DNA of 64,000 nucleotides from a virus (Duplodnaviria; Caudoviricetes), in IMG/VR virus record IMGVR_UViG_3300027798_000027, positions 23,578 to 87,577 of that record; one strand, 5' to 3'. Every line of letters starts with the position of its first letter. Position 1 is the stretch's first letter. The notes below the pieces were generated by a model. It ran no database searches. It saw nothing but the letters and a program-made list of their open reading frames with translations, and had not been told where the DNA came from. Below, in pieces: positions 1 to 64,000 of this stretch. Made by a program: the position numbers and the translations under genes.

Positions 1-260
1 ACCCAGTAAACAATTCTTTAAGGTTTGTTGTTAATATAAACTTTATATAAAATCGCAGGGTATCAAACCATCGCCCTGGCTCCATGTTGCCAAACCTTCC
101 TATGGGGATATCAGGCACATTCTGTGTCAGGCATATGGGGGATACAAGGTTTGTTATTCTATTAGGGGTTATGGGGATACTTTTGGCTTCCCCGCAAAAA
201 TAGGATACTAACCGCTATTGCCCTCTTAGGGCATTGAAAGGTTTGATAGTCCTATTTTTC
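1..260. repeat. Non-coding region with interspersed short repeats (TATGGGG(G)ATA x3, AAGGTTTG x3 plus inverted GGTTTG copies, small hairpins)
   Basis: TATGGGG(G)ATA at 101, 134 and 170; AAGGTTTG at 20, 146 and 238; hairpin TGCCCT-CTT-AGGGCA at 219-233; no ORF in the track before 299. Confidence 0.6.
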
Positions 261-263
261 GCC

Positions 264-292
264 TTGCTTTTTTCGCCGAAATTTGGTATGAT
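264..292 (+). promoter_or_regulatory. sigma70/SigA-type promoter, leaderless
   Basis: TTGCTT(264-269)-N17-TATGAT(287-292) with TG extension; ATG 6 nt downstream at 299. Confidence 0.7.
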
Positions 293-298
293 GGATAT

Positions 299-442
299 AT
301 GACAAATGAAGAAATAGCAGACCTATTAAATAAAGCATCTTATAAGATTTGGGACACCGCCAAAGTAATGAAAAACCAAGACTATCACGATGGTGTGGTT
401 AAGGGTCTTAAGATGGCATCTAACATTGTTTCTAAACTATGA
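299..442 (+). CDS. Small hypothetical protein (47 aa)
   Basis: Read by hand: MTNEEIADLLNKASYKIWDTAKVMKNQDYHDGVVKGLKMASNIVSKL; directly after a promoter; stop overlaps next ATG. Confidence 0.7.
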   Translation: MTNEEIADLLNKASYKIWDTAKVMKNQDYHDGVVKGLKMASNIVSKL

Positions 443-597
443 TGGATACAAACCTTACTTGGGCAGAAGAGGATGTTAATCTTTGGAAGGGTTGGACCTT
501 TAGCCCTGAAAAAAATAGATACTACTTTAATGATATTGGCAATGAGTCTCTTGCAGCCTTTTGGGCAGATAATTTTTTGAATCAGGCGTATGAGTAA
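439..597 (+). CDS. Small acidic/aromatic hypothetical protein (52 aa)
   Basis: Read by hand: MMDTNLTWAEEDVNLWKGWTFSPEKNRYYFNDIGNESLAAFWADNFLNQAYE; ATGA coupling to upstream ORF. Confidence 0.7.
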   Translation: MMDTNLTWAEEDVNLWKGWTFSPEKNRYYFNDIGNESLAAFWADNFLNQAYE

Positions 598-648
598 AGA
601 TATTGTTGATCTAGCCATTTCAATGACAGAGATGATACAATAATGGAT

Positions 649-1410
649 ATGATTATACAAATTATGGGGTTGCCTGGATCTGGCAAAACAGAATTAGCAA
701 AAGCCTTAAAAGAACGAATTAACGCTATTCATCTCAATGCAGATGAAGTACGTGCTACAGTTAACTCTGATCTTGGATTTACTCTAGAAGATCGTATAGA
801 GCAGGCAAGACGCATGGGTGAGATAGCAAGACTTATATCTAAGCAAGGAGTTGCTCCAGTAATTGTTGACTTTGTTTGTCCAACAAAAGAAACTCGTGAA
901 GCATTTGGTAAGCCAAATATTTTTATTTGGATGAACACAATTTCTGAAGGTAGATTTGAAGATACAAATAAAGTGTTTGAAAAACCTGATAACTTTGATA
1001 TTATTTTTGATTCACATCAAATGGATCAAAATCAAAAAGCATCTTATGTAATTAAAAAATTTAGTTTACATGACTGGTCAGCACCGACAACACTAATGCT
1101 TGGTAGATACCAGCCTTGGCACGAAGGCCATCATGCTCTTTACAGAGAAGCAGGAAAGAGAACTGATCAAGTTCTGCTTGGAGTTCGTAATACATACAAC
1201 ACTACTGAAAAAGATCCACTTAAGTTTGATCAGGTAAAAGAATATATTGCCAAAGATGAATTGATGGATGGAGCATTAGTATTAAGACTACCGAACATTA
1301 CCAACATTATTTATGGTCGTGATGTAGGATATAAAATTGAGCAAGTGGATTTGGGGGCAGACATTCATGCTATTTCGGCTACGCAAAAACGCAAAGAAAT
1401 GGGTATTTAA
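649..1410 (+). CDS. cysC: Adenylylsulfate (APS) kinase-like domain fused to HxGH nucleotidyltransferase domain
   Basis: N-terminal GLPGSGKT P-loop, LNADEVR, DLGFTLEDR, VIVDFVCP as in CysC; C-terminal LGRYQPWHEGH motif; start moved to ATG 649 because TGATACAAT lies 7 nt upstream. Confidence 0.8.
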   Translation: MIIQIMGLPGSGKTELAKALKERINAIHLNADEVRATVNSDLGFTLEDRIEQARRMGEIARLISKQGVAPVIVDFVCPTKETREAFGKPNIFIWMNTISEGRFEDTNKVFEKPDNFDIIFDSHQMDQNQKASYVIKKFSLHDWSAPTTLMLGRYQPWHEGHHALYREAGKRTDQVLLGVRNTYNTTEKDPLKFDQVKEYIAKDELMDGALVLRLPNITNIIYGRDVGYKIEQVDLGADIHAISATQKRKEMGI

Positions 1411-1459
1411 AGTCTGGAATTTTATAACCAAGCCTAACAATATGGAGTGGCCGTCATGA
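1367..1459 (+). CDS. Possible overlapping 30-aa ORF bridging cysC and DUF2061
   Basis: MLFRLRKNAKKWVFKVWNFITKPNNMEWPS; GGGGG upstream; stop overlaps ATG 1456 (ATGA). Confidence 0.35.
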   Translation: MLFRLRKNAKKWVFKVWNFITKPNNMEWPS

Positions 1460-1662
1460 ATGTAACCAAACAAAGATCAGCAGTAAAGGCTATTGTTTGG
1501 CGTTGCATTGGCACAGCAGATACTTTTGTCATTTCATGGTGGATAACTAAAGAACCCATTACAGCAGGAGCAATTGCAAGTTTTGAGGTAGTTACAAAAA
1601 CAATTCTTTATTACTTTCATGAGCGTGGATGGAACAAGGTTAAATGGGGGAGGGTTAAATGA
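1456..1662 (+). CDS. DUF2061-like small membrane protein
   Basis: RSAVKAIVWRCIGTADT...TKTILYYFHERGWNKVKWG pattern; GGAG SD before ATG 1456. Confidence 0.8.
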   Translation: MNVTKQRSAVKAIVWRCIGTADTFVISWWITKEPITAGAIASFEVVTKTILYYFHERGWNKVKWGRVK

Positions 1663-2390
1663 AAAAAATAATTAAAAAAAATATTTTTAATAAAAAAGAA
1701 AAAAGAGTTTTAAGTTACGAATCTAATATTGAAACCTATTTAAATCCAATAATACCAGCAAAAAGAGTTATTCCAGATTGGTATAAAAAAATACCACAAT
1801 GGCTTGATAATAAAATGTTTAATGATAATTTTACAATTAGGCCAACCGTAAAACTATGTGTGCCATTTTTAGATGCCTTGTCTATTGGTTATGTAATTAC
1901 TCTTCCCTTTGACTTATACATTAAAGAAAATGATGGAGTCCCAACTATTATATGGCCAAGTAATGCAGAAAGGTTTTCAGATCCTAGAGGCGAGGTAGCA
2001 AACGAAAAACTTGTTCCAACTGGACATTATTCTATTGAGTTTCTTTGGCATCCCTGGGCTGCTTATACTGTTCCAAAAGGATATAGTATTTTATTTACTC
2101 ATCCATTAAATAGAAATGATTTGCCATTTACAACCTTAAGTGGAGTAATTGATGGAGGGTTGGTAATGTCTCCTCAAGGAAATATTCCATTTTATCTTAA
2201 AAAAGGATTTACTGGACTTATTGAACAAGGAACGCCAATAGCACAATTAATACCATTTCGTCAAGAAAACTGGAACTCAAAAGAAATAAAAGGTCTGTTA
2301 AAAATTGGAAAAATGAATTATGATTCTTCTAACTCTGTGTTTAGGGGATGGTATAAAAAAACATTTTGGACAAAAAAAGAATATAACTAA
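1659..2390 (+). CDS. Uncharacterised protein, dUTPase-like/DUF6065-like beta fold
   Basis: IPDWYK...TVKLCVPFLDALSIGY...PKGYSILFTHPLNR...GTPIAQLIPF; shares patterns with the 21021-21815 product. Confidence 0.6.
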   Translation: MKKIIKKNIFNKKEKRVLSYESNIETYLNPIIPAKRVIPDWYKKIPQWLDNKMFNDNFTIRPTVKLCVPFLDALSIGYVITLPFDLYIKENDGVPTIIWPSNAERFSDPRGEVANEKLVPTGHYSIEFLWHPWAAYTVPKGYSILFTHPLNRNDLPFTTLSGVIDGGLVMSPQGNIPFYLKKGFTGLIEQGTPIAQLIPFRQENWNSKEIKGLLKIGKMNYDSSNSVFRGWYKKTFWTKKEYN

Positions 2391-2575
2391 AATTTATAGT
2401 CTAATTTAATATTAAAGGATACTTCACACTTTTTACAGTATGCAGTAGGACTATCTTTTGTATGATAGGTAGTTGATACCAAGAATACCAAACCTTCTTT
2501 ATGCATATCCACATACTTAGGATCTACAAAACCATATAGTAGTGGGATTAGTTTGTTATTGCAATGCGGACACAT
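2387..2575 (-). CDS. Small zinc-ribbon-like protein
   Basis: CPHC near the N-terminus and CKKC near the C-terminus. Confidence 0.6.
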   Translation of the reverse strand: MCPHCNNKLIPLLYGFVDPKYVDMHKEGLVFLVSTTYHTKDSPTAYCKKCEVSFNIKLDYKF

Positions 2576-2576
2576 A

Positions 2577-2915
2577 TCAAGGTCTTATCCTGTATGAGTA
2601 TGTGTTAAGAGGCTCGTAGTTTGTTCCACCAGTGCTTTTGTTATACCGTGCCACAAGTGAGTTATATCTATTAACAATATCATCTATTACGGAGTTTGCT
2701 TTGTCTACCGTCCGAACATGGGCATCTTGTTCTCTTATTAAGTCTAACTTACTGCTTGCAATAATGTCACTTGTGTATCTTATACAATAGTTAGATTGAT
2801 CTAAAATCATCTTTCGGGATTGTTTTAAATCTCCTCCCAAAAATAACAAAGCGGTAGATAGGATTACGATCAAGAATGATTGCACCCAGATTATGCCTTT
2901 AAGTTTAAATCTCAT
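2577..2915 (-). CDS. Membrane-anchored coiled-coil protein
   Basis: N-terminal hydrophobic helix followed by a helical region; TATAAT 8 nt upstream of ATG. Confidence 0.65.
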   Translation of the reverse strand: MRFKLKGIIWVQSFLIVILSTALLFLGGDLKQSRKMILDQSNYCIRYTSDIIASSKLDLIREQDAHVRTVDKANSVIDDIVNRYNSLVARYNKSTGGTNYEPLNTYSYRIRP

Positions 2916-2923
2916 ACATAACT

Positions 2924-2965
2924 ATTATACCCTATCTTGACATATTGCTCAAATTTTGATATACT
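2924..2965. promoter_or_regulatory. Back-to-back divergent promoters
   Basis: Plus strand: TTGACA(2937-2942)-N17-TATACT(2960-2965), near consensus. Minus strand: TATAAT at 2924-2929. Confidence 0.8.
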
Positions 2966-2973
2966 TGATCTAT

Positions 2974-3081
2974 ATGTCGGCTAACAGGGTTGTTATTTGT
3001 GAGATATGCAGTAAAGAAATACAGGTAAGATTAGCAATGGCATCTGAAACTTTACACAATCACATGAAAGAGCATAAATGA
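2974..3081 (+). CDS. 35-aa C2H2 zinc-finger-like microprotein
   Basis: MSANRVVICEICSKEIQVRLAMASETLHNHMKEHK: CxxC...HxxxH; follows the consensus promoter; ATGA overlap with 3078. Confidence 0.7.
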   Translation: MSANRVVICEICSKEIQVRLAMASETLHNHMKEHK

Positions 3082-3269
3082 AAAAAATAAAAGAGTTTGA
3101 AGAATTCAACAAGCCTGTTGATTTAATTGTTCATACTAAATGTCCAGATAAATGGTTGCTAATAGATAGAGAAACTGGAGAAATATATCAAGGAAGTTCT
3201 GCAGGTCATTGGAATAGGCTTGATCCAGTTATCAAAGATAACCATAACTTTACAAAACAACCTGAATAG
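3078..3269 (+). CDS. Hypothetical protein
   Basis: ORF track; coupled to the upstream ORF. Confidence 0.7.
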   Translation: MKKIKEFEEFNKPVDLIVHTKCPDKWLLIDRETGEIYQGSSAGHWNRLDPVIKDNHNFTKQPE

Positions 3270-3283
3270 GATATACTTATAAT

Positions 3284-3682
3284 ATGAAAAAAATAATCAT
3301 AACTTCTTTATTAATTGCATTGTTAATCCCAAACTCATCTGCTCAGGCTGCAACAAAATCATTAAACACTAAAGGCAATAAGTCTTCATGTAAAAATATT
3401 AAGGCAAATTATAAGTCAGAAGTGATTGCTAATTGGTCTAATGGCTTAGCAAGTGATCAAGATGTGTTAAAAGAAATAGATTTAAACATAAACATGCTTA
3501 CTGCAAAGCAAAAACCTACAACTGGTAAAATTAAAACAACTATTTCTTCTTGGATTACATCAGAAAAAAATACACAAATTGCAATAACTGATAAAAACTT
3601 TGAAGCAATTACTACTGCTATGAATTTAAAAATTTCTTCAGTTACTAATTTTGACAAACTATGTAAGTCTATAGAAAAATAA
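3284..3682 (+). CDS. Secreted hypothetical protein with signal peptide
   Basis: MKKIIITSLLIALLIPNSSAQA signal peptide with AQA cleavage site; TATACT-N6-ATG. Confidence 0.75.
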   Translation: MKKIIITSLLIALLIPNSSAQAATKSLNTKGNKSSCKNIKANYKSEVIANWSNGLASDQDVLKEIDLNINMLTAKQKPTTGKIKTTISSWITSEKNTQIAITDKNFEAITTAMNLKISSVTNFDKLCKSIEK

Positions 3683-3683
3683 T

Positions 3684-3806
3684 ATGGACGAAAAAAAAAT
3701 ACGTGAACAGATAGCCAGGGACATTGAGGCTATTGATACTAAGCAAAGTAGTGTTAATGCAGTTGGAATAAAGATTCTTGCTGCAAAGATTGCTAGGGGT
3801 GAGTAA
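3684..3806 (+). CDS. 40-aa hypothetical protein, paralogue of the 3927-4148 product
   Basis: MDEKKIREQIARDIEAIDTKQSSVNAVGIKILAAKIARGE. Confidence 0.7.
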   Translation: MDEKKIREQIARDIEAIDTKQSSVNAVGIKILAAKIARGE

Positions 3807-3832
3807 CTAGCCAAATCTGGTATCATAGAAGT

Positions 3833-3934
3833 ATGTTCTGTGAGTCCTGTGGTAGCAAACTGATTGGTGGAGACTGCTCCAACTGCTATACCAATTCTGC
3901 TGCTTTAAAAGAATTTGAGGAAGAAGATGACTAA
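3833..3934 (+). CDS. 33-aa zinc-ribbon microprotein with acidic tail
   Basis: MFCESCGSKLIGGDCSNCYTNSAALKEFEEEDD; TGGTATCAT-N6-ATG. Confidence 0.7.
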   Translation: MFCESCGSKLIGGDCSNCYTNSAALKEFEEEDD

Positions 3935-4148
3935 CTGGACTGAAGAACTTAACGATAAACAAAAAGAAGATGTCTGGAACTTTGTTGTTTTTACTGTTAA
4001 AGAAATAAGAGAGCAGATTGCTAAAGACATTGAAGCAACTATTCCACTTTGGAAGTCAAAAGGCTTATTAAAGTCTCGTAGAACACAAAAAGCCTTTGAA
4101 GCATCTGCTGCAATTGCTAGAGGACAGAACGAACAGATAAATGGCTAA
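3927..4148 (+). CDS. Hypothetical protein
   Basis: ORF track with start moved to ATG 3927 (GAGGA SD); contains IREQIAKDIEA...AIARG. Confidence 0.75.
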   Translation: MTNWTEELNDKQKEDVWNFVVFTVKEIREQIAKDIEATIPLWKSKGLLKSRRTQKAFEASAAIARGQNEQING

Positions 4149-5100
4149 CATAGTCTTTCTTGGCAACTTTGAAGTGCCTTATAGTAGTGAGAATCATCAT
4201 GCTAAGTCTTTGGAATCTCTTGGGCATACCGTGCAAAAATTGCAAGAGAAACAAGCGGGCAGCACAGAAATATTAAATGCAGCATTAAACTCTAATCTAT
4301 TCATATGGGTACACACACATAGATGGCAAACTCCAGGATCTAGGTCTATGACTGATGTGTTAAAAGAATTAAAGGCTGCTGGTATACCAACTATAACTTA
4401 TCATTTAGATTTGTGGTTTGGCATTGAGCGTGAAAAAGATTTAAAGGGTGATGACTTCTACACAAACATAGGTCATTTCTTTGCTACAGATAAGTTAATG
4501 TGTGATTGGTTTAATGAAAACACAAGTGTTAAGGGTCACTTCTTGCCTGCTGGAGTGTATGATAAAGAGTGTTATGTCCATCAAGATTACGATCCAAATA
4601 ACTTTGAGCATGACATTATTTTTGTTGGTAGCAGAGGATATCATCATGAACATAAATACCGTCCACAACTAATAGATTTCTTACGAAAGACATACGGTAA
4701 AAGGTTTTTACATGTAGGTGGAGATGGTGACACTGGCACTGTTCGTGGTGAAGCGCTTAATCGCATGTATGCAAAAAGCAAGGTAGCCATAGGAGATAGT
4801 CTTAACATTAATTTTAACTATCCATACTACACTAGCGATAGGTTGTTTGAGAGTACTGGTCGTGGTGGGTTTACTATTTATCCTCGCATCAAGGGGCTTG
4901 ATGAATACTTTGAAGATGGTAAAGAGATTATATTTTATGAACATGGTAACCTTGAAGATCTTAAACAAAAAATAGATTACTACATTTTAGATGGATTGAC
5001 TAGAGAAGAAATAAGGATTGCTGGTCATGAGCGGACTAAAAAAGAACATACATATGTTCATAGATGGTCAAGCATATTAGAAACCTTAAGCATAAAATGA
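4141..5100 (+). CDS. CgeB-like GT-B glycosyltransferase (Glyco_trans_1_2)
   Basis: IIFVGS...YR..L, SDRLFESTGRGGF, YFEDGKEIIFY, AGHERTKKEHTY..RW. Confidence 0.8.
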   Translation: MANIVFLGNFEVPYSSENHHAKSLESLGHTVQKLQEKQAGSTEILNAALNSNLFIWVHTHRWQTPGSRSMTDVLKELKAAGIPTITYHLDLWFGIEREKDLKGDDFYTNIGHFFATDKLMCDWFNENTSVKGHFLPAGVYDKECYVHQDYDPNNFEHDIIFVGSRGYHHEHKYRPQLIDFLRKTYGKRFLHVGGDGDTGTVRGEALNRMYAKSKVAIGDSLNINFNYPYYTSDRLFESTGRGGFTIYPRIKGLDEYFEDGKEIIFYEHGNLEDLKQKIDYYILDGLTREEIRIAGHERTKKEHTYVHRWSSILETLSIK

Positions 5101-5984
5101 AATATTTAGTTACGGGTGGTGCTGGCTTTATTGGATCAAACCTTGTTGATAAGTTAATTAGTCTTGGAAATGATGTTATTTGTATTGATGATGAGTCTGC
5201 AGAATGTCATGAACAGTTCTATTGGAATGATAAAGCACAAAACTATAAGTATGATGTCTGTGACTATGATTTAATTGCACCACTTTTTGGTGGCGTTGAC
5301 TGCGTGTTTCACGTTGCATCTGATGCAAGAATACAGCCAGCAATATTAAATCCTAAAAAATCTATTCAATCAAACGCAGTAGGAACAGCCAATGTTCTTG
5401 AACTTTGTAGGGTTAACAAGGTAGATAGATTAATCTATTCAAGCACATCTTCTTCTTATGGTAAAAAGGCTTTGCTTCCAAACCAGGAAACACAATCACC
5501 TGATCCACTAACTCCATACTCTGCTGCTAAGGTTTTTGGTGAAAACCTTGCAAAAGTTTATTATAATCTTTATGGACTAAAAACAATATCTCTTAGATAC
5601 TTCAATGTCTATGGAGATAGACAGCCATTGAAGGGTCAATATGCACCAGTAATAGGACTATTCTTAAAGCAATACTATGAATCAAAGCCACTAACAGTAG
5701 TTGGCGATGGATCTCAGCGCAGAGACTTTACTCATATATCAGACGTAATAGAAGCAAACATTCTTGCATCTGAGGTTGAAAATGGATTTGGGGAAGTATA
5801 TAACGTTGGGTATGGAAGTAACTATTCTATACTTGATATTGCTAATATGATTTCAAATGATATTAAATTTATTCCGTCAAGAATTGGTGAGGTGCAAGAA
5901 ACTCTTGCATCTAATTCAAAGTTTAAAGATTTAACTGAATGGGTTCCAAAGGTATCTTTAATGGATTGGTTGCAAAATGACTGA
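5097..5984 (+). CDS. NAD-dependent nucleotide-sugar epimerase/dehydratase
   Basis: MKYLVTGGAGFIGS, YSSTSS, PYSAAK (YxxxK), LRYFNVYG, GDGSQRRDF; ATGA overlap. Confidence 0.9.
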   Translation: MKYLVTGGAGFIGSNLVDKLISLGNDVICIDDESAECHEQFYWNDKAQNYKYDVCDYDLIAPLFGGVDCVFHVASDARIQPAILNPKKSIQSNAVGTANVLELCRVNKVDRLIYSSTSSSYGKKALLPNQETQSPDPLTPYSAAKVFGENLAKVYYNLYGLKTISLRYFNVYGDRQPLKGQYAPVIGLFLKQYYESKPLTVVGDGSQRRDFTHISDVIEANILASEVENGFGEVYNVGYGSNYSILDIANMISNDIKFIPSRIGEVQETLASNSKFKDLTEWVPKVSLMDWLQND

Positions 5985-6690
5985 AATGATTAAGGCTACT
6001 GTTAACGGGGAATTTGAAATAATGTTACCAAAGCATCGTGCAGATAGGCCAGAATGGTATCAACCACATGGTTGGGAAAAAATTAGATTAAAATCAATGC
6101 ATGAAAATATCGGTAAAGGCGATGTTGTTTACTATGTTGGAGCAGAAGAAGGAGAGATGCCTGCCCTATGTCAAATGTGGGGAGCAGAGGTAGTTTTATT
6201 TGAACCCAATCCAAAGGTTTGGTCACACTTTCCTTTACTTTGGAGTGCCAACAATTTAGAAAAACCAATTGCATGTATTCCTGGGTTTGCATCAGATAAA
6301 GATAATAAACTTGCACGTATTTATTATGGCGAGTTTCCACCAGAAGCAGATGCTCCTATTGAGGCTGCTCATGGATTTAAAGAATTGCAGTATGAAGCAG
6401 ATAAATATGGTCAAACAAAAATTGATACGCTTGTCTATGAAAAAGGAATGAAACCGCCAACAGCAATATCCCTTGATGTTGAGGGTAGTGAATGGAGGGT
6501 CCTAGGAGGGGCTGAAAGGGTCCTTAGAGAGCACAAACCTAAGATTTGGTTGTCTGGACACCCAGAATTTATGATGATGTATTGGAAAGAATACTTGCAT
6601 GATTTAAGACAGTTTATTAAGGGTATTGGCTATAAAGAAACATTGCTTGATTATCAACATGAAGTACACTTATATTATGAATCATATTAA
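5977..6690 (+). CDS. FkbM-family methyltransferase
   Basis: VVYYVGAEEG, VVLFEPNP, ISLDVEGSEWRVLGGA. Confidence 0.8.
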   Translation: MTEMIKATVNGEFEIMLPKHRADRPEWYQPHGWEKIRLKSMHENIGKGDVVYYVGAEEGEMPALCQMWGAEVVLFEPNPKVWSHFPLLWSANNLEKPIACIPGFASDKDNKLARIYYGEFPPEADAPIEAAHGFKELQYEADKYGQTKIDTLVYEKGMKPPTAISLDVEGSEWRVLGGAERVLREHKPKIWLSGHPEFMMMYWKEYLHDLRQFIKGIGYKETLLDYQHEVHLYYESY

Positions 6691-7531
6691 AGCATATCTT
6701 TACTCAGTTAAACAAGAAGATTGTGCTGCTGATAAATGGGATTACGGTTTATTAAAACAATTTTTTAATAAAAATAATATTAAACCAGACAAAGTAACGA
6801 CCTTGCCTAACATAGATAGAGCCTTTGTTGTTATTCCTGGACCACAAAATGTAGATTATGAAGATCAAATATCTGAAGAGTTAAGTAAGATAAGCAGGGT
6901 AGTTCTATTTATTACTGGAGATGAAAGCGCTACCTTTAAGGTTGATAAGATAGAGCATAGTAATATTGAGATTTGGATTCAATATCCCCACAGAAAACAT
7001 TCACAATATAATAAATTAGCGTTAGGTGTTCCACAACATCTATCAAATAATTTACCAGAGTATCAAGATAAATCTTACGATGTATTTTTTTCAGGACAAA
7101 TAACTCATCAAAGAAGACAAGAACTCGCAACTGTTATGCCTGACATACCAAACTCTTTTTATAATCCGACTAATGGATTTGCGGAAGGCTTAAGTCCAAA
7201 ATCATATTACGATAAAATGTTTTTATCAAAGATTGTTCCTTGCCCTAGTGGAGCAATGGTTATTGATTCATTTAGATTCTATGAAGCAATTGAAATGCTT
7301 TGTTTTCCCATAGGAGATAAGTTAGATTCAAAAATGCAAAATACAGATTTTTTTAATTTTTTATTTCAAGGTGAGCACTCAATAAAAACTGTTGAAAATT
7401 GGCAAACCTTATCTAATTTATTACCTGACTTATTAAATAACTACACATTTGAAATGCATCAAATTGTTTGTTGGTGGATTAAATATAAAAGAGATCTTTT
7501 TATTGAGTTAATGAGGCAAATAAATGCATAA
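6677..7531 (+). CDS. Exostosin/GT47-like glycosyltransferase
   Basis: YDVFFSGQITHQRR, YYDKMFLSKIVPCPSG, DSFRFYEAIEMLCFPI; probable start ATG 6677. Confidence 0.65.
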   Translation: MNHIKAYLYSVKQEDCAADKWDYGLLKQFFNKNNIKPDKVTTLPNIDRAFVVIPGPQNVDYEDQISEELSKISRVVLFITGDESATFKVDKIEHSNIEIWIQYPHRKHSQYNKLALGVPQHLSNNLPEYQDKSYDVFFSGQITHQRRQELATVMPDIPNSFYNPTNGFAEGLSPKSYYDKMFLSKIVPCPSGAMVIDSFRFYEAIEMLCFPIGDKLDSKMQNTDFFNFLFQGEHSIKTVENWQTLSNLLPDLLNNYTFEMHQIVCWWIKYKRDLFIELMRQINA

Positions 7532-8285
7532 AAGAGATATAACAATTGTCATGGCTACTTCTGTAATTACAAATCACCCAAGCACAAAAATGATAGATCA
7601 AACTATTAGTGATATTCGTGTTCATTTTCCAGACAACGAAATTATTATGCAGATAGATGGTCTTAGGGAAGAACAACAAAATCGTAAAAAAGATTATGAT
7701 AAATATAAAAATCGCATTTTGTGGAAATGTTTACATGAAGATAAAAACATATTACCATTTATATTTAAAGAGCATAGTCATCAAACCAACATGATGCGTC
7801 AAACAATTACTGAAGTTAAAACACCGCTATTACTTTATGTTGAAGGCGATGCTCCTTTAACTCCAGACACACCAATAGATTGGGACAAGTGTTTAGATAT
7901 GTTTGAATACAATAAAGCAAATACTATTCGTTTTCATTTTGAAGCATTTATACCAAAAGATCACGAACATCTTATGTTTGGATTAGAAGATGGCTTTATG
8001 AAAACTACACAATGGAGTCAGCGACCACATTTAAGTAGAAAAAAATATTATAAAGATATTGTGCTTCCAAGATGTAAAGATAAATTTTTTATAGAAGATA
8101 CATTTCATGGAGCAATTCAAGATGATATATCTCCATATGGGCAGTTTAATCAAGAGGGTTGGGAGATGCATAAACTTTGGATTTATCACCCTGAAGGTAA
8201 TATTAAACGCTCTTATCATTTAGATGGTCGTCAAGGCGGAAGAAAGTATACTTCTGATGATGTAACTTGGGGGTATAAAGAATGA
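7524..8285 (+). CDS. GT-A fold (GT2-like) glycosyltransferase
   Basis: ITIVMATS at the N-terminus, TPLLLYVEGD acidic motif, WSQRPHL, SYHLDGR. Confidence 0.6.
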   Translation: MHKRDITIVMATSVITNHPSTKMIDQTISDIRVHFPDNEIIMQIDGLREEQQNRKKDYDKYKNRILWKCLHEDKNILPFIFKEHSHQTNMMRQTITEVKTPLLLYVEGDAPLTPDTPIDWDKCLDMFEYNKANTIRFHFEAFIPKDHEHLMFGLEDGFMKTTQWSQRPHLSRKKYYKDIVLPRCKDKFFIEDTFHGAIQDDISPYGQFNQEGWEMHKLWIYHPEGNIKRSYHLDGRQGGRKYTSDDVTWGYKE

Positions 8286-9319
8286 GACTGGGGATCATAG
8301 CAAGATCAGACAACACTGGCCTTGGTAATCAGACTAAAGAGTTAGTTAATATGCTTAACCCTGATAAAGTTCTTTTGATTGACTCTACCCCGTTTAATAA
8401 CAACAAGCAACATCCACACTGGTATGACCAATACAGTTGTATCAAGACACAAGGTTTTCCATCTGTTCAACAGATAAAAATGTTTTTAGGAGATGTAGAT
8501 GTTGTATTAAGTTGTGAAACATTTTATGATCAAAATTTTGTAAGGTTTGCAAATAGACGTGGTGTAAAGACCATTCTTCAATATAACTATGAGTTGTTTG
8601 GTCACTTGTCAAACCCAGAACTTCCACTGCCAACTGTATTGTTATCGCCTAGTTTATGGCAAATTGAAACAATTCAAAGCATGTTTGGAGATAGAACAAA
8701 AATAATTCACCTTCCGCCACCAACCAATCCTGAGTTATTTACAACTGTAAAAAATAATAACATTTCTAAATCACATAATAGACTATTACACATTGCTGGT
8801 AAGAAGGCAGCCAAAGATAGAAACGGTACTGAAACTGTAATAAATATGTTAAAACACTCTAAAGCCGATTATGAGTTAGTTATTAGAAGTCAAAGTGAAG
8901 TAGTAACTAATGTAACAGACTCAAGGCTAAAGATTGAAATTGGCAATCCAGAAAACAGGGAAGACCTATACAATGGCTTTGATGCTATGGTTTTACCTAG
9001 ACGATATGCTGGTCTTTGTTTACCGATGAATGAGGCCTTGCTTTCTGGTCTTCCCGTTTTTATGACAAATGTTTCACCCAATAATCAGATCTTGCCACAG
9101 GATTGGTTAGTTGACTCAGATTCCATTGGAACCATTAGAACAAAGGTTAGAATTGATTTGGTTGAAGCAAATAATGTTTTGTTAGCACAAACAATTGATA
9201 AGTATATGTCTATCAATGATAAAACTAATTATAAACAACAGGCTTATGAGTTAGGGTTTAACAATTTTGCACCAGCAATATTAAAAGAAAAATACTTAGA
9301 ACTTATTTTTCAAATCTAG
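8282..9319 (+). CDS. GT-B (GT4-like) glycosyltransferase
   Basis: DLYNGFDAMVLPRRYAGLCLPMNEALLSGLPVF, the GT4 C-terminal signature. Confidence 0.8.
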   Translation: MRLGIIARSDNTGLGNQTKELVNMLNPDKVLLIDSTPFNNNKQHPHWYDQYSCIKTQGFPSVQQIKMFLGDVDVVLSCETFYDQNFVRFANRRGVKTILQYNYELFGHLSNPELPLPTVLLSPSLWQIETIQSMFGDRTKIIHLPPPTNPELFTTVKNNNISKSHNRLLHIAGKKAAKDRNGTETVINMLKHSKADYELVIRSQSEVVTNVTDSRLKIEIGNPENREDLYNGFDAMVLPRRYAGLCLPMNEALLSGLPVFMTNVSPNNQILPQDWLVDSDSIGTIRTKVRIDLVEANNVLLAQTIDKYMSINDKTNYKQQAYELGFNNFAPAILKEKYLELIFQI

Positions 9320-9995
9320 TTTTTTTACCAAATTTATCTTTAAGTATTTTATTAAATATATTATTAAATGAACTATCTGAACTAGATAAATAAGTATGAT
9401 CATTTATGTTTAAATTATAAGACTTAAGAACTAGTGGTCCAGAGTTGTAAACCTTAACATCTTCCATTTGTGTGCCACCCACATCAAATTTATTTCCGTA
9501 TATTGATCTCCATAAGAATTGATCTAAAAGTTCTAGCACTACCTTTAATTTTTCTTTTTCCATAATCATAGGAACGTGGAGTTCATAGTCTAAAGGGTTT
9601 TCAAATCCTAATGCTTTAAGTTTTTTATATGTTCCTGAAAGTTTTCTTGTGTATTGAGAGTTACCATTTAATTTTTGATATAAGTTTATTTTATCTAATA
9701 GGTATCCACTATGAAAATTTTCTATCTTATTTATTTTTTTAATAATATAAAAGTCATCATTCATTAAAATAAACGATTGTGATATTTCTTGTGAAAAAGA
9801 AATTGCTTCTAAATTTTTTACAGCATTTTTATACTTTGATTCTTTTTGTTCTACTTTTATATAGTTTCCTGTATACCAGTCAGGCTTACCACCGACAAGC
9901 CATATATTTGCTTCTGGAAAACTTTCAACAACAGATCTAATTGAATACTTTAGTTCTTCGTTTATTCCGTCTTTACATATATATACAAAGTCCAT
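9303..9995 (-). CDS. Stealth CR2-like protein (putative hexose-1-phosphotransferase)
   Basis: NEELKYSIRSV...PDW...FILMNDDFY...YELHVPM. Confidence 0.6.
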   Translation of the reverse strand: MDFVYICKDGINEELKYSIRSVVESFPEANIWLVGGKPDWYTGNYIKVEQKESKYKNAVKNLEAISFSQEISQSFILMNDDFYIIKKINKIENFHSGYLLDKINLYQKLNGNSQYTRKLSGTYKKLKALGFENPLDYELHVPMIMEKEKLKVVLELLDQFLWRSIYGNKFDVGGTQMEDVKVYNSGPLVLKSYNLNINDHTYLSSSDSSFNNIFNKILKDKFGKKTRFEK

Positions 9996-10007
9996 TAGTC
10001 CCCATTA

Positions 10008-10049
10008 TAAAAAAATAAAGAGGGCAAGGTTTAAGTTTGCCCCCTTTAT
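10008..10049 (-). terminator. Rho-independent terminator after the holin gene
   Basis: Minus strand GGGGGCAA-loop-TTGCCCTC followed by TTTATTTTTTT. Confidence 0.75.
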
Positions 10050-10057
10050 AGAATAAA

Positions 10058-10336
10058 CTACTTTTTCTTAGCAGTTTTCTTTTTTGGTGCACTTTTAACA
10101 GGCACAATCTTGCCAAGAGCATCTGAAATAATACCAGTATCTGGTAGTACGCCAAACGATTTATCATTTGGATTTAACGCTCTCAATGCGACGGGCGCTA
10201 AAGCAGCAACTAGTGCAGCCCATAGATCTTTTGGATCTGTTACGCCAGCCATGTAAAGTGCAATTACTGCGCCAAGAACGGATCGTCCGTATGATGCTAG
10301 CATTGCCTTTGACTTATCGTTTAATAAGTTATTCAT
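10058..10336 (-). CDS. Putative holin
   Basis: Small protein with two hydrophobic helices, ASYGRSVLGA...ALRALNP, Lys-rich C-terminal tail; AGGAGG SD. Confidence 0.65.
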   Translation of the reverse strand: MNNLLNDKSKAMLASYGRSVLGAVIALYMAGVTDPKDLWAALVAALAPVALRALNPNDKSFGVLPDTGIISDALGKIVPVKSAPKKKTAKKK

Positions 10337-10344
10337 TATTCCTC

Positions 10345-10503
10345 CTAGGATATAATTTGTGTTAGTGTTTTATAGCCAATCCATAAACCAATAATTCCTG
10401 CGACTCCCGCAAAAACTGGTGGTGCTGGTACTGGCAATTTGAATGCTGCGAACACAACACCGCATCCAAAACCTGTGATAATTGATAACAGAACATCTCT
10501 CAT
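10345..10503 (-). CDS. XapX (DUF1427)-like small membrane protein
   Basis: Read by hand: MRDVLLSIITGFGCGVVFAAFKLPVPAPPVFAGVAGIIGLWIGY..., showing the LPxPAPP-xxAG signature. Confidence 0.8.
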   Translation of the reverse strand: MRDVLLSIITGFGCGVVFAAFKLPVPAPPVFAGVAGIIGLWIGYKTLTQIIS

Positions 10504-10504
10504 G

Positions 10505-10867
10505 TTATTTTTTTCCTTGACCCATCTCTGGTAAAAGCGCTAAAAGTTTGTCAGAATAGTTATCCAAACCTTTTACCTTCAACTCATCTGAAACCTCTTT
10601 AATGGTTTGTTGTGACTTTTCAATATACTCAAATGCCCAGTCTCTAGAATCAGATAGGAATTTTATAAAGTTTTCTTTATGTATTGTATCGTCAGACATA
10701 TTGATGCCGTCATTGACTTGAGAGTTTACTTCTTCAAGTGCCCTGTTTTTTATAAAAAGTTCAGCCACCAGCAAGTTAGACTTTTTTAGTTTATCAAACG
10801 TTGCCCAATAAGATAGTGCAAAGGAAAAAGACAGGGTAGCAAAAAATATCAGAAACATCATCTCCAT
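10505..10867 (-). CDS. Membrane-anchored hypothetical protein
   Basis: N-terminal TM helix, FIKFLSDSRDWAFEYIE; TACAAT-N7-ATG. Confidence 0.75.
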   Translation of the reverse strand: MEMMFLIFFATLSFSFALSYWATFDKLKKSNLLVAELFIKNRALEEVNSQVNDGINMSDDTIHKENFIKFLSDSRDWAFEYIEKSQQTIKEVSDELKVKGLDNYSDKLLALLPEMGQGKK

Positions 10868-10999
10868 AATATCTATTGTACTCTATTCTCAGTTTGGCTA
10901 CTGCCTAAATAGGTAAGCCAAATTAGCCTAGAAACAGCCATTACAGCCACTTTTACAGCAGCCCCCATACCTTTTGACCCACCCATTTTGTATATTTTT

Positions 11000-11125
11000 T
11001 TAGTCTTTTTCTATATCAAAAATATCTAAATCAGACATTTTTTTAAAATTTGCTGCTGTCCAAAGGGATACGGCAGTTAAGAAAGATAAAACTATTAGTA
11101 TTATTATCTTTGTTTTCTTTTTCAT
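11000..11125 (-). CDS. 41-aa single-TM microprotein
   Basis: MKKKTKIIILIVLSFLTAVSLWTAANFKKMSDLDIFDIEKD; ATGA coupling. Confidence 0.65.
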   Translation of the reverse strand: MKKKTKIIILIVLSFLTAVSLWTAANFKKMSDLDIFDIEKD

Positions 11126-11253
11126 TTTGTTATGGTTGCTCCACATCTTAGACATGCTACATAATTTTTACCAGTAAATGGACAAGAGCCAGCATCAACA
11201 AGATCGTGTGACTTTATCTTACAAATAAAAAACAATGTAATCTGTTTTATCAT
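11122..11253 (-). CDS. 43-aa Cys/His microprotein
   Basis: MIKQITLFFICKIKSHDLVDAGSCPFTGKNYVACLRCGATITK; overlaps the upstream stop. Confidence 0.65.
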   Translation of the reverse strand: MIKQITLFFICKIKSHDLVDAGSCPFTGKNYVACLRCGATITK

Positions 11254-11495
11254 TTTATTGCCTCTCTAGTAATTAACACTATGGCCCCACACTCCTCTAA
11301 TGCTTTTTTTAATTTTACCACATACTGTAATGCTGATATTTTATCATCATGCACCATGTGCAAAAATTTTCTTTCATCTAATTTTACAGTAAGGAAGTGT
11401 TCATTGTCAATAATCTCCACTCCAAAACCTTTGGGAGGCGTAATTGAATGCACAGCCCTACGCATGATGTCTGTATACATTATTTGTTGCTCCAT
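11250..11495 (-). CDS. Hypothetical protein
   Basis: ORF track; co-oriented with and coupled to neighbours. Confidence 0.7.
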   Translation of the reverse strand: MEQQIMYTDIMRRAVHSITPPKGFGVEIIDNEHFLTVKLDERKFLHMVHDDKISALQYVVKLKKALEECGAIVLITREAIK

Positions 11496-11533
11496 TTCAT
11501 TTTATTTTAATTATTCTATAGTAATAAATGTTT

Positions 11534-12178
11534 TTATTTATTGTAACCCAAATTATCAAATTCCCATTTCCACTCCTGAAAGATGAAGTTCATTTGATCA
11601 TTATTAAATATATCTGATGGGTCTATATTTTTTATTCCATGTTTTTTTTCAAATACATTTATACAGATTTCTGGGATATTGTGAGATTTTAATATTGGAT
11701 TAATTTGATCTTCAAGACCATCTTCATATCTAATAAACTTATCAATAATAATTTTTTTATTAAAGGTATAAAGAAATTTACTGCTTGGTAAAAATCTTGT
11801 TGTAAATAAATTTAGATCATTTTTATAATCAAAATAATTATCTACATATTTTTGTTTTTCTTTTTTGTTTAAATTATTCCAATCAACTTCAATAAGGTGT
11901 AAAGCCCAAAAAAAATTTGAAAGAACTGCGTCGTATGGATTTCTAATTATTGTATATGTTTTAACATCAGATAGATCTATGAGTTTTGATATTTCTTTAT
12001 ATGAAGCGTGACTTTTAAATCCTTGATAATTTCTAGGTTTATGATTTGGGTTTTTTGGTTCAATTGGAGTGACAATTGCATTGTCTGGAAGAACTTGTGA
12101 TAGTGCTACCTCTACAGAAGTTCCACCAACTTTTATATTTTTTAAAAACAAAAATTTATGGTCTTTAGAATAAATCAT
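11534..12178 (-). CDS. Sulfotransferase family 2-like protein
   Basis: FLFLKNIKVGGTSVE (5'-PSB-like) and IIRNPYDAVLS (3'-PB-like) motifs. Confidence 0.8.
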   Translation of the reverse strand: MIYSKDHKFLFLKNIKVGGTSVEVALSQVLPDNAIVTPIEPKNPNHKPRNYQGFKSHASYKEISKLIDLSDVKTYTIIRNPYDAVLSNFFWALHLIEVDWNNLNKKEKQKYVDNYFDYKNDLNLFTTRFLPSSKFLYTFNKKIIIDKFIRYEDGLEDQINPILKSHNIPEICINVFEKKHGIKNIDPSDIFNNDQMNFIFQEWKWEFDNLGYNK

Positions 12179-12181
12179 TTG

Positions 12182-12463
12182 TTACTCTATTGTTAAGGCT
12201 TGCCAGGTAGTTGCCCAGTCTTGTTTGGTTTTATGCTTATTAAACTCTCTTGAAACTTCTCCGCCTTCTAAATAAACACCGCCCCAAACACCCCACTCTT
12301 TTCCTGAAACACCATTAGCAAAACATATTTTTCTAACTGGACATTGTTTACAAAGTGCATCAACATCTCTTCTAGATCCTTCATGATCTTCGTATTTATC
12401 AAAAAATGCGTTGTTGTCCGTTCCCAAACATAAAGCCTGATCTTTCCACAAATGCTGTTTCAA
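12182..12463 (-). CDS. whiB: WhiB-family Fe-S transcription factor
   Basis: W...ALC...FF...C..CPV...C...GVWGG: four Cys plus GVWGG. Confidence 0.9.
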   Translation of the reverse strand: MKQHLWKDQALCLGTDNNAFFDKYEDHEGSRRDVDALCKQCPVRKICFANGVSGKEWGVWGGVYLEGGEVSREFNKHKTKQDWATTWQALTIE

Positions 12464-12465
12464 GA

Positions 12466-12675
12466 CTAATCCTTATACTTATTTGGTATATCCCAACCAT
12501 TACGGCCAGGTTTATAAACTCTATGTAAATACCATTTGTTTTTTACTCTAATGCCCATGGGAGATGTTTTTGCCGTATCAGATTCTTTTAAATCAATTAC
12601 ATCCCACGCATGCCAAATAAGGTTTTTATTTTTACTTACAATTTTTTCCATTGTGTTTAAACTTCTAATAATCAT
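12466..12675 (-). CDS. Hypothetical protein
   Basis: ORF track; AGGAG SD. Confidence 0.7.
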   Translation of the reverse strand: MIIRSLNTMEKIVSKNKNLIWHAWDVIDLKESDTAKTSPMGIRVKNKWYLHRVYKPGRNGWDIPNKYKD

Positions 12676-12683
12676 TTTTTCTC

Positions 12684-13034
12684 CTAATACTTAAAAAGAC
12701 CAACGTCAATGTTGTTTGCTTCTGCAGTTAAAGCCAATTTTGATTTTGGTTCTTTTGGATTACTTAAAAAAGCAAAATAATTAATTTGATTTATATGTTC
12801 ACTTAACCATGCGGGTGCTACATTATAGAATTTAATTTTTTTGCCTCTTGCTTTCATTCCACGTTCTGACAAATTAGAGAACTCTGAAACAAAATTATTT
12901 ATTTTTAATGGGCCAGCGGAATAAATAATAAATTCATTATCTTCATCCTTCATTCCTGATAAGGCAACACTCATGGCACGTAGAAATATATTATATTGAT
13001 TAAACTCTTTTGTTCCCTGCACTGCCACTATCAT
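12684..13034 (-). CDS. SLOG/DUF2493-like protein
   Basis: MIVAVQGTKEFNQYNIF N-terminus resembles the SLOG G-[ST]-R/K-x-F-x-x-Y motif. Confidence 0.45.
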   Translation of the reverse strand: MIVAVQGTKEFNQYNIFLRAMSVALSGMKDEDNEFIIYSAGPLKINNFVSEFSNLSERGMKARGKKIKFYNVAPAWLSEHINQINYFAFLSNPKEPKSKLALTAEANNIDVGLFKY

Positions 13035-13428
13035 TTGGTCCTACCCCTTGTTTTAAGTCATCAAGTATTGATAACATCTTATCTAATTCTTTTTTAGACA
13101 TATTCTCAACATCTAATGGCTTTGCTGTGTTTTCATCTACCCTGCCATTAATAGCATCAGCAGTATAAAAAACATTACCCAATATCCAATATGCTTTATC
13201 TTTTTCTATTACTACTCTTAACATATTTTTTTGAACATGTTTTTGAGATTGAGTAATAAACTTAGGCTTATCAAACCTTTGTTTTGAAATAACATCTTTA
13301 GTTATTTCATAAATATCGCTTTGCCTATATTTAATTTTTTTTAAAAATGCTATTCTTTTTTTATTTGATACTTTAATTATAGACCAACAAAGAGACAATG
13401 TCAAGCCTATAACTAATAGATATTCCAT
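13000..13428 (-). CDS. Membrane-anchored hypothetical protein
   Basis: N-terminal hydrophobic segment; ORF track. Confidence 0.7.
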   Translation of the reverse strand: MEYLLVIGLTLSLCWSIIKVSNKKRIAFLKKIKYRQSDIYEITKDVISKQRFDKPKFITQSQKHVQKNMLRVVIEKDKAYWILGNVFYTADAINGRVDENTAKPLDVENMSKKELDKMLSILDDLKQGVGPNDSGSAGNKRV

Positions 13429-13437
13429 TCATTGCCC

Positions 13438-13806
13438 CTACTTTCTTAGATCAAAGGCAGTTCCCTGCCAAACTTTTTCTAGTTTTTTCTTTTCTCTCTG
13501 TGTAATTGCACGGCTCCATGAAAAGCCTGCATCTCCACCCCAAGCATCCCACATAATTCTTCCATTGGATGGAAACTCTGGACCATCATAAAAACCTTTG
13601 CCTTTTTTATCTACTTCGTGACGGGAAAAAAAAGAAAACATTCTCTTAACAGTACTAAGAGACATTGCTGATCCATTTACGATATCAGTTGCACGACCCC
13701 AACCTACTGGAGTTCCTGCTCCCTTAGCCTTACCATCTGCTTTCCACTTTAAAGCACGACGAGCAGCAGCCTTCATGCCAGATGTAGGTGTGTATGTATC
13801 AGCCAT
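13438..13806 (-). CDS. Conserved phage protein, domain usually associated with head morphogenesis proteins
   Basis: GTPVGWGRA..LSTVKRMFSFFSRHEVDK..PSNGRIMWDAWGGDAG pattern recognised from phage head-associated proteins. Confidence 0.6.
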   Translation of the reverse strand: MADTYTPTSGMKAAARRALKWKADGKAKGAGTPVGWGRATDIVNGSAMSLSTVKRMFSFFSRHEVDKKGKGFYDGPEFPSNGRIMWDAWGGDAGFSWSRAITQREKKKLEKVWQGTAFDLRK

Positions 13807-13906
13807 TTCTTTTTACCCTGTTTGTTTCATAAGATTTACCCCAAAAAAATGATCCAATCATTAACAAGCCTATTACTAATGAATGCAAGAAATAAAATTT
13901 ACTCAT
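13799..13906 (-). CDS. 35-aa single-TM microprotein
   Basis: MSKFYFLHSLVIGLLMIGSFFWGKSYETNRVKRNG; overlaps both neighbours. Confidence 0.6.
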   Translation of the reverse strand: MSKFYFLHSLVIGLLMIGSFFWGKSYETNRVKRNG

Positions 13907-14007
13907 TTTGACTTCTTCTTTTCTTGCTTAGCAGCACGTTTTTCTTTAAGAGTCATTTTTGGCTCTTTCTTTTTATTAGCATTACCCTTTTGTTCTTTGT
14001 TAGCCAT
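13903..14007 (-). CDS. 34-aa very basic microprotein
   Basis: MANKEQKGNANKKKEPKMTLKEKRAAKQEKKKSK. Confidence 0.7.
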   Translation of the reverse strand: MANKEQKGNANKKKEPKMTLKEKRAAKQEKKKSK

Positions 14008-14013
14008 TGCTTA

Positions 14014-14157
14014 CTACCCCTTTATTTTTGTTTTGTATGGACCTAAGTCCGCTTTAATGCTACCGTCTTTTCTTAAACGAACAATTCTTCCGTCTTTAAT
14101 CTGCATAGGATTAAACCCGTGATCTTTAGAATAAGAACCAGAAGATCTGTTAGCCAT
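14014..14157 (-). CDS. 47-aa basic microprotein
   Basis: MANRSSGSYSKDHGFNPMQIKDGRIVRLRKDGSIKADLGPYKTKIKG; AAGGA SD. Confidence 0.7.
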   Translation of the reverse strand: MANRSSGSYSKDHGFNPMQIKDGRIVRLRKDGSIKADLGPYKTKIKG

Positions 14158-15346
14158 TATCCTTAAACGGAGTTAAATCAAATATAGATCCGCCCCAACT
14201 TTCTGTATTTTTATTTATATTGTTTGACTGATTAAATAATTCTTTTACTCTTGTTGGTTTTTCTACGCTTTTTGCAAAATCTTCAAACAAAGATTTTTTA
14301 GTTGATCTTGAATGTCCCTTTGGAAATAAATCTAAATCAAATGGTTTTCTTGGAAATCTTCCACGTAATCCAGCCATAAAGGCATTTACCCTGCCCATTG
14401 CCCATTGCTCTGCGCTAGAAACACTGCCACGCACTGATGATGGGTTAGTTCTGTATGCTCCAATGCCACGACGATAAACTGCTTGTAGAGTTCCTACTGT
14501 AATTCTTTTATCACTATCTTTTCCTTTGTTGTAATTTTCAACAAGTTCTCTTAATTTTGATTCAGAAGCCTTTTCCATGGTCTCATCCATGTCATACATT
14601 TTTTCATTATCAATTGGCTCAGATGAAACTCTTAAAGATTTAACTGGTTTTGCAACACGTCTATCCGTCTTTGTTCTTTTACCTTTTTCATTTGTTGCAT
14701 AAACTCTTATAACTGCTACAGGATTATCTGCAGACGCTTCTACTTTTTCATTAGTCCCCGCAATGTTTACGGTTCCAGAACGTTCAACTCTTTCTACAAC
14801 TCCATGTGCAGATTCTGTTTTGTCTGGTGGTTTTGGAACTCCAAATGTTACATGATCTCCAACAGAAACTGATTTTGCTTTTCCCATATCATCATCATGA
14901 TGAACCATGTTGTGTACTTTTCCAACGGGAACACAATTAGGTACCATGCGTCCACCTTTATCTTTCATACCACGTTGTTCATATCCAACCCAACATGCTT
15001 TTGAAACGTTATCCCATTTGTCCATTTCTTCATCATCTGAATGATAAGACTTTCCCATTTCCATATCTGTGTTCATGTGATGTCCCTCTAACTTATCTAG
15101 TTTAGTGGCATCATTATGCATCATGCCAATACTGTATGCACTTTCTTTCCAACTACCTTTTTCTTTTTGTTCTTCATAAATTCTAACGGACATTGCAGGA
15201 TTTTCTGGAGGCATTGATTGAAGGGCATATTCTGAACCCGCACTGCCAAGAGTTCCGCCTTCTATCATTATATGTTCAACTTTTCCATGAACAAGACCTA
15301 CTTTTGTCTCACCCATTACAAAATCGCCTTCTACAATATGACTCAT
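14150..15346 (-). CDS. Mosaic multi-module protein, probably virion/head-associated
   Basis: Two similar SH3/Tudor-like modules, a CWVGY..VPNCVP motif and a VYRRGIGAY..EQWAMGRVNAF module; TATAAT-N6-ATG. Confidence 0.65.
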   Translation of the reverse strand: MSHIVEGDFVMGETKVGLVHGKVEHIMIEGGTLGSAGSEYALQSMPPENPAMSVRIYEEQKEKGSWKESAYSIGMMHNDATKLDKLEGHHMNTDMEMGKSYHSDDEEMDKWDNVSKACWVGYEQRGMKDKGGRMVPNCVPVGKVHNMVHHDDDMGKAKSVSVGDHVTFGVPKPPDKTESAHGVVERVERSGTVNIAGTNEKVEASADNPVAVIRVYATNEKGKRTKTDRRVAKPVKSLRVSSEPIDNEKMYDMDETMEKASESKLRELVENYNKGKDSDKRITVGTLQAVYRRGIGAYRTNPSSVRGSVSSAEQWAMGRVNAFMAGLRGRFPRKPFDLDLFPKGHSRSTKKSLFEDFAKSVEKPTRVKELFNQSNNINKNTESWGGSIFDLTPFKDNG

Positions 15347-15364
15347 GTTTAAATTATATCAGAC

Positions 15365-15742
15365 TTATTTTTTACGAGTAAGGCGTTTAAGTTCTTCTAT
15401 AGCCCAAACGTCTTGCTTGCGTAGTTTTGACATTTCTAGAGGATCAAAAGACTTATTTGTAAGAGTCACTATTGGCTCTTTTGCCAAAAAATCTATGTCT
15501 ACATAGGCCCTTTCCCATAAAGAAAGTATCTCAGCATTAACTCTATTAAGATGATCACTATAAAGTTCTGGCATCAACTCTTTAATTTTAGGTGTAAATG
15601 AATATAACAATGATCCATTTTCAGAATCAATACCCGCAACCTCTAAGCCACCCTCAAGTATTAACTTTTCAATCATTTCATTTTCACTTGAAGTCATAGT
15701 TTTCTCATCTGGATTAAATATTCTCTTGAATAGTTTTTTCAT
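15365..15742 (-). CDS. Hypothetical protein
   Basis: ORF track. Confidence 0.7.
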   Translation of the reverse strand: MKKLFKRIFNPDEKTMTSSENEMIEKLILEGGLEVAGIDSENGSLLYSFTPKIKELMPELYSDHLNRVNAEILSLWERAYVDIDFLAKEPIVTLTNKSFDPLEMSKLRKQDVWAIEELKRLTRKK

Positions 15743-15986
15743 AATTAATAAAGTTCTCCAACTCTGTCCTTGTTTTTGCCCCAGTTACACGGCTGAGTTC
15801 TCTACCGTCTTCTAATAAAATAAATGTAGGAATTGAACTTACTTTAAATCTTTCAACAAGTGATTGTTCGTAGTCAGCATCTATCATTTGAAATTCAAAA
15901 CCTTCTCTTTTCATTGCTTCAACAACTGGCTTTACTTTTTTACAAGGTTGACACCAGTCTGCTGTAAAATAAAAAACAGTTTTCAC
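15714..15986 (-). CDS. Thioredoxin
   Basis: FTADWCQPC active site, VSSIPTF cis-Pro motif. Confidence 0.9.
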   Translation of the reverse strand: MKTVFYFTADWCQPCKKVKPVVEAMKREGFEFQMIDADYEQSLVERFKVSSIPTFILLEDGRELSRVTGAKTRTELENFINYEKTIQENI

Positions 15987-16390
15987 TTTTTAGACTTTGC
16001 TCTGGCTTTTTTAAGTAATTCAAAATCTTTAATTTTAGTTTCTCCAAGATATCCCCAAGCATATCCATCATTAATCATTTTATTATTAACTGATTCAGAC
16101 TCTCCATTTACATATACCCAGCCAAGAATGCGTCCATATTTTTCAGATGAATTCATTTTTTCTGTACGAATAACAACAGACTTTGCATCCTTAAGTTGCT
16201 TCTTTAAATATTCTTTAGCCTCAAGGCCAAGAGCCTTTTCTGCTTTATCTGTTGTGCGTGACTCTGGAGTGTCAATACCAGCCAAACGAACACGGGATGC
16301 AAATAAAATATCAAACCCTAAATCAATAACTACATCAATGGTATCTCCATCAACAACATTTTTTACTTCTTCAACAAAATACTCATACAT
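15983..16390 (-). CDS. Thermonuclease (SNase-like)
   Basis: VVDGDTIDV, RVRLAGIDTPES, KYGRILGWVY. Confidence 0.9.
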   Translation of the reverse strand: MYEYFVEEVKNVVDGDTIDVVIDLGFDILFASRVRLAGIDTPESRTTDKAEKALGLEAKEYLKKQLKDAKSVVIRTEKMNSSEKYGRILGWVYVNGESESVNNKMINDGYAWGYLGETKIKDFELLKKARAKSKK

Positions 16391-16647
16391 TATAGGCCCC
16401 CTATTGGTTTGTTTGCTGCCAACTTTTCACGCTCATCAAGAATTTCTACTAAAAAAGCCATCATCTTATTGTGTGAATCAGGATTGTTCATTATGTTTTC
16501 GTAATGATGATTACAAAATGTTAGTTGTCCTGATAAACCTTTAACTCTAACTAAGGCTTGTGCTTGACATTTATCACAACGATCACTGGCATTTAGTATA
16601 TATTTTTTTGAAACTACGCTTGGATGTTCTTCAATAATGTTAGTCAT
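16390..16647 (-). CDS. Actinobacterial zinc-binding protein (DUF7455-like)
   Basis: DRCDKCQAQALVRV...LTFCNHH. Confidence 0.65.
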   Translation of the reverse strand: MTNIIEEHPSVVSKKYILNASDRCDKCQAQALVRVKGLSGQLTFCNHHYENIMNNPDSHNKMMAFLVEILDEREKLAANKPIGGL

Positions 16648-16662
16648 ACTCATATTATACAT

Positions 16663-16836
16663 CTACTTTCTGTTGTCGGTTGAATAAAATCCGCTACCGT
16701 TAAAAATTGCAGCGGGTGCACTCCACAGCCTTTGCATAGATTCATTACAACATACTGGATATTTGTCATCACCAATTGATTTTTCAAATTCAATTTGTGA
16801 AGAACAAATAGAGCATTTGTAATCATATCTTGGCAC
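16663..16836 (-). CDS. FmdB-family zinc-ribbon protein
   Basis: GTG start with AGGAG SD; PRYDYKCSIC...C...F.GSGFYSTD. Confidence 0.85.
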   Translation of the reverse strand: MPRYDYKCSICSSQIEFEKSIGDDKYPVCCNESMQRLWSAPAAIFNGSGFYSTDNRK

Positions 16837-16867
16837 TGTTTCTCCTATAGTTATATCTAAGTATATC

Positions 16868-16896
16868 AAAAAGTGAGCAGTTTTTCAACTTGCTCA
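16868..16896 (-). terminator. Terminator after hsp20
   Basis: TGAGC-A-AGTT-GAAA-AACT-GCTCA followed by CTTTTTG. Confidence 0.75.
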
Positions 16897-16906
16897 GGTT
16901 GTTTTT

Positions 16907-17323
16907 TTACTTTATTTTAATTACTTTAGGTTTTTTATCTTCAGGAATTACACGAACAACATTAATTGTTAATAGCCCATCTTTTAGTTCTGCACTAGAT
17001 ACTTCCATATACTCTCCAAGAGCAAAAGATCGTACAAATTTACGACCAGCGATTCCCTTGTGAACAACCTCAGCATCTGTAACTTCTACAAGTTCTCCCT
17101 TAATTACAAGAGTTCCATTGTCTACTGACACATCAATGTCTTCTTTTGTAAATCCCGCAATAGCAAGAGATAACCTATATGTATCTTCATCTAATTTAAG
17201 AAGATCATACGGAGGGTATGATTGTGAATTTACTTTATGTGCTGTATTTAAACGGCCTAACTCTCTGTTAAAGCCAATAAAAAAAGGATCATTAAATAGA
17301 TCCATTGCAAATTGTGTTACCAT
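16907..17323 (-). CDS. hsp20: Small heat-shock protein (Hsp20/alpha-crystallin)
   Basis: SYPPYDL, LAIAGF, HKGIAGRKFVRSF.L, LKDGLLTI. Confidence 0.92.
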   Translation of the reverse strand: MVTQFAMDLFNDPFFIGFNRELGRLNTAHKVNSQSYPPYDLLKLDEDTYRLSLAIAGFTKEDIDVSVDNGTLVIKGELVEVTDAEVVHKGIAGRKFVRSFALGEYMEVSSAELKDGLLTINVVRVIPEDKKPKVIKIK

Positions 17324-17389
17324 TTTATTCCCCTTTCAAGCGAATAAGTTAATGTATCCCCATTTGGCAGATACCCTATAATTATATCA
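17324..17389 (-). promoter_or_regulatory. hsp20 promoter and two-hairpin ROSE-like 5'UTR
   Basis: TGATATAAT at 17381-17389; hairpin 1 at 17354-17374; hairpin 2 at 17325-17347 pairs UCGCU against the AGGGG SD with an unpaired G. Confidence 0.6.
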
Positions 17390-17417
17390 GATAAAAATAA
17401 ATCTTATAATTAGTAAA

Positions 17418-19103
17418 TTAAACGTCCTTTTTAGATACAAGTTTGGATATTTCTGGAAACCAAACATAATCTAGTTCACTATTTTTTAATGTATAAAAGG
17501 CATCTTCTGGTGTTTCAACCAATGGTTTGCCAGCAAGATTAAAACTAGTATTAAGTAATATCCCCATATTTGTTATTTTTTTAAATTCATTCAACAAATT
17601 AAAAATTATTGGATTAGACTTGTCAACTGTCTGTATTCTACAAGTGTTGTCAATGTGGACGACCCCTGGTATTTTTTTAATTGCATCATCTTTTACTGGA
17701 AAAGAAATGGTCATGAATTCACTTTTTTTAATTCTACCCATTTCAAAATATTTACTAGACTCTTCTTCTAATACCATTGCAGCGAATGGGCGATACCATT
17801 CTCTTTTTTTAATTCTGTTTACTTTTTCTTTTGCATCTTTATCTCTGCAATCAAAAAGAATTGATCTATTTCCAAGTGCTCTTGGACCAGCCTCTGCGAG
17901 TCCATTATAAACTGCAACACTTTTCCCATTAGAAATTAATTTTGCAACATCGGATATAGAAACATCTAATCCATTAATATCATCAAGCAAATAGTTTTTA
18001 CCATTAAAAAATGTATGCTCTAATTTATTAATAGTAGAATCTAATGTTGTATCACGATAACACTTCATTGCTGCTCCAATACTATTTCCAGTGTCGTCTG
18101 CTAGTGGTTCAAAGAAAAAATTAATTTCTGGAAATTGTGTAATATAATAATTATTTGCAACGACATTTAAACCGTATCCACCAGTGATACATACATTTTT
18201 AATACCTGTTTTTTCTACATACATATTAATCATTGACGCAACTGCTTCTTGAGTTTCTTTTTGAACGTTCCAAGCATAATCTGCATATTCTTGATAATTA
18301 TTAGTGTTTATTTCTTTTGTTGATTTATGTTTTAAATTTAAATAGTTTGCCACTCTCATATCACTAAAAAATTCATGACCAAAATTATAGTCAATAGGTA
18401 TTGAATCTTTGTTAAATAGTTTAGGATAGTTTTTATTTTTATTTCCATAAGCAGAAAGCCCCATTGTTTTACCATTTTCAAGTGGGTCTTGTCTAATCAA
18501 TGTTGTTGCTGTTTCATAAACTTTAACAATTCCAAACATTGATTTAGCATTAAAATCACAATCTGGATTATCATTTTTTAATAAATCAACAAACTCATGT
18601 CCATAATTTTCAAATACCCAAAAATTTTTACACAATGTTTTAAAATTATTTGGATAAGATGCTAAATAAACGCTTTCAGATTCTCTAAGAGAATTTCCCC
18701 AAACGGACCCATTTCTATCAATTACAAAAACAAGTGCTTGGTCAAATCCACTGTCATAAAACGCTAAATTTGCATGAATTAAGTGATGTTCATTGGAATA
18801 ATCAAATTCTCTGGCAATCTTAAAATTTTTTAATGCTAGTTTTTTAATTATATTATATACATCTGGCTCTTGCGTTGGAGTTGAATAAGCGTAGTCAACA
18901 CTTTCTTCTTTTAAATTTATTTCAAAAAAAGATTTTATTGGAAGTTGATCTCTTTTTGTTTTTGAAAAACGCTCTTCTTTAAAAAAATTAACTATTTTGC
19001 CATTTTCAAAAAGACAAATAGAAGAGTCATGCATTGAAGATACACCAAGTATTTTTGTTATTTTATTGCCCCCTTTAGTAAGTGAACAATTTATTAAAGA
19101 CAT
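17418..19103 (-). CDS. O-carbamoyltransferase (NodU/CmcH/TobZ family)
   Basis: HDSS, EHHLIHA, GKTMGLSAYG, GGYGLNVVAN, EAGPRALGNRSIL, REWYRPFA, LLNTSFN. Confidence 0.9.
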   Translation of the reverse strand: MSLINCSLTKGGNKITKILGVSSMHDSSICLFENGKIVNFFKEERFSKTKRDQLPIKSFFEINLKEESVDYAYSTPTQEPDVYNIIKKLALKNFKIAREFDYSNEHHLIHANLAFYDSGFDQALVFVIDRNGSVWGNSLRESESVYLASYPNNFKTLCKNFWVFENYGHEFVDLLKNDNPDCDFNAKSMFGIVKVYETATTLIRQDPLENGKTMGLSAYGNKNKNYPKLFNKDSIPIDYNFGHEFFSDMRVANYLNLKHKSTKEINTNNYQEYADYAWNVQKETQEAVASMINMYVEKTGIKNVCITGGYGLNVVANNYYITQFPEINFFFEPLADDTGNSIGAAMKCYRDTTLDSTINKLEHTFFNGKNYLLDDINGLDVSISDVAKLISNGKSVAVYNGLAEAGPRALGNRSILFDCRDKDAKEKVNRIKKREWYRPFAAMVLEEESSKYFEMGRIKKSEFMTISFPVKDDAIKKIPGVVHIDNTCRIQTVDKSNPIIFNLLNEFKKITNMGILLNTSFNLAGKPLVETPEDAFYTLKNSELDYVWFPEISKLVSKKDV

Positions 19104-19212
19104 GTTCAGGTCTATTATTCCATTATACAGGCTTACTTATTTTTTTGCAACTTTAATAGCATTTTTTGGATTTTTTGTCCTTTAAAACAATACTATTATG
19201 CTATTTGTTTAA

Positions 19213-19935
19213 TTAAAAATAATGTTTTATTAAATTTTTTTCAATTTCTTTTAAAATATAAGGTTTTCCTTGAAATTTATTGTAAAAATCTTGAATGCTT
19301 TTTTTAGACTTTGACCGATAATGGGGTAGACTTATTCTAAAATTATGTTTTATTATTGAGTTTAAATGATCATTAAATTTAAATTGTTTAAAATTTATTT
19401 TTTCTTTAGTGTGAAATCTTAAATAATACAAAACATCTTTTTCATTAACAAGAAATTCGTCAAACTCATCTTTTAAAGCAATTGCAAATTCAGTAGGTCT
19501 AAACCATTTCCCTATATCAAATGTACCCTGAAACATCATACATCTTTTTGTTATTTCGTTTTGCTCAAAAACTGGATACTCATATGCAGTCATTTCTAAA
19601 CTATCTTTGTCTGTAAAAAAAATATATTCTGTTGAAAAACTAAAAAACTTTTTCTCTATTTGTCTTGGTATAACGTGTGTGTCAAAAAATTGTTTATCAT
19701 ACATGTCAGAATGAAGATTATTATTTTTTATTTTAATAGAATAATTAAATAGTGATTTTATTGCAAAAACATTGTTAAGGTTTGAATTAAAAACTGGACA
19801 ATAATTAATGGAACCATGATCTATGGGTCCTGGATGTCCAAACCCTAGTTTATAAAATCTATCTGAAACTTTTTCTGGTTTTTCTGCTTTATACCATTCT
19901 TTGTCTAAGCAAGCCCAATAAACTGTAATTGCCAT
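19213..19935 (-). CDS. Uncharacterised protein, probably a distant dUTPase-like/DUF6065-like fold
   Basis: YCPVF...GTFDIGKWFRP...LYYLRF; own TGTATAAT promoter and AAGGAG SD. Confidence 0.5.
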   Translation of the reverse strand: MAITVYWACLDKEWYKAEKPEKVSDRFYKLGFGHPGPIDHGSINYCPVFNSNLNNVFAIKSLFNYSIKIKNNNLHSDMYDKQFFDTHVIPRQIEKKFFSFSTEYIFFTDKDSLEMTAYEYPVFEQNEITKRCMMFQGTFDIGKWFRPTEFAIALKDEFDEFLVNEKDVLYYLRFHTKEKINFKQFKFNDHLNSIIKHNFRISLPHYRSKSKKSIQDFYNKFQGKPYILKEIEKNLIKHYF

Positions 19936-19966
19936 TATTCTCCTTTTAATACATTATACACTTTCG

Positions 19967-20039
19967 TACCTCTAACGGAATTTGAATCCGTGTTACCGCC
20001 GTGAAAGGGCGACGTCCTAGGCCACTAGACGATAGAGGC
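19967..20039 (-). tRNA. tRNA-Glu(UUC)
   Basis: Full cloverleaf GCCTCTA...CTTTCAC anticodon loop...TTCAAAT...TAGAGGT-A; no encoded CCA. Confidence 0.92.
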
Positions 20040-20043
20040 GTAG

Positions 20044-20114
20044 AGCGGATAGCGGGAATCGGACCCACACATTAACCTTGGCAAGGTTACGCACTACCAC
20101 TATGCAATATCCGC
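20044..20114 (-). tRNA. tRNA-Gly(GCC)
   Basis: GCGGATA/TATCCGC acceptor stem, TAACC-TTGCCAA-GGTTA anticodon arm; T-loop TCCGATT; no encoded CCA. Confidence 0.9.
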
Positions 20115-20120
20115 AACTAT

Positions 20121-20149
20121 ATTTTAATATTGTTTAAGCAATTATCCAA
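20121..20149 (-). promoter_or_regulatory. tRNA operon promoter
   Basis: TTGGAT(20144-20149)-N17-TAAAAT(20121-20126), 6 nt before tRNA-Gly G1. Confidence 0.55.
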
Positions 20150-20757
20150 CCACGAAGTAATTGCAAAAATTTATTTAAATATTTTTTCATTATAGCGCTA
20201 TCCTGAATAGAACTTTCAAACTCTACACTAGTTTTTGGCTCATTAAAAATTTTGCTTTCACTTAACTCTCCCTGAGTTGCAGAAATAGTTGCAGGATTTG
20301 ATGGAAGCCCAAGTGGATTGATTATTGCAGTAAGAGTTACTGTATCTACTGCTCCAGTTGCAGTTATTGTTTCTACAACTTCTGTTCTAGTTTGTGGAAC
20401 AGACCAAGTAACTCCTTCTTGAGAAAAAGTGTTTTGTTGTTCATTATACGTAACTCTTCTATCAACTTCTCCTGCTTTAGGTGCTGGATTATAATATCCA
20501 CCCGTAGCCTGATGAGTTACTGGATCTGCTGATGTTTGTAAAACTACCTGCTTTCCATCAAATGTTCCAGACCCACATACAGATGGTTGACAAGTAATTA
20601 TGTTTATTACAACTCCACCTTCAACTACGGCCCAAACTTGACATGGATCTGCTGCAGAACACTCTCCCGCATTTGCTATTTCTGGAACCGAAATAAATAC
20701 AAATGATGACGCAATTACGCTAAAGATTGTACCAATAACTTTATTTTTTAACTTCAT
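20134..20757 (-). CDS. Exported hypothetical protein
   Basis: Signal peptide ending IANA; four Cys in the N-terminal domain; AGGGG SD. Confidence 0.75.
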   Translation of the reverse strand: MKLKNKVIGTIFSVIASSFVFISVPEIANAGECSAADPCQVWAVVEGGVVINIITCQPSVCGSGTFDGKQVVLQTSADPVTHQATGGYYNPAPKAGEVDRRVTYNEQQNTFSQEGVTWSVPQTRTEVVETITATGAVDTVTLTAIINPLGLPSNPATISATQGELSESKIFNEPKTSVEFESSIQDSAIMKKYLNKFLQLLRGWIIA

Positions 20758-20770
20758 TTTACCCCTTTTA

Positions 20771-20989
20771 TTAGTTGTTTTTTATTTTAATTACTACCTG
20801 ACAAGGGTCTCCGCCCTCTTCCCACTCTTGTGCTTCTTCATCACTCATATACGGATCTCCGTCATGAGTGTTACAAAACGGTTCTGTTATCCAGCCCCGT
20901 TCAATTCCATTGTCTAACCAAATCTCAAACTCATCAAGACTTGATGCTTCACTTTGAATGTCTTTTAAAATATCATCAAAATTTGTCAT
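20771..20989 (-). CDS. Small acidic hypothetical protein
   Basis: FCNTHDG...DPC motif; TATACT-N6-ATG. Confidence 0.75.
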   Translation of the reverse strand: MTNFDDILKDIQSEASSLDEFEIWLDNGIERGWITEPFCNTHDGDPYMSDEEAQEWEEGGDPCQVVIKIKNN

Positions 20990-21020
20990 ATATAAAGTAT
21001 ACTATAGTTGAATGTAAAAG

Positions 21021-21815
21021 TCAATTTTTATTTTTTTTTGGTAGTTGATGATCTTTAAATTTATTTCCTTTAATATCTTTTCCTAAATAATATATTTTAT
21101 CTATTTTTTTATCATTAGCATTAGCATTAGCAGCGATTCTTTTTTTACTGTGTTCATGAACAGTATTAACTTCTTCTTCTACAATTTTTTTATCAAAAAT
21201 ATCATATGCATTTTTTAATTTAAAAGAATCACAAAAATATCTTGGTATTGGAATCATTCCAACAATAGGAGTATTTGGCTCTATTATTATTTTTGTATTT
21301 ATTAAATCTATTTTTATATTTAAAGTAAAAGAAAATCTTATATTGTCAGATTCTATTACACCAGTCATAGGGCTTAATCCAGGCAAAGGAAAATTTGGCG
21401 GAGAAATTGTCATTAAATTTATTCCAGGAGGTGTTTTAAGTGTTAATGGGTAATGAATAGTAAATATTCCATTTCCAAATTCAGAAGTTGGATAAATAAA
21501 ATTTGCTTTACTATATTTTTCAAAATCATCATAAAATTCTACAACAACATCTTTTATGGTATTTCCTCCATTCCAAATAACACTAAACGTATATGGCAAA
21601 CTAAAAACAAATCCTTGCATATTTCCTATAGATAAAGGAAGACATTTATAGAAATGTGAAGAGAACCATTCTCTTTTGTGATCTAGGTTTAATGGTCTTA
21701 AAAATAGGCCAACATCTTTTAAATCAAACGGTTCAACACCCTCGTCTGGCATTACTGGGAAAAATGCAATAGTTTTTTCAGGAACAACAAGACCGTCATC
21801 TTGATTAATTATCAT
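21021..21815 (-). CDS. DUF6065-like protein (dUTPase-like fold)
   Basis: KREWF..HFYKCLPL..GN..G, FGNGIFT, TPPGINL...PN..LPG....GVIESD, FTLNIK. Confidence 0.7.
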   Translation of the reverse strand: MIINQDDGLVVPEKTIAFFPVMPDEGVEPFDLKDVGLFLRPLNLDHKREWFSSHFYKCLPLSIGNMQGFVFSLPYTFSVIWNGGNTIKDVVVEFYDDFEKYSKANFIYPTSEFGNGIFTIHYPLTLKTPPGINLMTISPPNFPLPGLSPMTGVIESDNIRFSFTLNIKIDLINTKIIIEPNTPIVGMIPIPRYFCDSFKLKNAYDIFDKKIVEEEVNTVHEHSKKRIAANANANDKKIDKIYYLGKDIKGNKFKDHQLPKKNKN

Positions 21816-21821
21816 AAATAT

Positions 21822-22346
21822 TTAAATACTTACCACGTCAATAGGTCCCATACATGATGGGCTAAACTTAATAGCAGCACCAACTGCTCCTACAACTCTT
21901 TTACGAGGATCTTTAGATTTTTCTGTAGCATTTAAATATCCATATGCATACTCAGAGCCAGAACCCATGGCTAAATAATCTAAATTATATTTAGATAAAG
22001 ACATATCAATTGCGTTATGCTCATATATTTGTCCTCTAATACAAATAATAAGACCTAAATCGCCTTCTTTGGATGTGTCTACCCACCAGTCATTATAAAA
22101 ATTTCTAAGTTGTTTAATAAACTTAGTTTGCATAAACTTGTCTGTGTCTTTAATGTCTGGTATATATGGATTAAAATTATACCTAATACGTTCCCCATCT
22201 AATGCCCCCGCATATCCAAGTAAATACGGTCCAAGTTTCCAAACTTTTGGTGCTGTTAACGCAAGTATAGTATTGTCATCAGAAGCCCCACGATCACCAG
22301 CCATAAAAATCTTGTCTTCATGGCGAACTACAGCCAATACCGTCAT
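21822..22346 (-). CDS. HslV/proteasome-like Ntn-hydrolase peptidase
   Basis: N-terminal Thr after Met, MAGDR, KVWK, GYAGA, AMGSGS..A.G. Confidence 0.8.
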   Translation of the reverse strand: MTVLAVVRHEDKIFMAGDRGASDDNTILALTAPKVWKLGPYLLGYAGALDGERIRYNFNPYIPDIKDTDKFMQTKFIKQLRNFYNDWWVDTSKEGDLGLIICIRGQIYEHNAIDMSLSKYNLDYLAMGSGSEYAYGYLNATEKSKDPRKRVVGAVGAAIKFSPSCMGPIDVVSI

Positions 22347-22410
22347 ATAGAGATCCCCTCAGAGTATGCTATTTAAGTATAGCAAATGATTATTACTTAG
22401 TCAAAGACCT

Positions 22411-22986
22411 TTATTTAATATTTTGACCACATGCTGAGCATGTTTTAGGCTTAGCAGCAGATTTTTTAGCAGTACCTGCAGGGGCAGAGCCAAACTTAGG
22501 TCTACCAAACCCTACAATAGAAACCATAATATTTTTCTTATTTTTCTTAAAGGCACGAAGTTTTTTACAAACCTCTCCACCATTACGTTGGCTACCTTTA
22601 GGATCTCCAGAAGTATTTCCTTCAACACACCAGACTGTTCCATCTCCATTGTCTGCTACTACTATTGCTACGTGGCTAATTCTATCTACCCCGTCAGATG
22701 GAAAATCAAAGTATGCAATGTCTCCTGGCTCTGGATCTGCCAAGTCTCCGTCAATCCAAGATCCTGCTTTTTTAAATGCTTGTGCTCCACCTGGAGTATA
22801 AACAGTGTTAGGAATTTTTACTCCTGCTTCATTGCCACACCAGTTTACAAATGAACCACACCAAGGTTGAAAGTCTGCTTTAGTAAATTTACCATACTTA
22901 GTTTCGTTATCTTTAGGACCTTCAACAGTTCCTACTTCTGCAGTAGCAACTTCAATAAGACGCTCTGCTGTACCTTGCTCTGCCAT
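22411..22986 (-). CDS. Endolysin, CHAP amidase with C-terminal CxxC tail
   Basis: PWCGSFVNWC, SHVAIV, VEGNT; ends KPKTCSACGQNIK. Confidence 0.88.
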   Translation of the reverse strand: MAEQGTAERLIEVATAEVGTVEGPKDNETKYGKFTKADFQPWCGSFVNWCGNEAGVKIPNTVYTPGGAQAFKKAGSWIDGDLADPEPGDIAYFDFPSDGVDRISHVAIVVADNGDGTVWCVEGNTSGDPKGSQRNGGEVCKKLRAFKKNKKNIMVSIVGFGRPKFGSAPAGTAKKSAAKPKTCSACGQNIK

Positions 22987-23393
22987 TATTTTACCCAGTC
23001 TGTATCAACTGGTTGTTCTTCTGGCATTGCTCCATCTGGCTTAGAAAGTCTACGTGCTTTGGCGTCATCAATTTCTGATTCTAATTTTTTATCTGCCATT
23101 GTATTTTTGGCATCAACTTCTTTGTTTGCAATCTGTGCTGCCATAACATCTTTAGCGCCAGAGGATCCTATAAGAAGACCAGCAAGCGTTCCTGTAATAA
23201 ATGTTGCTACGCTACCAAGAACATTAAAAAACATTTTATCGTTTTCTGATTGTCCTGTAATTGGCTGGGTAACAAATATAAGTGCATACAAAATTCCTAA
23301 CGATGTACACAATAAAATTGTTCCAAGTGTGATTCCTAATATAAACTTTAATCTTGCATCTAAATCTTGAGGCGATAATCTTTCTTTAGCCAT
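22986..23393 (-). CDS. Two-TM membrane protein of the lysis cassette
   Basis: Two hydrophobic helices then a charged helical tail; TAATG coupling to the endolysin. Confidence 0.7.
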   Translation of the reverse strand: MAKERLSPQDLDARLKFILGITLGTILLCTSLGILYALIFVTQPITGQSENDKMFFNVLGSVATFITGTLAGLLIGSSGAKDVMAAQIANKEVDAKNTMADKKLESEIDDAKARRLSKPDGAMPEEQPVDTDWVK

Positions 23394-23592
23394 TTATTGT
23401 TTCCTCCACCTTTGGTTGTTCTACTAAGTCTTCTGGACATGCTCCATTAGCCGTACAAATTGGTGGCTTACATTCTGCTGATTCCCAATTTGTTGGATCT
23501 TGGCATTTGTATCTATAATGACCGTCATATCCACAGCCAGATAGCCCTAGTGTTAGGGTAGTTGCTAGTAGGAGTATGCGTATTTTTGACAT
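23386..23592 (-). CDS. Small lipoprotein
   Basis: Lipobox LSGC; four further Cys; TGCTATAAT-N6-ATG. Confidence 0.8.
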   Translation of the reverse strand: MSKIRILLLATTLTLGLSGCGYDGHYRYKCQDPTNWESAECKPPICTANGACPEDLVEQPKVEETING

Positions 23593-23613
23593 ACTCCCAT
23601 TATAGCAAACTTA

Positions 23614-23787
23614 TTAATCTTCTTTACGAATTCCAATGGTTGCAAACCATAAGGCTATTGATACTAGAGTTACATACCCTACTACCGTCTTTGCGCTACC
23701 CTCTAAAACCACCCATGCTACAAAGAAGCCTAAGAATGTAAAGTTTTCATTGAGGGCTGCCATACCCCATTGTTTTAACCTTTTCAT
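23614..23787 (-). CDS. 57-aa two-TM membrane protein
   Basis: MKRLKQWGMAALNENFTFLGFFVAWVVLEGSAKTVVGYVTLVSIALWFATIGIRKED; AGGAGG SD; ATGA overlap with the 926-aa gene. Confidence 0.8.
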   Translation of the reverse strand: MKRLKQWGMAALNENFTFLGFFVAWVVLEGSAKTVVGYVTLVSIALWFATIGIRKED

Positions 23788-33174: not shown

Positions 33175-33752
33175 TATTTGTTTGCTCCTATTGCTTTATT
33201 CCAATTATTGATAGCCCAATGTCCTATACCACAGGCATCGGCAACATCATTGTCTTTAACAATTTTATCATACAAAATCTCAACTAGTTTAATCGTTCTT
33301 TCTTTTCTAACTTGTCTTTCATAAGACTTATACCAAGAATCCGACTTTCCTGAATTTTTTGCTCTAATGTCTATCTGTTCTTCTTTTGTTAATCTTTTAT
33401 TCCCTAAATAATTTTGCCATGTTATTGGCGCTACAGTTCCTATAACTTTTGTTCCAGTTAGTCCAGCAGCACCTAGTAGTGCCCCCTGAACTAATGCTAG
33501 ATCTGCAGCAGTTTTAGGACTGTTCATAAATACGGTATGTTCAATTATAATTGTTTCAAATCCACCAAAATGTTCAAAGAATGCCCTTGTCTTAGCACAA
33601 GCGTCCATTACCTTTTCATAATTTGTTTTTCCATTAAAATTAATTTTACCAATACTACCCAAGGTCTTATCATTAAAAATAGCAAAAGCAAGACTGTTGG
33701 TGCTTGCATCAATAGCACAAATTGTTTTTGGATTAGTTTTGTTCATAGTCAA
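33174..33752 (-). CDS. RuvC-like Holliday junction resolvase
   Basis: ICAIDAST, IIIE, DVADACGIG acidic triad. Confidence 0.8.
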   Translation of the reverse strand: MTMNKTNPKTICAIDASTNSLAFAIFNDKTLGSIGKINFNGKTNYEKVMDACAKTRAFFEHFGGFETIIIEHTVFMNSPKTAADLALVQGALLGAAGLTGTKVIGTVAPITWQNYLGNKRLTKEEQIDIRAKNSGKSDSWYKSYERQVRKERTIKLVEILYDKIVKDNDVADACGIGHWAINNWNKAIGANK

Positions 33753-34023
33753 AGAATCCTTTTAGTTGTTTTAACATCTTATCTACTTCTTTTTTATTTA
33801 CATTACAATTAGGACAAAAGCCAGAATCGTTGTATATTGAAAGTTGTTCCTTACAACCGCCAATACAAAGTCTTTTTTTGCCTATCCTTCTTTGTCTACG
33901 AGTTATTTGATACCTTTCGGCTATCTTTATCTTGGTGGCTTCTTCTCTACAAACATCTCCACAATAAATTTGATAACTTACTTTTGGTGTAAACTGGGTC
34001 TCGCACCTTTCACATAGTTTCAC
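33733..34023 (-). CDS. Multi-Cys zinc-binding protein
   Basis: CERC, CGDVC, CIGGC, CPNC. Confidence 0.7.
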   Translation of the reverse strand: MKLCERCETQFTPKVSYQIYCGDVCREEATKIKIAERYQITRRQRRIGKKRLCIGGCKEQLSIYNDSGFCPNCNVNKKEVDKMLKQLKGFFDYEQN

Positions 34024-34025
34024 AT

Positions 34026-34889
34026 TTATTCATCTTTCTCGTCCTTTAATAATCTCATAGGTTTGATCTTAATTGTTCCGTCTCCTGCTTCGGCACATGC
34101 TTTTTGAATAGGACACACCTTGCAAATTTTTGAATTTGAGCGATAAGGAATTTCTGGTAGTTGTTTATCTTGCCAATTTTTGTAAACTACTTTCATCCAG
34201 TCAAATGTTTCGTCTACCCAAGCACGATACTGATCATTTACTACAACAGGTAAAGTAAGTAATTCGTGATTGTTTTTATTTTCATAAATCATTACACCTT
34301 TACCAATTTTCCAAACCTTCATATACATTAGTAATTGCATTAAATGACCCATTTTAGGTTTTCTACTTAATTTCTTATGTTCAAAGTCATCGTTTCTTAC
34401 TGTCTTAATTTCACCAATAAGTCTTTCACCTTTGTAGTCAATCATGACATCTCCATACCCGTCAAAAGGTGGATCATCAGTTTTAACTCTAAACTCCATT
34501 GCTGGATGAGTTTGCTTGCTGTATTTTCTTGGTATTGGATCAAACTCTAAATCTTGTGCAAGTAAACCAGAAGCCTCTATTGCATCCTGTATTCTTCCAT
34601 GTCCAAGAGTTCCCTGTGTTCTATTTGCTACGCCAGTGGCGTCTGAGTTATCATAAAATATTTGTCCATCAAATCCTAGGTGCCAATATCTTGGACACTC
34701 CCCTGCGCCGTAAGTTAAACCAGATGCAGAAAAATTATTCTTCTTAGTAAACTTTGGTTTTGTTTTAGTGAGATAGCCAGCGTTTATAGCAGTGTCTAAA
34801 CCTTCAACAAGGTTTTCATCTTCTTCGCTATTTCTTTTGTTCTTTTTAGTATCTTTAATCATAATCTGCTTTAGTAAGTTTTTAGCCAT
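34026..34889 (-). CDS. Cas4-like PD-(D/E)xK exonuclease
   Basis: ECPR, GDVM..GEIKT, CKVCPIQKAC Fe-S cysteines. Confidence 0.85.
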   Translation of the reverse strand: MAKNLLKQIMIKDTKKNKRNSEEDENLVEGLDTAINAGYLTKTKPKFTKKNNFSASGLTYGAGECPRYWHLGFDGQIFYDNSDATGVANRTQGTLGHGRIQDAIEASGLLAQDLEFDPIPRKYSKQTHPAMEFRVKTDDPPFDGYGDVMIDYKGERLIGEIKTVRNDDFEHKKLSRKPKMGHLMQLLMYMKVWKIGKGVMIYENKNNHELLTLPVVVNDQYRAWVDETFDWMKVVYKNWQDKQLPEIPYRSNSKICKVCPIQKACAEAGDGTIKIKPMRLLKDEKDE

Positions 34890-34922
34890 GTTTCATCCTT
34901 TGTTTATATTAATTATAGCAGG

Positions 34923-35237
34923 TTAGCGCATTATGTATTTAAGCGCTGACACCAAATCGTTTATTGCTTGTGCTGCTGTAAAGTATATATTTTTCTTTGC
35001 CCTGTCAGATTTGTCAACATTGGCCATCCAAGTGGCCTTAAAAGACATCTTTGCTGCAATGGCCTGTAGTCTTACAATTTCAAGACTGGCAGCCTGAAGG
35101 GGAATATCTGGTTTTATGATAATCTTTGCAATCATGGTTAGGGCAACAGTCAATTCCTCATCTTGCATATAGTCTGCAATCTCTGTTAAACCATTTACCA
35201 TGTCAAGTGTTGTTTTTTGTGATCCTGGTTCAGACAT
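34923..35237 (-). CDS. Hypothetical protein
   Basis: ORF track; located in the replication module. Confidence 0.75.
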   Translation of the reverse strand: MSEPGSQKTTLDMVNGLTEIADYMQDEELTVALTMIAKIIIKPDIPLQAASLEIVRLQAIAAKMSFKATWMANVDKSDRAKKNIYFTAAQAINDLVSALKYIMR

Positions 35238-35529
35238 TATATTTCTCCTCTGTTAATTGTTCTAGCATATTCATTTCAATTATAGCAAGTCTTACCTTTG
35301 TATTTCCTTCTCCAAGTATTACAATAATGGCTGGAGACTTATCTCTACCCGCTTGAATAGAATCAGTAACAGCCTTTGCCCATACGTCCTTATTTAATGT
35401 AAAAGATTTGCTGGCTTCTTTAAAATCAACAACAAATTCACGCCATGTTGCATCACCCTTCTGTGTATTTCTACCAGAATTTTTATGCTGTTTAGCACCT
35501 ATTCTTTTACTTTCGTTCTTTTCGCTCAT
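35230..35529 (-). CDS. Hjc-like PD-(D/E)xK resolvase/endonuclease
   Basis: SEK.E.KRIGAKQHKNSGR...KGDA...VDFKE; start moved to MSEKNE. Confidence 0.7.
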   Translation of the reverse strand: MSEKNESKRIGAKQHKNSGRNTQKGDATWREFVVDFKEASKSFTLNKDVWAKAVTDSIQAGRDKSPAIIVILGEGNTKVRLAIIEMNMLEQLTEEKYNV

Positions 35530-35695
35530 AATCCTTCTTTGTTGGAGGCAGTAGGTTGACTTTTGAAATATGTTTTTGCGTACACATCCATGTTGCATCT
35601 CCAGTCTCTCTCCAATATCTTAAAGATGTTACAACTTCTTGACAAGTTTTACATGGCCACTTGCCAGGATATACAGTAAAATTTTGCTCAGGCAT
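35507..35695 (-). CDS. Small zinc-ribbon protein
   Basis: CKTC...CTQKH. Confidence 0.65.
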   Translation of the reverse strand: MPEQNFTVYPGKWPCKTCQEVVTSLRYWRETGDATWMCTQKHISKVNLLPPTKKDYERKERK

Positions 35696-36701
35696 TAATT
35701 ATTTTTTTCTTAAGTTGTTCTTGTAAATCTAAATCTTCTTTAACACGATCTATGAAACCATCACGACCTTGCACTTTTGTTCCATCATCTAACTGATACC
35801 ATGCACCAGTTCTATTAACCAGTCCCATTGATTCTGCGGTATCAACTAAATCTCCTATTGCATCAATACCAATATTGTCACCTCTAAAATAAAAATCATA
35901 CTCACCAGATTGAAACCCTGGAGAGGTTTTAGAGAATTGTAGTTCCCAACGAATCTTTCTACCAATTTTTTCTTCAATTAGTTTATCCCCAATCTTAATC
36001 TTTCCTTTAATTGCTTGATTTTCTGACTCAGAAGAAAACAATTTAATCACGCAAGATGAATAGAACTTCGTAGCCTGACCGCCAGAAGGCTGTTGACTTG
36101 TGTACATTGCGTTAATATTATTTCTTGATTGTGAGATAAGAACAAGCAGTGTAGGCTTTACTTTGTTGTTAGCATAGTTAAGCATTTTCCAGGCATTGCT
36201 AAAGTCTCTAGACTCTGCACCAATTTGTTTTGTATTTTCAAGTGCCTTCATTTCGTTTGAATCTTTTTCAAAATATATTGCAGGAAGCATTGACGTAATT
36301 GAGTCAATAACAATAAGATCAACTCCAGCATTTATAAGTCCAACACCAACATCTACCATGTCGCTAATAGTACGTGCTTGTGAATAAATTAATTTTGTTG
36401 GATCTACCCCCATTTGTTTAGCCCAGTCTTCTGAATAAGACATTTCAGAATCAATCCATGCACAAACCTTGCCTTCTTTTTGTGCTAAAGCAATCATTTC
36501 TAAACACATAGATGACTTAGCCGATGACTTACTTCCCCACACAAGCACTTGTCTGCCGTATGGCAGTCCACCGCCTAGTGCACGGTTTAATCCAAAACTT
36601 GGAGTTGGCTGATACTCAAAGTTAATTCCTTCTCCTGTGCCAAGACGTTTTCTAATTCTTGGGTCTAACTGTGATAGTACATCTTGTATATTAACTGACA
36701 T
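35688..36701 (-). CDS. recA: RecA/UvsX-like recombinase
   Basis: GGGLPYGR, divergent Walker A WGSKSSAKS, WIDSE, VIDSI, GGQATKFYSS. Confidence 0.92.
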   Translation of the reverse strand: MSVNIQDVLSQLDPRIRKRLGTGEGINFEYQPTPSFGLNRALGGGLPYGRQVLVWGSKSSAKSSMCLEMIALAQKEGKVCAWIDSEMSYSEDWAKQMGVDPTKLIYSQARTISDMVDVGVGLINAGVDLIVIDSITSMLPAIYFEKDSNEMKALENTKQIGAESRDFSNAWKMLNYANNKVKPTLLVLISQSRNNINAMYTSQQPSGGQATKFYSSCVIKLFSSESENQAIKGKIKIGDKLIEEKIGRKIRWELQFSKTSPGFQSGEYDFYFRGDNIGIDAIGDLVDTAESMGLVNRTGAWYQLDDGTKVQGRDGFIDRVKEDLDLQEQLKKKIINA

Positions 36702-39700
36702 TTACATCCTCCATAATTACCGTGCCATCTTTGGTTTTACCAAAACTAAATTTATACGACTTGCCTTCTTCAATATGCATATATGCTTTTGGAAATGCAG
36801 TAGGAAATACTGTTACTGAGTGCAAATCTCTTGAAGTGTCTGCCAAGGTTAAAGAAGCCATTTTCTTTCCAGTCTTTGTTATTCTTGATTTAAATGAAAC
36901 AACGAACATCTCATCTTCTGTATAAGGCAATTGCTTATAACCCAAAAATTTAACAAGTGCATTTGTTGATCCTTTTATTTCATCAACAGGAATTGCAGAA
37001 ACAATTCTATTATCATTAGCAAGAATCAAGTAAGTCCGACCAGTCTCAATAGTTGTTGACTCTTCATCAAATATGCCAACACTTCCAGTTTTGTCTAGAA
37101 TTTCAACTCGTGACCAACCTTTTCCTCTCTTAATTGCTTTAACCATACCCATTAAAATAAAAGATCCTTTTTCTTCAAAATCTTCAATTGATTGAATAAA
37201 TGCATAATAGTGAGATGGAATAGAAATATTAAACTCTGGAAGATTTAAATACTCATAAAGATTTTCTTTTATGTCTTCATCATTACGTGGATTATCAGAA
37301 AATGTTGCAGCACCAGTTAACCTTAATGCATTTAAGGCTCTACTGTTTACTCCATTACCTTTTGTAAATGTAAACTCTTCAAGTTGTTTATAACTATTAA
37401 ATGGTCTTGCATCAATATATTTTTGTGCAATGTTGTTTGAAATAAACTTAATACCAGTTAATCCAAAACGAATTCCCTTGCCCTCAATTTTAAAATCTAA
37501 ATCTGAATCATTAATATGTGGCAGTTTAACTGATATGCCCATACGCTTTGCTTCAATCAGATACTCTGTTCTACCATCTTTATCTTTTTCATTTTTAAGA
37601 AGGGCAAACATAAATTCAAGCGGATAGTAATATTTTAACCACGCCGTCCAATACGAGAGAGTAGAGTAAGCAACTGCGTGGCTCTTGTTAAACGAGTATC
37701 CCGCATGCTCTTCAAAGTCGTGCCAAAGGTCCAAGGCTTTATTAGGAGATATGTACTTACTCGCCCCAGCAACAAACCTATCTTGAAATATATTGAACTC
37801 TTTTGCATCTTTTTTCTTTCCAATAATCTTACGAACTTTGTCAGCCTCTGCCATTGTCATTCCACCAAGATAAACGCAAGCCTGCATAACCTGTTCCTGA
37901 TAAAGAATACACCCATATGTATCATCTGTGAATTCTTTCATAGTTTGATGAACATAAGAAACGTTTTGCTTACCGTGTTTACGAGCAATATAATCTTTGC
38001 CAATAGTGTTCATAGCACCTGGACGAACCAAAGCATTTGATGCTGCCAACTCATTAAAATTCTTTACTCCCATTTTTACTAAAAGATTTGTGTATGGGGT
38101 TGCCTCACATTGAAACACACCCTTGGTATATCCATCTGAAAGCATTTCGTATACTTTGGGATCTGCCATATCAATTGATAAAAGATCAATATCTTTGTAG
38201 TGATTTTTTTTAATCATGTCAATACAATCGTTTACTACACTTAAAGTTTTAAGACCTAATGCATCAATTTTAATAAGACCAATTTTTTCAGCCTCTTCCA
38301 TATCAACACCGACCACAGGAATGCGATCATCGGATCCAGGAGAAGAGCGAGTTTCCAATGGCGCATACCTAAAGATTGGATTCTTACTAGTAACCACACC
38401 AGCAGCATGAATGCCAGTACCTCTAATACGACCACGTAACTGTTCTCCATAAATCTCCACCTCTGGATATTTTTCTCTAAACGATAATGTAGTTTTAGAT
38501 GTGCAATATTCATCCCAAGTGTCAACTAACTTTAATACTTTGTTGACATCTGTTAATGGTATATCTAAAACTCTTGCAACATCTCTTACAACACCCTTAT
38601 CTTTAAATTGAAGGAATGTTGCAATAGATGCTACGTGCCTATACTGTCTAACTAAATAATCTTTTACTTCATCACGACGAGTATCTTGAATGTCTGTATC
38701 AATATCAGGAAAGTCATTACGTTCTGGGTTAATAAAACGGAAGAACAAAAGCCCATGCTCTAATGGATCAATATCAGTAATGCCAAGAAGATAACAAACC
38801 AAAGAACCAGCAGAAGATCCACGTCCTGGACCAACCAAGATTCCTTCTTTCTTTGCCCAAGAAATCATATTTTGAACTACTAAAAAATACGGTGCAAACT
38901 TTTTATCACGAATAATTTCTAATTCTTCCATAAGTCTTTGTTCGTAAGCATCATTGCCAAGCCAATTGTCATTTAAACGTTTTTCTTCTAAGCCAGCAAA
39001 GGCTAGAATTGCTAATTCTTGATCTGGATCTTTATATTGAACAGGAAGTAAGTCAAGACCATCTTTAATGTCATAGTCTTTTACTGTCTCTGCTAGCAAT
39101 AGTGTGTTTGAGTATATGTCTTCTCTATCAATACCCTGTTTTTCCATTGCTGCTTTAATCTCTTCATACGATAAAAGATGAATCTCAAACTTGTTAAATG
39201 TTATATCCCTGTCTTCACCATATAGATAATCTAATCTTTCTATCATAGAAGAACACTTTTTAGACTTTGCGTATGTTGTATCTTTTTGAACCTTAGCGTG
39301 AGTATTCATTAAAAGTTTAAACTCTTGAATATCTTTTTGTGATTCATCAACATGATGACAGTCTGGTGTAACTACTACTTTAATATTAAATTCATCAGCA
39401 AGATCAATAAGATATTTATTTATTTCTGGTGTATTGTGTGGCATGACCTCAATGTAGTAGTCGCTACCAAAATTATCTTTAAACCATTTAATGTGTTTTT
39501 TAGCAAGTGCAAACTCTTGTTCTTCTAATGCTTTAACAATAACGCTGCTAGGACAAGCAGACGTTACAATAATGCCTTCTTTATATTTTTGAAGAATTTC
39601 AAAATCAAACCTTGGTTTTTTAAAGAATCCATCCGTCCATGCTATTTCGCTAATTTTATTAAGATTTTCTAAACCTTTTTGGTTCTTGGCTAGAAGGATA

Positions 39701-39978
39701 ATATGATTATAAACAAGATCTTGTTGACCTGTTCTTTCAGACTTATCTCTTTTATCCGATATGTCTGCACACATATATCCTTCTAGACCAAGGATTGGCT
39801 TAATGCCCTTTTCTTTTGCAGAACGGTAAAACTCTCTGTGACCAGAAAGTGATCCGTGATCTGTAATTGCAAGAGCGTTCATACCCAACTTGCTAGCACG
39901 GTCTACATACTCTTGTGGAGTTGCTATGCCGTCAAATAGGGAGTAGTGAGTATGAACATGTAAGCCTACGTAGTTCAT
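36691..39978 (-). CDS. dnaE: DNA polymerase III alpha subunit (PHP plus Pol C-family)
   Basis: LHVHTHYSLFDG, GPGRGSSAGS, PDIDTD, HAAGVV, IKIDALGL, YSFNKSHA. Confidence 0.96.
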   Translation of the reverse strand: MNYVGLHVHTHYSLFDGIATPQEYVDRASKLGMNALAITDHGSLSGHREFYRSAKEKGIKPILGLEGYMCADISDKRDKSERTGQQDLVYNHIILLAKNQKGLENLNKISEIAWTDGFFKKPRFDFEILQKYKEGIIVTSACPSSVIVKALEEQEFALAKKHIKWFKDNFGSDYYIEVMPHNTPEINKYLIDLADEFNIKVVVTPDCHHVDESQKDIQEFKLLMNTHAKVQKDTTYAKSKKCSSMIERLDYLYGEDRDITFNKFEIHLLSYEEIKAAMEKQGIDREDIYSNTLLLAETVKDYDIKDGLDLLPVQYKDPDQELAILAFAGLEEKRLNDNWLGNDAYEQRLMEELEIIRDKKFAPYFLVVQNMISWAKKEGILVGPGRGSSAGSLVCYLLGITDIDPLEHGLLFFRFINPERNDFPDIDTDIQDTRRDEVKDYLVRQYRHVASIATFLQFKDKGVVRDVARVLDIPLTDVNKVLKLVDTWDEYCTSKTTLSFREKYPEVEIYGEQLRGRIRGTGIHAAGVVTSKNPIFRYAPLETRSSPGSDDRIPVVGVDMEEAEKIGLIKIDALGLKTLSVVNDCIDMIKKNHYKDIDLLSIDMADPKVYEMLSDGYTKGVFQCEATPYTNLLVKMGVKNFNELAASNALVRPGAMNTIGKDYIARKHGKQNVSYVHQTMKEFTDDTYGCILYQEQVMQACVYLGGMTMAEADKVRKIIGKKKDAKEFNIFQDRFVAGASKYISPNKALDLWHDFEEHAGYSFNKSHAVAYSTLSYWTAWLKYYYPLEFMFALLKNEKDKDGRTEYLIEAKRMGISVKLPHINDSDLDFKIEGKGIRFGLTGIKFISNNIAQKYIDARPFNSYKQLEEFTFTKGNGVNSRALNALRLTGAATFSDNPRNDEDIKENLYEYLNLPEFNISIPSHYYAFIQSIEDFEEKGSFILMGMVKAIKRGKGWSRVEILDKTGSVGIFDEESTTIETGRTYLILANDNRIVSAIPVDEIKGSTNALVKFLGYKQLPYTEDEMFVVSFKSRITKTGKKMASLTLADTSRDLHSVTVFPTAFPKAYMHIEEGKSYKFSFGKTKDGTVIMEDVNVS

Positions 39979-39979
39979 C

Positions 39980-40636
39980 TTACCAATCTGTATTGGTTGA
40001 TGAAGTTACAGATGGAGTATCAAACCCCAAATAGAATGCTTCTTGTTCAGCATAAGGAATTTTCTTTAATGCTAACTCAAGAGCGTATGGCTTATGTGCT
40101 GACCAGTTAAATGGTTCTTTATCTGGTGCAGATGGAATAAGTGTGTAACTTGTTTCAGTACCCTGACCGTTACGCTTTAACTTCCATGAAATATTTGAGA
40201 TGCTTCCTGTTTCAAGGGCATACTCACGAATAGTGTTAAATGCAGATTGCTTACTTACGCCCATTGACCAAATGGCTACGTATGGCTCTTCAATGCCATC
40301 ATCTACAAGTACGTTGCAATAAAAACGAAGACGTGCTCTCCAGCCAGCCTTTACATCCTTACGATGCATTTCTTCAGCCCAGTCACGACCTTCTGATTCC
40401 ATAGTATCTACAGCCTTGCGCTTGTAGTCTTTTGGATTTGTGTGTTCTTTAACAACAAGTGCTAATCCACGATCTGCATTATAGTTTGCAGAGTCTTCAT
40501 CAAGTTCTTCAACGAACCTAATTTTTGCAGACTGTCCATCGGCAAGTTTTAACCATCTTACCTTTGGAGAGTTTTCATCATATTTTGGCTTGTCAACTAG
40601 GGCATTAATGTTCTTGAGTCCCTTTACAATAGTCAT
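39980..40636 (-). CDS. Single-stranded DNA-binding protein (phage type)
   Basis: Position between primase and polymerase; WLKLADGQSAKIRF; acidic/aromatic C-terminal tail ending DW. Confidence 0.65.
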   Translation of the reverse strand: MTIVKGLKNINALVDKPKYDENSPKVRWLKLADGQSAKIRFVEELDEDSANYNADRGLALVVKEHTNPKDYKRKAVDTMESEGRDWAEEMHRKDVKAGWRARLRFYCNVLVDDGIEEPYVAIWSMGVSKQSAFNTIREYALETGSISNISWKLKRNGQGTETSYTLIPSAPDKEPFNWSAHKPYALELALKKIPYAEQEAFYLGFDTPSVTSSTNTDW

Positions 40637-40661
40637 ATTTTTTTTCTCCTTGTTTTTTATT

Positions 40662-40976
40662 TTATAGTACTAACCCAAAATGTTTTAAAATAAATATGAT
40701 AGCAAGAGCACTCCATAATATATTAAACCAAATTAAAGTTGGTATGGTTTTTACTGTTGATGACCAGATTAATCCTAAACTTGATACTAAAGCAAAAATG
40801 TAAAACCACCATATGCTAATATCAAATAAAAGGCCTGGAATAATAATTAGGCCTTTGGCAACAAAAGCAAAAAACTCAACAGTATTGGCTTTAGTCCAAT
40901 ATTTTTTGTGACCCATTGTTTTTAAAGCAATGACCCACTGCATGTTTTTATTTTTTGTTTTATTTTTCATACTCAT
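40662..40976 (-). CDS. Small multi-pass membrane protein
   Basis: Three to four hydrophobic segments. Confidence 0.65.
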   Translation of the reverse strand: MSMKNKTKNKNMQWVIALKTMGHKKYWTKANTVEFFAFVAKGLIIIPGLLFDISIWWFYIFALVSSLGLIWSSTVKTIPTLIWFNILWSALAIIFILKHFGLVL

Positions 40977-40981
40977 CTTTT

Positions 40982-41905
40982 CTATTTTAACATACTGGTG
41001 ATAGAATTGTCAAACTGGAACTCCAGTTTTTTAATTGCATCATCATCCATGTCGCCTATATCTTTATATTTTTTATCTATATACGCAGAAGTAACAACAG
41101 GTCCAAGTCTTTGAATTAACTTATCTCTCATTATTATTCCTGCATCATCGTTATCTGCAATTAGAACAATACTATTAAAATACTTTTCTAATAGTTTTAT
41201 CTGTGCTGCAGAAACATTAGCACCCAGCGTAGCAACCGCAGGGAATCCTACTTGATCTAATCTAATTGCATCAAAAGAAGATTCTACTACATACACAATG
41301 TTTGAACTTTTTATTCTATGTAAATTAAATAGGGTCTTGCCTTTTGGCAAACCAGGAGTATTTTTAAATTCTTTACCTTCAATTGTCCTAGCAACAAATC
41401 CAATACACATACCATCTGGAGAATGTACTGGAATTGTAACTGAATCTTGTTTTTCTGAATAGCCAAGGTTAAACTTTATCACTGAGTCTTTAGTTATTTT
41501 TCTACCTTCGTAATACCTAATTGCCCTTGGAGACTCTAATGCATTATTATTTAATCTTTTAATTAATAATTCATCATACTGAACAAATTCTGGTTTACTT
41601 ACTAACGCTTTATTGACTGATGTCTCAATGCTACTTTCTTGCTCTTTACTTTTAATATATCTTATTGCCTCAAAGTATGTTCTATTGGATATATGCATTA
41701 CAAACTCAACAAGAGTTTTCGTGGTTTGACATCCAAAACAAAAAAACAATCCATGCTCTTTTGATACTTCGCCAGCAGGGGTTCTGTTGTTGTTATGATA
41801 TGGACAAAATATAATATAGTCTGTTCCATACTCAGCCTCAATATCAATACCAGCCCCAGTTAGCACACGATTAACTTGTTCTGCTGTATAAGAATCTTTA
41901 ACCAT
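40982..41905 (-). CDS. dnaG: DNA primase (CHC2 Zn finger plus TOPRIM)
   Basis: CPYH...CFGC, VVESSFDA, ADNDDAG; start moved to MVKDSY (GAGGA SD). Confidence 0.9.
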   Translation of the reverse strand: MVKDSYTAEQVNRVLTGAGIDIEAEYGTDYIIFCPYHNNNRTPAGEVSKEHGLFFCFGCQTTKTLVEFVMHISNRTYFEAIRYIKSKEQESSIETSVNKALVSKPEFVQYDELLIKRLNNNALESPRAIRYYEGRKITKDSVIKFNLGYSEKQDSVTIPVHSPDGMCIGFVARTIEGKEFKNTPGLPKGKTLFNLHRIKSSNIVYVVESSFDAIRLDQVGFPAVATLGANVSAAQIKLLEKYFNSIVLIADNDDAGIIMRDKLIQRLGPVVTSAYIDKKYKDIGDMDDDAIKKLEFQFDNSITSMLK

Positions 41906-43124
41906 TCTTATCCTCATAATCCTTGTAACGGTAGTATCCTCTATCAAAGTCTACCTGAACTAAAAAGTCTCCCATGAAACCATTTCTATTTTTTCTAAAT
42001 ACACATTCAATAATATCACTATTCGTGGCACGACCTAAAGCCATTACCCAATCAGCATCATAAGCAATTTGTCTTGACCAAGCAGTTTGTCCCAAAGTTG
42101 GCGGGGTAGAAAGATCCTTAACATCATCTGGAGTAGCAGATGAAATAGCAATAATAGGAACCTCTTCGCTAATAGACATAAGTTTAAGTTCTCGTGAAAG
42201 ATTTTTCATACGTACCGTCTCACTATCGGCTTTTTGATTTGGTGACATTAATTGTAAATAGTCAACAACAACAAAGTCTGGTTTGTATTGATCAATCTTT
42301 CCACGTATAACTGAAGGAGTTAAGTCGCCACCATTATCATTAGAAATAATATGAAACTCTGGTTTACCTTGTAATTTATCTGCATGCCACTTTTTAAGCA
42401 TATCAATTTCTACTTCGCCATTGCTAAGTTTACGATGAGACCATAAGCCTTCACCCATAATTGCAAATACACGATTACGAACTTCTGTTTCAGACATTTC
42501 AAGACTTATGATAAGTGGGCTACGACCCTGCTTCCAGGCCTGTACAGCGAAGTACAGAGCCAACCAAGACTTTCCAATACCTGGATATGCAAGGAAGACT
42601 CCTAGTTGTCCTGGCATGATTCCAGAAGGTAAGTAGTTATCAAACCCTGGCAAACCTGTTTTAATTCCAATGTGACCTAGGCTTTGCATTTTCTTTACAT
42701 TCTCAAAGTATGCAATTGCTGACTCAAGGTCTGTTACTTCAATATCTCTTATTGCAGCAGTATTCTTTTTTAGTTCTGATGTTTTTGTAATAATATGTTC
42801 AAGAGCCTTTGATCCATTCCCGCCCTGAACTTCAGATGCTGCATTGCGTAAAATGTCTTTAAGGCTATCATTTAAATATTCGGTCTGTAATTCTTCAAGG
42901 TGATGCTTTGTTGCACCGACATCCTCTACTGGAACAAAGTCTCTAAATTTTTCTACGACTAAAGATGCTGGTGGAACTGATTGATTATTTTCTGAGTATA
43001 GCCTGATAAAATTCCAGACGTCGTTGTGGGTTCTTAAAAGGTTGTCAACATTTGCTTGTAGTAGTACGTGAATTTGTTTGTCATTTAATACTGCGGTGAT
43101 TAACTTTGCTTCTGTATTATTCAT
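41898..43124 (-). CDS. dnaB: Replicative DnaB-like helicase
   Basis: LAYPGIGKS, SLEMSE, VVVDYLQLM, QIAYDAD, KNRNG. Confidence 0.92.
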   Translation of the reverse strand: MNNTEAKLITAVLNDKQIHVLLQANVDNLLRTHNDVWNFIRLYSENNQSVPPASLVVEKFRDFVPVEDVGATKHHLEELQTEYLNDSLKDILRNAASEVQGGNGSKALEHIITKTSELKKNTAAIRDIEVTDLESAIAYFENVKKMQSLGHIGIKTGLPGFDNYLPSGIMPGQLGVFLAYPGIGKSWLALYFAVQAWKQGRSPLIISLEMSETEVRNRVFAIMGEGLWSHRKLSNGEVEIDMLKKWHADKLQGKPEFHIISNDNGGDLTPSVIRGKIDQYKPDFVVVDYLQLMSPNQKADSETVRMKNLSRELKLMSISEEVPIIAISSATPDDVKDLSTPPTLGQTAWSRQIAYDADWVMALGRATNSDIIECVFRKNRNGFMGDFLVQVDFDRGYYRYKDYEDKNG

Positions 43125-43425
43125 TAATCCACTTCCTTGCTAGTTTTCTTCGCTCTTCTCGGTCCTTAATGTCTTGCTCTATTTCTAGTTTTGCTTCCAA
43201 TATTTTCTGTGCATTGTATGCAAAGTAATTCCAAGTAGGGGAAAGAGAAATATTAAAATAATAATCCAATAAGTCATAGCAAACTCCTATTCCATAAGAT
43301 TCAACAAGAGCATCTGCAGCCCATTGTTCAACATTAAGATTCATGTTGCTTTTGGCTTCATATCTTTGTAGATGCAACTTATTGTATCTACTTAGCAAAG
43401 CCATACGGTCTTTGCGTTCAGTCAT
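43117..43425 (-). CDS. Hypothetical protein (possible helicase partner)
   Basis: ORF track; overlaps the dnaB start. Confidence 0.7.
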   Translation of the reverse strand: MTERKDRMALLSRYNKLHLQRYEAKSNMNLNVEQWAADALVESYGIGVCYDLLDYYFNISLSPTWNYFAYNAQKILEAKLEIEQDIKDREERRKLARKWINE

Positions 43426-43637
43426 TAGTCGTTACTATCGGCCTCTGACTCGGCTTCTTTAACTTTTTCTGTTAACTTTTCTTCAACAAATTTATAAATT
43501 CTTTCAAAAGCCTGCTCTGTATTTTCATCATCACGCTTAGAATCAACTACTCCAAAATCAAACCTTAATGACTGAAAATTACCCAGATTAAGTGTGTATC
43601 CAAGTGCTACTGATATTTTTGTATTTTCGTTTTCCAT
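43425..43637 (-). CDS. Small hypothetical protein
   Basis: Start moved to MENENTKISVALGYTLNLGNFQSLR (GGTGGGG SD). Confidence 0.7.
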   Translation of the reverse strand: MENENTKISVALGYTLNLGNFQSLRFDFGVVDSKRDDENTEQAFERIYKFVEEKLTEKVKEAESEADSND

Positions 43638-43656
43638 TACCCCACCATTTCTATTA

Positions 43657-44199
43657 TTAAATGTTTTCTGCCCAAACAGGAATAAATCTTCCATCCTCTG
43701 TCTTTGTATATGTAAGTATACCGTCACCCATCCTGCGTGTCAACTCTTGGCTCGTAGGAGTCATGTTGTTTGTTATAAGTTTATCTTTTCTTGGTTGTCC
43801 TATATGTATAGTAGCCAGTATAGCACGAATTTCCCTTACCGTGCTTTCTGAATAATATGATCTAATTTGCCAACCTCTTTCACCATTTAATCTTGCACCA
43901 ATTGGTTTTGGTATCATTCCAGTTTTCATTAATTTTGGCATATATTTTCTGTGACGATTAATTAACTTAGCAGTCTCAGTAACAGTGTATGCACGTTCTC
44001 TGTTTTTTCTAAAATCAGAACGGAGGCAAGTCTCAAGTCTATCCTTAGTAATATTGTAAACAGAAACCATTCCAGTAGATCTTGAACTATGGTGTAGCCT
44101 TACAAGGTCCCCATTAAGGAACCATATTTTTTTATTTCCCTTTATTACAGTTTCGCTATTGTAGATTTCGCTCTGGATAATTCCTTTGCTAGTAACCAT
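43657..44199 (-). CDS. MerR-like HTH DNA-binding protein
   Basis: AYTVTETAKLINRHRKYM...GMIPKP...YYSESTV. Confidence 0.6.
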   Translation of the reverse strand: MVTSKGIIQSEIYNSETVIKGNKKIWFLNGDLVRLHHSSRSTGMVSVYNITKDRLETCLRSDFRKNRERAYTVTETAKLINRHRKYMPKLMKTGMIPKPIGARLNGERGWQIRSYYSESTVREIRAILATIHIGQPRKDKLITNNMTPTSQELTRRMGDGILTYTKTEDGRFIPVWAENI

Positions 44200-44336
44200 C
44201 TGCCTTCTTCGCTTTCTGCTGGGGGATGAAAAAATTTTCTAACTCCACAAACAAGACAATAGGTTTCCATATGTTGCATACTGCTATATTGTCTATCAAC
44301 AAAAGTTCTACCTTTACATTTTTTACAATAAATCAT
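44145..44336 (-). CDS. Small zinc-ribbon protein
   Basis: CKKCKG...CLVCG; start at MIYC. Confidence 0.7.
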   Translation of the reverse strand: MIYCKKCKGRTFVDRQYSSMQHMETYCLVCGVRKFFHPPAESEEGRWLLAKELSRAKSTIAKL

Positions 44337-44346
44337 TAATTTATCT

Positions 44347-44787
44347 TTAATTCGGAATACCAACAATGACTAGATGTACTGATAAAGATAGGTCACCAGA
44401 AGCACCAAACCTTACAACACCCTCTACTCTTGTTTCTGTAACGCTTTTTAAAACAATGTTTACGTTTTGTCCTGCTGGTGTTTGTCCAGTGTTTACTGGT
44501 GTTGCTGATACTATTGGTGGATATTTAAAGTCTTTAAAATCATAGGTGAATGTTCTTTCGTTACCCGCCGAAACGGTGGAGTTGTTTGCAACTTCAACCA
44601 AACCGCCCACTATTCTTGTGTTAGAGGTTTGCACCTCTGCCTTTCCTGCACTTGCTGTATCAATAATTGTTTTACTTGTTTGCTTAGAAGCAACATTTGT
44701 AGAAAGGTCGTTTACAGCCTCAATTAGTTGATACAAATATGTAACATCAAGAGGTTGCCCTCTTTCTGGTAGTGGTACTTTTGCCAT
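44347..44787 (-). CDS. Virion tail-tip/fibre-associated protein
   Basis: Last gene of the tail cassette; H-type-lectin-like C-terminus (FKYPPIVSATP...V.L.SVT...). Confidence 0.55.
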   Translation of the reverse strand: MAKVPLPERGQPLDVTYLYQLIEAVNDLSTNVASKQTSKTIIDTASAGKAEVQTSNTRIVGGLVEVANNSTVSAGNERTFTYDFKDFKYPPIVSATPVNTGQTPAGQNVNIVLKSVTETRVEGVVRFGASGDLSLSVHLVIVGIPN

Positions 44788-44804
44788 TTATTCCTCCTAT
44801 TTTA

Positions 44805-45230
44805 TTATACCAAAGAAACTAAGCCAGAGTTGTATATTTGAAAATTGGCATTTAGTGTTTTTTCAGATGATTCAACTTGAATAATTACACGTACATTTGT
44901 GGTTCCAGTTTTAATAAATTGATATGAATGAATGGACGTTGTGCCGTGGTAGGTTGCGGTAGCCCCATCAACTCCAACAAAAACATCATACTTTGGTCTA
45001 TTTAATTCATCTCCCCAGACTGCACTAATAACTGATGTTGAAACCTGTACGGCTCCAGCAACAGCAGTAATTGAATCATCTAGTACAAGATTTATTGGAG
45101 ACCATTGAGAAGTTCTGTTTTTATCTTCAGAAACAACTCTGTATCTAAAAACGTATCCAACTTTATCATGATCCAATGCAGGCAAAGATGCTTTTTTAAT
45201 TATAACTTTTTTAATTCCTGCATCAGCCAT
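44805..45230 (-). CDS. Minor tail protein
   Basis: Position in the tail cassette; beta-rich. Confidence 0.6.
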   Translation of the reverse strand: MADAGIKKVIIKKASLPALDHDKVGYVFRYRVVSEDKNRTSQWSPINLVLDDSITAVAGAVQVSTSVISAVWGDELNRPKYDVFVGVDGATATYHGTTSIHSYQFIKTGTTNVRVIIQVESSEKTLNANFQIYNSGLVSLV

Positions 45231-46390
45231 TATGAATTATTTCCACTAGAAAGATCTACTGAAAATCTAAACTCAACATAGTTATTAGTATTAGGACTCT
45301 TAACTACTGTTGTTGCACCCGAAGTTTGAATTATTGAATATCCTGTTAGTCCGTAGAGTGGATTTACTGTAGCAACATTTTCTAGTTTTAAAGCATCTAA
45401 GGCTACATAATAATTACCAGAAGGATTAACTCCATCAATAACGCATGCGTACACCTTAACTACAGAAACAGCATTCCAATCAAATCCAGATGTTCTGTAT
45501 AGTTGTTGAAGTTGTTTTGTTACAACAAAATATCTTTCTGTAGCAAAATCATATTGTCCGCCACTACTGTCATCAGCAACTTCTGCTTCAAGTCTTGCAA
45601 ATTGTGTTCCACTTGTATTTTCAAATGAAACTAAAACTCTTGCTCTTTCTGGTTGAGTGCCAGCCCCATAAGTTCCATCTCTGTTTACTATTGAGAATGC
45701 TAACCTTAATTGATCTGTTGGAGAATTTTTTGTAAAATCAACTGTTGTCCCACTTAATCTAATATAGTTTGATGACGCTCCTATTTCAAAAGTATCTTGT
45801 GTTGGACCGCTATCTGATTCAATATCAAGATCAGCCTCATTACCCTTTATCATAATTACATTATTTAAAAATCTTGGTCTTTCATATCTTGCAACTCTTG
45901 GTGATTTAAAAAATATTGGATTATCTGCGCTTGTTTGAAATACTGGATCTGCTATAGCAATAATGTTGTCAAAGTTTGGAGCATCTAGCGCACCAGATTC
46001 TGTATCAATTGCTACTGCAGATGCTGCCGTTACGTATTGCCAGTTTTCTGTTTGTGTAAACGCAAAAACTGTTTTACTATCATATGCTCCCGCAGATGGA
46101 TTAGATCCTGCAGAATATATTCCAATTTCAGATATTTCATATCTTTCTTCTGTTGGTAGTTCTGCTGTTAAAACAATTTTATCTACACCGTCTTCGTTTA
46201 CAAAACCCCTAGAAGATATTGGAACACGAAACATTTCAAAATCTAAATTTGTTTTTGTTGAATAATCGCCAATTTCATCGGCAGTATCTAGCGGGGTAGC
46301 ACCACAACCAATAGCAATATATGAGGCATAGGCAGGGGCCTGACCAAGTAAATACTTTGCAATAATAGTTTTACCAGTATTAGTTATCAT
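45230..46390 (-). CDS. Minor tail/baseplate protein
   Basis: MITNTGK..IAKYLLG...YIAIGCG N-terminus typical of tail-tip proteins. Confidence 0.65.
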   Translation of the reverse strand: MITNTGKTIIAKYLLGQAPAYASYIAIGCGATPLDTADEIGDYSTKTNLDFEMFRVPISSRGFVNEDGVDKIVLTAELPTEERYEISEIGIYSAGSNPSAGAYDSKTVFAFTQTENWQYVTAASAVAIDTESGALDAPNFDNIIAIADPVFQTSADNPIFFKSPRVARYERPRFLNNVIMIKGNEADLDIESDSGPTQDTFEIGASSNYIRLSGTTVDFTKNSPTDQLRLAFSIVNRDGTYGAGTQPERARVLVSFENTSGTQFARLEAEVADDSSGGQYDFATERYFVVTKQLQQLYRTSGFDWNAVSVVKVYACVIDGVNPSGNYYVALDALKLENVATVNPLYGLTGYSIIQTSGATTVVKSPNTNNYVEFRFSVDLSSGNNS

Positions 46391-47169
46391 GAGGCATAGT
46401 CTCCAAGATCTGCTTCATATATTGTACCACTTACGCTAATCTGTGTTTCTATTTGTTCATCAGGATTTATGTTAATAAATTCAATAATTAAGTCTCCCGT
46501 TGCGTTAAGGTATACGTTTTCTCCATTAGTGCCGTTGCCAGTTTCTGGAATTTTGTCTTCTAGTTTAATTGAAAATCCAGCAAAAAACTTGTCTGCGGTT
46601 TGTTGTAGGCTAAGGATATTGCTTGGATTATACCTTTGCTGAATGGCTGAAAGGTTTTTAATTGGTTGATATGATATTTTTTGTCCATTAACAATGTCAG
46701 ATCTTGTTATACTGATTAACTCTTGTCCACCAATATTTTCAAATATTTGATCAAACATTCCATCTATAGGAACTGACTCTTCATCAAATAATATAATATC
46801 TAAAGTTGCAGTTTTAACTGGTGGTGGTGGAGGCGCAGTTATTACTTGTAAGGTCGGAGTTGGCGGTGTTGCATATACAATACTTGTTATAAAACTTGTT
46901 GGCACTACGTTTGAAACTAAAACTTTTTCAGCACTTGCTGTTGGCTTATACCCAGTTTCTGTGCGGTCAGTTCCTAGTGGTATAGGACCAATGAATAACT
47001 GATTTGGTATTGCTGGTTGAAAAGCATCTGCAATTGCTTGAGAAGAACTGACTGACTTTTTAGGAACAGGGGGCACATATGGCTTATATGTAGATGTAAC
47101 TCTGTCTTCTCTTGTATTTGTATTTTGAACTACTTTAGATTTGCCACCGCCTGAATTTTCACTTGCCAT
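46387..47169 (-). CDS. Minor tail protein with Pro/Ser/Thr-rich N-terminal half
   Basis: Position; low-complexity segment ending in APPPPP. Confidence 0.6.
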   Translation of the reverse strand: MASENSGGGKSKVVQNTNTREDRVTSTYKPYVPPVPKKSVSSSQAIADAFQPAIPNQLFIGPIPLGTDRTETGYKPTASAEKVLVSNVVPTSFITSIVYATPPTPTLQVITAPPPPPVKTATLDIILFDEESVPIDGMFDQIFENIGGQELISITRSDIVNGQKISYQPIKNLSAIQQRYNPSNILSLQQTADKFFAGFSIKLEDKIPETGNGTNGENVYLNATGDLIIEFININPDEQIETQISVSGTIYEADLGDYAS

Positions 47170-47170
47170 C

Positions 47171-50100
47171 TTACACCTCCGCCAAATAAAGAGTCATGTC
47201 TGGACCATCTATTTTTCTTGTATACTCAATATTATAAACTATAAATCTAGAATTAGGCGAAGTAACTAAATCTAAATTATTAGAATCTTTATAGTTAATC
47301 GTTACTATATCTCCAAGTTGAATTGTTGGAGTTGCAAATATTTTTAAACCAACTGATTTTTTAGGAACCATAAGTTTATCTATCATCCAACCCATTAAGT
47401 TTTCTGCATCATCTTGTGTCTGTATATATGGGGTATCTAAGGTAAATTCGTTGTTTCCATAAATCATTCTGCTTCTTTTAATTTCATCAAACCTTTGTTT
47501 TTCAACTTGAGGAGAAACAATCTGAGAAGATCCAGTCAATAATGGGTTAGAAAAATTGCTACGTTTTTTAAAGTATTCATCAACTGTTAACTCATGGGTA
47601 GTGTCTTGTGTAAATGTAACGCCTTGAATTCTTAAATAGTTCCCGCTTGTTTCGTCAAGATTTAAGGCTGTGTCTGTAGCATTAAATATTAAAAACTCAG
47701 CACCGTATGAGTCTGCATAAAAGCCAGATGAAACATAGCCTTTAATATTATTAAATGTTGGTGATAATTTAGCGTAAAGTGCGGGGTAGGCACGATCATA
47801 CTTAACATCAAAATAAGCACACTCTCTCATTATTGACCCAAACTCATCAAAATATAAATTGTATTTAGGTGGTTGTTGAGCACTAATTCCAGATAGGTAA
47901 GTTGCTTGAACCATACCGCTCATTGCATATTTCCTTAAAGATTCACTAGCACTTATTTCATTATCCCCAAAAGCGGACGAGAGTGTTTCTCCAACTGTAA
48001 AAACGCTATTTTGAGAATAGTTCTGTGACAAAGCATAAATGTTTTCAAACATAATTCTAGATGAGCCACGAACAAATGGGGCCATGTTGTTATATATTGG
48101 TAGTGGATCTGTGTCATCCACAACTTTAATTAATTGATTGTTAATGTATAAATAAAATCTTCTTATTTTTCCTATGTCTTGATACTCTACGGCTAAATCA
48201 TATACCGTCGGATTTTCTTCACCAGCCATTCTATACTGACCAGTAAACCTGCCATCGTCAACTATAATTTTTGCTAGGCCGCCATAAAGTTTTACAGGAA
48301 TTGCATTACTATTAGAAGCATCTTTTTTAATTTTGTAAAAAACAACATTATTAATAGAAATGTTTGATTGATTATTTTTATCTAATTTTAAGTATGACTC
48401 TATATTATCTTCTGTTAATGCAGCAATTTCAAAATAATATCCATTATTAGTGGTCGGATTAAGTAATACTGCAAGACCACCTGAGCCACCACCAATACTT
48501 ACGTTCTGATCTGGTTGAACTCCAGCAACCTGATAATATGTTGTGCTTCCATTTGGTGTTTGACTACGACGTTCATTATTTTCAATCTTGCCAATAATAC
48601 GCATTCTTGTTCCAAAATGTTTATAAGAATTATCTAATTCTTTATAGACATAAGAGACTAAGTCAATCGGGGTTTCGGTTGTTTCAAAAGTTGGACCATT
48701 CATTACTAATGCTGATGATTGAATTGTTCCAGTTTTAGGAGATATGGTTGAGTTAACTGGAGTCTCCGTTGTATAACTTGAAGACATAAAGTTTTTAATT
48801 GTTCCGCCTCTTGATGTTTGTTGGGCTTTAGAGTTACTAACTCCTGCTGCCCCAATTGTAGTTGCTGGCAAAGAAATATCTTCAAGCAAGGTGGTTGTAA
48901 ATAAATATTGAGTTTCCATGTCACAGCCTCTAACATAAGTATTATCTGACCAATAGGTATCTATTCCAGCCGTATGACTTGTTATTGTTGTTCCAAATTG
49001 AGCACGACCATGCTCATAAACTGCACCATTTTGTAAACGAGTAACACCCTCAACTTCTTCATAAAAGGGAACTGTGTAAATTCTTACTAGGCCAGTTGGA
49101 TATATTTTTCCGTTAAATGGCAAGGATCTAAAAAAGTTTTGATATTCTTGATTATTAGTAATCCACACATTGCTGCTACCCTGTCTATAAGAAACTCTCC
49201 ATGCTTGAATTTCTTCACCTTTTTGTGCTTCTGTAATTTCTCCATTTGCAACTCTTTTATCTAAATTATCAATAACGCTTGATGGCGCCAATCTTCCAGG
49301 CAAAACAATTTCGGGTTTAGATTCATTTAAATTTATACCGTCTGGCAATATTGGATACCAAATTGCAAGGGTAACATTAAATTGTGCAGCATCATATCTA
49401 ATAACTTCTCCATTAGAATAAAAATATCCTTGATATCTTGTAAGCCAATAAACGTTTTCTCCAAGATCAAAAACATTATTTACTATTTTACGACTAACTA
49501 CACTTGGTGGTGATATCGTAAGGTCAGAATTTAATGGCATTGCTCCTAAAATATATTTACCTTGTTTAGACGCAACCTCGTTAATTGTTTTAGTTGAATC
49601 TGTTCCAGACACTTCCCATAAAAGTGCTGGCTTATAAATCCAGGTTTTATCTATATCAATCATGCTTGCTTGACGAACAGATCCATATGATCTTTGAATA
49701 TATCTAGTTGTATAATTAATTTTTCCGTTATTATAAACTTTTTTGTCTTCAGATGCAATTGAAATGATATTTGGAAGCGTTCCAGATGATAAGTTTTCAA
49801 CAATACCACTAACAGATTGGTTATTAGATCCAGATAAAACCAGACTAGACGTTCTATCATCTATGTCTGGAAGCATGTAGTTTTTGCTCATTACAATAAA
49901 ATTATTATATTCATCAAAAAACATTGCTGTTTGTGTAGACACTGCAAGTTGATTTAATACTTCCGCTACCGTTTGATCTGGAGCAATAAAGAAATACGGA
50001 ATAATCGGATCTGGCTCATTTGTTGTTCTATAAAATGCGTAATTGCTAAATCCAATATAGTCAAGTATTAAACTAATTGCATAACTAAGTGATACTTCTG

Positions 50101-51679
50101 TTACCAACATTCTTGGCGCAGGCATAGATTCTAAAAAGAAATAAAAGTCTCTTAAAGATATCTCTAGTGTGCCAGCGGTAACATTTGCTTGTGGAAATCC
50201 GTCAGAGTAAAGTGTTTTAATTGGAACCCAATAGTCAAATCCACTCACATTTAATATTTTTTCATAAAAATTAAATTTAATATTTTTACGAATATAATCA
50301 CTAACTATGCTAGCAGTGTTGTTGTCATTAAATGCTTGATCGTCATCAAACAAAGATATACTTCCAGTTGAAGCAAGTAACTGTCCTACTGGTAAGGCAG
50401 ATGTTCCAAGATCAGAAAGAATTTTCTTAATACTATATTCTATTGTTTTATTAGATACGTCAACAACTAATCTTGGCGACATTTCAATTAAATCAAAAGT
50501 AGAGTCAAACTTATTCATTCTTTCTACTACAACTCTTAGCCCACGAATATTTTGAAACTCTCTATAAACGGTTTGTCCGTTTGTTGTTTCTTGAAATGAT
50601 AGTGGGTCTGTTAAATCTGTAACAAATGTTGTCTTATTGTCAATTTGCTCACTTCCCAATGTCCATCCATAAGCAGGAGTAAAGGTATCATATGTTTCAG
50701 TAGTGCTGTTCCAAATATGATAAGTTCCAACATCTCCTACGTCTGAGATAACTAAATATGCATATCCGTTTATTGACTCGTCTGGTAGTAGTGTAGATGA
50801 AGAAAGAGTTTCTGCAAATACGAAACTGTCTTTAAAATTATCTGGAATATTTTTTAATCTATATTGTAATTCAACATATCCATCGTGAGTAATAATTGGA
50901 GATCCATCATCACGAGTGTCATTTTCAGTAAATACATAAGAGTCTACCCAATTGTTTTCTTCAAGATGCTGAACTTTCCATCTTGTTGGAGTTGTTTTAT
51001 TTGCGTTACCAAAAAACGGATCTTCAAAGGTTCTAGAAATATCAGTAAAATCACCTAGATCTATATCTCCAACATTGGTTTGCATTTTTATAATAATTCG
51101 GTTTGCTGGTACATTTTCTTTATAAACTACAAATGGAGCAGCATCATCTATGTAGTAATTACCATTAACTATGGTTTTAGCAATACCTCTTTCAATACCG
51201 TCTTCAGTTCTAAAAGATGTAAAGTATTTAAATTGATCATAACGTGATGCCATATAATATCTTGGCCTTCTAGCAAGATCGCTGCCAGAGTTTGACAAAA
51301 ATTTACCCTTAAAAGCAACTGCCTTATTGATACCAGATCTTGGTCTAAATGGTTTTATACAATCTTCTAATGAGTATAAAAGTTTATTTTTTTCTTTTAT
51401 GGATGTAAAGGTTTGTGGTGTTCCATTATTTTCAAACCCTCCATCAATAACAACATCTGCATCTGTCGCTCCAGTATAGAATAATCCAGCATCTGCGTTA
51501 TCAAATGTGTTAGGTATTGTTAAGAATTGAGAACTTTGTTCCTGAGATCTGTATCTATAATTACCAAGTTTAAATATATTATCTGGCATATTCATATTCC
51601 ACTCAGCCAGAACTAGTGATTCTGTTTGTATTGTTGCAGATGTTTCAAAGTGGTTCTTTAGGTCGGTACTTTCAAACAT
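47171..51679 (-). CDS. Large tail-tip hub/central fibre protein (1502 aa)
   Basis: Second gene after the TMP; C-terminal PTIQLGDIV-type hub motif. Confidence 0.7.
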   Translation of the reverse strand: MFESTDLKNHFETSATIQTESLVLAEWNMNMPDNIFKLGNYRYRSQEQSSQFLTIPNTFDNADAGLFYTGATDADVVIDGGFENNGTPQTFTSIKEKNKLLYSLEDCIKPFRPRSGINKAVAFKGKFLSNSGSDLARRPRYYMASRYDQFKYFTSFRTEDGIERGIAKTIVNGNYYIDDAAPFVVYKENVPANRIIIKMQTNVGDIDLGDFTDISRTFEDPFFGNANKTTPTRWKVQHLEENNWVDSYVFTENDTRDDGSPIITHDGYVELQYRLKNIPDNFKDSFVFAETLSSSTLLPDESINGYAYLVISDVGDVGTYHIWNSTTETYDTFTPAYGWTLGSEQIDNKTTFVTDLTDPLSFQETTNGQTVYREFQNIRGLRVVVERMNKFDSTFDLIEMSPRLVVDVSNKTIEYSIKKILSDLGTSALPVGQLLASTGSISLFDDDQAFNDNNTASIVSDYIRKNIKFNFYEKILNVSGFDYWVPIKTLYSDGFPQANVTAGTLEISLRDFYFFLESMPAPRMLVTEVSLSYAISLILDYIGFSNYAFYRTTNEPDPIIPYFFIAPDQTVAEVLNQLAVSTQTAMFFDEYNNFIVMSKNYMLPDIDDRTSSLVLSGSNNQSVSGIVENLSSGTLPNIISIASEDKKVYNNGKINYTTRYIQRSYGSVRQASMIDIDKTWIYKPALLWEVSGTDSTKTINEVASKQGKYILGAMPLNSDLTISPPSVVSRKIVNNVFDLGENVYWLTRYQGYFYSNGEVIRYDAAQFNVTLAIWYPILPDGINLNESKPEIVLPGRLAPSSVIDNLDKRVANGEITEAQKGEEIQAWRVSYRQGSSNVWITNNQEYQNFFRSLPFNGKIYPTGLVRIYTVPFYEEVEGVTRLQNGAVYEHGRAQFGTTITSHTAGIDTYWSDNTYVRGCDMETQYLFTTTLLEDISLPATTIGAAGVSNSKAQQTSRGGTIKNFMSSSYTTETPVNSTISPKTGTIQSSALVMNGPTFETTETPIDLVSYVYKELDNSYKHFGTRMRIIGKIENNERRSQTPNGSTTYYQVAGVQPDQNVSIGGGSGGLAVLLNPTTNNGYYFEIAALTEDNIESYLKLDKNNQSNISINNVVFYKIKKDASNSNAIPVKLYGGLAKIIVDDGRFTGQYRMAGEENPTVYDLAVEYQDIGKIRRFYLYINNQLIKVVDDTDPLPIYNNMAPFVRGSSRIMFENIYALSQNYSQNSVFTVGETLSSAFGDNEISASESLRKYAMSGMVQATYLSGISAQQPPKYNLYFDEFGSIMRECAYFDVKYDRAYPALYAKLSPTFNNIKGYVSSGFYADSYGAEFLIFNATDTALNLDETSGNYLRIQGVTFTQDTTHELTVDEYFKKRSNFSNPLLTGSSQIVSPQVEKQRFDEIKRSRMIYGNNEFTLDTPYIQTQDDAENLMGWMIDKLMVPKKSVGLKIFATPTIQLGDIVTINYKDSNNLDLVTSPNSRFIVYNIEYTRKIDGPDMTLYLAEV

Positions 51680-52315
51680 TTAAACTTCTTCCAGGGTCAC
51701 CGATATGTTCCAAAGATCATGATTTGTTGCTCCACGCTTTACGACGGAATAATTAAAATCTGCAAAATAAACTTCAATGATTTGGTTGTATCTGTTCAAA
51801 CCAGTGTATTCATAGGTTTCGCCTTCTAGGTTTGTATATTTGTCATAAGCAAGGTACATAAAAAATGGACCTTGGTGTGTCTCATACCAATCAAGAAGTT
51901 CTACTCCACCTGCACCACCATCTGCTGTGTACTCTGTTGTAGATCCTTCACTTGGTGATACTCCTGTTGTTGAATTAAAGTTTGGTAATCCTGAATACCC
52001 TCGTGAAGGCAGCATGTTCCAAGATACAGACATTGTTAATTTATCTGCAATGTGGTATGAACGCATGCGACCATTAATAGTTCTTTGACGTTGCTCAATT
52101 CGCTGGGTATTAAATTGCATATCCCCTCTATTATGATCAGATAGGATAATAAACTGATCTAGTAGATCTGGATCTGTTTCTGTTGTGGAGGCTCCTACCT
52201 CTACTCCAATAGGCACGTATAGGCCATTAGAGAGGGTTCCAGCGTTGTTTGCCCATAAGATGCCCTGGGGTCTGGTATATCTGCGTCTACCCGTTAAATA
52301 AGCACTAGTAGCCAT
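51680..52315 (-). CDS. Distal tail protein-like
   Basis: Directly downstream of the TMP; ends WNISVTLEEV. Confidence 0.6.
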   Translation of the reverse strand: MATSAYLTGRRRYTRPQGILWANNAGTLSNGLYVPIGVEVGASTTETDPDLLDQFIILSDHNRGDMQFNTQRIEQRQRTINGRMRSYHIADKLTMSVSWNMLPSRGYSGLPNFNSTTGVSPSEGSTTEYTADGGAGGVELLDWYETHQGPFFMYLAYDKYTNLEGETYEYTGLNRYNQIIEVYFADFNYSVVKRGATNHDLWNISVTLEEV

Positions 52316-55300
52316 TATTGCCTCTGTCCCCTAATTCTTTGTGAATCAACATTTTTGATTTCCCTCATTACCGCATTGGCAATATCTTTAGCACTTCCAT
52401 TGGCACCATTAATACTGAATCCTAAATTATAATTATACACTGCTGTAGAGTTATCATTTGTAGATGTTGAAATGTTATTTACTGGAACTTGAGTCTGTCC
52501 ACTACCACTAAGCATTCCAGGGTATTTAGATTCGTTTAATCTTTCAAGTAATGGACCATACGCCCTTGATGCTGATTTATTCATTACAAACTCTCCAGGA
52601 GTTAACATTGCTGGAACGGTGTCAGATCCTGTTGCCCTACCACCAAAAGCCATGGCTTTAACTATTCCCATTCCGCCTTTGCCTTTAGATGATATTGGTC
52701 CACCAAACATTTTTCTTTGTGCTCCAGTAAATGGATCAATGTTTGGGTTTGCTCTAAAATAAGCATCGGCTTGAGCCTGTAGTCTGGCAGATGATGCTGC
52801 TAACCCTGCTGCTGGTCCTGCATCTATTCCCATTGATACTAATTCTTTTGTTAAATCTTTTTGAATCTTATCATATTTGGCAGGGTCTGTAATTAATGGT
52901 GCAGATGCTGCTCCAACTCCTGTTTTATTTTGCATAGTAAGTGTAGCCCTAAGCGCTCTTTCAAGTTCATTTGCTAAACTTGTAGCACTTGTAGCAGAGG
53001 CTGCGAGTTGTGCAGCATAAGCATCTAATGGACCTTTGCTTAATTCAAGAAGTGTTTTTGTTGTATCAATTTCTAACTTAGTTTTACCAGCATAAGTTGC
53101 AGACTCTTTTTCTTTTTCAACTGTAGAGTTTAGTACTTTAAGTTTACGGTTAGTTGCATCAATGTTGCTTTCAATTTGATTTTTTTGTTCTTGAAGAGTT
53201 AATAATTGTTCTCTTTCAATTTTTGCTACTTCTGACTGAAGTGCTTTATTTCTTTTTTCAATTTCAATTCTGCCAAGTGTTCCAATATTTTCATCACGAA
53301 CACGAGTTAAAATATCTCTTTGTCCAGTTAAAGCAGATTGTGCACGTTCCGCTCTTGCTTCTTGTACAGCCTGTGCAGCAGCAGATATGTCTCCACGAGT
53401 AAGAGCATCAGCAATTGACATTCTTTGTTTTTGAATGTTTGCAATATTTTGATTGGCCTTTTCAATTTTATCAAGCGCTTCTATTTGTTTGTTATATTTT
53501 TCATTAATTGCGTCTTCTTGTAATGCTATTTGTTGAAGGACGTAGTTATTTCCTTCAATTACCTTTTGTATTGGTTCAATTTGATTTTGTGTAATTTTTT
53601 GAATTTGATCATTTACACCCTGCAAAAGTCCTTCTTGTTTTTCTATTTCATCATTAAATGCTTTAATTTGAGGAGCAGTGCGTAAATCAATAAGGGTCTC
53701 ATTGAGGGCTATAAATTTTTGTAAATTGTCTAAACGTGCAATTCCTGCATCTCGTGGATCGGCGACAGTCTCTTCATTTATTTTACTTTGCAGTTTAAAT
53801 TCTTCAACTAATTTAAGATATTTTTTAAGTGCATCTGCTCTTTGTTTTGTTGTTTTAAGATTTTTAGTTGCAAGAATTTCTGCCACAATTTCAGCATCAT
53901 TGGTTAATTCTAATGCAGTTTTAAAATCAACTTGTTTACTGACCAAAAGCGTAAATGCTGCAGTCTGATCTTTAAGTGCTTGAATTTTTGCTGCTAATCC
54001 TTTTAGTTCTACCTTGCCAGTTTGAGTTGCAGCGGCAGTGACTTTATTTTGATTATTTATATCTTTTTCTGTTTGTTCAAGCATTTTTCTTATTTTGGCT
54101 CTTGCTGATTCTTGCTCATAGACGCTACCGTTTATTGTAGTTAACAATAACTCTTCTGCAATTGCAACTCCAAGAATAGCAGCCCGAACTAGTAGCAACC
54201 TTGTTTCATAATCTTTTACTCCAGCGGTAGCCTTGGCATATTCTGGATTTATAGCAATTAAAGTTTTTTGTAATAATAAATTTGCATATGCAACATCTTC
54301 TGTTGGCTTAAGAATTTTTAAAATTGTGTCTGTATATTCAGAACCCTTCATTGATCCTGCTTTAAATTGTCCAGTAACTCCAGCAAGAACATTGCTTAAC
54401 TCTTGAGAACCTAACTTTAATTGTTTTTGTTGATCATTTGTTAGTTTAAGTTCTTCTGGACCAAAGCCAGAGAATATTCCAAGATAAGTCTTTCTTCCTT
54501 TTTCTACTCCTTTTTTAAATTCTGCGTTAAAGTTTTTTGTAATATCTTGGGCTAAGGCTATTGCCCCTGCTCTTCCTTCTTCTTTTGATAAATCTAACTG
54601 TGCAAATTCTAAAATAAGTTTAGACTTTTTAGCCTCTTCTAATAATGCTTTTATAATTATATCTACCTGTGCTTTTGCAAAACCCTGTCCACGTAAATCT
54701 AAGGCCAATGTTTGTAGCGCTAATAAGGCTTCTTGATTTGTTGCTTGAGATAAAGCCTTAATATCTTTTTCAAAGTTTTTTTGAAAATCTTCTGTTTTCT
54801 TTAATCCTTGAATTTGTGATCGCTCATTTGGTTTTGCCTGTATGCTAGAAAGAACAGCCCCAGTTCCAGACCTTGATGTAGGAGTAACTCCAAAAAATCC
54901 TCCAAGTGTTTCAAGTTTTTCTTTTGTAGTTGTTATTGCATTAGCCAAACCTTCAATAGCCATTCGCTCTTTTTCTCTTGCATTATTTATTATTTTAGTC
55001 GCAACAAAAAAAGCACTTAGGGCAACGGTCGCTAAACCAAAGCGAAGTTTAAATCTTGAAATAAGTGAAATTATTTTACTTCCAGTTAACAATTGAAGTA
55101 TTGATGATAAAGCAAAAAGTGGTCCAGTTATGTTAAATAGTATTTGAGAAAACTTACCTAAGTTTCCACCAGCCATAGAGGCTACACCTGATAAGGCAGA
55201 CAGTGCAAAGGTGCCACTCATAAATGCTTTGTTTAATGAGTTCATTCTCTGATTGGTAATTGCCATTTTTTGTTGTTGTTTTCTTACTGCATCTCTCATT

Positions 55301-58300
55301 TCATTTTCTTGATATGCTGCAGTTAAAGTAGAAATTGAAATACCTGGTCTAGGTGCATTGCTTGCTACAGATCCTGGTTGACCTGGTGCTCTAAATGGAA
55401 CTTGTCTAGATCCCCCGCTAATTCCACTTGTGGCAGCCCGACCTAATTGAGAGCCTGCTAGGGCAACATCGTCTTGTCTATCTGCCATTCCAACTTCAAG
55501 ACCACGAGCAATGTCTTCTCCAATTTTTCTTGTTCTTCTAGATGGAGATGCTGTCTGTGCTTCTCTTTCTGTAGCAGTAATTGCAGATCTTACACTTTTT
55601 ATTCCCATTGCTCCTAAAACAGCATCATCTTCTTTATTATATTGTCTCTGTTGTCTTGCTCTTACTCCAGCAACCATGTTTGCCCCGCCACCAGTGCCTG
55701 CAACTTGTGCTCTTATTCTGTTAATTGCCGCATTTGTAGTTGCATCAAGTCCCGATGTTCCAACATTTTGTCCAACTTTTGCTGCTTCTATAATAAATTC
55801 TTGTTTAAATGCTTTAAGATCATTTCTCATTCGTGACAAAGTTGTTTTAGCATTTGCAGACATTTTGTTATAAATCTCTGCTGCTTGATTGCTAGTAATA
55901 CCTAATTCTTTAGCAACATTGTGTGTAACAACAAACCTACTAGATTGTGGATATGGAATGTTTTCAGCACCAACCATTTGACTTTGCATTTTTCTATATT
56001 GACTTGGTGTTTTTTGTGTGCTCTTTTTTTGCTTAATATAAGATTCTTCTGTTATTGGAATTCTTAATCCTCTAACCCCTGCCCTGTCTGGACTAAAGGT
56101 AGTTGAGATTTGTTTCATATTGTTGTGTGCTTTTTCAACACGGGCATCTGTTTTTGCTACTTCTTCGTATGCCTTTCTTAAAAGATTATTAAGTTCTTCA
56201 GAAGTTATTTCTGTTTTGTCTCCCAAAGCATCAAAACCTTTAATAATTCCATCTGTTATTTTTTTATTAATTACCTTAAATTCATCAATAGCCATTCCTG
56301 AAGAAACAAGTTGTCTTTGTAATTCTACATCTCGTGTTTCAGCAAATCCTGCACCAACTAAATTTTGTTTAACTTTTTGTGTGTTTGCTTTTCCTTTGGT
56401 TTGCATCAATCTATTAATTTCTGTAAATTGTGCTACAACTTGATTGTCAAAAGTTGTAAATACTTTACTTAGCCCATTGTCAAAAGATGCAACCATTTTT
56501 CTAATATTTCTAGCAGCAGTTGTTTCTAAACCTTCAACCATTGCAAGTAGTTCTGCACCAGTCCTACTACTTTTCATACCAAAATGAGATATATCCATTC
56601 CACCTGGAACATCAACGGCTGTTCCTAAACTTTTTCCTTTTTGATATCCAGGAATGTTATCTGCAATCATTGCGTTAATTAATGGTGCATACTTTTTTGT
56701 CATTGCTGCTGGAATAACGGATTCTCCTGGGGTAAGCATTGCAGGAACAGTATCTTTATTTCCGCTACCTGGAACACTTAAAATACCGTCTGCAAATTTC
56801 CTAGCACCTCGTCCTGGCATCATCATTCCAGGATTGTTCATTGCAAAGTTTCTTGCTGCCCCCGCTGCAGAGTTATAGGCTGAAATTAATCTAGCAATTT
56901 CTACTCTTTCTGCAGTAAATGTTTGTGTTAAGTTTGCATGTGTTTGATTAAGAGAGTGTGCTGCTGCTGCTGCATCTAACTGCTCCATGGTCATGTACTG
57001 GGTTTGTTCTCCTAGTATTTGTGATTGACCAGTTAATGTTTGATACCCCATACGCAATCTTAAGAATAGTTTAATAATATTTGCAACAGCGTTTGCAATT
57101 AAACCAAATGTCATAAGTAGTACAGGTCCTACCCCACCAATTCCTACTACTAACAATGTAATTAATTTTTTAGTACCATCTGAAAGGTTACCGAACTTTT
57201 CAAGTATTCCTCCAACAAACTCAATAACTGGTGTAAGGGCTTGTAAGAAGGCCTCACCAACTGGAACAAGTGCAACCTTCAGGTCTTCAACACTCTTTTT
57301 AAATTTATTCATGGAAGACTCTGCAGTCATTCCTAATTCTTTTTCAGATAAAGATGCTAGTTCTTCTACAGATGAATTTGCTAAATCAAGAACACGAGCA
57401 GCCTGATTTCCGTCTTTTGCTACGTTAGCAAATAATGTTGATAGACGAGCAAACTGAAACTTACCAAACATTTGTTCAATTGCTCTTGCTCTTGCAAGTG
57501 GATCCAATCTATTTAATGCTTCTGCAAAACCAATAACAGTTGCTTTAAGATCACCTTTATTATTTTCAACAATTGCATTTGCGTTAATACCAAACCCTGC
57601 AAGCATATCTGATGCTTTTTTAGTTGGATTAATTAATGCTGCAAGACCAGATTTAAGTGCGTTAGCACCTTCTGATGCATTAATTCCACCCTCTTTCATA
57701 GCAGCCATAAAGAATGTTAAATCTTTTACGTCTCCACCTAATTGTTGAATAACTGGCGCTACCTTTGGAATTGCAGTAGTAATATCGTCAAGAGATACAA
57801 CTGTTTGGTTTTCTACTGCGTTAAGAAAATCAATTGATTCTGCAAGTTTTTCGGATGACATACCAAAAGCATTTTGCAATGATATAGTTGTTTCAAGAGC
57901 CTTTTGACTTTCAACCTGACCAAGGATAGAAAGACGTGTTGCCTGTGCTGTTTGACGTTGTAAATCTAATCCTTGAAAACCTGCTGCTGCAGCCTCTGAT
58001 GCTAAGCCAACAGTAGTAGAAACTGCAACTCCATACTTAGTAAATTGTTTTCCAAGTTCTATAATATTATCTAATGCTGCTTGCGTTTCAGCCTGCGGTG
58101 TAAACAAATCTCCATAAACTTTTCTAAATCTAAGTGCTTGGGCTTCCATCTCCATAAATGTTTTTGTTGCTGTTGATCCTAGAAGCATTAATGGCAGGGT
58201 AAAGCCAACCATCAACTGACGACCAGCCCATTGTGTATTCTTACCAAAGTTTAGGAGATTGGTAGATCCTTGTTTCATTAACTGATTAAATAGTGCTTGT

Positions 58301-58791
58301 TTCTGTGCTGCTATCTGAACCTTAGTTGTATAGTCGCTCATATTCAACTGGGTAGGCATAATGCTCATTGCCTTCATTGCACCGTTGGTGTCACGACCCA
58401 TTTTAATGTATTGGGTTTGTAGTCTCTTTACCCGCTCTTCGGCTACCTTGCCAATTGTGTCAAACTCTGATTTAAATAATCTTCCAAATGTTTTTGTAGA
58501 TGCTCCCGCATAGCGGAAGTATTCACGCATTGAAAATTTATTTTTTTCTAATGAGTTAGTAAATGATTCTGCAGATGTTCTGACTGTACGCATTTCGGCA
58601 GTAAAAGAACCGATAGCGTTTATGCTATTTAAAAGATTTTTTTGTAAACCCTTTTGAGCAAGGGCTGCTGCTTCACTTGATCTGGCTATTGAGGTGTGAA
58701 ACTGAGATATCTGACGTTGTAATGCTTTTAATTGTCCTAATGCATTAGACGAATCAATATTAATACCAATATTAGCATTAACATCAGCCAT
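52315..58791 (-). CDS. Tail tape measure protein (2158 aa)
   Basis: Length, Ala/Gln-rich helical content, TP901-like core (LKSGLAAL.NPT..A), DTVPAMLTPGE motifs. Confidence 0.93.
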   Translation of the reverse strand: MADVNANIGINIDSSNALGQLKALQRQISQFHTSIARSSEAAALAQKGLQKNLLNSINAIGSFTAEMRTVRTSAESFTNSLEKNKFSMREYFRYAGASTKTFGRLFKSEFDTIGKVAEERVKRLQTQYIKMGRDTNGAMKAMSIMPTQLNMSDYTTKVQIAAQKQALFNQLMKQGSTNLLNFGKNTQWAGRQLMVGFTLPLMLLGSTATKTFMEMEAQALRFRKVYGDLFTPQAETQAALDNIIELGKQFTKYGVAVSTTVGLASEAAAAGFQGLDLQRQTAQATRLSILGQVESQKALETTISLQNAFGMSSEKLAESIDFLNAVENQTVVSLDDITTAIPKVAPVIQQLGGDVKDLTFFMAAMKEGGINASEGANALKSGLAALINPTKKASDMLAGFGINANAIVENNKGDLKATVIGFAEALNRLDPLARARAIEQMFGKFQFARLSTLFANVAKDGNQAARVLDLANSSVEELASLSEKELGMTAESSMNKFKKSVEDLKVALVPVGEAFLQALTPVIEFVGGILEKFGNLSDGTKKLITLLVVGIGGVGPVLLMTFGLIANAVANIIKLFLRLRMGYQTLTGQSQILGEQTQYMTMEQLDAAAAAHSLNQTHANLTQTFTAERVEIARLISAYNSAAGAARNFAMNNPGMMMPGRGARKFADGILSVPGSGNKDTVPAMLTPGESVIPAAMTKKYAPLINAMIADNIPGYQKGKSLGTAVDVPGGMDISHFGMKSSRTGAELLAMVEGLETTAARNIRKMVASFDNGLSKVFTTFDNQVVAQFTEINRLMQTKGKANTQKVKQNLVGAGFAETRDVELQRQLVSSGMAIDEFKVINKKITDGIIKGFDALGDKTEITSEELNNLLRKAYEEVAKTDARVEKAHNNMKQISTTFSPDRAGVRGLRIPITEESYIKQKKSTQKTPSQYRKMQSQMVGAENIPYPQSSRFVVTHNVAKELGITSNQAAEIYNKMSANAKTTLSRMRNDLKAFKQEFIIEAAKVGQNVGTSGLDATTNAAINRIRAQVAGTGGGANMVAGVRARQQRQYNKEDDAVLGAMGIKSVRSAITATEREAQTASPSRRTRKIGEDIARGLEVGMADRQDDVALAGSQLGRAATSGISGGSRQVPFRAPGQPGSVASNAPRPGISISTLTAAYQENEMRDAVRKQQQKMAITNQRMNSLNKAFMSGTFALSALSGVASMAGGNLGKFSQILFNITGPLFALSSILQLLTGSKIISLISRFKLRFGLATVALSAFFVATKIINNAREKERMAIEGLANAITTTKEKLETLGGFFGVTPTSRSGTGAVLSSIQAKPNERSQIQGLKKTEDFQKNFEKDIKALSQATNQEALLALQTLALDLRGQGFAKAQVDIIIKALLEEAKKSKLILEFAQLDLSKEEGRAGAIALAQDITKNFNAEFKKGVEKGRKTYLGIFSGFGPEELKLTNDQQKQLKLGSQELSNVLAGVTGQFKAGSMKGSEYTDTILKILKPTEDVAYANLLLQKTLIAINPEYAKATAGVKDYETRLLLVRAAILGVAIAEELLLTTINGSVYEQESARAKIRKMLEQTEKDINNQNKVTAAATQTGKVELKGLAAKIQALKDQTAAFTLLVSKQVDFKTALELTNDAEIVAEILATKNLKTTKQRADALKKYLKLVEEFKLQSKINEETVADPRDAGIARLDNLQKFIALNETLIDLRTAPQIKAFNDEIEKQEGLLQGVNDQIQKITQNQIEPIQKVIEGNNYVLQQIALQEDAINEKYNKQIEALDKIEKANQNIANIQKQRMSIADALTRGDISAAAQAVQEARAERAQSALTGQRDILTRVRDENIGTLGRIEIEKRNKALQSEVAKIEREQLLTLQEQKNQIESNIDATNRKLKVLNSTVEKEKESATYAGKTKLEIDTTKTLLELSKGPLDAYAAQLAASATSATSLANELERALRATLTMQNKTGVGAASAPLITDPAKYDKIQKDLTKELVSMGIDAGPAAGLAASSARLQAQADAYFRANPNIDPFTGAQRKMFGGPISSKGKGGMGIVKAMAFGGRATGSDTVPAMLTPGEFVMNKSASRAYGPLLERLNESKYPGMLSGSGQTQVPVNNISTSTNDNSTAVYNYNLGFSINGANGSAKDIANAVMREIKNVDSQRIRGQRQ

Positions 58792-58812
58792 TTAGTTTCA
58801 CACCTTCTTTAA

Positions 58813-59142
58813 TTATTCAGCCATAGTTACGCCAAGAACGTCTGAAACTTCAGAAAGTTTAATACCTGATGCTGCTTCTACGATCTTGTAAACAGTTGGG
58901 AGATCAATATTCTCCTCTAGTTTTTTTACGTCTTCAGAGAGTTCTGGCTTGTATTGTTTCATTGCAATCTGTACGCACTCCATAAGAATGTCCATAGATT
59001 TGCCGTTATCTTCCGCCACCGCTCCCACACCCTCAAACTTCTTCATAAACGGACGAAGTAGAGAGATTTTTAGAGGACGTACTGTAACCTTTGTGCCATC
59101 AATTAGTGTAAGGATTTGTTCCTCATACGTAGTTGTTGCCAT
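58813..59142 (-). CDS. Tail assembly chaperone, short (G-like) form
   Basis: Directly upstream of the TMP; clear paralogue of the N-terminal half of the 59201-59896 product. Confidence 0.8.
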   Translation of the reverse strand: MATTTYEEQILTLIDGTKVTVRPLKISLLRPFMKKFEGVGAVAEDNGKSMDILMECVQIAMKQYKPELSEDVKKLEENIDLPTVYKIVEAASGIKLSEVSDVLGVTMAE

Positions 59143-59148
59143 TGTTTT

Positions 59149-59176
59149 CCTCCTATAGGTTATGTCAATTATAGCA
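59149..59176 (-). promoter_or_regulatory. Extended -10 promoter and strong SD for the short chaperone
   Basis: TGCTATAAT at 59168-59176; AGGAGG at 59149-59154. Confidence 0.75.
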
Positions 59177-59200
59177 TGGTGAAACTTATTTTTTATTATT

Positions 59201-59896
59201 TTATTTTGTTAAATCTTCGTAATCTAATCCATAGCCAATGCCAAACCCTGCACTTCTGGCATTTTGTCCTTGAAGAGCCAGAATGTCATTACCGTCTTTT
59301 GCTTTGCCTTGACTAAATACTCTAGCCTTCATATCTTCCCATTCTTTTTGTCCCCTTGATTCTCCAGACTGAGCATCTAAATCTACTCCCTGAATAGCAG
59401 CCAAGAATTTTTTTTCTTGATAGTCAAGGTCTCTACGACTTGAAAGAGTTGCAATTAATTCGGGCATAGATAAAGACTCTTCTAATTCTCTATAGTCTTT
59501 CCATATACCTAATAAAAATACTTCAGCCTCAATCTTGGCAAGGTCTAACTCTGACCAACTTGAGCCACTCTCTGTTGCTTGGTCCTTTACTGTTTCTTCA
59601 GATTTTTGATTAATCCTTATACCCGCAGAAATATCTAATACTGTATAGATAGTTGGCATATCAAGACTATCTTCTACATCAGATTTTGTTAAGTTTATAC
59701 CTGGGTAATATTGTTTCATTGTAATTCTTACACACTCAACTAAAAAATCTATGGCTTCATCATCATCTTTGGCAGTTTTAACGTATTCAAATGCTTCCAT
59801 AAACTCACGCAAATACTTTATTTTTAATGGAACAATATCTAGTTCTGTCCCATCAACGAGTTTGATTATTTTATTTTTATAAACGGTTGTTGCCAT
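59201..59896 (-). CDS. Tail assembly chaperone, long (GT-like) form
   Basis: Between the major tail protein and TMP; chaperone domain fused in frame to a ~120-aa extension. Confidence 0.8.
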   Translation of the reverse strand: MATTVYKNKIIKLVDGTELDIVPLKIKYLREFMEAFEYVKTAKDDDEAIDFLVECVRITMKQYYPGINLTKSDVEDSLDMPTIYTVLDISAGIRINQKSEETVKDQATESGSSWSELDLAKIEAEVFLLGIWKDYRELEESLSMPELIATLSSRRDLDYQEKKFLAAIQGVDLDAQSGESRGQKEWEDMKARVFSQGKAKDGNDILALQGQNARSAGFGIGYGLDYEDLTK

Positions 59897-59920
59897 AATC
59901 TTTCTATTCTATCACAGGCA

Positions 59921-59951
59921 AAACAAAAAACCCACCTAATTAAAGGTGGGT
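59921..59951 (-). terminator. Terminator after the major tail gene
   Basis: ACCCACCT-N6-AGGTGGGT 8-bp stem followed by TTTTTTGTTTT. Confidence 0.88.
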
Positions 59952-59973
59952 CTTGAGTTAATCTAAATTTAGA

Positions 59974-60615
59974 TTATGATTGTCCAAAGGTACGATCAAT
60001 GATCTTACCGTATGAACCTGAAGTATCTTCAGGAAGAAGACGGAATGAAACCTCAAACATTGATGGTTCATCACGCTTTGCTGATACAGTTACGTTCTCA
60101 ATTGAAAGAGCACGATATGCTGCATAGATGCGTTCTTTATCCTCAAATGTTGTTGGGTCACCAGATCCTGGACCAACAGCAACGATTCCTCGTTCTACTG
60201 GAACATCTCCAATGTCTCCTGCACTCAGGTTAAGTGTTTGACCTGTAGATGCATTCTTATTTCCTGTAAGTTTACTGTCAGAGTATGCTAATGCAATAAG
60301 CAAGTTTTCTAGGGTTGCTTCAGCAAAAGCGGTAGCAAGATTTACCTGCATACCTTGCTTGTATAGTCTTGCAACGTCAAGAATTTGATCTACCTGAACT
60401 TCACCGAAGTCTGGTTGGAACTGTAATTCAAGACCGTTCATTGTGTAGCCAACGTTTGTATAAGAAGCGGCATTTGAAAGTGTGGTCTTGTAAGACTCAC
60501 TTGAATCAATTACTGCTAATGATGTTAAAGTTGACGGGGTCAATGTATTATCGTTAATGAAGAATGCTGCTGCACCCACAATAACGTTATTTGACGTACC
60601 ACGGCTATATGGCAT
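59974..60615 (-). CDS. Major tail (tube) protein
   Basis: VGYTMNGLELQFQPDFGEVQVDQ...FAEATLENL; strong SD, followed by a terminator; synteny. Confidence 0.85.
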   Translation of the reverse strand: MPYSRGTSNNVIVGAAAFFINDNTLTPSTLTSLAVIDSSESYKTTLSNAASYTNVGYTMNGLELQFQPDFGEVQVDQILDVARLYKQGMQVNLATAFAEATLENLLIALAYSDSKLTGNKNASTGQTLNLSAGDIGDVPVERGIVAVGPGSGDPTTFEDKERIYAAYRALSIENVTVSAKRDEPSMFEVSFRLLPEDTSGSYGKIIDRTFGQS

Positions 60616-60689
60616 ATTATTTCACCTCTTTCATAAAGTATTTATTAAGTTGTTTGGCGTGTTTCCTCTAAAAGTAATTATACCGCTTT

Positions 60690-61490
60690 TTATGTATATC
60701 TAGAGTCTGAGTCAACCGCAATATGATAGTCATATTCAATAATTAACTTGTTTACAAAAAGGGTTCTTGCTGAGGCTAGTTCTGCTACGTCTCTGCTTTC
60801 GTCTGCTTGATATACCCTAGTACTATGGAACAAAACATTAAATGGGGTATAGTCTTGTTTTGAAACAGACCCTGATGCGGCTATTGAGCCAACATTTGCT
60901 GCATTTTTAGAAAATTTAAATGTTGTTGCTGATGGAACACTTTTAATAAAATAGGTACCGTTAAATGTAGCATCTAGTCCTGTGATTGTCACAGCATCTC
61001 CTGCTACAAAGCCGTGGGCTGTAGATGTTGTTATTGTAGCAAATTTACTTGTGAGTGCCTTATTTGATATGGTTTTAGTAGAGATTGTGACTGGTGGACT
61101 GCTTAATGCTGGATTAAGAAAGTTATAAGAATTTACGTCCTCTGCTGAAGAATCTTCACGATCAAGGGCATTAGATATAATACGAACAGTGTTTATCAAC
61201 TTACCAACGTCTGTAGAATAAATAAAATATATTAATTGTTCTCTTTTTTGTAAATAAAACGGAGTAGGCCTAAATCTCATTAATCTATCGTAAACAATCA
61301 GTATGGGATCGGGCGTTTGCCTAATCTCAATTCTGTCATTGTACAAGTCTTCAATATTGGTTGGAATAATTGCTGGAATCATTGGACTTAGTTGTTCTGA
61401 CGCTGCTATAATTTCATAATGTTCTAACTCAGACAAAATATATTTGTTTAAAAAGGTTGGTGGAAATCCAGTGTCAGTTAGTATTGTCAT
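60690..61490 (-). CDS. Tail completion/terminator-like protein with inserted beta module
   Basis: Directly upstream of the major tail gene; insert ATITTSTAHGFVAGDAVTITG...FNGTY; TAGAAT-N6-ATG. Confidence 0.6.
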   Translation of the reverse strand: MTILTDTGFPPTFLNKYILSELEHYEIIAASEQLSPMIPAIIPTNIEDLYNDRIEIRQTPDPILIVYDRLMRFRPTPFYLQKREQLIYFIYSTDVGKLINTVRIISNALDREDSSAEDVNSYNFLNPALSSPPVTISTKTISNKALTSKFATITTSTAHGFVAGDAVTITGLDATFNGTYFIKSVPSATTFKFSKNAANVGSIAASGSVSKQDYTPFNVLFHSTRVYQADESRDVAELASARTLFVNKLIIEYDYHIAVDSDSRYT

Positions 61491-61494
61491 AGTC

Positions 61495-62172
61495 TTATTC
61501 TACCCCAATTGTTGCATTGGTTATCCATTTAAACCCTGTGTCAATTCCTTTACTTCTACCCGCTATTGAACCAGCCTTAAGGTTTTTCTTATACAGTGTT
61601 GGTTTTTTAATATAGTCATAAACTCCAGATGCTCTTAAAAAAGATTGTTTAAAATATCTAGTCATAAACTCATCAAAGGCAGATTCAAAACCACCAAGAA
61701 CAAGATCTCCTCCTGGATTTTCAACTTTAACTGGTCTGCTTGTAAATACTTCTCCATTTGGTCCATTAAACTTTAATACTTTAGATTTTGTTGGCGTAAT
61801 TGTTATTGGAATTCCTTCTTCCATAATTTTTGCTTTATTATAAAATGGGGTAGTCATATTTTCAGAAACACTTCTTGATTGTTTAAATGTAGAGTTAACA
61901 GAAAGTCCTAAATTGCTAACTGTATAGCCTAAGTTAAATAATCTTGCACTTGGACTGCTAACTTGATTCCACTCGTAAACATGATGTAATGTTTTTGGAT
62001 TGGCTCTAGCCTGTACATCAACATATTGTGCTAGCGCCTGAATGGTTCCTGCACCCAATCTATCAAAGAATATTTTTTTACCACGATCAACACCTTCTAA
62101 AAATCCAAGAGAGTAATTAACTATATTGTTCATTTGTTTAGTAAAGGATGCTGTGTTTGTTCTTGCTATCAT
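61495..62172 (-). CDS. Neck/tail-completion protein
   Basis: Synteny in the head-tail joining cassette. Confidence 0.55.
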   Translation of the reverse strand: MIARTNTASFTKQMNNIVNYSLGFLEGVDRGKKIFFDRLGAGTIQALAQYVDVQARANPKTLHHVYEWNQVSSPSARLFNLGYTVSNLGLSVNSTFKQSRSVSENMTTPFYNKAKIMEEGIPITITPTKSKVLKFNGPNGEVFTSRPVKVENPGGDLVLGGFESAFDEFMTRYFKQSFLRASGVYDYIKKPTLYKKNLKAGSIAGRSKGIDTGFKWITNATIGVE

Positions 62173-62621
62173 TAGTCACCCACAGTCTGATTCTCAGCCC
62201 TACGCCATAGCATTTTGTAATATTCTGTGTATCCAAATGGGCCAGTAAAAGGTTCAACTGTTGCTACTTCGTAAATTGTTCCTTTGCCTGATCTTGCTCC
62301 CGCTGTTTCTTTGTAAATAAGGTTGTCGGATGCATCTCTAATGTTTGTTATAAGTATATTTGTTGTTGCATTATTTGCATTATTTGAAGAAAGCCTGGGA
62401 TCATCTTTTGTTCTTGCAATAAGTTTATTTTGATATTTTAAAAAACTATCTGGTTTAACATCTTCTGTTCCTGCCCCACCGACAGATGTGGCATTACAGG
62501 TAATTGTTCTATCATATACCCAATTTTTTGTAGGTTGGCCATAACCACCTTGTCCAAGAATAGGAAAGTAGATATCAGCCTTCATTGGGAACATAAAGTC
62601 TGTGACTTCGCATGCATCCAT
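62172..62621 (-). CDS. Head-closure/stopper-like protein
   Basis: Synteny, size, beta-rich. Confidence 0.55.
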   Translation of the reverse strand: MDACEVTDFMFPMKADIYFPILGQGGYGQPTKNWVYDRTITCNATSVGGAGTEDVKPDSFLKYQNKLIARTKDDPRLSSNNANNATTNILITNIRDASDNLIYKETAGARSGKGTIYEVATVEPFTGPFGYTEYYKMLWRRAENQTVGD

Positions 62622-63622
62622 TACAACACTCCAGGACGGCTAATATTATTTACATATTTAGACAAAATCTTGTCTACAATAATATTTCCAGTACCCTCAA
62701 TCATTCTCTTATCGTATTCAATTTTAAATTGATCAGTGCTATAGTTTTTAATATATCTTTTGTAATAGTCTAACTTGCCGCATCTAATATCTTCAACTAA
62801 TAATTTTGTAGCATCTTGAATATCAATAGGTACTACCTTGTATCCAGTTTCTAATAATAATATAAGATCTATGCCTGCTGGAAATGCTACTCCAGGAGTT
62901 ACGGTCATAGTGTTTCCACTGTCTTCTGTATCAAAAAGTGAAAAAGAGTCTGACGTTCCAAGTGGCATTCTTGCTGGTCGTTGTTCTGCTCTATTTATTG
63001 CACCTTCTGCCGATGTTGGGTCTTTTGTAAGTGCGGTCTTATCTTTAGTAATTACGTATGTGTAGTCTCCTACAGTTGGTCCATCTTCGTTGTATATATC
63101 ATAAACTAGTTCTGTGTTTTCATATACTCTTAATATTTTTTGCACTCTTTTCCAAAGTGGAATATAGTCTACCTCTTGCCCAACAATCTCAATAAATTCA
63201 CGCTCATAATAAAAACCACCAGTTATTGAATCAATAATTGCTCTTGCTAATTTTTCATACTCTGTATATTTAGCAATTTCTGTTGCAGATGTTTGATTAT
63301 TTATTGATGCTAAAATTGTAGGACTTACGTATGGACGCTTTACTTGTAGGTTATCTTCAACAACTATATCTCCACGATCTCCTACAACCATTCCACTTTC
63401 TTCTAAATCTTCATGAATTGTCAGAGCATATGATTTATCATATTTAATAAAATCATCATCTAATATATAAGTAACTTGCTTGCTGGCATTTGATGTTCTA
63501 TAAGAAGCAGTTTCTGATTGCTCTGCAACATCTTCAACAACTATAACGTATTTAGCATTAGCGTCTGGAACTGTGTATTTAACAGTTAAAGGATACGGAG
63601 GTAGGCGAAGGACTTCTGACAT
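62621..63622 (-). CDS. Head-to-tail adaptor-like protein
   Basis: C-terminal GYKVVPIDIQDATKLL...ILSKY typical of adaptors; synteny. Confidence 0.6.
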   Translation of the reverse strand: MSEVLRLPPYPLTVKYTVPDANAKYVIVVEDVAEQSETASYRTSNASKQVTYILDDDFIKYDKSYALTIHEDLEESGMVVGDRGDIVVEDNLQVKRPYVSPTILASINNQTSATEIAKYTEYEKLARAIIDSITGGFYYEREFIEIVGQEVDYIPLWKRVQKILRVYENTELVYDIYNEDGPTVGDYTYVITKDKTALTKDPTSAEGAINRAEQRPARMPLGTSDSFSLFDTEDSGNTMTVTPGVAFPAGIDLILLLETGYKVVPIDIQDATKLLVEDIRCGKLDYYKRYIKNYSTDQFKIEYDKRMIEGTGNIIVDKILSKYVNNISRPGVL

Positions 63623-63978
63623 TATACTTTAGCGTAATAAGATGCTACTTCTTCAGGTTGTGCTATTCGTACTAACCTGTGAGTAAGCCACTTTTCCGAT
63701 GCCTCCTTTGAGACTATGTTATACCCCACGCTCAATGCTCCCAAACCTTCCATATGAAGATTTCTGTCTGAGTGTAATGCTATTTTGTTTGTTAAATCTT
63801 TATTTTTACCTGCTTTTTCTGCAGTTTCTTCTGTTATTTCTGGCGGAATCCAACTAGCCAAAATTTCTAAAATTTCAAGTTTTGTGTTTGATTCAAACAA
63901 CTCTATGTTATTTTTCTTTGCATATGCCTTTAGTGCCATAACTGTCTTATCTTTTAATTGATCCATTGTTAGATTCAT
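63622..63978 (-). CDS. Small head-associated protein with Rho-N/HeH-like N-terminal motif
   Basis: LKDKTVMALKAYAKKNNIEL...TKLEIL. Confidence 0.6.
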   Translation of the reverse strand: MNLTMDQLKDKTVMALKAYAKKNNIELFESNTKLEILEILASWIPPEITEETAEKAGKNKDLTNKIALHSDRNLHMEGLGALSVGYNIVSKEASEKWLTHRLVRIAQPEEVASYYAKV

Positions 63979-64000
63979 TTTTTTTCTCCCGTGTTCACTT

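What the first reader, a model, noticed from the sequence alone, without database searches (positions are those of the whole stretch)
649..12178. Putative phage-encoded sulfation pathway: minimal fused PAPS synthase, DUF2061 and sulfotransferase
The 649-1410 product fuses a CysC-like APS kinase to a small HxGH (WHEGH) nucleotidyltransferase. ATP sulfurylase belongs to this superfamily, so this ~250-aa protein could be a very compact two-step PAPS synthase unlike canonical Sat-CysC or CysDNC (inference). It is followed by a DUF2061-like membrane protein. A Sulfotransfer_2-like enzyme, which would consume PAPS, lies at 11534-12178, and a glycosyltransferase operon lies between them. Together they suggest the phage makes its own activated sulfate to sulfate a phage-built glycan.
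Basis: partly seen in the sequence, partly recalled or inferred. Interest (0 to 1): 0.78.

Follow-up and report, generated by a model that had tools for sequence, protein, structure and literature searches.

The report
Compact candidate PAPS synthase in phage
A 253-255-aa phage protein joins a shortened APS kinase to a very small nucleotidyltransferase, and comparison with other genomes suggests, without a biochemical test, that it makes activated sulfate (PAPS) by itself, so many phage 'cysC' genes may serve sulfation rather than sulfur assimilation.

Summary
Window 649-1410 encodes a fusion of an APS-kinase-like domain and a 110-aa HxGH nucleotidyltransferase. A DUF2061 gene follows it. A small sulfotransferase-like gene lies at 11534-12178, and glycosyltransferase genes lie between.

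The PAPS-synthase reading gains independent support:
- The kinase-DUF2061 pair is kept in 79 of 80 related phage loci and sits at a different site in this genome.
- The same fusion is common in Alphaproteobacteria, where PAPS-type sulfotransferases are its commonest neighbours. 11 of 30 Sulfotransfer_3 hits lie within 2.5 kb of it.
- 14 of 30 fusion-bearing genomes lack Sat, CysD, CysN and CysH. In 25 of 30 the fusion is the only APS-kinase homologue.
- DUF2061 is fused to CysN in all 55 long DUF2061 proteins found.
- 7 of 9 complete or near-complete related phage genomes, this one included, carry sulfotransferase-like genes.

By sequence the C-domain is closest to archaeal-type NMNAT, not Sat. 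No enzyme activity has been shown. The link to the glycosyltransferase island is not conserved, so the acceptor is unknown.

Other first-stage readers made the same reading on related DNA, unchecked. I rate it a new variant of a known kind, confidence about 0.6.

The parts
649..1410 (+). Fusion protein (P0001; the ORF can also start at 643): candidate one-polypeptide PAPS synthase
   Evidence: AF2 model pLDDT 95.9, pTM 0.88. Matches phrog_10255 over its full length at 9.6e-62.
649..1017 (+). N-domain (residues ~3-125): shortened APS-kinase-like P-loop kinase. It has GLPGSGKT, NADEVR, DLGFTLEDRIEQARR, DFVCPT and RFEDTNKVFEKP; the lid segment is missing.
   Evidence: Pfam APS_kinase 3.2e-16. TIGR00455 scores 65.7 bits, below its cut-off of 138.7. 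PDB sequence hits are all APS kinases. Foldseek top 50 are all APS kinases, best E 3.4e-9.
1075..1407 (+). C-domain (residues ~145-255): minimal HxGH nucleotidyltransferase (GRYQPWHEGH, VR, NP, PNI, YGRDVGY, ISATQKR); proposed sulfate adenylyltransferase
   Evidence: Domain model pLDDT 95. VIA-align: NMNAT Z 9.5, PPAT 9.4, ATP sulfurylase 1v47 Z 8.2. Profile against PDB: NadM 1.3e-9 on positions 5-67 only, no Sat hit. Invariant residues listed.
1447..1662 (+). DUF2061 gene (P0003), conserved partner of the fusion
   Evidence: Pfam 4.5e-21. Follows the fusion in 79 of 80 related loci. DUF2061 is fused to CysN in 55 of 55 long DUF2061 proteins found. Hydropathy is weak, maximum 1.16.
11534..12178 (-). 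Small sulfotransferase-like protein (P0002), likely PAPS consumer; acceptor unknown
   Evidence: Sulfotransfer_1 3.5e-5. phrog_3347 2.3e-7. Motifs KVGGTS and RNPYDAVLS. It is the only Sulfotransfer_1 (PF00685) hit in the record; the other sulfotransferase probes were not run on it.
4141..9319 (+). Variable glycan-synthesis island (GT, epimerase/dehydratase, FkbM methyltransferase, two unknowns, GT1-like). It is context only; its membership in the sulfation module is not shown.
   Evidence: Homologues occur in only 2-11 of 80 related loci.
1659..2390 (+). Unknown 243-aa gene whose start overlaps the DUF2061 stop (ATGA). It is not linked to the cassette in relatives.
   Evidence: phrog_7084; weak DUF6065 lead.

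Best explanation
The two-gene cassette at 649-1662 is a self-contained sulfate-activation module. Proposed steps, all inferred: the C-terminal minimal HxGH domain adenylylates sulfate (ATP + sulfate -> APS + PPi). The N-terminal lid-less APS-kinase domain then phosphorylates the 3'-OH of APS to give PAPS. DUF2061 is a dedicated small partner of the sulfate-adenylylation step, perhaps a membrane tether or a link to sulfate supply. PAPS is used by phage sulfotransferases such as 11534-12178, and possibly by host ones. Shown here: the domain families and folds, the conserved residues, the gene linkage, and the distribution across genomes. Inferred: both enzyme activities, the role of DUF2061 and the acceptor.
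For: (1) The N-domain is APS-kinase by sequence and fold. The alignments put family-conserved D34, R37, F46, R51 and P80 on the APS-kinase motifs D-x-x-R, F, D-R and S-P. (2) The C-domain is an HxGH nucleotidyltransferase, the superfamily that holds Sat. Thermus ATP sulfurylase aligns over 110 of 114 residues, Z 8.2. Homology to NMNAT covers only the ATP-binding two-thirds. The remainder is short and carries an invariant G-R-D, which suits a very small anionic second substrate (inference). (3) In 76 bacterial loci the commonest flanking families are Sulfotransfer_3 (11) and Sulfotransfer_1 (9) among 136 neighbours; the next family has 4. 11 of 30 Sulfotransfer_3 hits in 30 genomes lie within 2.5 kb of a fusion gene, where about 0.04 would be expected by chance. 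(4) Sat is absent in 30 of 30 of these genomes. CysD, CysN and CysH are all absent in the same 14 of 30, including a closed 4.0-Mb chromosome and an isolate. 6 of those 14 have a sulfotransferase beside the fusion. (5) The fusion is the only APS-kinase-family hit in 25 of 30 genomes. (6) DUF2061 follows the fusion in 79 of 80 phage loci, and the pair sits at a different site in this genome. DUF2061 is fused to CysN in all 55 long DUF2061 proteins found. (7) Sulfotransferase-like genes with both PAPS motifs occur in 7 of 9 complete or near-complete related phage genomes. (8) In phage phiRSL1 the short kinase domain heads an operon that ends in a sulfotransferase.
Against: No biochemical data exist. 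By sequence the C-domain's nearest relatives are NMNAT/NadM (1.3e-9), and no Sat hit appears even at E 10. PF01747 does not detect it. The fold search does not separate NMNAT, PPAT, cytidylyltransferases and Sat (Z 9.5 to 8.2). The kinase domain departs from the canon. The first Asp of DGDN is mostly Asn, and D87A abolishes human APSK activity (PMC8528679). The lid is missing, and the domain scores below the TIGR00455 cut-off. Two complete related phage genomes (G006, G007) and the Sano-type phages carry the fusion with no detectable sulfotransferase. Most of the bacterial genomes are MAGs of unstated completeness. DUF2061 also lies next to unrelated genes such as pyrD and a GDP-mannose dehydratase.
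Confidence: 0.6

Rival explanations
1. Only the N-domain works in sulfate activation. It is an APS kinase that uses APS made by the host. The HxGH domain does something else, for example it acts as a regulatory or nucleotide-binding module, or as an unrelated adenylyltransferase.
For: The kinase assignment is the best-supported part. phiRSL1 pairs the same short kinase domain with a different C-domain. The C-domain is not Sat-like by sequence.
Against: 14 of 30 fusion-bearing genomes have no Sat and no CysDN to make APS, yet they keep the fusion, often beside a sulfotransferase. All catalytic-type motifs of the HxGH domain are invariant.
Confidence: 0.15
2. The pair makes a PAPS-like donor that is not PAPS: a 3'-phospho-nucleoside 5'-phospho-X with another small anion. 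The model is the Campylobacter route, in which a cytidylyltransferase and a CysC homologue build 3'-phospho-CDP-amidate (recalled from the literature, not checked here). The neighbouring 'sulfotransferases' would then transfer X.
For: The architecture (nucleotidyltransferase plus APS-kinase homologue) fits equally well. The kinase domain deviates from canonical CysC.
Against: The neighbours match ordinary PAPS-sulfotransferase families, with E-values down to 3.6e-50. DUF2061 is fused to CysN, a sulfate-specific enzyme. No genes for making another anion are conserved nearby.
Confidence: 0.1
3. It is an NAD salvage enzyme like NadR with the domains in reverse order: a ribosylnicotinamide-type kinase plus an NMN adenylyltransferase that restores NAD during infection.
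For: The best sequence and fold matches of the C-domain are NMNAT/NadM. Cultured phages with the fusion keep it among early or nucleotide-metabolism genes.
Against: The match covers only the ATP-binding part, and the rest of the NMNAT domain is absent. All scores lie far below the NMNAT family cut-offs. The kinase domain is APS-kinase type, not NadR-RNK type. The sulfotransferase and CysN links are left unexplained.
Confidence: 0.05
4. It is a phage nucleic-acid or nucleotide modification enzyme, with the kinase acting on DNA or a nucleotide precursor, as P-loop kinases do in thymidine hypermodification.
For: The phiRSL1 operon sits beside a thymidylate-synthase-family gene, and its GTs are annotated as DNA glucosyltransferases.
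Against: The family is common as a chromosomal gene in Alphaproteobacteria beside sulfotransferases. The residues that align with the APS-kinase motifs are conserved.
Confidence: 0.05

Closest known systems
Bifunctional PAPS synthases (animal PAPSS1/2; bacterial Sat-CysC fusions such as Aquifex; CysNC)
   Same: One polypeptide joins a nucleotidyl-transfer domain to an APS-kinase-fold domain. It is linked to PAPS-dependent sulfotransferases.
   Different: It has about 255 aa, against 550-630. The transferase part has 110 aa and is not detected by the Sat model PF01747 or by CysD/CysN models. The kinase lacks the lid and scores below the TIGR00455 cut-off. The domain order is kinase then transferase, as in animal PAPSS.
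APS kinase CysC (PF01583 / TIGR00455)
   Same: P-loop, D-x-x-R, F, D-R and (S/C)-P motifs. The fold matches APS kinases first.
   Different: Only profile positions 3-91 of 152 match. The first Asp of DGDN is usually Asn. The lid segment is deleted.
Archaeal-type NMN adenylyltransferase / NadM (1f9a, 2qjt)
   Same: GR(F/Y)QP(F/W)HxGH and the following NP motif. Best sequence hits 1.3e-9 and 1.4e-8; best fold Z 9.5.
   Different: Homology ends at about position 67 of 114. The second half is much shorter and carries the invariant YGRDVGY. NCBIfam scores are 19-25 bits against cut-offs of 127-181.
Sat-type ATP sulfurylase (PF01747; 1v47, 1j70)
   Same: Same HxxH nucleotidyltransferase superfamily. 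Z 8.2 over 110 aligned residues. A G-R-D motif after a strand recalls the GRDHAG loop of Sat (resemblance from memory; no residue-level alignment was obtained).
   Different: No sequence-level hit. It is about half the size of the Sat catalytic domain and has no N-terminal beta-barrel domain.
Phage 'cysC' auxiliary metabolic genes reported from freshwater phages
   Same: Probably the same genes. cysC-encoding freshwater phages with large genomes are reported, and whiB-encoding freshwater actinophages are treated separately in the same paper (PMC10914622). They are listed as not validated (PMC12713726).
   Different: Those papers read the genes as assimilatory sulfate reduction. Here no cysH occurs in 5 of 5 genomes checked, and the links are to sulfotransferases, an extra HxGH domain and DUF2061.

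Membership tests
APS kinase (CysC, PF01583/TIGR00455) | Sequence match above the family cut-off | tested here: inconclusive
   Pfam scores 60.2 bits, above the cut-off of 21.1, but covers only profile positions 3-91 of 152. TIGR00455 scores 65.7 bits, below its cut-off of 138.7.
APS kinase (CysC, PF01583/TIGR00455) | APS-kinase fold | tested here: met
   The Foldseek top 50 are all APS kinases, E 3.4e-9, target TM 0.6-0.76.
APS kinase (CysC, PF01583/TIGR00455) | DGDN motif with both aspartates (both needed in human PAPSS1, PMC8528679) | tested here: not met
   The second Asp (D34) is nearly invariant. The first position is mostly N, sometimes D, E or S.
APS kinase (CysC, PF01583/TIGR00455) | Mobile lid segment (KGLYKKAR-type; recalled from memory) | tested here: not met
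   The profile match stops at position 91. Only about 15 residues separate the strand at 93-97 from the FExP motif.
APS kinase (CysC, PF01583/TIGR00455) | Phosphorylates APS to PAPS | not testable with these tools
   Needs an enzyme assay.
Sat-type ATP sulfurylase (PF01747) | Sequence match to the family model | tested here: not met
   No PF01747 hit for the protein, in 30 fusion-bearing genomes, or against PDB sequences at E 10.
Sat-type ATP sulfurylase (PF01747) | HxxH nucleotidyltransferase fold | tested here: met
   1v47_B gives Z 8.2, rmsd 3.1, 110 residues aligned. Other Sat structures give Z 5.2-6.2.
Sat-type ATP sulfurylase (PF01747) | Forms APS from ATP and sulfate | not testable with these tools
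   Indirect support only: 14 of 30 fusion-bearing genomes lack Sat and CysDN.
Archaeal-type NMNAT / NadM | GRxQPxHxGH ATP-binding motif and N-terminal half | tested here: met
   Profile hits 1.3e-9 (2qjt) and 1.4e-8 (1f9a) over positions 5-67.
Archaeal-type NMNAT / NadM | Full-length match above the family cut-off, including the NMN-binding half | tested here: not met
   NF002243 scores 25.4 bits against 127; TIGR01527 scores 19.4 against 181. The domain has 114 aa against 164-181, and the second half aligns only weakly.
PAPS-dependent sulfotransferase (P0002, 11534-12178) | Family model match | tested here: inconclusive
   Sulfotransfer_1 scores 23.8 bits against a cut-off of 22, over a partial region. 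phrog_3347 gives 2.3e-7. The PF03567 genome search found nothing and its controls did not ring.
PAPS-dependent sulfotransferase (P0002, 11534-12178) | 5'-PSB (PKxGxT-like) and 3'-PB (RxPxxRxxS-like) motifs (established knowledge) | tested here: met
   KVGGTS at residues 16-21 and RNPYDAVLS at residues 79-87. G19, R79 and P81 are invariant among 8 phage sulfotransferase-like proteins.
DUF2061 (PF09834) | Family model match | tested here: met
   75.5 bits against a cut-off of 23.1, covering the full profile.
DUF2061 (PF09834) | Membrane protein, as the Pfam name predicts | tested here: inconclusive
   Kyte-Doolittle 19-residue maximum is 1.16 for the phage protein and 1.68 for a bacterial homologue.

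The most novel reading that the evidence does not exclude
The C-domain is a third kind of ATP sulfurylase beside Sat and CysDN: a 110-aa NMNAT-derived HxGH domain. Fused to a lid-less APS kinase, it would form the smallest known PAPS synthase (~253 aa), widespread in freshwater actinophage-like viruses and in Alphaproteobacteria that lack all assimilatory sulfate genes. DUF2061 would be a dedicated accessory of sulfate adenylylation, which explains its fusion to CysN.
Probability: 0.5. Interest if true: 0.8.

Novelty: new variant of a known kind. Interest (0 to 1): 0.72.

Why it matters
If the reading is right, four things follow.

- PAPS synthesis would have a new, very compact enzymatic solution that could serve sulfation biocatalysis.
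- A gene now counted as a phage 'cysC' marker of assimilatory sulfate reduction would instead mark virus-driven sulfation of unknown acceptors. The family is abundant: 7,503 of the 8,000 scored candidates matched at E <= 0.001.
- Bacteria that lack cysDNH could still sulfate their products.
- DUF2061, a family of unknown function, would gain a testable role in sulfate activation.

All of this can be tested with standard assays and E. coli cys mutants.

Tried and rejected
- **Near-identical phage records:** megablast of 1-12500 against the phage collection found nothing.
- **P0002 against cultured phages:** tblastn found nothing.
- **A1 as a locus query:** it was too diverse to use; the smaller alignment A3 worked.
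- **Relatives of a virus record:** The genome search does not draw them.
- **Conserved operon around the bacterial fusion genes:** clustering found none beyond sulfotransferases. My simple ORF caller also produced antisense ORFs in high-GC DNA, so I added a GC3 filter.
- **Sat homology of the C-domain by profile:** none appeared at E 10. The Foldseek top 50 held no Sat either.
- **Residue-level superposition on Sat:** not obtainable. The match between YGRDVGY and GRDHAG therefore remains a resemblance from memory.
- **Heterogeneous sulfotransferase profile A6:** it may be insensitive. Its blanks in G006 and G007 were repeated with PF13469 and phrog_3347, also blank.
- **DUF2061 'longer' search with the phage protein:** it found only tandem duplicates. 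The CysN fusion came up only through a bacterial query.
- **Literature:** searches found nothing on this fusion or on a DUF2061 function.
- **NadR-like NAD salvage reading:** considered and rejected for the reasons given under rival explanations.

Full report
**What is there**

The window is part of an 87.6-kb IMG/VR viral record. It has a WhiB gene and a DnaE-type polymerase about 55% identical to those of Streptomyces phages, plus RecA and DnaB. An actinobacterial host is therefore likely, but this is inference.

ORF 643/649-1410 (+) gives a 255/253-aa protein, P0001. Homologues are mostly 253 aa and align from residue 3. ORF 1447-1662 (+) is DUF2061 (4.5e-21). ORF 11534-12178 (-) is a small sulfotransferase-like protein, with Sulfotransfer_1 at 3.5e-5 and phrog_3347 at 2.3e-7. 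It carries KVGGTS and RNPYDAVLS, which correspond to the 5'-PSB and 3'-PB PAPS-binding motifs of sulfotransferases (established knowledge).

Between these genes lie a GT, an epimerase/dehydratase, an FkbM methyltransferase and a GT1-like gene on the plus strand. The sulfotransferase sits in a minus-strand block next to WhiB. The best sulfotransferase family match is not Sulfotransfer_2. The genes do not form a single operon.

**Anatomy of the fusion**

The N-domain matches APS kinase by sequence: Pfam 3.2e-16, and PDB hits from 4.5e-11 that are all APS kinases. It also matches by fold. The AF2 model has pLDDT 95.9 and pTM 0.88, and the Foldseek top 50 are all APS kinases.

The HMMER alignments place D34, R37, F46, R51 and P80 on the APS-kinase motifs. 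These residues are invariant or nearly so in 54 diverse homologues.

The domain is not canonical in three ways:
- Only profile positions 3-91 of 152 match, and it scores below the TIGR00455 cut-off.
- The lid region is missing.
- The first Asp of the DGDN motif is usually Asn. In human PAPSS1, D87A and D89A each abolish kinase activity (PMC8528679).

The C-domain (residues ~145-255) folds confidently on its own (pLDDT 95) as a minimal HxGH nucleotidyltransferase. VIA-align gives NMNAT Z 9.5, PPAT 9.4, NadM 9.3, several cytidylyltransferases at about 8.4, and Thermus ATP sulfurylase Z 8.2 with 110 of 114 residues aligned. The fold therefore places it in the superfamily but does not choose a subfamily.

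A C-domain profile (A7) hits NadM and archaeal NMNAT at 1.3e-9 and 1.4e-8, but only over positions 5-67, the ATP-binding part. No Sat appears at E 10. The rest of the domain is much shorter than in NMNAT and holds the invariant PNI...YGRDVGY...ISAT.

My inference is that the domain descends from an NMNAT-like ancestor, has lost the large acceptor-binding part, and has gained an invariant Arg-Asp loop. That suits a very small anionic acceptor.

**Evidence from related phages**

P0001 belongs to a very abundant family. 7,503 of the 8,000 scored candidates matched at E <= 0.001, many of them 82-96% identical. In 80 IMG/VR loci, DUF2061 follows the fusion in 79.

In relatives the pair lies between homologues of window genes 16663-17323 and 15365-15742, all on one strand. 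In this window that site holds three other small genes. The pair lies about 14 kb away on the other strand, next to a variable GT island. The two genes therefore sit together at different sites in different genomes.

Homologues of this particular sulfotransferase occur in only 4 of 80 loci, and the GT genes in 2-11.

At genome level the picture differs. Of the eight complete relatives, G002, G004 and G008 have Pfam-type sulfotransferase genes. G001, G003 and G005 have phrog_3347-like genes with PKTAGK and RNPxDAxxS motifs. G006 and G007 show none with three probes. No PAPS reductase family gene is present in five genomes checked.

**Evidence from bacteria**

The same fusion, at 43-51% identity, is common in chromosomes of Alphaproteobacteria. 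No operon is conserved around it.

Among 136 immediate neighbours at 76 loci, the commonest families are Sulfotransfer_3 (11) and Sulfotransfer_1 (9); the next family has 4.

In 30 whole genomes there are 30 Sulfotransfer_3 hits. 11 lie within 2.5 kb of a fusion gene and 16 within 20 kb (positions). About 0.04 would be expected within 2.5 kb by chance. In several genomes the only such sulfotransferase sits beside the fusion.

Sat is absent from all 30 genomes. CysD, CysN and the CysH/CysD family are absent together from the same 14 genomes. These include a closed 4.0-Mb Acetobacteraceae chromosome (G016) and the isolate Enterovirga sp. CN4-39 (G022). Six of the 14 have a sulfotransferase next to the fusion.

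In 25 of 30 genomes the fusion is the only APS-kinase-family match. A PAPS-type sulfotransferase next to an APS-kinase homologue, in a genome with no known way to make APS, is most simply explained if the fused HxGH domain makes APS.

**DUF2061**

A bacterial DUF2061 lies at the C-terminus of CysN in G039. All 55 proteins of 292-930 aa found with that DUF2061 region are CysN-DUF2061 fusions, named sulfate adenylyltransferase large subunit by their sources. This independently ties DUF2061 to sulfate adenylylation.

Its mechanism is open. Hydropathy is only weakly membrane-like. Other copies lie next to pyrD, a GDP-mannose dehydratase, or, in the phages, oxygenases.

**Cultured phages**

The fusion occurs in Xylella phages Sano and Salvo, Stenotrophomonas DLP6 and Clavibacter phage 33, among early genes and without DUF2061. 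No sulfotransferase was detected in Sano or Clavibacter phage 33. DLP6 has a phrog_3347 sulfotransferase about 90 kb from its fusion.

In phiRSL1 the short kinase domain is joined to a different C-domain. It heads an operon with three GTs, two nucleotidyltransferases and a sulfotransferase. The acceptor in phiRSL1 is unknown too.

**Verdict**

The best explanation is a self-contained PAPS synthase with a dedicated DUF2061 partner, feeding variable sulfotransferases (confidence about 0.6).

The rivals are:
- APS kinase only, with an unrelated C-domain (0.15).
- A PAPS-like donor with another anion (0.1).
- NadR-like NAD salvage (0.05).
- A nucleic-acid modification kinase (0.05).

The literature I could search treats phage cysC as an unvalidated assimilatory AMG (PMC10914622, PMC12713726). 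It says nothing on the extra domain, on DUF2061, or on this architecture.

Other first-stage readers of this scan proposed the same reading on related genomes. Those notes were unchecked. One of them led me to search whole genomes for sulfotransferases.

I class the finding as a new variant of a known kind. The chemistry and superfamily are known. The minimal enzyme, its partner and its distribution are not.

Noticed in passing
L190:85-1680:+ (G039) and proteins P0316-P0370: CysN (sulfate adenylyltransferase large subunit) carries a C-terminal DUF2061 domain in 55 protein clusters, some named Pseudolabrys or Rhodopseudomonas by their sources. DUF2061 takes the position that CysC takes in CysNC.
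   Followed up: partly
window 15714-16662 (-): The site where relatives hold the kinase-DUF2061 cassette has three other small genes here. By eye, one has a staphylococcal-nuclease-like motif (15983-16390) and one a thioredoxin-like CxxC (15714-15986). The slot appears to swap cassettes.
   Followed up: no
L210 (phiRSL1 NC_010811.2 165261-171498): Operon ORF238-ORF232: short APS-kinase-like protein, three GTs annotated as DNA glucosyltransferases, two nucleotidyltransferases and a phrog_3347 sulfotransferase (7e-72), next to a thymidylate-synthase-family gene. It could make a sulfated glycan or a DNA modification.
   Followed up: partly
window 31714-33174 (-) and 17418-19103 (-): The phage carries a tryptophan-halogenase-family gene (2e-88) and a NodU/CmcH-type carbamoyltransferase (2.5e-56).
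   Followed up: no
L198, L199, L200, L202, L205 (G002, G004, G006-G008): Many relatives carry a second, and G004 up to four, DUF2061 genes. These lie next to a 2OG-Fe(II) oxygenase and a CHAP-domain gene (L198) or a weak luciferase-like monooxygenase hit (L200).
   Followed up: partly
window 1659-2390 (+): An unknown 243-aa gene has its start overlapping the DUF2061 stop (phrog_7084; weak Atlas lead to DUF6065). In relatives its homologues lie upstream of the cassette, not after it.
   Followed up: partly
L173 (G002:C1:29942-33214): Three tandem short (195-223 aa) sulfotransferase-like genes sit side by side in one related phage. G008 has four sulfotransferase-like hits.
   Followed up: partly
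L001:5553-5996 (Xylella phage Sano gp34): The gene just upstream of the Sano fusion looked to me like a YbiA/NADAR-type protein (by eye, from memory). This was not tested.
   Followed up: no
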